Shown piece after piece: positions 1 to 64,000 of a DNA stretch of 64,000 nt; within the stretch, counting starts at the first letter, position 1, and the number at the start of each line of letters is the position of its first letter. The notes under the pieces are model-generated. The model worked only from the letters and a program-made list of their open reading frames with translations. It had not been told where the DNA came from and made no database searches. Source of the DNA: Penicillus capitatus (taxonomy: Eukaryota > Plantae > Chlorophyta); NCBI GenBank assembly GCA_965649825.1, contig OZ287701.1, forward strand, positions 609,101 through 673,100, in the 5' to 3' direction. A program made the position numbers and the translations under genes.

Positions 1-600
1 TGCGAGCGTCTTCACGGCGACGCGGACCATCCGGACACCGTCGATTGCATCAAGATCTACGCCATCGGACTCGACCGAACGGGGAGAATCAACGAGGCCG
101 TGCTGCTCGACAAGAGGGCCCTCGACATGTGCAAGCGCCTTCACGGCGACGCGGACCATCCGGACACCGTCGAGTGCTTCAAGAGCTACGCCATCGGACT
201 CGAACGAACGGGGAGAATCAACCAAGCCTTGCCGCTCTACAGGAGGGCCCTCGACATGTGCGAGCGTCTTCACGGCGACGCGGACCATCCGGACACCGTT
301 GAGTGCATCAAGAGCTACGCCGCCGGACTCGACCGAACGGGGAGAATCAACGAAGCCTTGCCGCTCTACAGGAGGGCCCTCGACATGTGCGAGCGTCTTC
401 ACGGCGACGCGGACCATCCGGACACCGTTGAGTGCATCAAGAGCTACGCCGCCGGACTCGACCGAACGGGGAGAATCAACGAAGCCTTGCCGCTCTACAG
501 GAGGGCCCTCGACATGTGCGAGCGCCTTCACGGCGACGCGGACCATCCGGACACCGTCGAGTGCATGCGCACTTATGCTGCTTGTTTGTCAAGAATCGGA
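1..600 (+). repeat. Coding tandem repeat, 129-bp unit (about 4.6 units visible)
   Basis: ctcgacatgtg recurs at 121, 250, 379 and 508. Units 241-369 and 370-498 look identical by eye. Confidence 0.95.
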
Positions 601-636
601 AGGGACAATGAACTTTGCTTTACATGGAGAGATTGA
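1..636 (+). CDS. 3' part of a TPR-repeat gene, probable NB-ARC-TPR paralog; 5' end lies outside the window; 1-nt deletion near the C-terminus
   Basis: Frame 1 is open from base 1 and encodes 43-aa repeats (ALDMCERLHGDADHPDTVECIKSYAxGLxRTGRINEALPLYR). These match the TPR array of the gene at 19945-22539. Restoring one G between 612 and 613 gives the paralog-like ending NEALLYMERLNKMRERFGDI with a stop at 666-668. The NB-ARC domain is not visible in the window and is inferred from the paralog. Confidence 0.85.
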   Translation, partial: CERLHGDADHPDTVDCIKIYAIGLDRTGRINEAVLLDKRALDMCKRLHGDADHPDTVECFKSYAIGLERTGRINQALPLYRRALDMCERLHGDADHPDTVECIKSYAAGLDRTGRINEALPLYRRALDMCERLHGDADHPDTVECIKSYAAGLDRTGRINEALPLYRRALDMCERLHGDADHPDTVECMRTYAACLSRIGRDNELCFTWRD

Positions 637-2840
637 ACAAAATGCGTGAACGTTTCGGTGACATTTAAATTGTTGGATGTTGCCTAGCCTATTTTACTTG
701 TTTTCCTGTTGAATGGCATGCTAAGGCTGTTGAAATTCTTCGGTTTGAATTCACTGTGTCTCTTAGCGAGAGAAACATACAGGTCAACAATTGCTATCAA
801 TGTTGAAAGGATTTTTTCGTAAAAAGAAGTCCCTATTGTGTTCTTTTGCGTCTTAGTTGTCGGACATCACCGTTCGCCTAGCATTAACTTCGCGCCGGAT
901 TGGTGTTCACTCGATCGCGCTTACCATGAGATTTATATAGCCTCTCTACCAAATCACAAGGTCTTATGTCTGCATGGCGCCACCTCTAGCTTTGCTTACC
1001 GATTAGAAGTTTACATTCTTTTTGAACAATACACCGCATCGATCTCCGGGAAGTCTGTCTGCCGCCTACTCACTACTAGTCTCTAAGTCGCGATTTATCA
1101 TCGATACATAAATGCTGGCATCTGTTTGTTTTCAAGGTGTTATGCGCCTCAAAAGATTCTTACTTAAATTCGTTAATCTTTAAAGAATTACAGAGGAAAG
1201 GGTTGCAGTTGTCCGCCAACTCGACATTTTCTTCTGGGTGAAGGCGAGCTCGTTCTCGACGTAGGTGTCTTTTTCCTTGCGGATGACTCTACCGGCGTTG
1301 TTGTCCAAGTTCACCACGTGTAGTGCTTGAGACCTACCGTATGGATCACCATTGACCAATAGTCGGACGTAGAATTGCAGGACAGTCGTCAATGCCAATA
1401 AATGGCGGCCGACTGAACGACAGTTTTTCTCGAAAAAACTATCTGCTATCTTTCTCGATCTAAATTGACGCTTGAGATCTCTTTCTTCGCAGCGCTCTGA
1501 CAGAAGATTGGTTTATTCTTGATCGAGTCGTTGTTTCCTTCGAAGATAACGCTGCTACTAACGGGCATGACACTGACAGACATTAAGACTGAAGACGATC
1601 ACTTTGCACCCCATCATCCAGTACCCTGCACCAAGTACTAATTGATGCACACAATTTCGCGCGCACTCCTCAGTTTGGCAACGAGATCTTTCTTTTGTAC
1701 TTAGGTGCACACCGACTGACCATTTGTGTCGCGCGTTTACTTCTGAGGTTTTATCTATATTCTTGCTGCGGCTTTTTGCATTGCATACAACACAACCATG
1801 ACACTGATGCAGTTTAAAGTTCGATCGAGGAATGACTGCTTGTCTAAATTCCTTCGTGTGCCAGATACGAAAAACTGCAGTGAGTGTTTTACACAGGAAT
1901 ACTGCGATCAGAGCCTCCAATCGTCGCGGCAAAGACACCGTGCATGTTGACGACAATGCTCACGATTAAAGAGACTGTGCATTTGCAAGTCATTCTTTTA
2001 TAGACTTCGTTATATTGGCCATTCGAATGGCGCAATCAGATTCAACCTTCTAATTGTTTGTGTTTGTGGACGACCAGAGCTGGCGTTTTTCACCCAGGAG
2101 ACACAAGAATGCTTCAACTAAAGCAAGAACTACCATCTTGAGAGGACTGCCACTTTGAGATCAGTTCTGTCAGATGTCCCGTTTCTTGTCAATGCACCCG
2201 TCCCTTCTCAACGCTCCACTTGATGTCGATGACATAAGAAAGACAGAAGGCGTTACGGACGTTGAGATTTGACTCTCTTGTTGACAAATCGTTGAAACAT
2301 TCGGCGCCGCAGAGACCGAAAGAGATACCGCGTAGACGCCGCCTGATGCGTTTCAGTCCAGGCCGCTCGCGACTGCGAAAGGGCGCGGACGCGTCTTGCG
2401 ATTTCAGCATGGGCACAAGCCATCATCCAGTCCCGCTCGCGTCCCTCTGCTCAACCACCTGTTCGCATTCTCTACCACTGACAACACTACCTTACGACAC
2501 AATTGAGACTCCAACAGCAAAAAGACCAACGCCAATAGAGGCAAAAAACCGTCGCGTTCACCTTTTCAGCCTCTATCTCTATCCACATAGCACATGACGA
2601 CGAGCAAACCAAACCAAAAGTCTCCGGGTCGTATTGTGCTGCCGCTTCCTTACTCGCATTCACTGTCGAGGAAGGCGGCTAATCGTAAGTCGTTTAGTAA
2701 GATCTGTCTGTTCTCAACCAACAGACACGGCGGACAGTTCGAGTGATGCTGTCGCACTATGATAAACATCGAACACAATTCGTCCATCTGAATGAACATT
2801 TCGTTATCGCGTTCATTTCGTCGCACGAAGGTCGAGCAAG

Positions 2841-3876
2841 ATGAGTCGTGTCTGGGATGAAAGTCTCAATCCGTATGATGTGTTGGAAATCGCCAACGGA
2901 CTCGAGGCATCGGAAGCAGATATCAAGAAGGTCCCGGTCCTTTTCGTGCACGGAGTCGCGACGTTCAGTCTTTAGGCTTACCGCAAACTCGCCCGTCTCA
3001 AGCACCCGGACAAGAACCCCACGGCACGAATCGAAGGTAAGACTTAAGTCGAGGCACAAAGACATTAAATGCGTTGTTTTGGTGTATGCAGAATTTCATT
3101 TGATTCAGAGCGCCTACGAAATTCTAACCGATGTTGACGCCCGAGCGGCCTACGACACCGTTATCAAGTAAGCAAGCAGTTCTTCAGAATCTCTAGTGGA
3201 TGACGTCAGTCAAGAGCGCGTCAGCTTAATGAAGAGCGATGGCAAAAGCAATCAGAGAAGCGCAGGCGCATGAGAGAAGATCTCGAACAGAAAGAAAAGG
3301 CGTGGAGTGAAGAACGTCGAGAAGAGGCTTCAGCTCAGGCCGCTCTGCAGAAGGAACTCGAACGATTGCGGCAAAAACTCGAAAAGCAGCACCAAGACAA
3401 GACACAGCTGGCACGTCCTTCCAACCAGCCGTCACTTCAGACCCTCCATCGTATGGTGAAGATCAAGTGGACTGACAGCAAGACGACGTGGAATGAAGGT
3501 TCCACATCGTAACGGTATTATTACGTAACATGAGCGTAAGGATATGCTTGCAGAGAAGTTAAGAGATGTGCTTCAAAAGTGGACGACGGTGAAAGCCGTT
3601 GCGCTTCGGCGAAAAAGGGGACACGTGTATACTGCCGTCGTCGAGTTGTCCTCGGCAGGAGACGTTGCGGAGTTGATCGCCCATCAAGAATCGTGTATTG
3701 AGGGTACCTTCAAAGGGAAATCGTCGGCCATCGGTGTCCTTCTGAAGTTCACGTTGAAGCCAATGAACTGCGACGTACCTGCTGAGTCGGTACCCTCCAC
3801 GAACTTCAGTCCCGCGTCGTTGTCAGAAGCGGAAGTGCTGGCCAAGATGCGCCGCGCCGCTGGAATGCGAGGATAG
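2841..3876 (+). CDS. DnaJ-domain protein, DNAJC17/Cwc23-like (J domain, coiled coil, degenerate RRM-like region); spliced
   Basis: Spliced reading MSRVWDESLNPYDVLEIANGLEASEADIKK|AYRKLARLKHPDKNP...|FHLIQSAYEILTDVDARAAYD contains the HPD motif. It is followed by the charged coil KRRRMREDLEQKE, then VKIKW, and ends EAEVLAKMRRAA. Confidence 0.8.
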
Positions 3877-4074
3877 CCGTACGTAATGGTCGGCGGTTAT
3901 CATCACTATTCCTTTTCTCAAAGTCTTTTGCTGGACCTCCCGCTGTTTATTTAAAGACATCTGTTCGACTATCTCCTCTCTGCCTAAGACTTCATTGACG
4001 GATACTCTGTGTCGTTTGATATTTGCTTCTCGGACGTCAGTTACTCGGTCAACGCGGACCCGCGGCTCTATAAT

Positions 4075-6294
4075 ATGAAGAACTCACGGACTTCGCGTCA
4101 GCTCTTGCTGGAAACAACGCGAATGAGCGAGACCAAGGTGCGCGACAAGAAATCAGGTAGCCACAGTGTGCATTGCTTACCGGGTGGTTGGCTGATGTTT
4201 CTGGCCTGTGTACAGTGGAGTGGGCATCGTTGCCGGGCAACGTGGTTGATGGTGTCATGGTACACGTGCCCGTAAAACAGACCCTCGTCTTGCGCCTCGT
4301 TTGTCGACATTGGCGTCGGCATATCGACCATGGCATTCGGAAAATGGTGCATTCGGTCTCCAGGCCGATCCGTTGATGAAAGAGTGATGAAATGACAGGT
4401 GACGAATCCGAAGTGTCCACAAATGGTGCCAGTAGCGAGGATACCAGAACAATTCCCAATGATCTATCATCTGGATCTCTCGTGTCAGGTAGATGATCAT
4501 ACAGAGCCTCGGGCATATCATTTGAGCGGTGGTTGGATTCAGGCCTGGGGTTACGGGCAGAATCTCACACCGGCTTCGGGTGCCCAACTGAGCGCATTAC
4601 AAAAACTGCGTCATCTGAGAAGCATTAAGCTGACGAACTGGTCGACTTTGCCATTGAATGGGTTCCAAACAATTGTCGGATTGAAGTCGGTGACGGAGCT
4701 GGATTTGACGAACTGCAGATCGGTAGGGGACAACTACTTGCGCTGCTTTCGTTCCATTTCGTCGAAACTGAAGCTTCTCATCTTAAGTGGATGTAGTAAA
4801 ATCACGGATCGGGGCATTACACATCTATCCGCGCTCCAACACCTTACGGAGCTCAGGTACGATGAATGGCATATCCATGAAGATCGCTTTCTAACGAAGG
4901 GCATTGTACTCATAGATTGGCTCGCGTTGGAGGCATAACTGGCGAATCGCTAATTCAGTTACCCTCATCGTTGGAGACGTTGGATCTATCGTTTTGTGAG
5001 GATCTGTCGGATAGCGCCTTGCAGATGATCATTCAGTCCGGCGAATTTTCCTCGTCGTTAACGAACCTGAATCTCACGGGTTGCCAGAACGTAAAGTCCA
5101 GGACATTGATGTCACTCTCTGCTCTGTCAAGCATAACTCGCCTCAAGCTGGGTTATCTGACACAGCTGTCGGAGGTTGGGCGATGGAGTCGATTCTCGGA
5201 GCTCTGTGTGTTGGATGTGTCGTACGTTACGGGACTGAATATGCAAGAAGCCCTGCCCATTATCGGTGATATGATACAGCTGAGAAGCTTACGAATGAAT
5301 GGATGTCGCCGAACACAAGGATTGCAGGCACAACAGTTAACGCAGCTGAAACAACTGCGATGTTTAGAGTTGAGTCAGTGGTCAAACATCCAATTCGGGT
5401 TGGACGTGGCGGACGTGCTTCCAAATCTGGAAGTACTCGACTTGTCCAGATGCTATGGCCCCATTAATAACGCCCAGCAATACTTCAAAAAAGCGTCGAA
5501 GCTGAAGGTCCATCCTCACTCCTATCCGTAGACATCTGTGATCGGTTGCGTATTGTCTCTTGGCAGATTCTGGGTCTATCGCACATCTCATTTCTTCCTT
5601 TGAGTGTGATGACGGGCGTTGGCGGTCTCAACTCGTTGGAGGTGTTGAATCTCTCCGGTCTGGGGAATATGAGTGACCGAACACTACAAGAACTCTCCAG
5701 AGCCACGACTTTAAAGTACTTGGATCTATCCCAGAATGGAATCTTCTGCAAAGTCACAAACAAAGGTGATTCGATGACACTTGCCTCTTTCGGAAGATCT
5801 GACGGATGTTGTGGTTCCTGCTCTCAGGTGCTCAGGCTTTGCAGTCGTTGATTCTGTTGAAGAGTTTGAAGATTTCTGGTTGGACAGAAGTGACGCCTAA
5901 AGGATTTTCGGTCTTGCGGTGTTTGCCTAAGTTGACATCTTTGAACCTTTCGTCCTGTCCCAAGGTAACGAATAAAGTCGTCAGAGGGATTGCAAATTCC
6001 TTATCGGACCTGGCGGAACTCAATCTGGTAAACTGTTTCCACGTGACGTGTTCCGATCTGGGAGTACTTCGCAAGATGTCAGAGCTTGATACCCTGAAGC
6101 TCTCATTGCATCTCAAAGGGGACATCGACAGTCAGTTACCGAATATCAAGAATCTTCAATTGGTCTCTCCTCTCGACGCCGAGCTCTGGGAGGATCGCAG
6201 CCATCCATCAAACTTTCAACACGTATTGGAAACATATTCAAGAGAGGAAGACGGCACTTCCTGCGATACTCCTTCCTTTCTGAATCGAATGTGA
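4075..6294 (+). CDS. F-box-like / leucine-rich-repeat protein (FBXL type); spliced
   Basis: N-terminal WASLPGNVVDGVMVHV...LRLVCRHWR is F-box-like. Many Cys-containing LRRs follow (LDLTNCRSV, LILSGCSKITDRGI, LDLSFCEDLSD, LNLTGCQNV, LNLSSCPKVTN). The start codon could be 4075 or 4123. Confidence 0.8.
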
Positions 6295-7423
6295 CCGAGC
6301 TCTTCGTCGCCATTGACTGAAGTCGCTGTGCCTGCTGTCATAATCTGATGTTGTTTGTTTGTTGTCGTTCAACACACACGGCTCTCGGTGTCTTTCTTTT
6401 GCATTTTTTGCGTTTTGAGGATTCCAATACGTCTGGCAGATGGAATGGAGGAATGTCAGAGCAAGGTGTAACTCTAAATTGGGCAGGGATGGCAAGGTGG
6501 CTATTGCTTTTTGATTTACGACTTGTTTGGCATGGCGACACTTGCATGGATACATTTCATACCTCTTTTTCTATTGATGTTTGTTGTTGTGCTCTAATCT
6601 GTTATCCAGAGTCTTACTTACATCACACCGTATGTGTTTTTCTTTTGGTGTGGTTCCCTTGAGGCTTGTTTCTTTACCGTATTGGCCATGTTGTCCATTT
6701 TTCCCTGTTCCATTTTTTATAGCTTGGAAATGGAAAGTGCAATATGGAATGGTGACCAAGGCTAGATGTGAAAGTCGAATCTGTCTCTCTATTTCTAGTC
6801 CATATTGTACATCCGACCGAGCTTCGCTTTATTTGAAAGCAAGCGACCAATCAATCGACTAACCGATTAAAATAGAGCCGTCTGTGGGATATATGTCTGT
6901 TGAATGCTATGACTGTGCATAAAAGCTACAGATCTCTTCAATGCTTGCATGCACACGGTAACTCCATCTGTTTTTTACTTGATCTCATCTTGGGTGTTTC
7001 ACATCGGCCGTACGTTTCCTGCTCGTTATTATTATTCAATCCTCCTTTCTAAGCCATTTGACAACCATGACGACGACACGAACATAGAAGGTATCATGTA
7101 AAGAGGATGTGCGAGGGAAAAGGCATGCGTGATTCTCTATTCTTTGATGCTATGGATCTTTGCTGTATTGCTTTGTGTCGCATCGGATATGCGCTTTTTG
7201 GGTTTTCAAAGGGAATGAGAGGACACAGATACTGTAAGAGAAGCACAATATCAGGAGGACGATCCATCATGTCCAGAACCCATCACGCGCTCGATCGCGT
7301 CACGCAATACACGTCACATCAGCTACGCCCCCTCGTGTCATCGAGCTGCCTAGACGTAGCTCTACGTCAAAGACACCTACGAGCATCGTCTTGGTCTAAG
7401 TATTCTCCAGACAGAGTGCAACA

Positions 7424-9088
7424 ATGCAATCCTTTCAGCTCATGCGATCGCCGAAATTCACGAGAGCGTCGTATAGAGGAAAACAGCGTGGTCGCGTTCT
7501 CTGTGCAGCCAACCCGTATCGTACGTTTGGACTAAAGTCCGTTTCCGTCATCCGAGACCACCGAGCGACAGTGCCCATGGTTTAGGTCGCTGAACTTGTC
7601 GCCGTCTTTTCAAGCTATCTCCCGTGGACTCAAGTCATTGCAGGAATCGCCATCGAAGCTATGTTATCGCTCGGCCAACAGTGCCTCGTCTTCGCAGACG
7701 CTCGACGCAACGCCAAATCGCTCGAGTGGTCAGCAAGACACCGTGGCACAGAAGGAGAAACTCGGTGTCATGTTGCTTAATCTTGGTGGTCCAGAGACGC
7801 TCGACGACGTCCAGCCTTTTCTCTACAATCTCTTTGCCGACCCAGATATCATTCGACTACCAGAGGCGCTGAGATTTTTGCAGAAGCCTCTGGCCACCGT
7901 CATCTCAATGACGCGTGCCAGCAAGAGTGCTGAGGGATACAAAGCGATTGGCGGCGGATCTCCCTTGAGGCGAATCACAGAAGAACAGGGAGGCGCTCTA
8001 AAACAGGCCTTAAATCGAAAAGGAACTGATGTCGAAGTCTACGTCGCCATGCGATACTGGCATCCCTACACCGAAGAGGCCATGAACCAAGTACGCGTAC
8101 AATGCGATCCAGTGAGAAAAGAGTGAGAAGAGGGATACTGCTGGCTGGTGTAGATTAAAAAAGATGGAATCACGAATCTCGTTGTGCTGCCCCTCTACCC
8201 GCAGTTTTCTATCTCCACTAGCGGCTCCAGTCTACGGTTACTGCAAAATATACTCGAAAACGACCCAGAACTCATCACGCTGAAGCACACGGTATGTCAT
8301 GGCCCTGTTGTCGGATTTCATGATGATCTGTGCAGGTTATACCCTCCTGGTATCAAAGGAAAGGATACGTGAATGCCATGGCGGATATGATTCTGGCGGA
8401 ACTCAATCTCTTCGACAGTCCAGAAGACATCGAAATCTTCTTTTCAGCCCATGGCGTTCCCAAGAGCTACGTCTCTCAAATCGGCGATCCGTACAAAGAA
8501 GAAATGGAAGAATGCGTGTCCCTGATTATGGCCGAGCTCCAGAGACGTCACGTCACAAACCATCACACATTGGCCTATCAGAGTCGCGTCGGTCCTGTGG
8601 AGTGGCTGAAGCCGTACACAGATGATAGTATTCGAGAGCTCGGACGCAAAGGCACGAGCGGAATGCTTGCTGTCCCGATCAGTTTCGTCAGCGAACATAT
8701 CGAAACGCTTGAAGAGATCGATATGGAGTACAAGGAACTGGCCCTTGCCTCCGGCATCGCACAGTGGCGTCGTGTGCCTGCACTGAATACCAACCCTGCT
8801 TTCATCGAAGATCTGGCAGATGCTGTCTTAGAAGCATTGCCTTACGTTGGATCCATGATTGGACATTCCGACTCCCTCGTGCCCATCGGCGAAGTCGATG
8901 CTTTGTTGGATGTCTTCGATCGCGATCGTCCAACGCTGCCGTCGCCAACGGGTATGTGGAAATGGGGGTTCACTGCCAGTGCCGAAATCTGGAATGGAAG
9001 AATCGCCATGGTCGCCGTCCTCGTGATACTGATGTTGGAGACGATGACGGGACGCGGTATTCTCTCAAACCTCTTTACTGCATTCTAA
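7424..9088 (+). CDS. hemH: Plastid ferrochelatase with C-terminal CAB domain (FC2 type)
   Basis: Motifs [48 protein letters not shown] and [11 protein letters not shown] are present. The C-terminus [16 protein letters not shown] is a CAB motif. Splicing gives a transit-peptide-like start [29 protein letters not shown]. Confidence 0.95.
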
Positions 9089-9419
9089 ACAATCCGATAC
9101 TGTACGTACGATCGATTGAGCATTCAGGGTATAAACAACGTCGTCTGTGGTACACCTATTGTATTCTTTCTTGAGGGACATTCTTACTAAGATCGTGCTC
9201 TTTGTACGAAGTCTGGTTGAGATTCTTTCGTAGTTGCAACCGATTCAATGCAAAGCACCCGACGCTCTATCGCATTCTTTGTAAAATTAAAGGAGTTCAT
9301 CTAAAGTACTGGGCGTAATCGAAAAGTGCATCGTTGCAGTGGAAAGCCAGTAGCTGGCCCATTATCACATATCGCAAAACGGACGATCTTTGTTGCGAAA
9401 ACAGAAACGGAAATGTTAG

Positions 9420-9997
9420 GTCAAGACGCCGATCGCTGGAATCCTGAAACCTTTCGGTATTTAGGACGATCCGATCGAACACGCATTCACCGGCGTGGCG
9501 AGATCGATAACGAAGGAAGGTCGCCTTTATACAAACAGGTCTCATAGGGCAACCACGGAATCCGCTTGTATGCGTCGCCGGACAGTTGCCTCGACATACG
9601 TGATCGGTTTTTACGAAGCAACTGCGGAACAGAGGATACAGTGGAAGGTCCGGGCACCGCCGTTTCGACACGAGCAAATGCATTTCGAACTCGCACAAGG
9701 CGGCGTTTCTCTTCATTATATAGATGTCGGACATCCGATCTTGAAGCAGGACGCCATTCTATACAGCATCGCACCGAGCGTTGCATTCCTTGGGGCAACG
9801 CGGTGGTGGACGAACATGGATCATTATCTGTCGCACCCCATGGCCAGGAATCTGATAACGATGACACTAGCCGTATCCTGCCTTTCGCCCCTGTCATCTT
9901 CGAAGTCTCCGTTTGTCGTCTGACGGCGCAGCGAGTTGTTAAGCCTTGCCGAGTCGGAAGCAACAGACCAGAGTTTTCGCACTGTGGGGCACAATAG
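9420..9997 (+). CDS. Putative small spliced gene of unknown function; 5' end not resolved
   Basis: Three GT-AG introns of about 47-52 nt join in compatible phase to give DDPIEHAFTGVARSITKEGRLYTNSCLDIRDRFLRSNCGTEDTVEGGVSLHYIDHRTERCIPWGNAVVDEHGSL. I recognise no family. Confidence 0.3.
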
Positions 9998-10085
9998 CGA
10001 CAAAACGTCACATCAACAGAGCGACTCTCTTATAGACTTGGATCCGCCACCACCATCGGCATCACGACCGCGATTGCAGCTATCG

Positions 10086-13000
10086 ATGTCGACCGCGCGC
10101 CTAGCTGGCTGTTTAGCAGGCCCTTGCGTCTCGGCAAATTTAGGTGTTGGGGATGTCCTCGAAGGACAACTGTTTGCCTATGGCGTCGGTTCCAGCGTGA
10201 CCATCGTCGACGTAAGACACGTCATGAACAAGGCAATCTGTATGCGCTCTGTGCCACAGCTCTTCGCTTTCAAAATCCTATGCACGCTTCAAGGCGGCCA
10301 TGGAAAAATTCCTGTCACCGCCGTTTCTTGGTGCGTTATCAGAACTGCACTCGGTAACGAATGCTTGGCAACTTCTAGGCATCCAGAATGTCATGCCAGA
10401 GATTTAAAGGCAGTGACCCATCTGAGGTGCATTCTTCTGTAGAGGTAAGTATCTGAAGACAGGATGTGCAGATGTGCAAGTGGCGATGGAGAGGGACATG
10501 TCGTCGTATGGGACATCGTTCGCGTGTCCGTTCTGTTTAAACTGAGGGACGCCAAACACACGTTTGAGCATTCTGAGGGGGTCAAGAGTATGGCATGGGT
10601 CATGCATCAACCGTGTCTTTTGGCAGTCGTTTTGGGTCCATCGACACTTGTACTGTGGGATGCTATGCGTATGAATGGACTGAGAAAGAGTGAGATATCA
10701 CTATAATGTGAAAACGTAGGTTCTGGCGGCGTGGTATGGCATCGCGATCTGGCAGGCGTGGGATCGCTGCACAGTCTCTCTGTGAATCCAATGGATCGCC
10801 GTTCCGTGTGTCTCTGCGGGAGCAATGGCGTTTGTTTGTTGATCTGCTTTTCTGGTGAACCGTACGAGAGAACATCTGTCAAACAGTATCGCGTCTCCAG
10901 CACAGGTCCCTCGCTGCAGAATGCCCGATGCGACAGGTGTCTCTTTGTAGGATCTGCTTCAAAGATGCCTTGTAATTTGCACTGTCTGTTTCCTCACATG
11001 CAGCATACATTGTTGGTCATGTTGGGTACAGAGATCTTGATCTTTGATGTTGAATTCGGACAGCCACTGGGTTCCATTCCGCTGCCCAAGGGCTACAAAC
11101 CATTCAAGAAACTCCTTGGCGTCTACGGGCATTCAACGAGCTACGGCGCTGGATTGACCGGCGGCACAGACAGCATCTACGCATTGCACGAGGTCCGACC
11201 CATCTACACAGAGCCCTCTATCAGAAGGGACATGGCATCTGTTGCAGGATGGCATGTTCACATCGTGGAATCGGGCGTCGGACTGTTTAACGTTTTCGAT
11301 GGGTACCAGTACCAAACTGGTACCCAGACCTTTGCGAGGCATGTACGGTTCTCAGTTAAATATCATGACCTCCTGTGGCTGCATCTGGCGAAGTGACAGT
11401 CTGGAGCGACTTGAGGAAAGGACATCTCCATCTGCGGGACAGGGCGCCTCTGCTGCAGAAGAATCGTATTTTCCAAGCAAATCTCTGCTGATTGTGAATG
11501 TCATGAGCAATGGTCAGTTGTGGCGGTGGAGAGCCAGTCTTCCTTGTAGATCCCCAGATGTCATCCGAGAACCCTCTGCCGATCTCATCGACTTTGCAGC
11601 GTGGAATGGAGATTCCGTCGCAGATACATTGCTGGATGAACTCGGTCAGCCTACTGCTCTTGGCAACGGCACGTCAGACAAAGAGAAGCTCCCGACAAAG
11701 ATCTCGACTTCGTACGAAGAGGATTTCAGTGAGAGACTCGATATTGAACGCGTTCTCTGTACTCTTTCCGGATCGGTGACGCATGTCAGTGTCTTGCCTC
11801 TATGCTTGTCTGATGGAAAGGCACTGGCAGAAGAAGAAAACGCGCCGAGTCCAATTGAACGAGCGACTTCGTTGGACATCGTTTCGGAAGAGATTCCAGA
11901 AGAGACGCCTCGGATTTTATTGCCAGATTCGTGCCGTTCTTCGACAGCTACCGTTCCGGAATCGCATACCCGTCGTACACGGACACCGATACTTGCGGCA
12001 GTGACAGCGACAGGTGGTCTAGAGATCATTGCTTTGCGGAGAGGATGTCTCACGGCAGTCTATCCAGAGATCATCCGTTCTTACTCAGTCCATGAATCCC
12101 GCTGCCGCAGTGTACGCTGGTTGGGTAATGGCCCACTGGCTGTCTCATTCAGCAGTGAAAAGATCGATGGATTGTGGAAGAATATCCTCATGCTGACCGA
12201 TGTCCGAACAGGAGAGAGCGTTCCTTTCCGCGTCATGCCTCCCGAAACGTCTGGGATGTTGGGCATCCGTGCTTCGCCTGCCGGAAAATATGTCGTGGTT
12301 CTGTTGAAGGATGCACCGTCCGAAATCTGGCTCGTGAGCACAGGGGAGATCTCTTTGAGTGTGAACAGAGTTTGTGCAGGTGATGGACATGCATCACGCA
12401 AAAAGGGTGCGACATCTGGAGATCCCATTCACGGCAGTGGACTGGACGCTAGCGCACGTCACATCACCACCATCCCTACTGAACAAAAACTGGTCAGCCA
12501 AGAAGTCACATCAAAGACACGCTTAAGGGCGCTCGTTCTGACAGGGAAGAAGACTCGGGATCGCCTGATGAACTGCCTTTGGAGACTCTTGTCTTTACGG
12601 TGAGCGATGGTCGAGTGGGAACCATCTCTCTACAGGGAAAGAAGGTGATCGATGCCAGTTTCGTGTTATCTGTCGAGTTCTGTCTTTTCAGGTGATCAAT
12701 TCTAAGGTGCGATTGCCTGGATGGGCGAATTTTGGCCCGACGAGTTCTGTCGGTCGTTGTATCTCCATTGCCGCCGTCGGATCGATGGTACTGCTGGGAG
12801 ACTATGACGGTCTGTATTCCTGGATCTTGCCCCGATGATCATTTCTGCACATTTCTAGGCAATTTGATCAAGTGGGATCTAGAAAGCGGCAAGAGCGAAA
12901 CGATTTTCACCGATTCCGGCCCCGTCCGGAGAATTCTGATCAATTCTTACATGAGAGGCACAACTGCGTCCTTTCGCGTCGCTATTCTCTCTGCCACATG

Positions 13001-15057
13001 GAAATGCAACATCTACGATGTGGACGATCGCGGGAAACTGTTCAGAAGCGCCTTCCACAGTGGATTCCGTCTGATGGACATTGCCTGGATGCCTGGTCTG
13101 CACTCCTCTGGACTTTCGACGCTGCTTTCTGGCATCACAGAAGAAGGCAACGTCGTCATCATCGAGGTCGAAGTGCCAGAAATCGTCAGACTTCGTGCCA
13201 ATGCGTCGTTATTCACCGCCAGTTCGAGTGAAAAGAAACAGATGGATCGAGTGGAGGACAGTATGGATGTGCTCAGTGGACATGCCTCTGTCGCCACAAC
13301 CCTGGCATTGCCCAAATCGCTGACGCTCATGTTAAGACTACTGCTGCAAGTCGGACTGCCTTTGTCTGTATTGGAAGCGGTGCTCGATCCAGATTCCGTG
13401 GAAGAAGAGGGCGCAGCATTGGAAGAACAGATCTGGGAGAAGTTCCCTGTGCACCTCAAGAGACTGGGATCAAATGGAGGCAGCCAGACGCTGTCGGTGA
13501 CGTCGCCCTCTACAGACTCCGTTTCGGAAACGCCCCTCTCAAACAGAGTCTGCGATGAGAAGAGCCTGGCCGATGCCAAGAAGCGTGCCAGACGTCGCGT
13601 CACACTCATGGAGGTGTCTCGAGGCATGAGCCTCGCTTCAGAGGTCCATTCTCCGATCCATCTCCTGCAGGATGTGTGTTGTCTCTGTGTGGCAGGTGCT
13701 GAAAAACATCGAGGCGCAGAACATGCGGTCGAAGGGTATCTTGGGCCGCGTAAAGGGGACCTTTGTCCGGAAAACGCCCCGGGACAGTACGATCACCCCG
13801 CTTGATCCTGTACAACCTAACCACTTGCCGTTGCCTGGGGCTAAATCTTGATGTGACCGCAGAGCGCAGGATCGGCAGAGGTCACAAGACAGTGGCCAAC
13901 AAGTGAATCTCTCTTGGATTTGTTGAATGTCTTGGCACTGCTGCGACACGAGCGACGTCTCTTGCTTCCGGAAGAATGGACTGCCTATCGTTCTGCTTTG
14001 GAGAAGAACTCCATTTCCTTGCGCATGGCCGTTGCTGCCTTTGTCTCTGGAGACAATGCCGAAGCCGAATTCTGGCGCCATCTACCCGTCACTCTTGCCA
14101 AAGTCCGTGATCGAGCGTTTCCAGATCCCACACTGCCGACTCCACAAGGCGCCTCTCTTTGGGACGAGCAGTCCACGGTGCGTATGGCTCAGGCTCGTGC
14201 CAAACTGCACGATACCATTCCTCGTGCACACATCGAGTGTCATCCAGAGCTTCAAGAGAAGAGGCTGCTGGAGTATGTCAGCCTAGGGGACTACCACACA
14301 GCCGTGGGTTTCCTCTTGTCTAGCGCCCCGGAAGCTTCGGTACGATACTACAGAGACTCGCTCTGTGCCTACGCGCTCTCGTCTGTGGGATCGAGTGAAA
14401 GCATGAACAGTCCAGTCACATCACCACTAAATGGACACGGACGCAATTCTCTGCATCTTCAAGTGGCCAAAGTGGTATCGGCCCACGCTGCTAGTATGGG
14501 AGATTCTCTCTTGGGTGTCCCCCTCCTATGCGCCGCAGGTTTGTCACCTGAGCTCCTCAGAAGTGTGACCCAAGTGTGGTATAGGATTGCATCACGAGGC
14601 CGTTAATCTATTGCAGGATGCAGCCCTGTGGAGCTACGCCTCCGTTCTGACGGCATCTACCATGGAAGGATCGCGCCATGCCATCGCTTGTCTCCGTTGG
14701 GCTCAGTATGTCTGGAGATACGAGGGAAGTCTATGGAGAGCCGTTGGCATCCTCACCTCCGGTGGATGTCTCAGAGAGGCTGCTCAGGTCTTGCTGGACG
14801 AGGGATATGTCGACTGTGCTGCTGCCTACTGTCAAGCATGTGAAGAAGCCAATCTGTCACTGACATCCCAGAATTCAATCGACACGCCTCAGCTCTACAG
14901 TGCCCTACCGAGCAATCAGTTAGTACGTGTTGCCTCTGTCAAAACGAGTCTGCAAGGATCGAGATCTATCGGCGAAGAAGACTTGAGCAAGTACAGTATA
15001 ATGAGCATCATGAATAACTACAGTGACTTCGTAACCGCCATCCTCACCGGCTTGTAG
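10086..15057 (+). CDS. WDR11: WD-repeat protein WDR11-like; multi-exon
   Basis: The N-terminus LAGPCVSANLG...FAYGVGSSVTIVDVR, WD repeats (GHVVVWD, TLVLWD) and later blocks resemble plant WDR11. Later blocks: ELQEKRLLEYVSLGDYHTAVGFLLS, YYRDSLCA, VVSAHAASMG...GVPLLCAAG, AVNLLQDAALWSYA. Confidence 0.85.
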
Positions 15058-15327
15058 TTGGGACCAACTGTACGAACGCAAATTAAATGGCCATGTTTAA
15101 CACAATAGTCCCCAAAAACACACTCCACCCGACAGTCTTTAAGACACAGGTCTGATTTCGACACAAAAACTGTGGAATGGTATTCTCTAATAGTTTTCAG
15201 CAGAAGGGGTGATGATTAACGATAGGCAGATGGCGTTGCCGATCTCGAATGGAACAAGGGGAAATTCTTTTTATATCGGACGTCCTACGAAACAGAATGG
15301 TGTAAGGAAATTGAAAAGACAGCATGC

Positions 15328-16775
15328 TCATGTGTCTAGTGCGCCTTGGCAGCCACATCCAGATCCAGCTGTGCATCCATAACAGTGATTGTCATACGCA
15401 ATCGGCCAATCAGCCATTTCATCTAGACTCTCAAGATCGAATACTGTAACCCCCTCTCCTTTGCCATTAACGCCTTTGGGTGGAATAGCGTGCAACAAAA
15501 GCTGCTGATTGAAATCGCAGTCATAGACGGAACCATCCCAGCTGACACTAATGGTGTTTCGGCACATGAGGTTCTCTGCTGCATGTGCATTGAAATTGTC
15601 TGTCAGCAGTCCCATGTACGTCTTCAATGTCTTCTTGCGTCTCAAGTAATCAGCAAAACGCTTGATCGGCATGTTGTTGAGACAAAATAGATGTGTGAAT
15701 TCAATGCCGTGTGCCTCTTTCAGCTCACGGCGATAGGCATCCTCCAATGATGCCTGATCCGGGGCAAGGAAGGCTCCGTTAGGATTGTACACCAGATCCA
15801 GAATCAATCCCGTTCCTTCCTTTCCGTATCCAGCAGCATTGAGCTTCTGTACAGCAATATGTGTGAGAATGTGTGTGTGAGGTGGTGTTCCTTGCTTGGA
15901 GTCCCATGATGGATCGTTCGTAGACACCTGGTCCTCGTTGCTCACGGACATTTTTCTCTTCGTAGCATGGCAAGGAAGCGACCACACGGACCTGGTGCTC
16001 TTTCAGAAAATCCACCAAGTCTTCTTGGCCCGGTTCGACAAGTACTGTCAGATTACATCGATCGATCACTTCATACCCCAAGCTTCGTGCATTCTCCGCC
16101 AGATATCTGCCATGATGTCATCCATATATAAGAAGCATTGGCGGATAAACGGTGCAGACTTGAACTGGGAGTTCAATTCGGGAGCGCCGCCTGTCAAATC
16201 AACAGTCGTGATCGTCGTGGAGTTTTTCATCAAGTGGATGCATTGGTCGGCCACTCTGCGATCCATCATCTCTGTCCTCTTAGGAGAGCTTTCCACATGA
16301 CAATGAGAGCAAGCCTGGTTACAGTAGAGGCCAATGTTCAGTTGGAATATCTCTGCTGGACCGCGGACGAGTGGGGTCACATCATGTTTCTGTTACACCG
16401 TTTCTGTAGCGAATGAATATCATCGGAAGCGTTGGCGTGACTTTGAGGGTGACGGCGAAGTTTGGAACGCCGAGGGCGTCGAGTGAACGTTGACGGGCTT
16501 TGCGTTCTTCCCGAGTCAGCTCCTTCTGACCCACTTCGCGTACTTTGCGCTGAATCTCCTGAAACTCGACGTCGCTCGCCATCTCTTCCAATGTCTCGGG
16601 AATCAACGATTCCAAAGACTTCCCTTGGGAAACCGCATAGTGCCTATCGAACACGGAAGATTGACGCCGACGACATGCCGAAAATGACAGACTTGACAAT
16701 GTGTGTGCGTGCGCGGAGTGGCGTGCGGCGACGAAATGAGCGACTGCTTGCTAGAGACGAGAATCTGCGTTGCAT
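15328..16775 (-). CDS. arsS: Radical SAM protein, arsenosugar-biosynthesis ArsS / DUF3641 type, with N-terminal targeting-like peptide; spliced
   Basis: Motifs: CxxxCxxC in QLNIGLYCNQACSHCHVESSP, VDLTGGAPELN, VIDRCNLTVL, VVASLPCY, LVYNP, LMCRNTISVSWDGSVYDCDFNQQL, and C-terminal HCYGCTAGSGCGCQG. Arg/Ser-rich start MQRRFSSLASSRSFRRR. Confidence 0.85.
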
Positions 16776-19700
16776 GTAGCACGGCAAGCCGCGGCCTGTG
16801 TGTGGAATTGTTGAGTTCATCATGATGGTGTCAGATACAATCGATAGGAAAGCAGATGAATGGGTGCACTTTAGAAAAGGAGTCAGTGGATGAAACGCTG
16901 TTTGCGTTCTCCCACACAGGAATGGATGCGAATGTGACGCGGTCGATAGTCAAAGAAATGCTGAACGGGCAGTGTACTACCTCTCTCTTCTTCTTATCTT
17001 ATCACTATTGTCACCGTTCGATGTACTTGATTGATCTTCGTCAATGGATGCCTCTGACGGTCCGGAAGTTACCAAGTCATTGGAGGTGAAAGTAACGAAG
17101 TCAATGCGTTGGTCCCCAGAACTTCATCTTGTGTCGTAGAGTCCAACTCTGTGTATGTACTGTTCTGCACTTTGCTGGGGGAGCTCCGCTTGTTCTCCTT
17201 GGCGAAACTGGTCAAGACGCTCCTAGAAGGTCGGATAGAGCGGTGGGTACGGGACAAGCGCACGTTGGATATCTCGCTCGGCGTCGTTGTTGGCCAGGGT
17301 GACAAAAACAGTTTGAGAAAAACGGTATTAAACATACGTAAAGCATAAGAGCACAGTGAGTCCTAGACAGCTAGCTTATTCCATCCAAGTAATGTGACAT
17401 GCAAGGCAGATGAGTCATTGCGTATTCAGCACTAGAGGAAAGTTCCCCCTGGCGCTCAAGAGGTCCTTCTGAGAGGACAACGATTTCCCCATTCACCGCC
17501 GCCCGCCCTCTCTCCAACAAGACAGTCCCGTCGCCACAGGAATCTCGGCGACAACTATCATCTGAGAACACTGAATACTGGTCGTTTTCGCATCGATCAA
17601 TAGACGATATCGATCGGCGTTTGGATGATACGTGCATTTTAAACAAATCGTTGATATATCGCGTTATGATAAGGAAACCGTAGACACGACGTATTCGACA
17701 GTCAAATTGTCAAAATCGAACGATCTTTAGTTCGTCAGTACGTGTGTAACGCACTTCGGGCCGAGGACTCAGTGCTTTGCTGTGGCGACGGCGCGACGCG
17801 TGAAACGACACAGAATCGGCGACGAACCTTATGTACAGTGATGTGACATGACACTGCGTCCTGTAGGCTGAGTAGTCATCCTACTCTCTCACCAACTCAT
17901 TACTTAACTGTGACTCTCACTCTGTCACAGCAATCCCCACTGATCTCACTCGAGTCGCATTGAATCTGATGGGACACTCACATAGTAGAGGCGCTCTGCG
18001 CCACAAAAACACATGCCTCAGTCTAATGGGGCCGCGCATGACTCCTCTGCGCTGAACATCCACCGAATCTGGCCGGAAGGCCTACTCATATAGAAAAACC
18101 CAATGCGCGCACCTAAAAAAACACTTCGCGCATCACACCAATCCACAATCGGCAAGAACAAGCTGCAGAACTGTCCGATTTCGAGGCCCCAAAGCCGTGA
18201 GCACTGCTTTGACCACCAGAACCTTGTCTCCTGAGTCGCAGCTGCCAGAAAACGCCGTCGCCGCCGAAAGCGCCGTCGCAGAACGCCTCAACCAAGTTCG
18301 CGCCACTTCACTGTAACACGGGCAACTTCCCACAGAGGACGTCGCTTGAGTTGAGACTTGGTGCAAAGGCATCTCCGGAGACCCGCTATCCAACGCCGAA
18401 GACAGTGCCCCGAACGACTGCCCCGTCGCTGAGAACCGAGAAATCGCATGACGCGCAGATTCAGGTGTAACGCGCATGCATGGAAAGAAGATACGGCCAA
18501 GGACGCCGTATGCGTGGCAACGCATACGACGCCCTCGACCGTAGGAGGAGGCCATGAACGCGAGCAACACGACTTCCGCTGTGCAAAGGTCGCATCAAAC
18601 GCATCACCCAGAGTAAGCGGCCCGCCGCCTCTGGTCGCCAGCGGCCGGAGGTGGCTGGGCGCGCCACAACGTGCTTCGCTCTAGACACATCGGAGCTTCT
18701 TAATCGGCGAGACGAATAATCGAGGGCAAGGTATTCGTCTTTGGGCCACCGACGGAACATTTTCTATTATGTAACTGTGTGCTTATCGGTTGCGCTTTCC
18801 TCAATGTGAACGATGAAGCTTTTTTTTCGTTCGCGAATGTTACCTGGTGCTTCTTCTAACGAAACGACACTCTGGCATTCCAGCCTCTTTCGCATAAAAC
18901 GGAAAGCTGCGTCTCAAGAGAGAACCGCAGTTTAGCCCTTGGAGATGCAATTAGACTGACGATCTGGCGCGCCTTTGATCTTACGGTGGGGCTTTAACGA
19001 CTGGCTGAGCTCGTCGTAAAACCGTCACTGAGATAAAAAGACTTATCCTCCGGTAAGAGATACTCTTTGTCAAGGTATCAAGTGTAAGAAGTAGCATCGA
19101 GTTGTACGGTCGAAGTGACGGTTTAGATTGTTTGGCACTGAAAGCAATTTATGTTCGTCGCATATCCTTTAAAAAAACTACATGCAAGTGCGTGTGTTCT
19201 GCGTTAGTTCGTTCGCCGCGGGAAGACATAAAGGCCGACATCAAGTTGTATGGCCGAACTGTTTGAAGATTTATCCAGACCGTTGTCGCTGCTATGAAGA
19301 TCCCTTGTCAGTTTCTTTTTCTCTCTATGGTCTCACAGATGTCCTCAATCCTGACGCGAACCTCTCTTTGGTTTGCGCGACAAGCAAGGACATGGAAGTT
19401 AGAAGGAGTGAAAAGACTTGTTCGTCTCCGGACCGACTCGTCTTACAGTCGCAGCGGCAGTCTTAAATAAGAAGAGAACAGGCCAACGAAGATAGCAAAG
19501 ACCAAACCGAAGTGCGGAGAGAAGACAACTTAGTTATAACAAACAGCAGATGTTCGCTGTCGCCGGTCGGGTCGGACGAAAAACAACAAATAGCGGAAGT
19601 CTTTACAAACTGTTGGAGCAAGGCAAAGTAACGTTCAGAATGTCCGTTTTATACCCCAGTGGCGATGTGACCTGCCTAGGCAGGTGAGTCATCCTTGCGT

Positions 19701-19944
19701 CAGAACCAAAGAATAGCGCCCCAGGTGACTCAACCTGCACCCCCTCAAAACGTGAACCCATCGAAAACGAGGCAGTCACATCGCCAAGCCAAATCTTGGC
19801 GACATTCGCAACAACATAACAGAGTGTAAACTTAGATAATCGCACATATCAGAGTCTCTTAGTGCGACGAAAGTTTCAAAACGCCTCAACATGCGATTCA
19901 AAGAGAAACCAGGTAAAATACATTAGTAACATTAAATAAACGCT

Positions 19945-22539
19945 TTACATGTCACCAAGACGTTCACGCATTTTGTTTACTAGTTCCGTGTAAAGCAAAG
20001 CTTCATTGTCCATTCCAATTCTTGACAAACAAGCAGCATAATTGCTCATGCATTGGACGGTGTCCGGATGGTCCGCGTCGCCGTAAAGGCGCTCGCACAT
20101 GTCGAGGGCCCTCTTGTACAGCGGCACGGCCTCGTTGTCTCTCCCCGTTCGTCCGAGTCCGATGGCGTAGCTCTTGATGCAGTCGACGGTGTCCGGATGG
20201 TCCGCGTCGCCGTGAAGGCGGTCGCACATGTCGAGGGCCCTCTTGTAGAGCGGCATGGCTTCGTTGATTCTCCCCGTTCGGTCGAGTCCGATGGCGTAGT
20301 TCTTGATGCAATCGACGGTGTCCGGATGGTCCGCGTCGCCGTGAAGGCGCTCGCACATGTCGAGGGCCCTCTTTCTAAACGGCAGGGATTCGTTGTCTCT
20401 CCCCGTTCGTTCGAGTCCGATGGCGTAGCTCTTGATGCACTGGACGGTGTCCGGATGGTCCGCGTCGCCGTGAAGGCGCTCGCACATGTCGAGGGCCCTC
20501 TTGTACAGCGGCACGGCTTCGTTGATTCTCCCCGTTCGGTCGAGTCCGGCGGAATAGCTCTTGATGCACTGGACGGTGTCCGGATGGTCCGCGTCGCCGT
20601 GAAGGCGCGCGCACATGTCGAGGGCCTTCTTGTAGAGCGGAACGGCTTCGTTGTCTCTTCCCGTTCGTTCGAGTCCGACGGCGTAGTTCTTGATGCACTG
20701 GACGGTGTCCGGATGGTCTGCGTCGCCGTGAAGGCGCTCGCACATGTCGAGGGCCTTTTGAGCATGGGTGATCGATTCTTGAAACATGCATATCTCTCTG
20801 TAGGATCGTGTCGTGTGTTGGAGTAACTTTATTTCTACGCCAGTGTCCTGCGAGCTTTCGCAGTGTTTGAGGAGTGTCGACCCGTTTCTTGCGAGCGAGG
20901 ACCACAGTTCTCGGTTCGAACGGTCCGTTCTCCACTCGTCGATGTATCGGCTGATTGAAGCTACTATAGTCTTCACGTGGTCTCCGATCGCGTTCTTTTG
21001 TTGTTCTTCGGATTCTCGAACGTGACTGGAAGCACTGTCGTCCCTCTTTAGGAGAAGGTGTCTCGCTAAAAGTTGCGTCTCGGCGTGGATGTAGATTTGA
21101 TTCGTCTTTGTGTCCCACGCGACGTGAGAGAAGCGCTCAAGGATCCTTATGGAATTCTGCGTTCTTTCCGCGAACTCTCCACCATCAGCTTCGTGCCACT
21201 TGTACATCCACTCGACGGGCACACCATTCGGATCGAGCAGCGCTAGCTTGGCGAGAATGTCGAGCGAACGGGGGCCGAGGTCGTTGGGTTCCTCCGAAAT
21301 CCTCTGCACGCTCCAGTTGAATACGAAGACCATTCCGCTCGCTTCTTCGCCGATTCGCGTCGCTGAGAGCTCTTCTATCGCTTTGGCCTCTCGTCCCGTG
21401 ACTTCGTACCGTAGCAGACGCTGCACCCATTCGGCGGGGCTCGACCTCTCTTCGTCCCGCATCACGGAGAAGAATTGAGCGAGGACCAGCGGGATCCGAG
21501 GCAACAGGTCCATCAAGTCGTCCAGATCGTTCGGTCGCATTGACCTGCCACATTCGAGTCTCTCTGCCAGAATCCGAGCTTCGTCTTCGTCGAACGGTCC
21601 CAGTCGAAGCATGTTGCTCTCCCAGTCTCCGCCTCCAGCCTCCCTCGTCGTGACGATGACATGTCCGCTTGTCGCCGGAACGTACTCGCGAATCAGTTCG
21701 AAATTCGGAGCGTCGTCGAAGACGTAGAAACAGTGAGATCGTCCGAGCTCTTCTCGAACACGTTTGATGAGCTCCGGGGTTTCGGTGTCGGTGCGAACTC
21801 GCAGGTATTCTGCGATTTGCAGGAACGTGGCAGTGAGGGTCTCTCTGGAGCTTGAAGGTATCCAGAACTCGTCGTCGTAGTGGCGCTTTCCCCTGAAAAG
21901 GTCGAACAGCCGTGTCGCGAGCTGAGTCTTCCCGATGCCGCCCGGGCCGACGATCGCCCTGACGACAAGCGACTCGTCGCTCGACTCGAACGCTTCAATC
22001 ATCTCGCTGAGTTGGTCCTTCCTCCCGACAAAGTAGCGAACGATGTAAGGCTCGACCAGACGATGGTCCCTCCTCCGCCGAAACCGGGAGGCAGCCCGGC
22101 GTCCCGGCGAATCGCTGCCGGACGGAGGGTCTCTGTCTCCACCGCCTCTGAGACCAAGATCGCCCACGAAGACGAGTCTCTCCGCGCCGCGAGCCGGATC
22201 GGACAGAACGTGAACGCGATGACGTGCGGCCCCCGGCGGCAGGCGGGCCAGGTCTCTCGTCGCTTCTCCCGGATCGCAGAAGCCCTTGCAGTAGAGCGGG
22301 ACCGTCAAGATTCCGGGAGAACGGTCCCACTCGCTCCAGATTCCTCGCTGCGAACTTCTTTCCCGTCCGAAAAATCTGCACGAGGCCATGCGCCTCGACC
22401 TCCACCTCGCAGATTTCCTCGGAGACTCCCTGAGCAGAGGACTGAAAGCTGTAGCAGGGAGAAGACGTGAGCACCTCTGCGCAGTCGCTTCCGAGAGCCT
22501 GGGAGCGAGACCGTTCTGTCTGACTGAAAGAGGATCCAC
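19945..22539 (-). CDS. NB-ARC/STAND NTPase-TPR protein (NLR-like); the true 5' end probably involves upstream exons toward about 23100
   Basis: 864-aa ORF with FVGRKDQL, Walker A GPGGIGKT, Walker B YVFDDA, sensor-1 VIVTTR, a LPRIPLVL GLPL-like motif and a winged-helix-like region. It ends in six 43-aa TPR units. The NB-ARC-TPR part has no introns. Confidence 0.92.
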   Translation of the reverse strand: MDPLSVRQNGLAPRLSEATAQRCSRLLPATAFSPLLRESPRKSARWRSRRMASCRFFGRERSSQRGIWSEWDRSPGILTVPLYCKGFCDPGEATRDLARLPPGAARHRVHVLSDPARGAERLVFVGDLGLRGGGDRDPPSGSDSPGRRAASRFRRRRDHRLVEPYIVRYFVGRKDQLSEMIEAFESSDESLVVRAIVGPGGIGKTQLATRLFDLFRGKRHYDDEFWIPSSSRETLTATFLQIAEYLRVRTDTETPELIKRVREELGRSHCFYVFDDAPNFELIREYVPATSGHVIVTTREAGGGDWESNMLRLGPFDEDEARILAERLECGRSMRPNDLDDLMDLLPRIPLVLAQFFSVMRDEERSSPAEWVQRLLRYEVTGREAKAIEELSATRIGEEASGMVFVFNWSVQRISEEPNDLGPRSLDILAKLALLDPNGVPVEWMYKWHEADGGEFAERTQNSIRILERFSHVAWDTKTNQIYIHAETQLLARHLLLKRDDSASSHVRESEEQQKNAIGDHVKTIVASISRYIDEWRTDRSNRELWSSLARNGSTLLKHCESSQDTGVEIKLLQHTTRSYREICMFQESITHAQKALDMCERLHGDADHPDTVQCIKNYAVGLERTGRDNEAVPLYKKALDMCARLHGDADHPDTVQCIKSYSAGLDRTGRINEAVPLYKRALDMCERLHGDADHPDTVQCIKSYAIGLERTGRDNESLPFRKRALDMCERLHGDADHPDTVDCIKNYAIGLDRTGRINEAMPLYKRALDMCDRLHGDADHPDTVDCIKSYAIGLGRTGRDNEAVPLYKRALDMCERLYGDADHPDTVQCMSNYAACLSRIGMDNEALLYTELVNKMRERLGDM
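19990..20760 (-). repeat. Coding tandem repeat, 129-bp unit x6 (TPR array)
   Basis: gtccggatggtccgcgtcgccgt recurs with 129-bp periodicity. Units alternate RDNE/RINE. Confidence 0.95.
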
Positions 22540-23659
22540 GCGAGTGGAACGAAGGATGGTCCCCGCTTGTCATGCTCATCTGCACATGCGTTTTGGCTCG
22601 AGGAGCCCGATCACGGCCGTGTCCTCTGAAGAAGATGCCTGACGACGTCTCCCCGTGGCGGCGATGACGATGCGGGAGCGAGGGAAACGTCCTCGCGACG
22701 CTGACAGGATCCCACATCTGTCGAATGCCGCGTCGAAAAATGAGTCCTCGGTAGAGGGATTGTTACTTTCCAAACTGGGTAAACGCTGACTTGGCTCGGA
22801 CTTAGTGAGCACTCTCTGGATCGTAGGCCCTGATAGGGAACACACGACTTAGATAAAAAAAGCTTCGGACAGTCGGCACTCGCCTGGACACGAAGAGGAG
22901 ATCTGCTTCTCTCGCCGTCGACCGCGTCCGTCCCATGCAAGCTTCCCTCGTGGAAAGACATCCAGTCCGCGTCTGCCACCGGCTCCGTCTTACGGATTCC
23001 GGTCGACGCGTCTCCGCTGGAAGCCGGCGAACGCACACACTGGAAAAGTCCAAACGCTCGGCGTGACGGCGCAACGAATGCGTCAGTGGCCTCACCGTCT
23101 TGACGGATTCGCATGGGTCGCCCTCTCTGCCTGGCCCTTCGAAGCGCTTCGCGCAGAAGAAACAACCGTCGCGCATTTCCACAATGCGCGGCGACATGCC
23201 GCTGCTGTCGTCGATGTTCTGCGGACGGCGCGTTTCACGATTCTTCATGAGGAGAGGTTTTGGTTTCCTGGCAACGACGAACGCGTCGTTTTTTTCGCAG
23301 ACGGAATACCTGCACAAACAAACGCAGACGGAAGATGCGAAACTTCTGATAGCAGGCAGATGGCGAAATCAGAACGATGCGCCTAATGATGCAAATCGAA
23401 GGCCTCGCTGCCTTGACCGCGACAGACAATAATGCCCATCCAGGCGAAGAATTAGCGCGGTTTCGGAGCAGCACCATGTGCTCGAACGCGCCCTTCCTCT
23501 CATCAGGACGTCTGTTGTCCGACGGTCCAAAATCGACGACGACTTCGACCGCGAAGGAATCACCATCGCTTTGGAGCGTTGGGATCAGGAAACGGCGGTC
23601 GGGGACCGGGACGAAAGACAGGCCGTCTTAAACTTGGCCGTTCCCTCATCACCGTGTGA

Positions 23660-24229
23660 TCCCAAGGCGGTGGAGGAGACGGAGATTCGAATGGTCGTCC
23701 CTCGCGTCTTCACTGGCTGTCTGTGGCGGGCGTGGCCCATGCGTCTCTTCGTAGTCGTCCGGTCGAAGCTGCCGAGACGGATCAAGTTGACGAGGCGGTG
23801 GACGAATCTTGGGATTGGATCGGTCCTCTTTTGTCGTCTGTCGGTCTGAGTGGCATGATCGGTTTCGCGTGCGGCGCTGCGCTTAAGCACCTCGAAAGGA
23901 AGGCAGTCGTCGCCGTGGGCGTCAGTTTCATACTCCTACAGGTGTCAACTTCCGCGTCGAAACAGAGAGATCTCGATGTCCGAAGGGTCTGGTGTACGCT
24001 GGCGTCGTGGACATTCACTGGGACGTCATCGAGAAGAGGCTGGATCTGACAGGGGACGGAAAGTTCGACGAGGACGATCTGCAAGTCGCTTCGCCCAGCA
24101 TCCTGCGTCTGCTGGCCCAAGCAAGGGACTCATGCCACGATCACACGTGCACGAGCGTTGTGCGTGCAGGGCATTCCGAGCGTGGGGTCGTTCTGCACTG
24201 GGTTCTTCGTGGGTGTTCGATGGAGCTGA
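23660..24229 (+). CDS. FUN14/FUNDC-family membrane protein; 5' exon not resolved
   Basis: Spliced reading GGGGDGDSNG...IGPLLSSVGLSGMIGFACGAALK...AVAVGVSFILLQ|GLVYAGVVDIHWDVI...ILRLLAQ|GIPSVGSFCTGFFVGVRWS*, which follows the FUN14 pattern. Confidence 0.75.
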
Positions 24230-26629
24230 TAGATGGACGTCATCTACGGTCGGCCATGTCGACGTCGACGCCTGTCATTTCGTACCGCAACGACGCTGCT
24301 GTTGGATTCTTGTCTCGGACGCGATCGATTGTATTTCGCTGTGACGTCATCAACGACAGCGGCGTTTCGCGATCATGACGAAGAGTCGAACGCGCGCGCG
24401 GAAGGGGACCAAGGGATTGCCGTTCGACTTCAAACACCTCTTTCAAATGCAGGCGACACACGAAGACGTCCAGGTATCGTCGTTGTGTATGTTCGTTCAC
24501 GTCGCATCCGAATGGAGAGGGCGTCGTCGGATGCTCCAACATCGCGCCGCCGACACTCGCCGACGGCGTCGGCGTTCCTTCGCGTCTCTCCGGGCGTTGA
24601 TGGCGTTGACCGTGGCGTCTTGGTTTTGTCGCGGATCGCCGAACGGTTCTATGCGCTGTAGAGAGACCTGCAGCGAATCGGAGATGCGCTCGAGACGATG
24701 AACGGCCGGGAGGAGCGCCGAAAGAAGACTCGACGCGACGAAGTGTAAGACGACGATGTCGAAAGATGTCACATCATCCGCGGCACATCATGCAGGGGGG
24801 CGAGTCAGAGCAAGTCTCGAGAGCGTGTCGAGGTCGCCACGGACGAAATCGTCGAAGTCGATGTTGCGATGCAGATGAACTGCTTCTGACGGAACGACGA
24901 TCAGGAGGATGTGTGGATGGGGACAGATACAGAGGACGCGCATGGCCTGTGTGCATGCACATAGCTCTGGCGATTGCGATGAGAGATGTGAACGGACGAT
25001 ATGCGTAATCTTCTTCTGTTTTGACTAAAACGGTTGTCCACTGGACGGAATCGCGATGCAGCGGGTGACGCTGATCCTACAACACGGATAACCTCCTCTC
25101 TTGACAGAGCGAGATTCTCGGAGAGAACGACGTCGCGCGGCCGACGTACGGTCCTTGGTCGATACCGAGTCCCCCCGATCTCTCGACATCTGCAGTGTCT
25201 ATACGTGATTCGACGTTTGTTGCCTCTCGCTCTCATAGAATCGTTTATCGAACACCCCGGAACTACCCGCCGTCTCGAAACAGATGCATAGGTGTGTCTC
25301 GAGTACAGTCGAGAAACCACTCACGTGCTTCTCCCATGTCCGTATCTCGAATCGCATTCTCTCGTCTGTCTTGCTGATCAGAACCTCTGATGTCAAGCCG
25401 GCGTCGATGCAGCCAGACGGATATCGTATAATCGAAACGGATCGCGTCTAGATCGGTTTAACGACAGCGGAGGCTTTCCGGACGAGGTCCAGGCGAATCG
25501 TGCGACGCTCGTGAGTTGGAACGTGTCGTCTATGCAACGCGTAACGTAACAGAACCTCCTGTTATCGCGATCAGGTATTTCGTGCATGTCCCATTGGATT
25601 TTTGTCGTTATAGGATGGCAGACTGCCTTTTGGCCTCTGTTCGTAAAATCTGTCTTACTGTAAACGCAGAATGTCTTCAATGAGAGAGTGACGTCACAGT
25701 CGATTTGGCCGACAGGCCGCTCACGGATCGTGTCCCGAAGACCTCACTTCCAAATCAAGAACCTCAATGTGCAATGGCCGTACAATTACTGTGCTCTTTG
25801 CAGGAAAGACAGATGCCAGCGATAAGCGTGATGTCGGTTTGACTGCAGCTCAAAGAAGCGCAGTCGCCGGGAAAGCGACACGACAAGACGATCGGGAAGG
25901 AGACGAGATCACACGCGCGGTTGCATCGACGGTTTCGCAGTTTCAGCGTGGCATGCATGTCTCTACCAACATGCACACAGCTAACGGAAAGGTCTCCCCT
26001 TCAATAGACGCATGCAATCCTGCATGAGACACGGCGTTATCATCCGAATCCGAACAATATCGGAACGTCGATGGACAGTTTTTATCATTATCGAAATCGA
26101 ACGTTCTCCTTGCAGAGATGTAGACCGATTAGTGGCTGGATAAGCACCTATCTCGTGGATTTATCGTGCGTCGATTGCGATGGCGTTCCGAGGCAGAAAA
26201 CAGCGACAGTCTAGGAAGCTCTCTCATTTGTTTACAAATCTGTTTGGATGCAGACAACCCAATCAGCAGTTCTCTTACGAATCCGATCCTTCCAGACTAG
26301 ACTACCGAGAAAGAGATTTGCAAATCGAGAGCTACTGTATGTTTGTATTGATGCAAATGCACCGAAAACTCCTCATTTGATGAGGATCTGTAGAAGAATG
26401 TTTAGAGAGTTAAGGAGTTCGCCTGGACTTGTAAGTAAGAAAAGAAGCAGACCATGGATGTCTCAAAAACCCTCTACCAAGAATGGCAGATGCGGCGCAT
26501 CCACAGTCACACAACCTGCCCGAACAGATCTACGGACATCGTGTCCCCTCGCTGTGACAGGCATCTTGAAGAACAAAAAACAGAATGGCACTAAAGGGAT
26601 AAAAAACTGCTAGAATTAGAGCAGTCGAT

Positions 26630-29600
26630 TCAAGGGCTCAACAAGTCTTCCAGCTTGGAACGGACGTCCTCGGGACATGAGGTGCGAGGTTCTGTGCAAA
26701 CGAGATCCAAAGGTATGTTTCCGGAATCTGTGGTGCTCAACTTAGATGCTCCAGCATCGACGAGAACCTAACAACGATATCAGCGAGAACAGAGAAGGGC
26801 AGAACTCACTTTCGCACACTTCAGGTAACCACCACGCGCTGCGATATGAAGCGCTGTCCATCCTTCCTCGTCAACAGTGTCGACATTCGCGCCATGATCC
26901 AAAAGACTCTAAGAACAGGTAAGGGACCTCTAGTTAGGCCAGTGCAATAACGCATCTAATGCTGTTCACTTTACTAAGCTCGTCATGGTCATAAAGGGCG
27001 GCGTAGTGAAGTGGCGTCATTCCGTCTTCGTCGATTAAGTTAACATTAGCCTTGCCGTCCAGAAGAGCCTGAAACATGAGATTAAGTTCACAGGGAGGGG
27101 AAGAGGGTTCGTTACTCACCGTGGCGATCTCTTTCAAGCCATCCCGTGCGGCATAGTGCAGCGGTGTCCATCCATCTTCATCGACGGCATCGACATTCGC
27201 ACTGCTATTCAAGAGAGCCTTCAGACACAGAAGTGATCGCGCTAGAAGCTTAAACATGTTCATCGCTCACCGTGACGATCGCCGTCTGTCTAAAACGCAC
27301 AGCGTAATGCAGCGGTGTCCATCCGTCTTCATCAGCGGCATCGACATTCGCTCCGCCAGTAAGAAGAATCTAAACGCATAGAAAAAGGATCGATCGATCG
27401 ATCGAAGAACGCGAACGCGTTTGATGCTTACTTTGGCGATATCGGCGGTTCCATCGCGCACAGCGAAGTGAAGCGGTGTCCATCCGTCTTCATCAGCGGC
27501 GTTGACATTGGCCTTGCCGTCTACTAGAATCTGTGATATGCAACGACTGTTTAGACAGAAAGAGCGATCGCGTTCGATAGGCACTTTTGCGATTTCGATG
27601 CGCTTGTAACGCACGGCGTAGTGTAGAGGCGTCCATCCGTCCTTTTCCATCGCATCGGCATTCGCCCTGAGGTCGAGAAGGGACTAAGAACACATGTCGC
27701 GTCAACCAGAGATTGAGCAATTGATCGATTATCTGCAAACCGTAACGATCTTCAGATATCCAAAGCGCACAGCGATGTGAAGAGGCGTCCGTCCGTCATC
27801 GTCGGCCACATCGATTTTCAGGCCTTCGTTTACCAGAATCTATAAAAGCACGACTACCGACAGGCGAGAACGATCCGATACTTACGGCTTCCATCTCAGC
27901 GATGAACTCATAACGCACGGCGTAGTGCAATGGCGTCCATCCGTCTTCATCGGCGACGTTGACATCGGCGCTGCTGCTTAGCAGAACCTAAAGGCGTCCA
28001 CCGATCATGCCGCGATCGAAAGAAACTTTCGGTGCTCACCGCGATGAGATCGACGTGTCTGTCACGGACGGCGTAGTGCAACGGTCTCCATCCGTTTTCG
28101 TCGGCGGCATCGACATCCGCTTTACGCTCGATAAGAGCCTGGAGTCCAGCAATCGATCAAAGGCGAGCGAAAAGAAGTCCGTGTTTACTCTGGTGATGTT
28201 GATGTGTCCATAACGCACGGCAAGATGAAGTGGCGTCCAACCGACTCTCTCGATGACGTCGACTTTCGCCTTGTTGTCGAGCAGCACCTGCGACGAAGAA
28301 CGTCGATCCGAGATCGAAAACGTAATCGATAATTACGATGACGATGTCGAGATGCCCACCGCGTGCGGCATAATGCAGCGGCGTCAATCCATCTTTTTCC
28401 ACGACGTTTACAACCGCATTGCGCGTCATCAACGTCTAAACATGCATGCCGGATCGAGCAATCGATCACGAATACGACAGATGCTTACTTTGACGACCTC
28501 GACGCGATTGCGATGCACAGCGTAGTGAAGCGCCGTCCATCCATCACTCAACGCAATATTCACATTTGCATTCTTGTTAATAAGAGCCTAAGAGACAACG
28601 CATAGCGTCATATCAATGCAGGAAGCAGTAGGTAAGCTTACAGTCACAATCTCTGTATAGCCCTGCTTTGTTGCATAATGAAGCGCCGTCCAGCCGTTTT
28701 TGTTGATGGCGTCGACCTCCGCCCCTTTCGCCAAGAGTTCCTATTGATTCGACATGCACTTTGGGCAACCTTCAGTAGAAATCACCTTTGCGATAGCCAC
28801 CTGTCTGTTGACGGTGGCTATGTACAATGCCGTCTCTCCATGGCTTGTCCTCAGTTTTAAGTCTGCCCCGTAAGCGATCAATTTCTGCGAGAAGTTTTCG
28901 TGCAGAAAAAAACAACGGCAACGACAAGGTGTACCTGAATAACAGCGAGATGGCCTTGTTGGGCAGCAATGTGCAGTGGGCAGTTGCCAAGGTGATCGAC
29001 GATGTTCGGCTTAACCTTATAACGAATAAGGACCTATGGCAGCCACCGTGTCCAGAAACCGTGGTGTACAGCAACAGAAGATACGTCAATGACATCTAGG
29101 TTGCCATCCAACGCTGCGCGATGCAGTGGCGATCTTCCTTCCTCATCAACTGCCGAGATATTTGCCCCTTTTCGGATCAGCGCCTAAGTCAACAGATCGA
29201 TCGATCGCCTTCGTCGTCTCGTCGACGATCGACGCACCTCCACCACTTCGACGCTTCCTGCTTGTGCTGCCTTGTGCAAAGCCGACTCTCCCGTTTTGTC
29301 CACTGCACTTGTCTTTGCACCGTTCTCTAAGAGCCACTGGCGGCGCACACGTCAGAGTAGATAGGGATGCCAGCTTCACTCACATTCACCGCTTCTGTAT
29401 CGCCATTTCGTGCTGAGACGAGAAGAGCTGTCCATCCTTTGTCCTTCTCCTCCAGGGGACCGCCACCAGAGAGCAACTAGTCCATGATGCACGTCTGTAC
29501 GGCCGAGATCACGAGACGATCGGTACGTACCTGCATGATCTTGAGTTGTTTGCTGTCTGCTGCAACAAGCAACGGTTTAAAGCCTTCCGCATCGGCAGTT

Positions 29601-32600
29601 TCTTTATTCGCCCCTTTATCGATGAGAACCTAAAAACGCACGCGTCTTCAAACCGAAGATCCCAAGCAACGTGTTCACTTTGGCGAACTCAAACTGTCCA
29701 GCTGCAGAGGCAATCACCAGTGGTGTCTGTCCTTCTTCGTCCTGTACATCTGTACTCGCCTTATTATCAATGAGCACCTGCAGACATCGCAGATGACATC
29801 TCTGATCAGCAGTCTCGCGTCATGACCTTCGCGGCATCTGTATATCCGCTCTGTGCCGCGATGTGCAACGCCGTCCATCCATCTTCTCGCACGGCGTCGA
29901 CTTTGGCGCCACGTGAAATCAATTCCTGTCAGCCGCCATTGCCGAACGTGAAAAACAACACAGATGGTATGCCTTTATGATATTATCTCTTTCGACGAGC
30001 ACCGCCCAATGCAGAGGCGTCTGTCCTTGTCGATCTGCAGCGTCAATGTCTGCTCCGCCTTCGATGAGTTTCTAAACGCTTTCCGATTCGAAACGCGCGT
30101 CTTCCGATTAAAATGCGCACCTTCACGACTTCCAGTTTTCCAGTGAAAGTTGCGACGTGCAACGGCGTCTGTCCCTCTTCGTCTCGTGCTTCTTTGTTTA
30201 CTCCATTGGCAATGAGGATCTGCGCAGATGCATTTCAAGGCATTGATATGCAAAGCAGTGCCTGTCACCTCAACGATGGCGAGATGCCCGAGTTGCGCTG
30301 CGACGTGCAACGCTGTCCATCCATCGTCTCGGACGGCTTCGATGTCCGCGCCACCGTCGATCAATGGCTACTCACGATCGCATTCGACATTGAAGCGAAA
30401 TCATGCAGTCCTACCTTCACGATACTCGTTTTTCCATACAACACCGCCACATGCAGAGCTGTCCGTTCGTGGCTATCCAGGACGTTCAAGTCCACTTTCG
30501 CGTCGATGAATGCCTAAACAGTTCTCAATCGAGAGAAGACGGTGCGTATGTGTGTCTACCTGTACAAGTTCCAGATTTCCAACCTTCGCTGCAGCATGCA
30601 GCGCTGTCTCGCCATCTTTGTTCTGCACGTTCAGATCCACTCCACTTGCAATCAACGCCTGCAACATCTCTCATCTTCCGCACAAAGGCGGCGTAACGGT
30701 ATGACCTGCACAACTTCTGTCGATCCGATATCTGCGGCCATATGCAATGCCGTCCATCCATCTTTTCGAACAGCATTGACATTGGCACCCAACTCAATCA
30801 ACGACTACACACACATTCGATTTACTGCTGAACTGGAGGTTAAGATATGTGTGCCTGCACGGCGCCCTTTTCTCCTTGAATCACTGCCAGATGCAGAGGC
30901 GTCTGTCCCTTGCGATCAACGGCTTCTATGGTCGCATTAGCCTCGATAAGCGCCTGTCAATGACATGATGTCTATCTGTCGTGCAGGTCAGTGATCAGAG
31001 TGACGTCTTGCCTTGATGACTTCGGCATTTCCCGATTTGGCGGCTTTGTGCAACGGGGTTTTCTTACCCTTGCTTTGAGAATCGACGTCCGCTCCCTTTC
31101 CCAAAAGAACCTATGACTCACTCACATTCAGCATCACAGAACCGAAATCTAAAGTGCATCGTGTTTGGTACCTTGACGACTTTAAGTCGTCCGTTTTCCG
31201 CCGCCAGACTCAGAGGCGTCTCTTTCTTAATGCTGGTCGCATCCACGTCGACCCCAAATTTCAGGAGAATCTAGAATCGCACATATCGTCTTATTTGCAG
31301 CCTGTGTAAAGCGAAAGCGAAGCTGCTGATGCGGTCGATGACGCAACCACATATCCATGACTGCCCACTCTCAATACCAGATCGGATCGCGCCCCGATTG
31401 CTCACCTTAGCCACAGCTGTCGATCCGAATATCGCAGCGATGTGAAGCGGCGTCAAATGGTGATCATTCTTTCTGCTGATATCTCCGTTTCGCTCTTTAA
31501 GAAGCTACAAACACAAACCACAAGTGTCTTCTCATGGCGGCATTGATGGACTGGATCGGAGACGCACCTCGAGACAGTCCAAGGCATTAAAAGCCGCAGC
31601 CCAATGGATAAGCGTCGAGCCTTTGGCCAGAGATGGGGAACTGTTTTCTTCGTCCTCGTGATACGTTGCGTTGGGCGAGAGGCCTTCGTTCAGAATCTTA
31701 GTCGCTTTCCAGTTCTCGTCTTTTTCGAGAGCTTTCAGAATTGCCTGTCAACACGACGACAATGATCCGCGCATATATCGCGACGCTCTTACCAGGAGTT
31801 CCTGCCATCGAGGTGTCTTCTTGTTCACCTGGATCGGCGCAGTGACTTTCGATTCCTTCTCCTCTTCCAGGCTCTTTGACACCTAAACCACAAAACGCAG
31901 ATCAGTCTCGTATAACGAAGGGGACAGGCAGTGCGAAACGCGTTCGCGTGGATTTCGCGATAAAGCCCATCGCAAGCGTTTCGATGAGAAATGTGTGAAC
32001 TCACGTCGTTTTCGATCTTGATCGTCTCTTCGATCCAATCCCAGAAGGCAGACACACGGGTATAGACGATCGGAGAGTACCCATCGCATACATCCGAGCT
32101 GAACGATGTGATACCGATGATGACATCCTGTTTCGAATTGCCCTGCGGAAGAGTGATCTCCGGTTTGTACGGGATAAACAAAGGTCCTCCCGAATCGCCT
32201 GTCGATAACAGAAACGCACAGTTTTTTCTCTTCGTCTGGCATCCGATCGCGTTCACGACTTACCGCGACACGTATCGCTACCGATCGAGCCGATACAGAT
32301 CATGTGCTTTTTCAGAGTGGCATTGAGCGATCTCTGACACGAATTGGCGGACAAGACCGGGAGATCCTCAGTCGATTGCAGCACACTTGCCGTGACGTTC
32401 TTCTCTGTCGAACCCCATCCGGCCATCGCGAGACGATCCCCATAGCGCAGTTGGACACCGTCTTTGTCGAAACTCACTCCTCCGGCCACGGCTTTTCTGT
32501 CTAATCGCACGAGCCCCACATCGAAACCGTTCTTCACATCGCTGTTCCATTTTGGATGCCAATACGCTCTCTTCGATCGATACAACTACAATCGCACAGC

Positions 32601-33266
32601 TCACGTGACGATCGATGGCTGATCGATCGATCAGTCATCTTCGCATTCTTACGCTTCGAGGATCGTTCGAATCGACTTCGTAGATTCCGCAACGAACAGT
32701 CGCGAAATGCCCGAGACCAGTTTGTTTGTTGTTCCATAGACAGTGCGCAGCTGTCAAGACCCATTGATCATCGATGAGAAATCCACCGCAGAAATGATCA
32801 TCGGTTCCCGGTTTTCTCAGGCTGCACATGAAAGGGAACCTCTCTCTCGGAGCCGGATTGCCATCCTGGGCAAAGAGAACTGCCATACGTCGTTCGCGTT
32901 GCTAGATGCGTACCATGACTCTCGATTCGGCATAGTTGCTTTGCGCACCGATGTCGTTCTTTTCTACAAAACGAGGCGGCTGCTTTGCGATCGACGCAAC
33001 GTAACGACGTTACCCGGTGGCACTTCTTCCTGTTTCTAGAAGAAACGCACACACCATGCTTCATTAATGCATGGCGGCGGCGGAATGCATACCATGGATT
33101 CGTGTTGCACGAAGGCATTTGGTAAAACGTGAGCGCCGTTTGCTGAAAGGGAAGAGGGTAAGCTCGGTTTAGACGATCGTCTGCGCTACGGACCGTAAAT
33201 GCCTGATGATGGATGTCTACCGTAGATGAAAGACCAGAAGAGCAGACAAAGAACCGTGCGCCTCAT
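26630..33266 (-). CDS. Predicted secreted trypsin-family (S1A) serine protease fused to about 32 ankyrin repeats; about 40 exons
   Basis: Signal-like [18 protein letters not shown], then activation-like SR-VMDG. The catalytic triad is intact: [23 protein letters not shown]. Intron 31883-32004 (GTGAGT...TTTAG) joins IEND to VSKSLEEEK in phase 0. Ankyrin exons follow, ending [26 protein letters not shown]. Confidence 0.85.
26810..31504 (-). repeat. Array of about 31 ankyrin repeats, one per phase-0 exon (almost all 99 nt)
   Basis: Examples are exons 31406-31504 ([33 protein letters not shown]) and 26810-26908 ([33 protein letters not shown]). Each is bounded by AG and GT or GC at the same position in the repeat. 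One exon reads as 93 nt and one as 102 nt. Confidence 0.9.
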
Positions 33267-33772
33267 GATCGGCGTTGTGTAACGAGAGAGTAGACAGCGG
33301 CGCAGTTCTGGTTAGATTCCACCTGAAAACGTGAAATGGTCAAGGGTCCGTGTAAACGGCCTTTTTATACGCTCCTCGCGCAGTTCAGGAATTTACTGAA
33401 CATCAAGAAATCCATTACGCGTGATAATTATGAATCTGTCTGCGTCTCTGCAATCATCCTTCTTTTCATCCTTCCACTGAGATTTGTGTGCTCATGGCGA
33501 TGGATTGAGTTGCAAAAGAGGCCCTATTCACAGAACTCGGCACAGAATGGAATGCCGTTATTCGAGAGGGTCAGAAATCGCGATGAAATCCGACAGCACG
33601 ATCGTTGGACGGCGGGCACCGAGAGGACAGGTCACATCAAACGATCACACAGGTCTTGTTACGCTGCAAGAGCAACACCGTCCTCCACTTGCCGCCAGTT
33701 GCCATACCCTCTCCGCCAACAAAGTCGTTCAGTCGTTGCTGTTTTGTGGAGCATCGAGGACAGGGTCATCGA

Positions 33773-35933
33773 ATGTCTTGGACAGGAGGGTGGGTGCATG
33801 AGCCCGTCACCAAAGGTGCGCGGTCGTTTCTGATGGGACTGGCCAATTCGATGGCTGTTCATCTACATTCACCGCGGTCACTTGACAACCGCATCTTTCG
33901 TCAACCTTATCGCTTTCCCTAGACAACGAATTCTGTCTCGCATCAGATACGTCTGTGGCGTTGCGTCTTCCACATGAATCGAATTCCTGCAGCCAATACC
34001 TACTTACTGCCAGCACTCGATAGACGCGAAGAGGAAGGTGGTGGTGTTAACTGGAAATGCGTCACAAGACTCATAAACTTCATCCAAGACGCGAACTGTC
34101 TAACGGACGACCTGCGTTACAGCCTCAAATCCCGTCTCAAATCATCTGACCCGCACTGTGTGCTCAATACATTAACAGTCTCCCCCGAATCCATACGGAG
34201 ACCATCTGAGCGGCCTGTCTCGCGTTTAGGTGTATTATACAATTGCTTTGAATGGGAGGCGAGTGGTGAGAGATCAGTTATCTGGGAGGCGCTCGATGGA
34301 TCGATTCCAGAGGCGTTTTTTGAAGAGTCGGGATATAATGGTTCGGAATGCCATTCTGCAGCTCCTGATGGACTGGTCCTTTCTCTTTGGAGACGAAATT
34401 CTCGGGAAGAGATGTGCAAGTGTGCTGCGGGAACTGAACGGACGACACGGATTCGCCTTGCGTCCCACCGGCACCGCCGCAGATCTCTATTCGGTCATCC
34501 ATGCCGAAGAACGAACAGATGATGTCTTTGTCAGGGGGGTTGAATTTGACAGCCAAGAGGATTGGGTGGCGGCACGTGAAGAACACAGTAATGCTGTCGA
34601 GAGATGTATGGCGTCGTGGACGCTGGTGCATAGGTACTCCTAAGGTCGCGATCTCTTGCGCTTCGAACTTGGCGTCTGGCACTCTGAAACTGGGTTCCGT
34701 GAAGAAACTCTTCGGCCGTGGTTCTTCGAGATCCATCAAGAAACACGCCGACAGTGCAATCCTGCGTGAGTTTGCTTCAAGGGACAGTCCTGACACAAAC
34801 CATGTAACCGTCACAGGATGTGCCGTCAAGGCAGCAGACGGCTGAGTTATGGCGTGTAGGTGTACGAGACTCTGGAGAGCGTACCTCGTGATTGTAAGAA
34901 TCTGAAGGACTTACTGTCAGATGTCCATGTCTTAATGCATCGCGGGCAGTTCGATGATGTCCAATCCAAGATGTCCGTTGCAGAGGAGTTAAGAAATAAG
35001 TGTGCCACGATAAACAACACACTTCAAGATATGATCACAACTAGAATGAAAAGTGTGACGTCAGAGAGCAGCCCCACGAGAGAGAACAAAGAATTTGAGC
35101 CTGCTCTCATGACAAGAATCTTGCAGGCAGGTGAGGCCTTAGCATCTGTGTTGACAGAATTCGAGCAAACACACATTGACTACATCCGCCGCCTCGATGG
35201 TAGACCGAGATGTGACGTGTGGCTGCGGTGATGCGACGTGTGTGGTGGCTTAGGTTTGGTGGCGCTTCGTCGACAGGAAGAAGAACGGCTGTCGATTGAG
35301 TGTGCACACAGCAATTCTTCTGTGTCAAGCTGCTCAGATACAGAAAACGGAGCATCCAATTGGGTGGAATTTAGAGCAACAGTAGCAGAACAATGCCAAC
35401 ATTCTCCCTCAGAAAGGAGGCAAAGATTACAGGATCATCCGAACGTAGAAACATCATCTTCACACCTGACGAGGGTATCAAGCTTAGGAGTACCACAGCC
35501 GGTAAGACAGGGTCCTTACCAGCGACCACACTCCTCAACAGGACATCGACTTCCATTGCCGAAATGTCCCATCTCATCCATCTCCGGTATCGCATGCATC
35601 ACTCTTTTGGACGATCTGTAGGGCGTTGTGGTTGTAGATGACAGAACTCCGCCGCCGTTACCTATACAGTCACCCTTTGCCGATGCGAGTGCCCTGCTGG
35701 AAGCGACACAGCTAAAGGAAATGGGTGTTTCTCATTCCGCCCCACAAACGACTCGATCATCTGACGAGGTGGCACAGTCATCAGATCATCTCCGATCCAG
35801 TAGAAACGATGATAGTCCATGCACCACACCGTGTGTGAAATCAACTTCACGAAGCTTCTCTGAAGTGACCGAAACCGGACGTCGCTCCAATCTCTCAAAC
35901 AGAATGCCAATGTGCCCAGCACTAAAAGTGTGA
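33773..35933 (+). CDS. VHS/ENTH plus GAT-like domain protein (TOM1/TOL-like) with Ser/Pro-rich tail; spliced
   Basis: GVNWKCVTRLINFIQD...LKSRLKSSDPHCVLNTLT...VRNAILQLLMDWSFLFG is VHS-like. The helical LKDLL...ELRNKCATINNTLQDMI...LQAGEALASVLTEFE is GAT-like. Confidence 0.6.
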
Positions 35934-36389
35934 CCTCCCTCGCCCTGCGTGCCCATTGTGTGATGTTCGTGTATGATCATCATCAGGTTCGATTCACCGA
36001 TGCACATTTGGAAGCCGTTTTGAGCCGATTGGAAAGTTTAGAGTGATACATCTATCTGCCTTCATCTATGACTGATCTTAATGGTTTTGTATTAATTGGT
36101 GGGGGGTCAAGTCGTCGTCCCCTTAATTGTGTGAATAAACCTCATTGTCCACAAGTTCAGGGAGCACCAGGCATTTACATACACAAATCGATCATGATTC
36201 CAGTTTCTCTCCTCCCTTTTCATTCAGTCAGTTTTCTTCATGTGTTGTTTTCTTCAGACTATGTTAAACGGACGCATGAACGTCCTTTGTTTCTAATAAG
36301 CATCCGAATGAGTGACGTTGATGGACAACACGGATGGATGTCTTTTCGCATGGATTCTTATGGCATTGACGCCTCATTGCTCATTCTTG

Positions 36390-38081
36390 TTACGATCGCA
36401 GCTTCCACTGTCTCACGTTCAAGTAGATGAACGTACCCAGGAAGAAAAGAAAAGAGAATCCACAGAGCAGTAGATCATGAAGGAAAGGATAAGTCATGGG
36501 TGCGTTGATCCAGAGGCGCAACGCATGAAGGATAAGACACAAGGTGAGGACGGCTTTTAGACAGCCCTTCTGCCAAACCGTGTTCTCTTCGTATGAGATA
36601 AAGGAAAGGGAGAAGAACAAAAGCAGCACAGCGATATATTGCAGAGAGAGACCATCTTTCTCGAGTAGTGGATAAAGAGAGAACGCCGCTGTAAAATGGA
36701 AACATAGAACAAGCCATGTCTCGCATTCCATCAGCAGAGAAATCGCCAGTGCTGGCATCAGGATCGATTTTTCGTGAACCTAGACACATTGCATTTATCA
36801 AGCAGCTCTCTCGCCGAAGCACAGAATGCTCGCACTTGATAGGAAAAGAGATAGAATGCTAGAGACGCATTGACAAGAGCGTAGAGAAAGCCTCTGGGAC
36901 TGGGATAGCAGATTTGATGTAGTGTGCTGGGAAGAGACGCTGTAAGAGTCATAAAACTGCACAAACGAACAAGACTATCCACTGCCAACAGGCGTCTCCA
37001 CTTGATGGCGACAGATGAAATGCACCAGAAGTTCGATACATAGTCCTCATATAGTCCACGGGAAACAGGCGTCAGTCGATGCACAACCTCCATAGCGGAT
37101 GCCAGAGGGACAAGGTAAGGCAGCCAAATGAGAGCCATCGTTCCAATGACTGTCCCGCCCAAGATACACAGCTTTGCTGCCTGCCAAGGCATAACTAAAT
37201 TTAACTGTTTGTGGATAGAGTGCGTGCACCTTTCCAAAGAGGGTGCGTTGTTGCAGGCAGTGCCCAAAGAGATGACCGAAGAAGGCCATGGCAAAGTAGA
37301 GACTCATGTGTTTGTGATTGAAGGCGCTGACAAATAAGACGCTGCCCAGCACGTGCCGATGGGTTAAGATGCAGATGACCGACAGCAGTGTTAGTCCCAA
37401 ACTGATGCAGTTGTACTGGAAATGGCCGTGGTCAATGAGCAAGAGACATGGCTGCAGGAGCAGAACCCAAGTAGATTCCTCAGACACGACATCAGCTGTC
37501 CACAGAGCTGCAGGCATAAACACTGGAAAGACACATCTTTGGTTGGACGGACATCTGTACGGTTGAGTGACTCACATATGAGATCTGAGATGACGACAGA
37601 CCATCGCATGAGTAACTTTGAATGTTGCGTTTCGTATCCACGAGATGTATGCAGCTCCACTGTCTCTGGTTGGAAATGCTGAATCGCTTTGCCGTGCAAC
37701 CAGCTCTGCGTGATATGATTCCAGAGATTCAAAGAGGGAGAAAGGGTGTCCGTTACTTGATAGCCACTCAACGGTGGATAGTCCAGTCCCCAGTAGGACA
37801 AATCGTTGTTAGACGAATTCCGATACCTCCAATGCGCGACTTCTGACGTTGTCATCGCGTCATCGCCTACCATTCTGCGACAGGGAGGTTGATCGTGATT
37901 TCCATCCAGTGCCGTTGGGCTTCATAGTCGCCGTATCTGGGAGGTATCCCGGCACCTACCCACCAACTCCGATGAGGCAGTTAGGTCACGTCACTGTCTG
38001 ACCCGAATAGGACCCGAGACTGATGGCGAGGCGCACGAGCAGAGCAAACGCAGCGAGGAGATACGTCTTTTGCTCCCACAT
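36390..38081 (-). CDS. ALG6: Dolichyl-PP-Man9GlcNAc2 alpha-1,3-glucosyltransferase; spliced
   Basis: [81 protein letters not shown]. Confidence 0.95.
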
Positions 38082-38264
38082 AATGTTCGATGATGACAAG
38101 ACAGCCAGCTTGATGCATGACGTCTTATCGCGGATCACACATAAGTGTCATTCGGTACACGAATTGCAAACAATTGTGGCACTTCCTGAGCAATAATTGT
38201 TCAATAGCGTTCAACAAGAGAGAAAGAATGAAATGTTGGCCAGGGATACTGCGTTCCTGAGGCA

Positions 38265-39871
38265 TCAGGACTTGAGCATGGTATCCACTTCCTCCGTCGT
38301 AATCTCAGAATAGAAGAGCTTCATGTCAGGGGCGATTGTCTGCGCCACTTTTGATTTCTTGAACTTGGCGTACTGGCTATCAGTAAACACTATATAGACT
38401 AGGGTTCCGTTGTCTTTTCCAGGAGCAGGTGCAAATACTGTCTGAATGCCGGTGAGGGGCACTAGGTTTATGAGCTTTGCCATTCTTGGAGGTCCTTTGC
38501 CAAAATCGACATCGTTCCACGGTATACGAGACACGTTGGACACGAAGGACACGACTGATGTCGTCGCCGGAGGCATCGTTCCTGTAAAAACAGTGTAGTA
38601 TGTTGTCAAAAATGTCTGAGCCTGGAGCTCAGGTTGCTGTCTATAATCTGTGATGCCTTTCCGCGCCATCTTGGCAAAAGCCACAAAGATGTCAGACAGA
38701 GATCTGTTTTCGATTTCCAGTTCGTGTGTGGCCAAGGATATGGTCACCGAACCGTTGCCGACATAATTCTCTGGAAAAATGCGCACTCCATTCTTGAGAC
38801 ACTCGGCGGCGAACTCAGCCGAAGTATCCGTTACATCGAGCGAGCCATCCTCACTCATCCTTCCACTCACCTCATACTTAAGCAACAGCACAAAAGCAAA
38901 GAGCAAGTCATTGATAGAGAGACATTCTCCTTCAGCGAGAAAGGGTCTCGCAATGGATTTCATTTTGTTCAGGGCCTCCTACACAGCACATTGAAGAACA
39001 GCTTGAGATCGCATTTGTGTAAGTAACCTTGCTAAAGTACAGGGCCTCCTGTACGCAGCCTTCTTCGGGATATTGATCGGAGACAATCTTTTCTTTGTTT
39101 TGACTGGCGGCGCGTGGCAGATCAGCAATCTCTTCTCCCAGAAACGTGTAATGCTTAGCCAATTGATCCGGCCACAAACAAGAGCGATCGTGATTGCGAT
39201 TCGGAACTTCTAGGCCTCTGTAAGCGCGGCCTAGATCGACCACCATTTCGATACAGCGCTGAGCGTCGAGCAAAACGTGAGAAATCGTAGTTGTCAACGA
39301 ACAGCCGTCAGCAAAGTGTATCAAGCGAAACTTCGTCATCGGAGCTTCTCCTCTGCACAACCAACTCCATGACTCTAGGAGAGAATTCCGAGTGGCCATT
39401 ACATGATCATTTTATCACGGTCGATGGTGTCCATCGTGAAAGGCATATCGGGAACTACCGGAAAATCTGCTGTCCTGCTTTGGAGTTTGCTATGTTTCGT
39501 AATCGCTGTCGATATCGACATGTCTGACTTCAGTTCCTCAAACGGAATCCAACAAGAGTCATCTTTCTCTGGGCAAATCTACGCGAAAATCTCTCTATGG
39601 CTTTGTTGGCTTTTATGAATACCTCGACCACGAAACGCAGATTTTCGTGTGGGCAGAATCTTCCGCAGAGACAAGGATATTTGCGTAAGAGTACTTTCAG
39701 CGCTGCGATGAGTCGATCGGCGTCGATGTCAGCATCAAAGAACAGTGGCCACGTGATATAGCCTCTTTGAACCATGCTGCAAAAATCGATTGGAGCCAGC
39801 AGCAACGTTTCTTTCGAAAGTCCTTCGGGCACAACCCTTTCTTCCCGCAAATATTCAAATAACTTCGTCAT
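38265..39871 (-). CDS. BAHD-family acyl-CoA acyltransferase, copy A
   Basis: LLRKYPCLCGR, HxxxD motif (HVLLD), SINDLLFAFV, and the DFGWG-like DVDFGKG. Confidence 0.85.
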
Positions 39872-40089
39872 GACAGAATACGAAACCGCTCAGAAAACGA
39901 CCAAGGCGTTTATGTTTTAACGAGCTAACTTTTCTGACACTGACAATAAATAGCCTCGAGTGCAAAGGCACGATCGTGCTGCTTGCGACATGATTCTTTT
40001 GTCTGACGTGTCGCTCATTTTAATCTGCGGCACGAGAACAAAGAAAGACATGACGGCATCCCCCAGTGTTTAAACAAATGAAGGACTTT

Positions 40090-41710
40090 TTATTTTCCTT
40101 CTATCATGGCCTCTATGTCGTCTGCCGTAAAATCAGAATAAAGGTATTTGACACCAGGTGCACACGCTTTAATGATTTTTGAGTTTCTGAAACGGGAAGC
40201 GGATCTCTCGGGTACCGAAAACTGTATGATGATCCCCTGGTCATCGCCCGGAGCATTGCTGATGACAACAAACAGACCGGTAAAGGGAATCGGAAAAGCG
40301 TGGACAATTTTGGGAGTTCCTTGACCAAAATCTACTGAAGCTATCGGCATCTTGGACACATTCGTCGTCACCACTCTCGCACTCAATGTATCCTGTGGAA
40401 TGACTCCCTCATGCACGATCATGTAGAAGGCCAGTAATGACTGCGCTGCAATCAGAGGCTGTGTCTGGAAGGCGGTGAGGGTTCTTCGCATGGTAAGTGC
40501 CAACTGGGAAAGAATTTCCAGAAAGGATTTGTCTTTGACGTCAGCTTCGCTGACAGGGAAAGAAGGAATCACGATCGCATTCCCACAGAATTCTTCAGGA
40601 ACAATCTGCACGCCGTTCCTGCGGAGTTCGATAGCGGCCGCTCCTATTGTGTCGGACACAAGCGACCAAAAAGTGTCCTCGGTGGGCTCTTCTTCCGCCA
40701 TGAGTTCGCATTTGAGCATCCACGCGAAACCAACGATCAGATCGTTAGTCGAGACAAATTCCCCCTCGGGCAACAATGGCCGAACAGCCTCTTTCATGCC
40801 ATTCAAGACGTCCTGGTACACGAGCTGCGAATCAGAATAGAGAATGCGATCCATAAACGGACCTTGGAAAAGTAGAGCGCCTCCAAGTCACACATCTCTC
40901 CCGGATAAGCATGCAAGATGACCTCCTCTTTAGGCGTAGCTGTTTTTCGTGGCATGTTGGCCACTTCTTCGCCCAGAAAGGTGTAGTGTTTCGCCAGTTG
41001 ATTTGGCCAAAAGGCAGAACGATCAAAAGAGCGTTCCGGAATGTCTTCCCCTTTATAGATGCGACTGAGATCGCGGTACATTTCGATATACCGCTGACCA
41101 TCCATCAGAAGGTGTGAAGCGGTGATGGTCACGGCACAGCCATTGGAAAAGTGTGTCAAGCGAACGCTGACGATCGGAGTCTCTCCTCTGCAGGCAACAT
41201 TCGTTGTCAGTCGTGTGCGCTTTCCTTTCGGAGAATCACTTGATCAGAGCCTCGGGATTGAAGTGCTCCATAATGAAAGACGGTTCAGGGTAGGACGGAT
41301 AATCGGCAGATGCATTCTTGATCTGACTGTGTTCCATATATGCAGTGGCAATCGTCATATCCGCTCTCAGTTCAGAGAAAGGGATGCCATAGGTGACGGT
41401 GCTGTGTGTCCCCACCTAAAGATCTCGTTTTAGAACACGCATGAATGGAATCCAAGCTTGCCTCGATGATATAGCGTGTGTCTTCGTGAGGGCGGACCCG
41501 TCCACAGAGAAACGGATATTTGACACACATCGTTCGCAGGGCTTCCACGAGGCGACTCGCATCGATGTCGTAGTCGAAGAAAAACGGCCACCTGATTTGG
41601 AGGGTGTCCATGAAGCTGTGAACATCGAGTGGAGAGAGATGGAGCGTCCGAGGCGAGAAACCGTCAGGAGTAACATACTCTTTTCGCACAATCTCAAAGG
41701 GCGTCGACAT
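40090..41710 (-). CDS. BAHD-family acyl-CoA acyltransferase, copy B (tandem paralog)
   Basis: KYPFLCGR, HLLMDG, STNDLIVGFAW, VDFGQG. Intron positions match copy A. Confidence 0.85.
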
Positions 41711-42872
41711 TGTGAAGAATCGAACGCGAAAGAAAAATGTCCCATCTCATGCTTCATGCAGTTGTCTAACCGTCTGACAAAAACACCGAACACAAAAATC
41801 ATCCTCCTTTCTATTGAATCCAAGATGTCGCCGTTGAAGAAGCGAACGGTGGCGAGAACACCTCCTCGAGAAATCAGCTGACGGGTGGGTGCTCTTGCCT
41901 AGTCATGTTCCACGGCATGCTTCGCGCTGAAGTCTTCTTGCTTTTGATGACAGTCGAAAGGTGAAAGGTTGAATCGATATGGTCGTTCATAAGATCCTCA
42001 CAATCGACAGCATTCTCACTCGAGCTTTCACATCACTGGACCCGCACTCGGTTTACCTCTTTATGCGCTGTGTATTTCAATGGTACCCCACCTGAAGGAA
42101 TCGACCATGGGCTATCTTACCTTTTCTGTCGAAAGCAAATCTCTACTTTAGCCTATGCGCGTGGGACAGTGCCATCTGACATCTCGTCCATTTGCGCAAT
42201 CGGGTGAGGGTCCGTCAAAGGGAGTGCGCGTAGGAGTAGTGACAGAGGTATGTTGTCGATATCTGACGTAAGGAATTATCGCGTTGCCACGTATTTCGAA
42301 CCTTGCGTCTGTGTGAGAAGTCTCACTCTTTTGTGTCTGGCATCCATTTTTTGAACTGCCATGGGTGAAACGGTTTGGAAGCTGACGCTGGATTCGACCG
42401 AAGGTATGAAGACGTTGACGTACTGTCGCATCAACAAACGCCCATTCGCTACACACAACGCGCTTCATTATCCGTGATTTGTTTGTCCAGTATTGTCCAC
42501 AATGAGTTTCGGCGGTGGCTTTCATTCAAGTAAGCAAGAAACCGCTGTCGCTTCTCCTTCAAAACAAACACGGTGTGTTACGTAGATAGTCAATCGACAT
42601 TCAATACGCCACAGGTACGAATACACTTTCTGCGCACATGGTGTAAGCAGTTGCAATATATAGACGGGTGGAGGGTTCGGAATGGGCAGCACTTTTGGCT
42701 CCTCGCAGGTATCAAGACGCGTAGAGAATCGCATCTTGGATCAAGTTGTGTTTGTAGGGGCCAGGGGGCTTCGGACAAACATCGACTTCTGCGTTCTTCA
42801 ATTCGACACCCGCCTCTCCAAACTCAGGAGTACGTTTGCGTCGAGAATCGGTCGGATCTGAGCTGATCGGTG

Positions 42873-45104
42873 ATGTTTTCTCAGGGGAGTGTCTTCGGTG
42901 GCAATACCACTTCTCAGCTCTTTGGCTCATTTGGACAGCAGAATAGAGGATTTGGAAGCAGTTCCGCCGTAGCGCCCTTTGGAGGCAGTGGCTCCACATT
43001 CGCAATGCAGACAGGACCAACAGGCATAGCACCAGACGGATCTCAAGGAACCCAGGGACGTGCTTTTGAACGGACTCCTGAGACATCAGATTCTGGATCG
43101 AGTGGAGCCAAAGCATACTTGATGACGATCGTGGCCATGAAAGACTTCGTTGACTGTCAGCCAGAGATGCTGAGAGCTGCCGACTATAAGAAGGGCCACA
43201 GACGCAGCAGCGGCCAAGTTCAGGCAATGGGTTCGGCATCCGTCGGCGTCTTCGGCGGAGGAGGCTTCGGTGGAAATACAACGCCATCTGGAGGCTCTTC
43301 CCCTTTTGGCGGTGGCGGATTTCGTGGCTCCACAGGGTTTGGAGTTGGCGGCTCTGCTGGAATCTTTGGACAGTCCACACCTCAGCCATCCGGCGGGATT
43401 ACACCATCTTTTGGCCAATCTGCCAGTTCCTTTGGTCAACCAGCCAGCAGTGGTGGATTTGGACCTAGTTTCGGCATGTCCAGCAGTTCTATTTTCGGAG
43501 GATCGTCTGCATTCGGGCAGCAATCAAATCCTTCTGTATTTGGATCTCAGCAGCAACCAAAGCCATCTATCTTCGGAAATCAGCCCACAGCGACCTTCGG
43601 ATCGTCAGCGTTTGCGCAGAGAGCATCAAGTGGCGGAGGCCTTTTTGGTCAGCCATCATCAACCTCTGTCTTCAGTTCATCAGCACCCGCACCGTTTGGA
43701 GGAGGGACTTTTGGCAGCAGTGGAGGCTTATTTGCCCAGTCGAGCTCTGCTGGACTGTTTGGCGTTCAAAGTTCTGGAGGATTCGGTTGCAAAGCTGCCT
43801 CGTCTGGCAGCCTCTTCGGCAGTTTCTCCTCGGGGACATCTATCTTTGGCCAACAATCATCTGGCGGTTTTTTTGGTAGACCTGGCCAGTCTACTTCTTT
43901 CGCAAGTTCTTCCTCCTTGTTTCAAATTCCGTCTCAGTCGCAACCTCTCTTCGGTCCTCAGCAGCCACAAGTGCCTGGAGGAGTCGCCTCTGGTCCAATG
44001 CCTTCTTCACAGCAGCAGCCATTTGGCCAGCGACTGGGATATTTTGTGACCAATGCGCCGAAATCTGCATCCGATGTCCAGCCAAGTGGTTTGCCTGATT
44101 GGAACAACATGTCCTCCAGTATGGCACAGATCTTGCAACAGAATCTCTCGGCGGCACAGGTGAGCTGTTATTTCTTTGCCCCCTGCTTTTTTGTCTGAGC
44201 CATCCATCTATGCAGAGCAAACCTGGCAACATGTTATCCGAATGGCCTCTCTCCGGCAAAAGGAACCTACGATACATTCCTGTCCAAGTCCATTTCCCTG
44301 AGGAAGAAACGGAGAGCACAAAAGGGACGCAGAGCAAGTTCCAGATGGACTGGACATCGTTCTCTCTGGCCAGACCTATGCATACCAGTTTGGCCGACGA
44401 GATCCAATCGGCGATTGAGGAATACGGAAGGAATGTGCCTCACTCCTCCTCGCAGGATGCCGCTTGTGAAGTCACACAGCTTCCTGCCAGCGGATCACAG
44501 GTGTTTCCAGAGGCCTCTGCTCCTCCCGAGGACAACACAAGTCAGAGTCGTGCATCACGGCTGAACCTTTTGCCAGTCTTGGAGAATTCTGAATACTATA
44601 TCCGTCCCAGTATGAACGAATTGGAGCAGTTGATCCAACAAAAGGGGGAAGATGCACTCAAAGCAGTTCCCAACGTCGAGATTGGACGCTCAGATTTCGG
44701 AGAAGTGACTTTTCTGTCGCCAGTCAATCTACAAAAGCTCGACATCAATGCGACGCTGCGGATCGAACGCGGCAAAGTCGAACCTGGTCCGAAAAGCAAC
44801 TGTTTGAAGGGTATTCCTGTCGCCGTGACGCTCTTCAAGGTGACAAGCATCCTCGATCCAGAACTTGCCCTTCTCAAGAGGGTGATGATGTGACAGGTGT
44901 TTAGCAGAGACAAAGGCATGAGAGGATTTCTGGAAGGGGAGCGCGATCTGAAGCTCGAGATCGAGAGGCTGAGAAAGTACACAACGAAATTTAATGGTGA
45001 ATTTGTGTCCTATGATCGTCACGGCACGTGGAAGTTCAAAGTAAACTTCCTCATTCCTCCCACACTCAAAGCAGTTATTCTTTCAGGTGGAGACACTGAA
45101 ATAG
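42873..45104 (+). CDS. NUP98: Nucleoporin Nup98-like (FG repeats, GLEBS-like motif, C-terminal autoproteolytic-type domain), no Nup96 part
   Basis: Dense FG repeats, GLEBS-like GTQGRAF...LMTIVAMKDFVDCQPEMLRAADY, and the APD-like YYIRPSMNEL...VEIGRSDFGEVTF...GEFVSYDRHGTWKFKV. Confidence 0.88.
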
Positions 45105-45661
45105 CGCGAATACATGAACACAACATGTATTTCACCCCCATCGCTCATGGACACCTTTAGTAGCTTGTCACAATTTATGCCTCGATCTGGAAAAATCGAC
45201 TGCGAGCAGCCGAATGCGTAATAGGCATTAGATACACGCAGACCCATTAGTCGTGCGCAACCCAACCCAAACATCATGGATCTACGAACTGCGAACCTAG
45301 GTATAAAAAGGGAAGAAAAGGTCATGTGATCTGACGCGTAACAACGATGCTTTCGCGAATCGAGATGATAATCTCATGGTGAAAGAATCTTTGAAAGGTC
45401 GTTGAGAATTCAGGACTGAGAACATACAGTCAGCATAATCCGAACGAACCACACATATCATCTATCAATCATCAGTCACGAACCAACCAAGATCACACGA
45501 TGGACTCATTGAAGTCAGGAATGGATGGATGGGTATTAGGAGGCTACCCTGCTCAGTGCTTTAACGCTCAATTCTGCCAGATTCAATCTACTTCATGGTT
45601 GCTAAGAACAAAACTCGTTGGGCTGCTTTCCAAATCTAATACTATAGGGACGGCGACGATC

Positions 45662-47052
45662 CTAGATGGCCATCATTTCTTTTAGTCTCTTGACTTTCTG
45701 CAAACACAGCCTTGATCGGAGTGACTCTATGAGATGAAGGGGCATACTTCTAGGAGGCCGTCGTCTGGTCTCTCGATGCTCCTGTAGTCTTTTACACCAC
45801 CTGGCAGATTCTTCAGATACCATGGATGGTTCATAATGCCTTCGATCGTTATTCTCTCGCTCCGTTTCAACGTGAAGATTCTCTTTAATAGGTCATGACA
45901 ATCCGTACTCAGGGTTTCTGCAGAAGGGACATGCCAATTGGCCCGCATAATGTTCTACAGAAATGAAGATCAACAGAGTGAGGGAAACTGGATCATGAGG
46001 ATCAATCACCATGAGATGTTCTTTCTTAGAGGAACTGTTTGATGGAGCAAATGGAAACGTTTGGAAAAGCATTGCGTAGAGCAGCACACCGAGACTCCAA
46101 ACATCTGTGTCCTGAGAACACACACATGATCTCAGATTCGAATCGACGCAATGATCTCACGGATTTCACCAGACAGGGATGCTGCTGGGGGTCCTCACGA
46201 GGCACGTACCCGTCGAGAATTCTGAACGTTGTCTTGTTGAGAGGAAAGCAGGTCCTCTGGCGCCAAGTATGCTAACGTCCGGATTTGACCACGAGTCTCC
46301 GTTTTCCAAAAGCCAAAGTCGATCATCTTGATGATTCCTGTGTTCGTGTCAAGAAAGATATTCTCCAACTCCAGATCCAGTCCACTCAGATTCTGGACAG
46401 CAAACAACGTGGTGTGAGAACAGAGACGTCCCATCAGAGAATGCATAACGTACCATACTATGATAGTATGCCACCGCAAAAGTAACTTGCTGGAAAAGAT
46501 GTCGTACTTGATCTTCTCTCAGCCTGTTCTTTTGCACCACGGACAATAGATTCCGTCCTGAAGGATTCTCGAAAATGATGTGTATCGATTCGGCTGATAG
46601 AAACACCTGAAAGCATTCGAGGATTTAGCAACGGATGATGACAGGGGAGCGTTTACGTCATAGAACTTCAGGACATGCGGATGATAGAGTGAACAGTGTG
46701 CCATTAAAGATTGCTTCAACCACAGAATTATCTGCAAGACACAGGTGATGTTGAGAGACGTCGTTCTAAGGGGATAGATGTCCTTACGGGTCTCTCGACC
46801 GGGAGCGAGACAATGCAGACGGTGGCATCATGGAAAGCCTTGTCTTTGGCCATAACAACGCGAAAAGGGATACTCGTTTGCAGAGTATCGATCTACACCA
46901 TGACGTTTGAGACGTTGGCAACCTCCAAGGCGGTCTGAACGGACCAAGGTAAAACGTTGTTGCTCCTGATGGCCTTGGTATTGATGAACAGTCGTCATCC
47001 TTGACTTCTTGGCCTCTCGTTTGACAATTTGCAAAACTTCGACTGTAGACAT
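45662..47052 (-). CDS. SnRK2/CAMK-like protein kinase, predicted pseudokinase; spliced
   Basis: The kinase fold is colinear with SnRK2: HCSLYHPHVLKFYD, IHIIFEN, VRHLFQQVTFAVAYYHSM, DLELENIFLD, MIDFG, TLAYLAPE, DVWSLGVLLYAML, CHDLLKRIF, HPWYLKNLP. The G-loop, VAVK lysine and HRDLK motifs are substituted. Confidence 0.8.
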
Positions 47053-47875
47053 ACACGGAAGTCAACTTCGCAACGAACGTTGGTATGCATACTCTTAAGC
47101 CAGATGCAGCTTCCCCTCTGTGCGGTCCGAAGAAACTGACCACGCAATAGACTCTTGGAAGATGTCTACTAGCGATAACGTTAAGCAACCTTAACAACCT
47201 TCGAAAAATAAACACTGCAGTTTGATAATCCGTCACGGTTCACGTCAAAAACGAAACACATATCTTTTTATACAGATAAAGAGCTAAAAGGCGGCGGCCA
47301 TGTAGCAGCTTCGACTGCGTGACCCTCTCGTGAGAGTGGTATCATATGGCGCTTGAAGATTTTCGTAAGAAAACCACAGATGCACAAATCATTACGTTAT
47401 GTTCGGACAAGACACTGGGATGCAAGAGGGTCTTCCAGCTGTCGACGAGTGCAGTTCCAAGAAGTTATGGAGAAGTGACTCAATGTCAAAAGACAAAGGT
47501 CGCACACTAGGCAGGAAATTTAACGGCAGTGTCCACAAATAGAAATGTCTTACAGAATTCGCAGTCTTCCTATAAAACCCTATTTGACATATTGAGCAGT
47601 ACGTTGCCGCGACGACGCGGGCGAGTTTCGGCGACGCTCCTTCCCGCGTGCACCGCCCTTGCGCTGACCGTTCTCTCCAGCGGGTTTCCATGTGCCTTCC
47701 CGCACGTACACGTCCCCGGTACCAATTGCTATTCTGACAGGTGTCCGTGATCCGATGGAAACGAACACTCAACTGCCGTCGTGTCAGCATTCAACCGACG
47801 TCATTCGATTTCCTTGCTTAGCGGAAACTGTTTAACAGGTGGAAACGTCACTGAACAGTGTTTCCATTTTTCAAC

Positions 47876-50059
47876 ATGCGAGCCGCCGCGGCACCGTACC
47901 ATCGTTTTCAGATCGAGAGCACAAACGGCGACGAATCGAATTCCGCCGCCGATGTGCCCATCGAGGATGCATCCATCGACGCCTCACCGACTTCTCACCC
48001 CATCGGGTTTCTCACGGAGGAACCCCCACTCGACCAACTTCTGTCGCTTTCCGCCTTTTCTTTTCACCCTGTTTCCAGAGAGACACTTCAACAGAGAATC
48101 TCGCCAACAACAAGGTTGGATATGCGTTCTATCTGTAGAGGTGTTGCGTACTGTGTATGAAGAGAGCTCGTCAGACAAGGCTTCACGATAAATGCATTGA
48201 TAAGCAAGAGTGCCAGCGACCTTATCACTGTTTTGAAGGAAATGTCCATAACAAGGCTTGGCAGTTTCCGTGCCAATGTACTCCATAAGATGGATGATAA
48301 GAACAGAATGCTAGCCTGGTGTCTTTTCAGGTCTCTGACGTCCTCGTTTCGTTTGGAAAGAAGTCAATACTCACTCGAGGCTTTCATTCGATCAACGATC
48401 CAGACTGGATATACAACTGGAAAGAAATCTTAAGCAAAAGACAACCGGCCAACAGTTCATCTGTCCTCTCAAGTCACTCAGACAATCCTCTTATGTCATA
48501 TCTCACACTTACGCTGTATCCTTTGTCTTAGGCGAAAGTGTGACATTAGGAGCATATGCTGTGAACATTAAACGCGTCACAGATCGCAAAGAAGGAGCCA
48601 CTTTGCAGATTCTCCTTCAGAGGTATGACACGCGGCGAGCTTCCAAGAAGATTTGGGAGATCCCAGTCGTATCTGCCATCATCGAATATCACTGGAGACA
48701 TTGGGCGCGATCATTCCTTGTGGGATCTTTCGGATTCTTCATGGCATGGCTCGTGAGCTACGTCACCTTTCTCATCGTTTACATCGTAACTCGCCCATAT
48801 CCAACACGGTCCATTGCTCATGGTGGGTTTGTAATAGGGCAATAATTCAGAAAGAGACAGACGGTTGAGTTTACTCTCGACAGAGACGCTTGACACGACT
48901 CTCGGCTTTCTGACGTCCATCGCCTCTTTTATCTTCATGATTCCGTTTGTTGCTGAAGTCTACCTGGCAGTGAGAAGTCAAGGATGGTCGTTTTTTGGTC
49001 TCAAGAACCTCTTAGATGTCACCGTGGTCATCCTACAGACCTGTATCTTTATCTGCCACCTCTGCAACTTCCATCTGGAATCGACGACCTTCGGCTTGAT
49101 GCTTGTTCTCCAATGCATTCTCCTGTTCACCAAAGTCCAAAACTTCGGCCAGTAAACTATCTCGTCCTTAGCAACGTCTGAACGATTGTCTTCATAGAGT
49201 GATGGGGAAAAGTGCCTACTTCTCAGAAACTTTCTTGGCCGTAATATACGATGTGCGCTATCTCCTGTTCTACATCGTGTACAGTGCATTCTCAGCCTCG
49301 CTCTGCGTGGCTATACTGTACAAGAATGACATGGTCTCCTCGTCTCATCAATAAGAAAGATATGAATGCCGTGTTTGTCTTCAGGAGTTCCGAGGACATG
49401 ACGAGTTTGGACACCACTTCGATTCGTTCAAGAGTGCCATGGTGACGACCTATCAGTCGATCTTCGGGAGTTTCGAAGTGGGCTACATTCTGGATGCCAG
49501 TCATATCTGGGTGAAGTTCATCTTCTTTGTCGCTTTCCAAATCTACATGACTGTCACTGTTTTCAATCTTCTCATTGCTGTCATGAGCAATGCGTATGCT
49601 GCTGTGGCCAAAGATTCCAACATCAGACACAACAGAGGACGTGCTGAGGTGATCGACAAACTCGATGTTCTCGGCATCCCTCGCATTCTGTCCAAAGACC
49701 TCGGACCGTATGTTCACTTTCTGGTAGTGGAGGGGGGAGTCGAGAAGTAAGGCTGCAAATTTTTTGGCATATATGCGTGAGGATGTTAAACAGGTCTTCT
49801 GTTTGGAGTGGACAATCATCAGAGTCCTTCAACGAACGACATGATCTGTTGGAACACCTCCAATCTTTGCCAGAGACGGTGACCGAATTGAGAGACGAGA
49901 TCCGTCAGATGAAAGCCGAACACGATCAAGAAGTCAAACAACTGTCCTCTAAACTTGATGTATCTCACTCTTTCCTCTGACAACTTCGTGATGCTGTCAT
50001 CACAGGTTCTGCTGAACTCGATGGCAACGAAGGATGCAAGACTTTCGGACCAGTTGTAA
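47876..50059 (+). CDS. TRP-like cation channel, copy 1; spliced
   Basis: Pre-S1 PVVSAIIEYHWRHWA, six hydrophobic segments, pore TTYQSIFGSFE, S6 FNLLIAVMSNAY, TRP-domain-like RHNRGRAEVIDKLD, and a C-terminal coiled coil. Confidence 0.82.
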
Positions 50060-51145
50060 AGAAACGAACAAGTGAACCGACGAGTATGTCGGACTGTTCT
50101 TGGAAATGATACGTCATCTTATGGATACGACTTAATGAACCCTCAACATCGATCTGTTGTGTGAATCTCCATTTAGATCCGATTAGACTCCTCTTGCGTT
50201 TTAAGAAGAATAGCTTCGCTGTCTTCTGTGCGTATCTGGTACATCCTTCGACGTCTGTTGGCATCTTCTTTCGCCGACAAACTTCGATCGTATTTGTTGG
50301 CGAATGACAGGTGTCAGTTATTGCGACGATTGACGTGACACTTGCTGCCCTAGGCGGATCTGGTTTACCTGAGGAGATCCCGTTCGCTTACGCGCGTAAT
50401 TTCTAATCTACAATCCGACCGTGACCTAGACTGTTTGAAGATCGAAGAACGTTGCACATTTTGTTTGCTTTAACACTTGAGAAGTAGCACTCGACATTGT
50501 TTCGATACTCTTTGTCTACGAATTGACGTCAAAGCTCTTCACAAGAGCATAAGAGCACAAAACCGAGAAGATTTTGGTTCTGAACGTCCAAACGTTGTCG
50601 GATTCGTCGCCTACGGTTATTCGTCTGTTGTGTCTACTATCTCGACCTTACGAGCCCTTATTTCCTACGTACGAAGTGAATTTGGAACGTGGTTTAATAG
50701 AGTGGTCAGCGCCGATTTGACGCGTTGCGGCTTATTCTGTCGATAAGGATACCAAACGTAAAATGAATCCAGCCGATGTTCTCTTGTTCCTCATTTGAAC
50801 TTAATTAACTCCATCCAGCAAAGGCATTTCTATCTTGTCGGTGCCTCGCCGCTCGAGTCGTACGGAAACGCGCGGAAAACAATTAACGGCGAAGGCAGAT
50901 AGCTTACAAACACTGTTGATCTGTAGAATCATATGGAAATCTATATGATTCTAAGGACAGCGGTCCGTGACATACCTGTAGCCCGAACTCCGCACGAGTC
51001 GCCTGTACCTGACGAAGGAGAAAACCGATGTGCGCAAAACGTACGACAAAATTGTTGTGTTTCTGCAGGAGGTTAGTATACCTACCGTCGCCGCTGAATC
51101 ACAGACAAATCATGATGACTGGGAGTGAGTTCCTGTGAAGTTCTT

Positions 51146-51158
51146 GGGAATTCCTCGT
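51146..51158. repeat. Target-site duplication, left copy (gggaattcctcgt)
   Basis: Identical 13-mer at 56264-56276; it abuts the (GT)n tail. Confidence 0.9.
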
Positions 51159-51172
51159 GTGTGTGTGTGTGT
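51157..51172 (-). repeat. (CA)8 3' tail of the LINE
   Basis: gtgtgtgtgtgtgtgt on the + strand, about 100 nt past the ORF2 stop and overlapping the TSD by 2 nt. Confidence 0.85.
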
Positions 51173-51269
51173 AATTCAGGCGATATTACAAGTGTCTAAT
51201 CTGTTTCTGCAGTGCATGTACAGAAAAGACACATTAATAATGACAAAGCAATAAGAGAAAGATAGAACG

Positions 51270-54200
51270 TCAAGTATGACCATTCTTTTTGGACCACATC
51301 ACCAATATCAATTTAACAAAGTCAAGTAGCCGATCTAAGCCATACTCAAACAATTCGTCAATATCATCGAAACGGGCATTCCCCAGGAGGAGTTGTCGGC
51401 GCTCTCTTAAGAATTCACAGCTAAAGAAATGGCTTCTCGTTTCGTTTGAATCAGGACATAGACATAATCGACAGACCCTGCTAGACTCAGGATTGAAACG
51501 CGAAAGGTATTCACGCGATCTCCAGTGGTCAAGAAGGAATTGACACAGCTCAGAAGTATCATTACGCTTCCAGGCTCTGAACCATTTGTAGGGTGGGTAG
51601 AACCCAATTTCTTTGAGTCCTCTGCATAGTGAAGATTGGTTCCAAATCCTCCGTTCTTCCACGTCACTGTACTTTTCCACGGCTTTCTTGAATTCTCTCA
51701 TCTCTTTTCGATCGCTCAGATTCTCCGATAACCATTGATTCCTATCGGTAGGAGAGCAGCCATCACTCGACATTCTCTGTATCTCCGTGAACAGCGAGCT
51801 GCTTGGCGATAGATGGGTCTCTGGGCGGTTGTCCTTCGGTATCTCTTTCAGGTTACGCTGATCTTGGAAGAGCTTTCCACCGAATAGCAAGAGTTTCTTC
51901 TTCACATAGGCTTCAGGTTGAGGCAGAGAGGCAAGACGGATGACACCGTCCGTCGGAGACGAACGAAGAGCTCCAGTAATGCACAGAGCGGCCATTCTGA
52001 CTACCTGCTTTAGCTTCAGATTGAAGGTAGCGACAGATGTTCTGTGACCCCATATTTCGCTGGCATAGAATAGGCACGGATAGATACAGCTTAGGATCAT
52101 TTGGTGCAGAAGTTCTGGATCAGAACCGAAATGTCTGTGACCGAGTTTGCGGATTACCATGAGGCGGGCGACTGCTTTTGCGCGGACCATTTCAAGATGC
52201 TTCCAGAAGTGTAACTTCTTATCAAGAACTACGCCCAGATACCGTACACTTTCTTCTTCGTTCAGCCGTTCGCCGCAAAAGTCAATTGAGATAGGAGAGA
52301 CAGCTCTCAGGTGACTAAGTCTAAGGAGCTTCGTTTTTTTCGGATTGAATTCCAAAAAGGAGGTATCACTCCATTTCTCAAGGGCATCTGCCACTGCTTG
52401 AAGTTCGCTCCGTCCATCACGTCCAACCTCGCCATATACTACGAGATCATCCGCGAATAACTGTCCATCCACACCGTCAATTCGATCCACGACAGAGAGC
52501 ACATCATCAATATAGGTGTTGAACAACGAAGGGCTCAACACACTGCCTTGGGGAACGCCTTGGTGCAACTCGTATTTCTTTGTCACACCTTTTATCGAGA
52601 TGTAGGCTTCTCGATTCATAAGAAAATCTCCTAGGATGGCAGACATCCATAGCGGCAGATTGAATTTGACCAGTTTCTTCCAGAGTAAGAGCGTCGGAAC
52701 GGAATCAAAAGCTCGCCGGATATCGAAGCTTAGAATTCCCAGTTGACAACCGTTCTTGAATGACTTGTGAGCCTCTTGAACCAGGTACCATAGAGCTTTG
52801 ATACATCCCCTACCAGCTCTGAATCCCATTTGCTTTTCGTTCCAGAGCCTTGAGCTTTCCATGTGCTCTGTGAAGAGACAGTTGATGATCCTTTCAAACT
52901 TCTTTCCAAGAATGCTTAATAGCGAAATAGGCCTAAAATTGGATGGAAACTGCTCTTTACTTCGATCTTTTATCAGCGCTACCATGGAGGCTTTTTTCCA
53001 TATTGCTGGAAAATAGCCCAATTGTAGACAAGAGTCAAATATAGGCTTAAGGGCTTTGGCAATCACAATAGCGACAGCTTCTACCTTCAGCACGTGGTTG
53101 TCAGTTCCATCAATCCCAGCGGCAGAATCATTGCGTCCAGACATGAGAGTTTCTGTAATCTCTTCTTCAGAAATCGTTGGAGCTGAATGATAGATTCCGT
53201 CCTCATTGCAGTTGCGCCATAAGCAGTATTCGTCAAAAGCCTCTGCTAGGACCTTTTGCTGCGTTTCTGGGACGTTTATCGGTGCTTCATTCGCGACATT
53301 GAAAAATTGCTTTCCGAGGGCGTCCGCTATAGCAATGCTATCAGTTTCCACCGTTAAGCTATCTTCAGACACCACATGATCGACAGAAGCGGCCTTTCGC
53401 TTTCCTGATAGCCGTTGGAGACCATCCCACATCGAATCGCCACTTAGTCCACTGCAGAATTTCCAGAACGAGGCTCTTTTCTTCATTATAGCTTGGTCCC
53501 TGAATCTATTCTGCAGACCAAGGAAGACAGCTCTGGTCGAGTCGGTCTTGTGATGTGCCCACAGGTTTCTTGCTTTCTTCATTTCACTGTGGAGCTGGCG
53601 AATTTCATCATCGTACCAGCCATTTGCCTTCGAGAAAACCCTTCTTTTAGGGATACTGTCAACATGCTTACTCAGAATTTCAGTTAGTAGCTTAAGAGAC
53701 TCATCGATTTCAGCCACAGTTCTATGTACCAGACCGGAATAGAGCCCTTGGTCATAAAGACTGTCTTTAAGAGTGTTCGAGAACCTAAACCAATCGACAG
53801 ACTTCCAATCTGATTTCAAACGAAAAGAAAGTTCAGTTGCCCATTTGATATGAGTGACAATTAATTCATGATCAGATGTGGGTACTTCACCCACCACTAC
53901 TTGCCACGACAGAATATGTTTCTCTAAGTCGTGCGTTGAAAGAGTTATATCTATCCAGTGCCCATTTCCAAAACAATCTAGAAAAGTTGGTGCAGAGTCT
54001 ACAGAATTCACAACTGACAGCGAGTTAGAAAAAATCAGTTCCTCGATATCCATGCCAACATTGTTCGAGTCCTGTACATTACTCCACAAGGGACTCTTTC
54101 CGTTACCATCTCCCACAACAAGGACTTTATTAGTATAGCGTTTCAAATGAGAAATCGAATCATTGAGTTCATTTAAACCATCCCCTGTTGTATGCTTTAC

Positions 54201-54530
54201 ATAAAATGAAATAATCCCAAGTTTATCTTTGCCTGATGAAATAAGCAAGGGAAATACTCTGCTAAAGGATCTCCCTCCTAACGAGTAGTTCAAATTTCTT
54301 TTAACTAGAAAACCGGCATTTGCTTCACCTCTCAAGAAACGGAGCCAAGTGTAAGCACCAAAACTGTAGTCTCTCGTTTTCAACCTATTCGGGGGCTCCG
54401 ATACAGCTATCAGGTCAAACCTTTCATTCGACAAAAGAAGTTCAAGCGAGTAGAGTGCAGCTGGGGAAGAGCGTAAGTTGATTTGCGCCACGAGGATGTC
54501 GGAAACCTTTTTAGATCTAGTCGTGTTCAT
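51270..54530 (-). CDS. LINE ORF2: APE endonuclease, reverse transcriptase and C-terminal Cys/His motif
   Basis: 1086 aa. APE motifs QINL, IAVSEP, VGDGN, WIDITL, SDH. RT motifs FRPISLL, QMGFR, SFDIRRAFDSV, GVPQGSVLSP, FADD, RYLGV. C-terminal CRLC...ETRSHFFSC. I see no RNase H domain. Confidence 0.95.
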   Translation of the reverse strand: MNTTRSKKVSDILVAQINLRSSPAALYSLELLLSNERFDLIAVSEPPNRLKTRDYSFGAYTWLRFLRGEANAGFLVKRNLNYSLGGRSFSRVFPLLISSGKDKLGIISFYVKHTTGDGLNELNDSISHLKRYTNKVLVVGDGNGKSPLWSNVQDSNNVGMDIEELIFSNSLSVVNSVDSAPTFLDCFGNGHWIDITLSTHDLEKHILSWQVVVGEVPTSDHELIVTHIKWATELSFRLKSDWKSVDWFRFSNTLKDSLYDQGLYSGLVHRTVAEIDESLKLLTEILSKHVDSIPKRRVFSKANGWYDDEIRQLHSEMKKARNLWAHHKTDSTRAVFLGLQNRFRDQAIMKKRASFWKFCSGLSGDSMWDGLQRLSGKRKAASVDHVVSEDSLTVETDSIAIADALGKQFFNVANEAPINVPETQQKVLAEAFDEYCLWRNCNEDGIYHSAPTISEEEITETLMSGRNDSAAGIDGTDNHVLKVEAVAIVIAKALKPIFDSCLQLGYFPAIWKKASMVALIKDRSKEQFPSNFRPISLLSILGKKFERIINCLFTEHMESSRLWNEKQMGFRAGRGCIKALWYLVQEAHKSFKNGCQLGILSFDIRRAFDSVPTLLLWKKLVKFNLPLWMSAILGDFLMNREAYISIKGVTKKYELHQGVPQGSVLSPSLFNTYIDDVLSVVDRIDGVDGQLFADDLVVYGEVGRDGRSELQAVADALEKWSDTSFLEFNPKKTKLLRLSHLRAVSPISIDFCGERLNEEESVRYLGVVLDKKLHFWKHLEMVRAKAVARLMVIRKLGHRHFGSDPELLHQMILSCIYPCLFYASEIWGHRTSVATFNLKLKQVVRMAALCITGALRSSPTDGVIRLASLPQPEAYVKKKLLLFGGKLFQDQRNLKEIPKDNRPETHLSPSSSLFTEIQRMSSDGCSPTDRNQWLSENLSDRKEMREFKKAVEKYSDVEERRIWNQSSLCRGLKEIGFYPPYKWFRAWKRNDTSELCQFLLDHWRSREYLSRFNPESSRVCRLCLCPDSNETRSHFFSCEFLRERRQLLLGNARFDDIDELFEYGLDRLLDFVKLILVMWSKKNGHT

Positions 54531-54547
54531 GGCGGCTAAAAGTGGAG

Positions 54548-56251
54548 TTACTGGCTCTTTGGGTAGGTGGATGAAGTAGCCGATCTTCGATAGTCTTCAA
54601 CCACAGTCTTGATGGCCTTTTCCAAATCCGGCTCAATCTCGAATGATCCAGTACTAGGCCGATCGTCACCCCGCTGCGATGCATTGGAAGGGACATCATC
54701 TGCCCATTCGTCTGGCCGATTCTTAGGCAAACGAGTCTGCTGTTGCACTTGAGCATTTTGTTTCGACGTCTTCCTCATCCGGAAAGAGAGGCCTTGGCCG
54801 CGCAGATCGTTTGGTTCTTCGGTAAGTCCACTCGCTCCGACCTTGGCTTTGGACTTCGGACATTCCCATGTCAAATGCTCTCCTCTACAGTTTCGGCAGA
54901 CTGGCTTGTTTCTACAGTGTTCCATTTTATGATGGCCCAATTGGCCACATTGCATGCATCTATAGCGAGGTGCTTCAAACTCTCTCGCGTAGACTGGGGC
55001 TCCCCCTACGAAGAAGCCTTGACGTTCTAGAAGCAGATCAAGGAATTCTTTGTTTCCGAAAATGCGAAAGTTTCTGGTGGGGACCAATTTCCCAGACTCG
55101 TGATCCTTGCGTTGAAGACGTTCCGCTTTCAAGATGGAGTCACGAGCCTCGTCAGGATTCTTTCCATGACAGGACGCATTGTGAACGGCGATTTCTTCAA
55201 CTAACATCTGTCCAGTGATTCCGTGTTCGATTCCTTCCGCTACGATCGAAAAGTTCGTCGTTGGGTCGAAGGAATCAACTTTGACCCACGTCCCTTTACT
55301 GGCAGTGCTTATGAGCATGTCTTTCGTCTTCGAGAGATGCTTCCATATGCGTTCCGACAACTGTAGGCGGAAACCCCCACGCTCAAGGCGTTTGCAGAAT
55401 TGCACAGCGTTTTCCTCTCCATACAATTCTTCGAGTGCTTGGTCTACTTCACGTTTGAACACCATCACTGGGATTTCCATCTTCCGAAAACCATTCATCT
55501 GAGGTTCCCAAATGCCCTGTCGCGATCTTTCGAAAGACAGCGGGTTTAATTCACGAAGTTTCTGAAGGGCTGTTGACTTTCGCTGTCTGTCAGCTTCGAC
55601 CTTAGATCGAATTTCAGAGGCCGGCGTCTTCGTCCACGTCGTTTGGGTCGGGCGCGCCTTTACAATAGCGGCCCAAGACTTCTGTTCAGGTGCGCTTTGC
55701 TCAGGCGGTTCCGGTTGACCGTACGAAGCCGTCACGTCTTGTGTCTCAAGGGCAAGACAAAGTCCGCCAATGAAACCGTCTAGCTTCGCTCTGGCCTTTT
55801 CAAACAGCAAGAAGCTGTCTGGATAAGTTGAGGCGATTCTCTCCATGTCCTTTGAGAGGCCATAGAGGACTTCGCACGCATGTTTGCCTAGGTCGCTTCG
55901 TCGGATAGGAGCTTGAGGTTTTGCCGCGCTGGATTCTGGCAGTTCGTGGAAAGAGATTTCAGACGATCCGTCACAAACGGCGGTAGAAGGGTGCTTTTCT
56001 CTGACTTCAACTCCATGGTCCTGAAGACCGTCGTCGTCTTCGGCGAGGTAGTTACGAATCAGTTCTCGCAGTCCTTCTGCAGATGTCTTTGAGTGGGCAC
56101 CGTCCAACCCCAACGACTTGGACCACTGCCGCAGCTGCTTGGTGTTAGCGTTGTCGATTTCGTCTGCCGTCGGAGTTTTCCGCGTTTCCGTCGCCTTGTG
56201 CCGCTTGCTCGCGCGCTTCTGCGATTTCTTCGCATGTGACCCCCGGGTCAT
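54548..56251 (-). CDS. LINE ORF1: gag-like nucleic-acid chaperone with zinc knuckles
   Basis: The ATG at 56251 (MTRGSHAKK) is the first ATG inside the TSD. C-terminal CMQCGQLGHHKMEHC and CRNCRGEHLTWEC. Confidence 0.9.
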   Translation of the reverse strand: MTRGSHAKKSQKRASKRHKATETRKTPTADEIDNANTKQLRQWSKSLGLDGAHSKTSAEGLRELIRNYLAEDDDGLQDHGVEVREKHPSTAVCDGSSEISFHELPESSAAKPQAPIRRSDLGKHACEVLYGLSKDMERIASTYPDSFLLFEKARAKLDGFIGGLCLALETQDVTASYGQPEPPEQSAPEQKSWAAIVKARPTQTTWTKTPASEIRSKVEADRQRKSTALQKLRELNPLSFERSRQGIWEPQMNGFRKMEIPVMVFKREVDQALEELYGEENAVQFCKRLERGGFRLQLSERIWKHLSKTKDMLISTASKGTWVKVDSFDPTTNFSIVAEGIEHGITGQMLVEEIAVHNASCHGKNPDEARDSILKAERLQRKDHESGKLVPTRNFRIFGNKEFLDLLLERQGFFVGGAPVYAREFEAPRYRCMQCGQLGHHKMEHCRNKPVCRNCRGEHLTWECPKSKAKVGASGLTEEPNDLRGQGLSFRMRKTSKQNAQVQQQTRLPKNRPDEWADDVPSNASQRGDDRPSTGSFEIEPDLEKAIKTVVEDYRRSATSSTYPKSQ

Positions 56252-56263
56252 ATCAAAAAAGTA

Positions 56264-56276
56264 GGGAATTCCTCGT
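56264..56276. repeat. Target-site duplication, right copy (gggaattcctcgt)
   Basis: Identical to 51146-51158 and lies 12 nt upstream of the ORF1 ATG. Confidence 0.9.
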
Positions 56277-56589
56277 ACGACACACGTTCGTTCCATCGTT
56301 TCAAAACCCTCTCGGAACGACGGTGTTCATTCATGCGAAAAAGCACGCTGAAGCCCTCAGGCTCTCGGTCCAGAGGCCCTGACGACGCCCCCGACCAGGG
56401 CGCAAGGCGGCCGCTCAGACGCCACCACGTGACCGCGCACCTCCGCGCGGCGGATTTTACTGTTCTACCCCAGAACCGAGGGACTCTCCAGAACCGGGGG
56501 AACCGCCCGACGATGGGAACCTAGAGAGGCTTCTGTACACCCGCGCGGGCCCACGGGCGACTTCCGGAACCTTCTGTGTTAGCACGAAC

Positions 56590-57566
56590 ACCGACTTGCC
56601 ACGCTGACCGCCATCTCTCTCAAAGGCGTATTCGACGCCGCTGTCCCAGGTAACCAGCGCGACTCGTCCTGGTCGAAGACGAAGATTCTCGACGCACTCG
56701 CCGTTTTCCTCAAGGACTTCAGAGCGACTTCCGCCGTGAAACCGTCGGAGCTGCCGTGCCCCACAGCAGTGCCGGATCACCCAGAGCAACCTCTCCCTCA
56801 CCCCGCCCCACGAGACTTCGCGGCCCAGCAGACGGATAGGCACTCCTTCCGAGCATGGATGAAACTCAGCATGGAGGGGATCTCGAAAGCACTTAATGCA
56901 CTGGGGGATACAATGGAATTCCTGGGAGGCATCGAGCAAGGACAGACGTTCTCCAGAGAACAACACCAGCACCTGAAGGAAATCGCCGCCTGCGCACATT
57001 CGCACCTGCATGGTCTGGTCCTCGCCTTCCAGCTCATGAATGATGTGTATCAGGACTGTCGTGCGTCCCAAGTGCCGATGACAGCAGCTCGCATTAGAGG
57101 AGTCGGAGAGGAGCAGACAGCCCCGCAGCAATTATACGCACAAGTCGCTCGCACTGCCCAGACCTCTGTCCCAAAGCAGCACTCCGAACAGATCCGAGCG
57201 ATCAGAAAACACACCCAGGAGATAAAGGCCCAGATCCGCTGTGATGAACGTAGTTTCCAGTTCTGCCCAGTTTCCTTGAAAGGCGACCGACCATCGCTCC
57301 GACAACTTGGCATAGGCCTGGAACGGAAGCTGAAGCTCCAGAACCTGAAGGCTTGCGTCGAAGACATCCGAACCGATCAGGGCGGCAGATTTTATGTCCA
57401 GGTGCGAGACGATCATCGCGAGCAGTTCGAGAAGGCACTGGATCGAGCCCTAGAATGTACGGATGGCAGATGGAACATGGTCCTCGAAGACTTGGGCACA
57501 TTTGCAGTCAACAATCCATACAGGCACCAAAAAAGCCACATCGCGGTGCGAACCGGCAATATTTGA
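56590..57566 (+). pseudogene. Degenerate ORF1 of a second, related LINE family
   Basis: By-eye colinear similarity to the neighbouring ORF1: HLHGLVLAFQ~FIGGLCLALE, QLYAQVAR~KSWAAIVK, GGRFYVQV~GGFRLQL, DGRWNMV~KGTWVKV. No in-frame ATG at the 5' end, it stops before the zinc knuckles, and no ORF2 follows. Confidence 0.6.
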
Positions 57567-58920
57567 AGACCTCCTACTCCGCGAAAGCTGCCACGTCAGC
57601 TACGGACCCGTCGGCTTCCCGACGAAGCATTCTTGTCCAACTTCTTGCCCATCGGACTCTCCCTTTATCCGAGAGTGCGTCATCGATCCAAGCCAAAAAT
57701 CAGACACGAACAACTGCTTTTCTTCGAGCTTCATAACGTTTTTCAAGCGTCTTACACTGTTCCCGTGCAAAGCGCTCAAATACCGACAGTGGCGCAACAT
57801 ATCCTCAGGTCTTGTTCTGTCGTTCCTCTTCTATGTGTCTCGCATTCCGTCCATGTCATCAATCACTTTCCCGTTCAGTCGGCATTCGACGGCGAGATCC
57901 GCTCTTCTTTCTGAAAACGGATTTTGTGGTTGGATAGTCGATTCGGCAAGAACAACGCAGAACCTGCAAAAATACACCTTGATGTAACTGTGATGGAAAA
58001 AACGTGTCTGTGTGAGACAGAGACTACAAAACCACGAGTAAGCCCATAACGACAGCTACAATAGCGTCCAAAAACACTCTATTGGAAGTAAAGCTTTTAA
58101 GCTCAAAAAGTTCTACCGATGCTTAGATACCACTCGTATCTTTTTTGATATCACACATCAGCTGTTCGTAACAGCCGATCGATGACCATGACGGAAAAAA
58201 TCCTTGACTGATGGATCGGCCGTCAGCAGAGCGGTTCAGCTGTTTTCGTCATTTCCGAACACCACATCGCGTTATTTCTAAGCGATTGAAGATCATGCCA
58301 TGCATCCCTTATCTCCAGACGTTCAACATAGTTTTTGGGACATCCCCTGGGAAACACGACGGGAAACAGCATTTTCGACTGGGATCATTGCTTTTTAGCA
58401 AATTACTCTTCCAGTGCTCACCGACAGACATTCTCGTCGCCGTTGTGAAAAGAGGGAAGACGTTGGGTTTCGGATCATCACAATGGACGTATCCGAAGCG
58501 AATCGCTTCTGATGTTTCGTCCGACGAACTTAGCGACCTTCAGACTGCAGATATCATTGGCATCAGGTCTTGAAAGACTAGCGGATGGATGTGTTCAACA
58601 AAAACAAGTCAGCAATCGTGTTCTCGAACAGAGTCCTTCGACGGAGCCTTCAAACGAAGGCCGTATTTTGCCCGAAGGCTCACTCACTTCTACGAAAAAA
58701 CAGACGATCGTTTAACAACGGTTTCGATCACGTAGCACGATTGCACTGCGCGTTTTCTCTCTTAAGCACCATGTCGATTGAGAAACGCCATTCCTTTTGG
58801 TGTCCGAAAGAGTACGGCCAGCGGACACAAGATACCGCCCATCCCATCACGACGCAACCAACTTTGACGGTACCCTTCTTTGATACCGAATACGCTCAGT
58901 GCAGTTATATATGAAAGGAA

Positions 58921-61102
58921 ATGCGAGCTGATTTACCCTCTCTGAGACACCGGCTTGTAAGCGGCGACAGTCAAGGAGAAAATTCCTCAGCGGCATCCAA
59001 TTACTCATGTTCATCTGTTGAGTCTTTGCTGGCCTTTCATAAGGTTGGACCCATAAAGACAGCACCTCCACTTGACCGACTGCCAACACTCCTTACCTTT
59101 TCTTTCCAACCTGTTCGTCAAGAAACTATACGACGCAGAGTCTCGACCAAAACGAAGTCGAAAGTGCAACACCTGTCTCAGACATACTTGACCATTTTGT
59201 TCTAGAGATGTTTTGAAACGAGGCTGCACCATAAACGAGTTGATAAACAACTGCCCAAAAGATCTGTTTCTTGTTCTGAATGAACTGGCCATCACAAAAC
59301 TTGGCACTTTCAATGCAAATGTACGGTCAGACATAGTTGACTGCTGTGCAGTTAGTTTCGTGGCTGTCTCAGGTCACAAATGTCCTTGATGCGTTCGGAA
59401 AGAACGTGATGCTGACCCGTGGATTCGATGCTGTCAATGATCCAGACTGGGAAAGCAACTGGAAAGATCTCTTACACTCTAAAAGTATCCGCAGCTCGGT
59501 TACTTTGTCAAGTTGATTCCTAGCAGATGGAATGTTTCACATTCCTCGCTGTTTTTCCAGGTGACGTGAACGAGATGGTGTCCTTGGGAGCGTACGCGAT
59601 CAACGTGCAGGACATTACAGATCGCCGGAAAGGGGCCATTCTGCAAGTCCTTTTACAGAAGTGCGTTGCTGGAAGAGCCTCGAAGAAAATCTGGGAGCTC
59701 CCAGTCGTGTCTGCTGTCATCAATTATCATTGGCAGCACTGGGCGCAATCTTTCCTTCTGGTATCGTTTGGATGCTTCATGGCATGGCTTATCAGTTACG
59801 TCAGCTTTCTCATTTTTTACATTGTATCCAATAGTCATCCAAGTGATTGACGTGCTCATGGACGAGTTGTCGCAGGGTACAGAGATGAGCGATGAAGGAA
59901 AGAGCTTTTTCTCTCCCGGCACACTCAGTGCATCTCTCACTCTCCTGACATCCATTGCCTCTTTTATTTTCATGATTCCTTTTGTCGCTGAAGTTATTTT
60001 GGCGTTGAGGAGCCAGGAACTCACGTTCTTCGGCTTGAAGAACCTATTGGACGTCGCAGTGGTCATCCTGCAGACCTGCATCTTCACCTGCCACGTCTGC
60101 AGTTTTCATCTAGAGTCGACGACCTTCGGCGTGATTCTAGCAACGCAATGTGTTCTCCTGTTCACCAAAGTCCAAAACTTTGGCCAGTAAACCATCTCGT
60201 CCTCAGCAGTCTCCAAGTACTCTGTTCTCGTAGGGTATTGGGTAGAAGTGCCTACTTTTCAGAGACTTTCTTGGCAGTGATGTACGATGTGCGTTATCTC
60301 CTGTTCTACATCGTGTACAGTGCATTCTCTGCCTCGCTCTGTGTTGCTATCCTATACAAGAATGACAAGGTTTCCCTTCTCGTCTTGCCTGAAACGAGGA
60401 CCTACTGTGTTTTCAGGAGTTCCGAGAACAGGACGAGTTTGGACACCACTTCGATTCGTTCAAGAGTGCCATGGTGACGACCTACCAGTTGATCTTCGGG
60501 AGTTTCGAAGTGGGCTACATTCTGGATGCCAGTCACGTCTGGCTGAAGTTTATCTTTTTTGTCGGTTTCCAAATCTACATGACAGTCACTGTTTTCAATC
60601 TTCTCATTGCTGTCATGAACATTTCATATGCTGCCGTGGCCAAAGATTCCAACATTAGACACAACAGAGGACGTGCCGAGGTGATCGACAAACTCGATGT
60701 CCTCGGCATGCCTCGCATTCTATCCAAAGTCCTCGGACCATACATACATTTTCTGGTGGTAGAGAGGGAAGACGAAGGGTAAGACATCCCGCCGTGAACT
60801 TGTTCGTATTTTGCTAATGCTACGTGAACAGGCCGCCTGTATGGAGTGGACGAATATCTGACTCCTTCAATGAACGGCGCGATCTGCTGCAGCACATTGA
60901 AACGGTGGCTAATTCGGTAACCACGTTGAGAAACGAAGTCCAACAAATGAAGGCCGAAAATGATCGAGAAATCAAACAGCTTTCCTCCAAACTTGACGTC
61001 TCTCATTCTGTCTCTTATCCTTTGCACGAGAAGAGACTGCCATAACAGGTTTTGCTGGAGACCCTCGTCATGGACAACGCAAAACATCGAAGCGGAGAAT
61101 GA
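58921..61102 (+). CDS. TRP-like cation channel, copy 2 (tandem paralog); spliced
   Basis: Same exon layout and motifs as copy 1: PVVSAVINYHWQHWA, TTYQLIFGSFE, FNLLIAVMNISY, RHNRGRAEVIDKLD, coiled coil. Confidence 0.82.
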
Positions 61103-61216
61103 AAAGCCAGAGAAGCTTCATGTTTCACATTGCGTTGTTTTCTGGCCAACTCTTTCACAACGAACGGATGGTAGGTTTGTATACAATAGAAAATGTATAG
61201 CTCGGGACATCACCCT

Positions 61217-63947
61217 TCAAAGTTGTTGCGCCCTGTTGCGCCTTCTGAGCATCTCTTGACTACCTTCCACTTCTATAATACATCTTCGGAGGGTATCGCA
61301 ATCTCTACTCTCGTCCTCGACCAGGCACACAAATTTTGAGTCTATCTTGCGTGCACGTCCTCTGGACTGAAGGTACTCCGTTCCAGACAAGGGCACAGCA
61401 TAGCGCACAACAAGCTCACACTTGACCACATTGATACCCTCTTCGGAAACGTTTGTCGTGATCAGGACTCTTTTGCCCTCTTCTTTAAACCATTCAAGAA
61501 CGTCTTGTAGCTGTCTTTGTGTCATTCCCTGCAGCCACGTTGCAAGAGTGGGTGGGCTATGGAATGTATCGAGTGAACAGACCTGCTCGATTGGAGCTAG
61601 TGGTCTTGCATCTTGTCCTTTGGATTTCGCTTGTCCTACTGCTCCTTTGAATTCCATAGACGACTGCAGAGGCGACTGCTCCAACATCCGACACATCTGA
61701 TTTACTGCTGATCGAGTGCGCACAAAGACCATTGCGTGGAATTCGTCCTCATTCCTACACAGACACACGCCTGATGCAAATGACAGACAGTATCGGGGAC
61801 AGACTCGTAGTCTTGAAGAATCTCCACGAGCGTCGCAAACTTGGGATACTGACCAACTTCGGGCGTGGCTACCTCGCCATTGAACCAAACTGAACGCGGC
61901 ATCATCTTTATATAAGGACTGTTGTGCAGCTTGGAATAGAGTTGATGAAAAAGGGATTCTTGATCCTTTGCCTCGCACTCAGCAATCACACTCTTCATCT
62001 CGCGCACCATATCTTCCAGCCTGTAGATCAGCGTATTCATGGCAGATTCGTATCCAAGATCCTTGGACTGCAGAGCATATGTCAGAGGTATCAGACAGGC
62101 ATTCAGTTACAGAGGCTGATGTACCTCTTGAACGGCGTTTTCCATGAGGCAGATGGCGAAAACGGCCTTCTCAATGTCTTTCTTGAGACAGGCATCTACA
62201 GACGATCGGTTGAGGCGACACGTCACATCAACTCTCCATTGTTGAAATTGGTAATCGGTGACATCCTCACTCAGTATAGCCAAATAGGCAGGACATCGCA
62301 CTCCATTCAATTCAGAAAGCCCTGAGAATTGGTTGCGTTGTTGGGAGAATCTGTGCAGAAGATGACGTGCGTACCGAGAGATGTAAAATGTTTCTGAAGG
62401 AGGCCTTCAAACGCTTCACGGACAAATCCGCAGATAAATTCTCGCAGATGGTGGTCATCTGGGCGCGCTTTCACACATAGGATCTTTGTTTCCGCCTGGG
62501 GAATGTTCTCCCTGATCTCCTCATTGTCATCATTGATGTTGATGAAATTCTCTTCTCTGACACCCAATATCTCCAGCAGATTCTCAAAGTTCTTGCTGCG
62601 CCGCTGAGCATTCTTGCCAAACGTAGGAGTCGCTGTGAGACCCAGTATCTATACGCACAGAAGGTGAGCGATCGGGTTGGGTCGCTTCGGTTTATCCGGA
62701 TACGGTCATACCTTGATTCGTGCTTCCCTATTCTCTGGTCTGTGATACTTGTATCTCTCCAGAATCGCAGTGAAAGGACTCTCTCCTTTGGCGTTGTGCA
62801 CCTCATCCAGGATCTACCATCATTGCACCGTTCAGGGAGATGAACTGGTAGGACATGAATGTCTTGCCATAAGTTGGATCATGGAGAATCTGATGTGACG
62901 TTCGAAGAGATGGTTGCGGAGTTTTTCGGCGGTGATGATGATGACCGAGTGTTTCAGTATCGTTTCCACAGACGCCGAAGAATCGCCACTGAATGCCCCG
63001 ACCTTGTAGCCGGCAGCACGGAATCCATGCTCTTCGAAGGCGTCTTTGTGTTGATTGGTGAGTGCTCTCTTGGGCACCACCACCACGACTCTCGCAGATG
63101 GGTCCAGCATCAGCATCCGACGGGCCACTTCGATAAAGATTCTCGTCTTGCCGGCGCCAGTAGCAGCCGTTAGGAGGCAGTTGCCTCTCATCATGATGCG
63201 CTCGACGGCCGTCGTTTGGTAACTACGCAGCGAAAGAGGCGGAATGGAGCCATCGATCAGCAAAACGTCTCTCCGTCGATCTTCCTCCAAGCTGGGAGAC
63301 CAGTGCCACTCTGAAGCTGCGCCTCGATGAATGGGACGAGAGATCGGAGAAATAAAGGCAGCATTCATGGCTTGTTTGCCACATCTTGAGTAGAGAAGGC
63401 GCAGACAGTCCTCAAAGGCTGGATGTTCCACAATGCGGCCGATAACGTCCTGACGGAAACTCTGTCGATCATCTCTGGCGTATTCCAACAGATACGCTTT
63501 GTTGTCTTCGGGCGTTTCGCTTCCAGGCGGTTGTTTCTTTGGCGGGGACTTTTTGGTATTCCGATGAACAAATTGACGTATCGATCCCCATCTTTGTGAT
63601 CCCTCAGCAGCTTCTCGTCGAACACCTGATGGCGTCGAGATCCTTGGAAGCTGGGAAGAAGCTGACGAAACATTTGACCCACTGCTTTTCGTCAGAGCAC
63701 TGTTTTTTTGGCGATCCGACAGAGAGGAATCGTAACTGGGTGTATAAGATAAAACGCCCTTCGTTTCATTCGAGTCTTCCTCATCGGACCACTCCATTCG
63801 ACACGGCTCGACCAGTTTTTTAGCTTCTCCTTCTTCGAGCTGTTGAATCTCATACAGGACATGACGCTTCTCAACGCTGCCCTCAATTTCCACCGTGGCA
63901 TTGCTGAGCCGCGACTTGGAGCTCGGAAAGAGCCGAGAAGATGCCAT
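61217..63947 (-). CDS. SF2 DExH helicase of the RIG-I/Dicer/FANCM group, stand-alone; spliced
   Basis: Q motif LRSYQ, motif I ATGAGKT, Ia VVVPKRAL, Ib VIIITAEKL, II ILDEVH (after a GC-AG intron), III LTAT, IV MVFVRTR, GMTQRQLQDVLEWF, V LITTNVSEEGINV, VI YLQSRGRARK. Confidence 0.88.
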
Positions 63948-64000
63948 GATTCTCACATCGGTATCATTGCTTTTCAGGATAACACGACATCCGTCCAGAT

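Follow-up and report, generated by a model that had tools for sequence, protein, structure and literature searches.

We found that one gene in the 64,000-nucleotide stretch of Penicillus capitatus DNA analysed here (the window) probably encodes an S1A zymogen of the secretory pathway that carries a solenoid of 33 ankyrin repeats permanently at its C-terminus, within one family of chlorophyte algae, and we give this reading a probability of roughly 0.6. Both domains are textbook modules, unlike their combination and topology. With a working signal peptide, a 33-repeat solenoid would fold and act outside the cytosol while covalently bound to a chymotrypsin-fold protease. The function of this ankyrin-tailed protease we infer only from features of its sequence.

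Gene model and comparison with the orthologous locus

The coding region was modelled on the minus strand (26630..33266), on which all features given below lie, as 41 exons that run from 33266 to 26630 and encode 1,455 amino acids (1,455 codons plus stop), and projection of this splice model on the orthologue loci L001 and L002 gave an intact ORF of 1,455 codons. The encoded parts follow in the order signal-like N-terminus, 38-residue propeptide, S1A protease, charged linker, 33 ankyrin repeats and Cys-pair cap. Exon 1 (33221..33266) begins at the first ATG past an in-frame stop and contains the signal-like segment of 15 residues followed by Ala, and exons 2-4 (33142-33093, 33035-33014 and 32963-32914, spanning 32914..33142) contain the activation peptide N17-R54, as placed by alignment with chymotrypsinogen. 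The protease is carried by exons A (32653..32865), B (32264..32585) and C (32005..32198), the last of which includes its C-terminal helix. A 122-nt phase-0 GT..AG intron (31883..32004) leads to the linker exon (31793..31882; the 30 residues 300-329), which is charged and lacks an ATG. This is followed by ANK0 (31568..31744), comprising the N-terminal capping helix and a first repeat with a 26-residue insertion, by ANK1-ANK31 (26810..31504), which are 31 phase-0 exons of one repeat each with introns of 42-135 nt, and by the last exon (26630..26767) with ANK32, the Cys-pair cap, a C-terminal helix ending in KLEDLLSP and the stop. Three introns are of the GC-AG type (donors at 31011, 30854 and 29972, within 29971..31011), and 3 of 3 GC donors are retained by the orthologue, which has a fourth. 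TGTAA is the poly(A) signal of chlorophytes, and a candidate signal, the first coding-strand TGTAA outside the exons (26232..26236), lies about 390 nt past the stop.

The array was modelled as consecutive phase-0 exons of about 99 nt with junctions checked by hand, and the N-terminal splicing was set by donor and acceptor matrices from 36 introns of the ankyrin region, with which the orthologue agrees. Two other procedures were set aside: a gene model built by dynamic programming, with a reward for ORF length, ran through many introns and was replaced, and enumeration of the N-terminal splice paths returned 64,686 open paths and was undiscriminating. A scan of the remaining window detected no second trypsin or ankyrin gene. 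Ferrochelatase, about 70% identical to that of the nearest named species, puts the organism in the core Chlorophyta.

Collinearity with the orthologue locus extends over 12.4 kb, at 83% nucleotide identity. All 80 splice sites (40 donors and 40 acceptors) are retained there in the same 1,455-codon frame, the 41 indel events are all intronic with none in 4,368 exon bases (P about 8e-20), and substitutions at the three codon positions stand at 128:92:346. The dN/dS ratio is about 0.17 overall, with 0.12 in the protease part and 0.16 in the array, at a dS of about 0.45. Because the splice sites and frame are kept, the indels are confined to introns and dN/dS stands at about 0.17, the protease-ankyrin fusion is, on comparative grounds, a single gene, as an initial annotation of this DNA had claimed.

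The alternative that two genes have been wrongly joined, one for a secreted protease that stops near 32005 and another for the ankyrins, draws on the length of the linking intron, which at 122 nt exceeds the 42-78 nt of most introns here; another intron of the gene, however, is longer still (135 nt). The linking intron is 80% identical to that of the orthologue versus 91% and 87% for the flanking exons, its length is not divisible by 3, and it differs from its counterpart by a 4-nt and a 2-nt indel, so it is non-coding. The initial annotation had described this phase-0 intron into a charged linker and had seen neither a stop nor a new start between protease and repeats after splicing; both descriptions hold, and no ATG-started frame enters the linker or first ankyrin exons. 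The linker exon is indel-free relative to the orthologue with its splice sites retained, and TGTAA is absent from every intron of the gene, the linking one included. The Caulerpa model g8885.t1 has this fusion too, with a homologous linker, and several other models and one contig with an uninterrupted ORF share the fusion. A wrong join is thus exceedingly improbable.

Protease domain and predicted activation

Pfam matched the Trypsin family PF00089 at residues 57-290, over profile positions 3-220 of 220 (E 5.5e-42; 144.5 bits versus a cut-off of 20.6). Alignment to chymotrypsinogen A brought the triad His57/Asp102/Ser195 into register with H97 (32745-32743, exon A), D149 (32522-32520, exon B) and S237 (32193-32191, exon C) of the model; the triad is therefore intact, as first described, and that of the orthologue is identical. 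The junction between propeptide and protease reads Ser-Arg/Val-Met-Asp-Gly, and the predicted activation bond R54-V55 (32922-32917) pairs with that of chymotrypsinogen A (S14-R15/I16-V17-N18-G19), which bears out the suggestion that SR-VMDG is an activation-like site; the orthologue reads SR/IVDG at this position. Asp194 is present in exon C. The 38-residue propeptide has no Cys and is weakly constrained (dN/dS 0.77). Six of six Cys of the pairs 42-58 (exon A), 168-182 (exon B) and 191-220 (exons B and C) are in register and predicted to form disulfides, and Cys31 and Cys68, both in exon A, make up an additional pair, which brings the Cys at predicted disulfide positions of the S1A fold to eight. 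Cys191 and Cys220 are lost only jointly, in Caulerpa g8885.t1 and the paralogue L004. The signal-like N-terminus, the Arg-Val bond, Asp194 and the three canonical plus one extra Cys pairs are the hallmarks expected of the secreted or lumenal S1A zymogen that had been proposed.

Asp at residue 189, which corresponds to D231 of the model (32276-32274, exon B) in the chymotrypsinogen A alignment, had been taken as a sign of trypsin specificity. The Asp is there, but residues 216 and 226, both in exon C, are Ser and Ile instead of Gly and Gly in the alignment, which is gap-free between the anchors Cys220 and Tyr228, and the orthologue has the same residues. Since these two positions are Ser and Ile, Asp189 alone is insufficient for trypsin specificity, which is doubtful for this protein; the P1 preference of a D189/S216/I226 pocket is not readable from three residues.

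We propose that the N-terminal hydrophobic segment would direct the entire chain into the ER, that the protease would there form four disulfides and the ankyrin cap one, as suggested by the conserved Cys, and that the protein would then be secreted or stored as a zymogen. A cut after Arg54 would free Val55 to pair with Asp194 and shape the active site. Because its own Asp189/Ser216/Ile226 pocket probably refuses Arg, activation is likely the work of another protease, such as a paralogue whose pocket is of the canonical Asp189/Gly216/Gly226 type. Because the array lies C-terminal to the protease, it would still be attached after activation and, by analogy with general ankyrin biology, could serve as a large fixed docking platform that anchors the protease at a partner or recruits substrates.

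The same fold family includes the zymogens chymotrypsinogen and pancreatic elastase (1acb_E and 8b04_A, E about 1e-24), which have in common with the algal protein the Arg-Ile/Val bond, His57/Asp102/Ser195, Asp194 and the disulfide positions 42-58, 168-182 and 191-220. In contrast to this type, the algal protein lacks Cys1-122 and Cys136-201, has the extra Cys31/Cys68 and the Asp189/Ser216/Ile226 pocket, and adds a C-terminal extension of 1,150 residues. Exon B (32264..32585) served as query for a representative search. The nearest protease relatives are the S1 proteins of Bryopsis, Caulerpa and Ostreobium, that is, secreted S1A enzymes of Bryopsidales green algae, and an intron immediately before DSGGP is common to the gene and Bryopsis BSKO_04697. 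The 159-189 S1 peptidase genes of Ostreobium, about 40% of them with a signal peptide, mostly encode stand-alone proteins of 280-410 residues that were interpreted as digestive, and an ankyrin-fused subfamily is not mentioned (10.1101/2020.07.21.211367). The present family suggests that the members of S1 peptidase expansions in siphonous green algae need not all be digestive enzymes.

The ankyrin array and its likely location

All 33 repeat exons are in phase 0, and 29 are exactly 99 nt long; within ANK1-ANK31 the others are 93 and 102 nt. The initial annotation was thus right about a long array, although its count of about 32 was short of the 33 repeat exons. Pfam returned Ank_2 at E = 0 and Ank at E = 1.4e-241 in 27 Ank stretches, and the repeat consensus has 33 residues. 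Inter-repeat identity averages 37% with a maximum of 64%, which marks the array as old. Because DNA identity between repeats does not exceed 72%, Tandem Repeats Finder reported no 150-nt period. The solenoid is acidic (net charge about -38). One repeat per symmetric phase-0 exon makes this a very clean case in which arrays can lengthen or shorten with the frame intact; between the two orthologues no repeat has been gained or lost, and the differences are not concentrated at a few hypervariable positions. The Cys pair VCTEPRTSC, noticed earlier at the end of the array, is formed by C1434 (26698-26696) and C1441 (26677-26675) in the last exon; it is kept in the orthologue, both Cys are invariant across 8 aligned family members, and the chain ends 22 residues beyond the last repeat.

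The N-terminus, which the initial annotation had called signal-like, consists of MRR, a 13-residue hydrophobic core and I-Y-A/N, which fits the n/h/c layout and the -3/-1 rule as judged by hydropathy and that rule only. Exon 1 contains the most hydrophobic 12-residue stretch of the protein, the orthologue has a 16-residue counterpart, and signal-like N-termini were seen in 5 of 5 full-length family members inspected. Hydropathy gave no further hydrophobic span in the protein, including the region between protease and array. Sequons in both parts had also been pointed out, and 8 NxS/T are indeed present, 4 of which are retained in the orthologue; 6.9 are expected from composition, and we dropped them as evidence for secretion, the count being at chance level. 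Ankyrin arrays are mostly cytosolic and uncommon in the secretory pathway. The invariant cap Cys together with the signal-like N-termini of five members lead us to infer that this array probably lies outside the cytosol.

A cytosolic protein with a non-working signal, in which the protease would be the effector and the ankyrin array the sensor of an NLR-like conflict system, would accord with the usual location of ankyrin arrays and with the closest solved arrays in a structural-database search, those of ankyrin-1/2, NOMPC and TRPA1. Neighbouring genes encode NB-ARC and NACHT proteins, and fungal NLRs combine enzymatic N-terminal domains with ANK, TPR or WD40 repeats (PMC4986451). However, the protein has no NTPase domain according to Pfam, and the central NB-ARC or NACHT domain that is the hallmark of NLR/STAND proteins is not among its Pfam matches. 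An n/h/c arrangement like that of cleaved signal peptides in all five full-length members inspected, the eight Cys at S1A disulfide positions with 191 and 220 lost only jointly, the invariant cap pair and the conserved zymogen activation site also argue against it, and we regard a cytosolic protein as quite improbable. Canonical ankyrins, NOMPC and TRPA1 (7tw3, 5vkq and 6v9v) likewise have long uninterrupted arrays of 33-residue repeats with the TPLH motif, but these arrays are cytosolic, have 16-29 repeats and sit on ZU5/UPA/death domains or channels, whereas the algal protein has 33 repeats, a signal-like N-terminus, a protease fusion and a Cys-pair cap. The ZU5-UPA-death supermodule, which follows the 24 repeats of canonical ANK1-3, is absent; Pfam detected only the Trypsin and Ank families.

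The initial annotation had suggested that the repeats act as a sensor, in which case a wound- or microbe-derived ligand on the array would control activation or targeting of the protease in an algal wound or immune response. The family does occur in giant-celled Bryopsidales, and it has a catalytically dead member (L004) beside active ones, as in arthropod immune protease cascades, which mix active and dead members. Rapid wound responses are described for Bryopsidales (10.1101/2023.11.22.568388). STAND NTPase genes lie nearby, an NB-ARC+TPR gene 4 kb downstream in the window and a NACHT+HEAT gene 1.7 kb from L005, but such adjacency could be chance where genomes abound in STAND genes. An Ostreobium model fuses a trypsin domain with NB-ARC-LRR-ANK (SP-Trypsin-TM-NB-ARC-LRR-ANK), but a second annotation of the same gene is 353 residues long, and we dropped the model as evidence. 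The array itself has a dN/dS of 0.16, 0 indels and no repeat turnover, unlike fast-evolving recognition modules, and that its interspecies differences do not gather at a few positions also speaks against ligand sensing. A sensor that sets activation is therefore unlikely, and the claim is not supported: the array is under purifying selection without gain or loss of repeats and would stay attached after activation. Because of this purifying selection and absence of repeat turnover, the array appears closer to a fixed docking scaffold than to a diversifying sensor or fast-evolving recognition module.

Bacterial ankyrin effectors and latrotoxins bind the proteins of other organisms, and by analogy the algal protein might be an exported effector in or on a host, symbiotic partner, grazer or competitor, with the solenoid binding proteins of that organism. 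Its signal-like N-terminus and eukaryote-type protein-binding array would suit such a role. The latrotoxins (9go9, 7ptx and 7pty), which are secreted and carry about 20 ankyrin repeats, rank among the best matches to the array in the structural database; however, they are pore-forming, lack a protease and have no homology to the algal protein beyond the repeats, and nothing in the sequence suggests toxin activity. Apart from the protease and the repeats Pfam detected no module, translocation domains included; Bryopsis and Caulerpa, which are free-living, have the family as well, and the strong purifying selection is contrary to an arms race, all of which leaves an effector very improbable.

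A recurrent family in green algae

Pfam architectures identified fused homologues in Bryopsis sp. KO-2023 (BSKO_04697, BSKO_04699 and BSKO_04794) and Caulerpa lentillifera (g5122.t1 and g8885.t1). The Caulerpa g8885.t1 protein is collinear with ours across the protease, linker and first repeats (32% identity over 501 residues, E 2e-66), and the ANK0 motif 'DxNW..KIL..GL.PNAT...STL.H.AA' is common to g8885.t1 and the paralogue L004. A related alga has two paralogues of the same layout, L004 and L005, one with 8 and the other with about 14 repeats. L004 reads GDLGGPL, in which Ser195 is replaced by Leu, and is predicted to be catalytically dead; L005 has the pocket D189/G216/G226, and g8885.t1 also has Gly216/Gly226. 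A Logan contig of 2,582 nt (SRR28002515), possibly a transcript, encodes this layout in an ORF of 566 codons without interruption. The direct members share the order of parts, the two-Cys cap and then a C-terminal L..LL helix, together with a homologous linker and first repeat in g8885.t1 and L004. With the same domain order and these hallmarks, the gene is, by its sequence relationships, a member of a chlorophyte family of the form signal peptide, S1A protease, ankyrin array and Cys-pair cap. Other members have 5 to about 14 repeats versus 33 here.

The architecture is not unique: it belongs to a recurrent gene family, members of which the annotations of Bryopsis and Caulerpa already contain as 'hypothetical protein' models. 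Matches in the word-indexed homologue searches are listed only when no longer than about 1.75 times the query, so missing long Trypsin+Ank matches are not evidence of rarity. A literature search that included the genome papers of Bryopsis, Halimeda and Ostreobium found no paper on the architecture or the family genes, and yielded for those genomes only the general S1 expansion in Ostreobium. The initial annotation had put this forward as its best candidate for an undescribed system unless the architecture proved common and characterised; the family recurs in Bryopsis and Caulerpa and was already modelled there, but no describing paper was found.

CLIP-domain proteases and their inactive homologues, MASP/C1r and Limulus factor C are modular S1A proteases of extracellular animal cascades. 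The algal family resembles them in having secreted-type zymogens with binding modules, active and dead members and likely activation by another protease. The modules of the CLIP and MASP type are N-terminal, are held by an interchain disulfide (Cys122) after activation and are not known to include ankyrin solenoids, whereas the algal module is C-terminal and made of ankyrin repeats, Cys122 is absent and the 38-residue propeptide has no Cys. One could imagine a lumenal or extracellular cascade of ankyrin-tailed S1A zymogens in which Arg-specific members activate, dead members act as cofactors and the solenoids bring the components together on a surface, for instance during the plugging of wounds or in defence. 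We consider such a cascade distinctly unlikely; if it existed, it would be an algal counterpart of the animal clotting and CLIP cascades and would provide the first ankyrin solenoids with an extracellular scaffolding role in the secretory pathway of the eukaryote itself. The family itself forms a natural series in which the repeats number from 5 to 33, the protease is active or dead, and the S1 pocket is open or occluded, and its function is testable because it is present in Bryopsis, for which extruded-cytoplasm assays and RNAi (PMC12961179) are available.

Gene structure and conservation in a related alga

The window region is eukaryotic and rich in introns. Three-frame translation of the minus strand revealed a trypsin-like domain divided among three exons and, after it, about 30 ankyrin units spaced about 149 nt apart. 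The resulting model of this protease-ankyrin gene (CDS 33266-26630, minus strand) encodes 1,455 aa in 41 exons: four short 5' exons (33266-33221, 33142-33093, 33035-33014 and 32963-32914), three protease exons (32865-32653, 32585-32264 and 32198-32005), a 90-nt linker exon (31882-31793) and 33 ankyrin exons (31744-26630), all of phase 0 and 29 of them exactly 99 nt long. The introns measure 42-135 nt, with GT donors in 37 of 40 and GC donors in the other three (31011, 30854 and 29972), a high share of GC-AG introns for a single gene. The only Pfam matches in the product are Trypsin, at aa 57-290 with E = 5.5e-42, and families of ankyrin repeats, with E down to 0.

A homologue search led to two long contigs in one ENA assembly, where an ORF fragment shares 89% identity with the middle protease exon. 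The orthologous loci of this related alga, L001 and L002, are collinear with the window for 12.4 kb at 83% identity, including a flanking ALG6/8-like gene. When the 41 model exons were projected onto these loci, all 41 indel events fell in introns and none in exons, which has a chance probability of about 8e-20 given that 66% of the span is exonic. Exons are 87% and introns 77% identical, and substitutions at codon positions 1, 2 and 3 stand at 128:92:346. The orthologue has a fourth GC donor beside the three conserved ones.

The initial annotation had proposed that protease and ankyrins are fused in one gene, and this is borne out by the orthologue, in which 40/40 acceptors and 40/40 donors, the three GC donors among them, and an intact frame of 1,455 codons are kept. 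The intron linking the two parts (32004-31883) differs from its orthologue by indels of 4 nt and 2 nt and is therefore non-coding; its length is not divisible by three. It contains no TGTAA, the earliest non-exonic copy of which lies about 390 nt 3' of the stop codon, and there is no ATG-started frame running into the linker or the first ankyrin exons. At the level of sequence, it is thus established that the protease and ankyrin parts form one gene. The annotated feature is genuine, its coordinates hold and its description is largely accurate.

Protease domain and putative secretory features

The protease domain was aligned to chymotrypsinogen A, whose numbering is used here. SR/VMDG (slash, cleavage point) is in register with S14-R15/I16-V17-N18-G19, and reads SR/IVDG in the orthologue. 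His57, Asp102, Asp194 and Ser195 are present. The cysteines of the 42-58, 168-182 and 191-220 pairs are in register, whereas those of 1-122 and 136-201 are absent. Two additional cysteines occupy positions 31 and 68, which lie on neighbouring strands of the S1A fold.

Trypsin specificity had been read from an Asp at the S1 position. Residue 189 is indeed Asp, but Ser and Ile take the place of Gly at positions 216 and 226, in an alignment that is ungapped between the Cys220 and Tyr228 anchors and identical in the orthologue. A beta-branched residue at 226 would be expected to narrow the pocket, and Arg/Lys specificity is therefore doubtful. The top solved-structure match is an elastase, by a small margin. 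Given the expected narrowing of the pocket, the doubtful specificity and this match, the protease is unlikely to cleave its own Arg54 (model numbering).

The N-terminus resembles a cleaved signal peptide (MRR, then 13 residues of hydrophobic core, then IYA/N) and is conserved in the orthologue; other full-length family members also have signal-like starts. Eight cysteines stand at disulfide positions in the protease, and Cys191 and Cys220 are absent in the family only jointly. Beyond the last ankyrin repeat lies VCTEPRTSC, followed by a short helix (KLEDLLSP), and both cap cysteines are invariant in 8/8 aligned family members. From the signal-like N-termini, the disulfide-position cysteines, their joint loss and the invariant cap pair, we infer that the entire polypeptide, with its ankyrin array, is synthesised in the secretory pathway. 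No hydrophobic span was found in the array. The previously noted sequons are uninformative (8 in the protein versus 6.9 expected, only four conserved in the orthologue).

A chlorophyte family of ankyrin-tailed proteases

The protease domain is closest to S1 proteins from Bryopsis, Caulerpa and Ostreobium. Homologue searches found the fusion in three Bryopsis proteins (BSKO_04697, 04699 and 04794), two Caulerpa proteins (g5122.t1 and g8885.t1), two paralogues of the related alga (L004 and L005) and a 2,582-nt Logan contig that may be a transcript and carries an uninterrupted 566-codon ORF of this layout. Caulerpa g8885.t1 and the window protein are collinear from the protease through the linker into the first repeats (E = 2e-66), and an intron immediately 5' of DSGGP is common to the window gene and BSKO_04697. 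With a one-exon query, ankyrin repeats occurred in five long proteins among the 150 best representatives. In the word-indexed protein searches, no match listed appears to exceed about 1.75 times the query in length, and a 590-aa protein that forms a row of the query alignment is absent from the protease-domain homologue list. Because of this length range, a single-domain query in these searches misses long multidomain relatives, and the known spread is a lower bound.

Paralogue L005 (ENA ERZ26696514; about 14 ankyrin exons) has the canonical pocket Asp189/Gly216/Gly226. A 1,228-aa NACHT+HEAT-repeat gene lies 1.7 kb away from it on the opposite strand, the pair occupying 10000-13300 and 14844-18530, and a further trypsin gene lies at 2724-3564 of this locus. 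Paralogue L004 (10000-12500, same assembly) retains 8 ankyrin exons together with the linker, activation site and Cys cap. Its active-site exon reads GDLGGPL, so that Ser195 is replaced by Leu, and both Cys191 and Cys220 are missing; judged by these changes, it is catalytically dead.

The Ostreobium genome paper describes greatly expanded S1 peptidases, many with a signal peptide, read as digestive (10.1101/2020.07.21.211367). Ankyrin-fused forms are mentioned neither there nor in the Bryopsis or Halimeda genome papers, and to that extent the proposal of an undescribed system stands; the fused homologues in Bryopsis and Caulerpa count against it. The window gene belongs to an uncharacterised family of chlorophyte S1A proteases with ankyrin tails. 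Its array is by far the longest among the members found here, and the gene is a variant within known kinds, not a new kind of system.

A 1,348-aa Ostreobium quekettii model (CAD7695718.1; P0504) combines a signal peptide, Trypsin, one hydrophobic span, NB-ARC, LRR and ankyrin, and would be a membrane NLR-like protein with the protease facing outward. This fusion is unverified because another annotation of the gene ends at 353 aa.

Ankyrin array, proposed function and neighbouring genes

The array comprises 33 repeats, the first with a 26-residue insertion behind its capping helix, and is strongly acidic (net charge about -38). Since the repeats average 37% pairwise identity (maximum 64%), the array is old. 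No repeat was gained or lost relative to the orthologue, and dN/dS is 0.16 for the array, compared with 0.12 in the protease and 0.77 in the propeptide; dS is about 0.4-0.45 for protease and array.

We propose that the product would be an S1A zymogen, secreted or stored, that is activated by a cut after Arg54, probably made by a different protease with Arg specificity, while the C-terminal ankyrin solenoid would remain attached as a conserved docking platform. The array had instead been viewed as a sensor, on which a wound or microbe ligand controls activation or targeting of the protease. This appears less likely, as the selection pattern of the array is better matched by a fixed partner than by a ligand that changes. 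The case for a wound or immune context is circumstantial, drawn only from Bryopsidales biology, the occurrence of both active and dead proteases in the family and the STAND NTPase genes nearby. The gene is of interest for its probable extracytosolic ankyrin solenoid and for a testable cascade idea.

Downstream of the protease-ankyrin gene by 4 kb, on the same strand, a single 864-codon ORF (19945-22539, minus) encodes an NLR-like STAND protein, with an NB-ARC NTPase followed by TPR_10/TPR_12 repeats. It lies in a GC-rich stretch (0.58-0.59 versus about 0.50), and its counterpart at L001 is only a short related piece (19196-19717). Near-identical TPR_12 units in series (RALDMCERLHGDADHPDTVECIKSYA...) at 100-636 (plus) are close to its TPR part, and are probably the end of a second gene of this type crossing the window start.

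Elsewhere, 7596-9088 (plus) encodes a plastid-type ferrochelatase with a light-harvesting-like helix at its C-terminus, whose best named relatives are core chlorophytes (about 70% identity); by this gene the source alga is assigned to the core Chlorophyta. Two adjacent ORFs (38265-38963 and 40090-40854, minus) correspond to the C-terminal half of PF02458, the BAHD-type 'Transferase' family, and look like a tandem pair. A Nup98-like nucleoporin gene (42870-44893, plus) has an FG/GLFG-rich ORF with a Nup98-96 autopeptidase S59 domain after it. At 51270-56296 (minus) lies a non-LTR retrotransposon that looks intact: its 1,086-codon ORF encodes endonuclease and reverse transcriptase domains, and the 582-codon ORF ahead of this contains a CCHC-like knuckle and matches no Pfam family. 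One intron-containing helicase gene lies at 61217-63956 (minus), with its DEAD/ResIII N-terminal and Helicase_C parts in separate ORFs.
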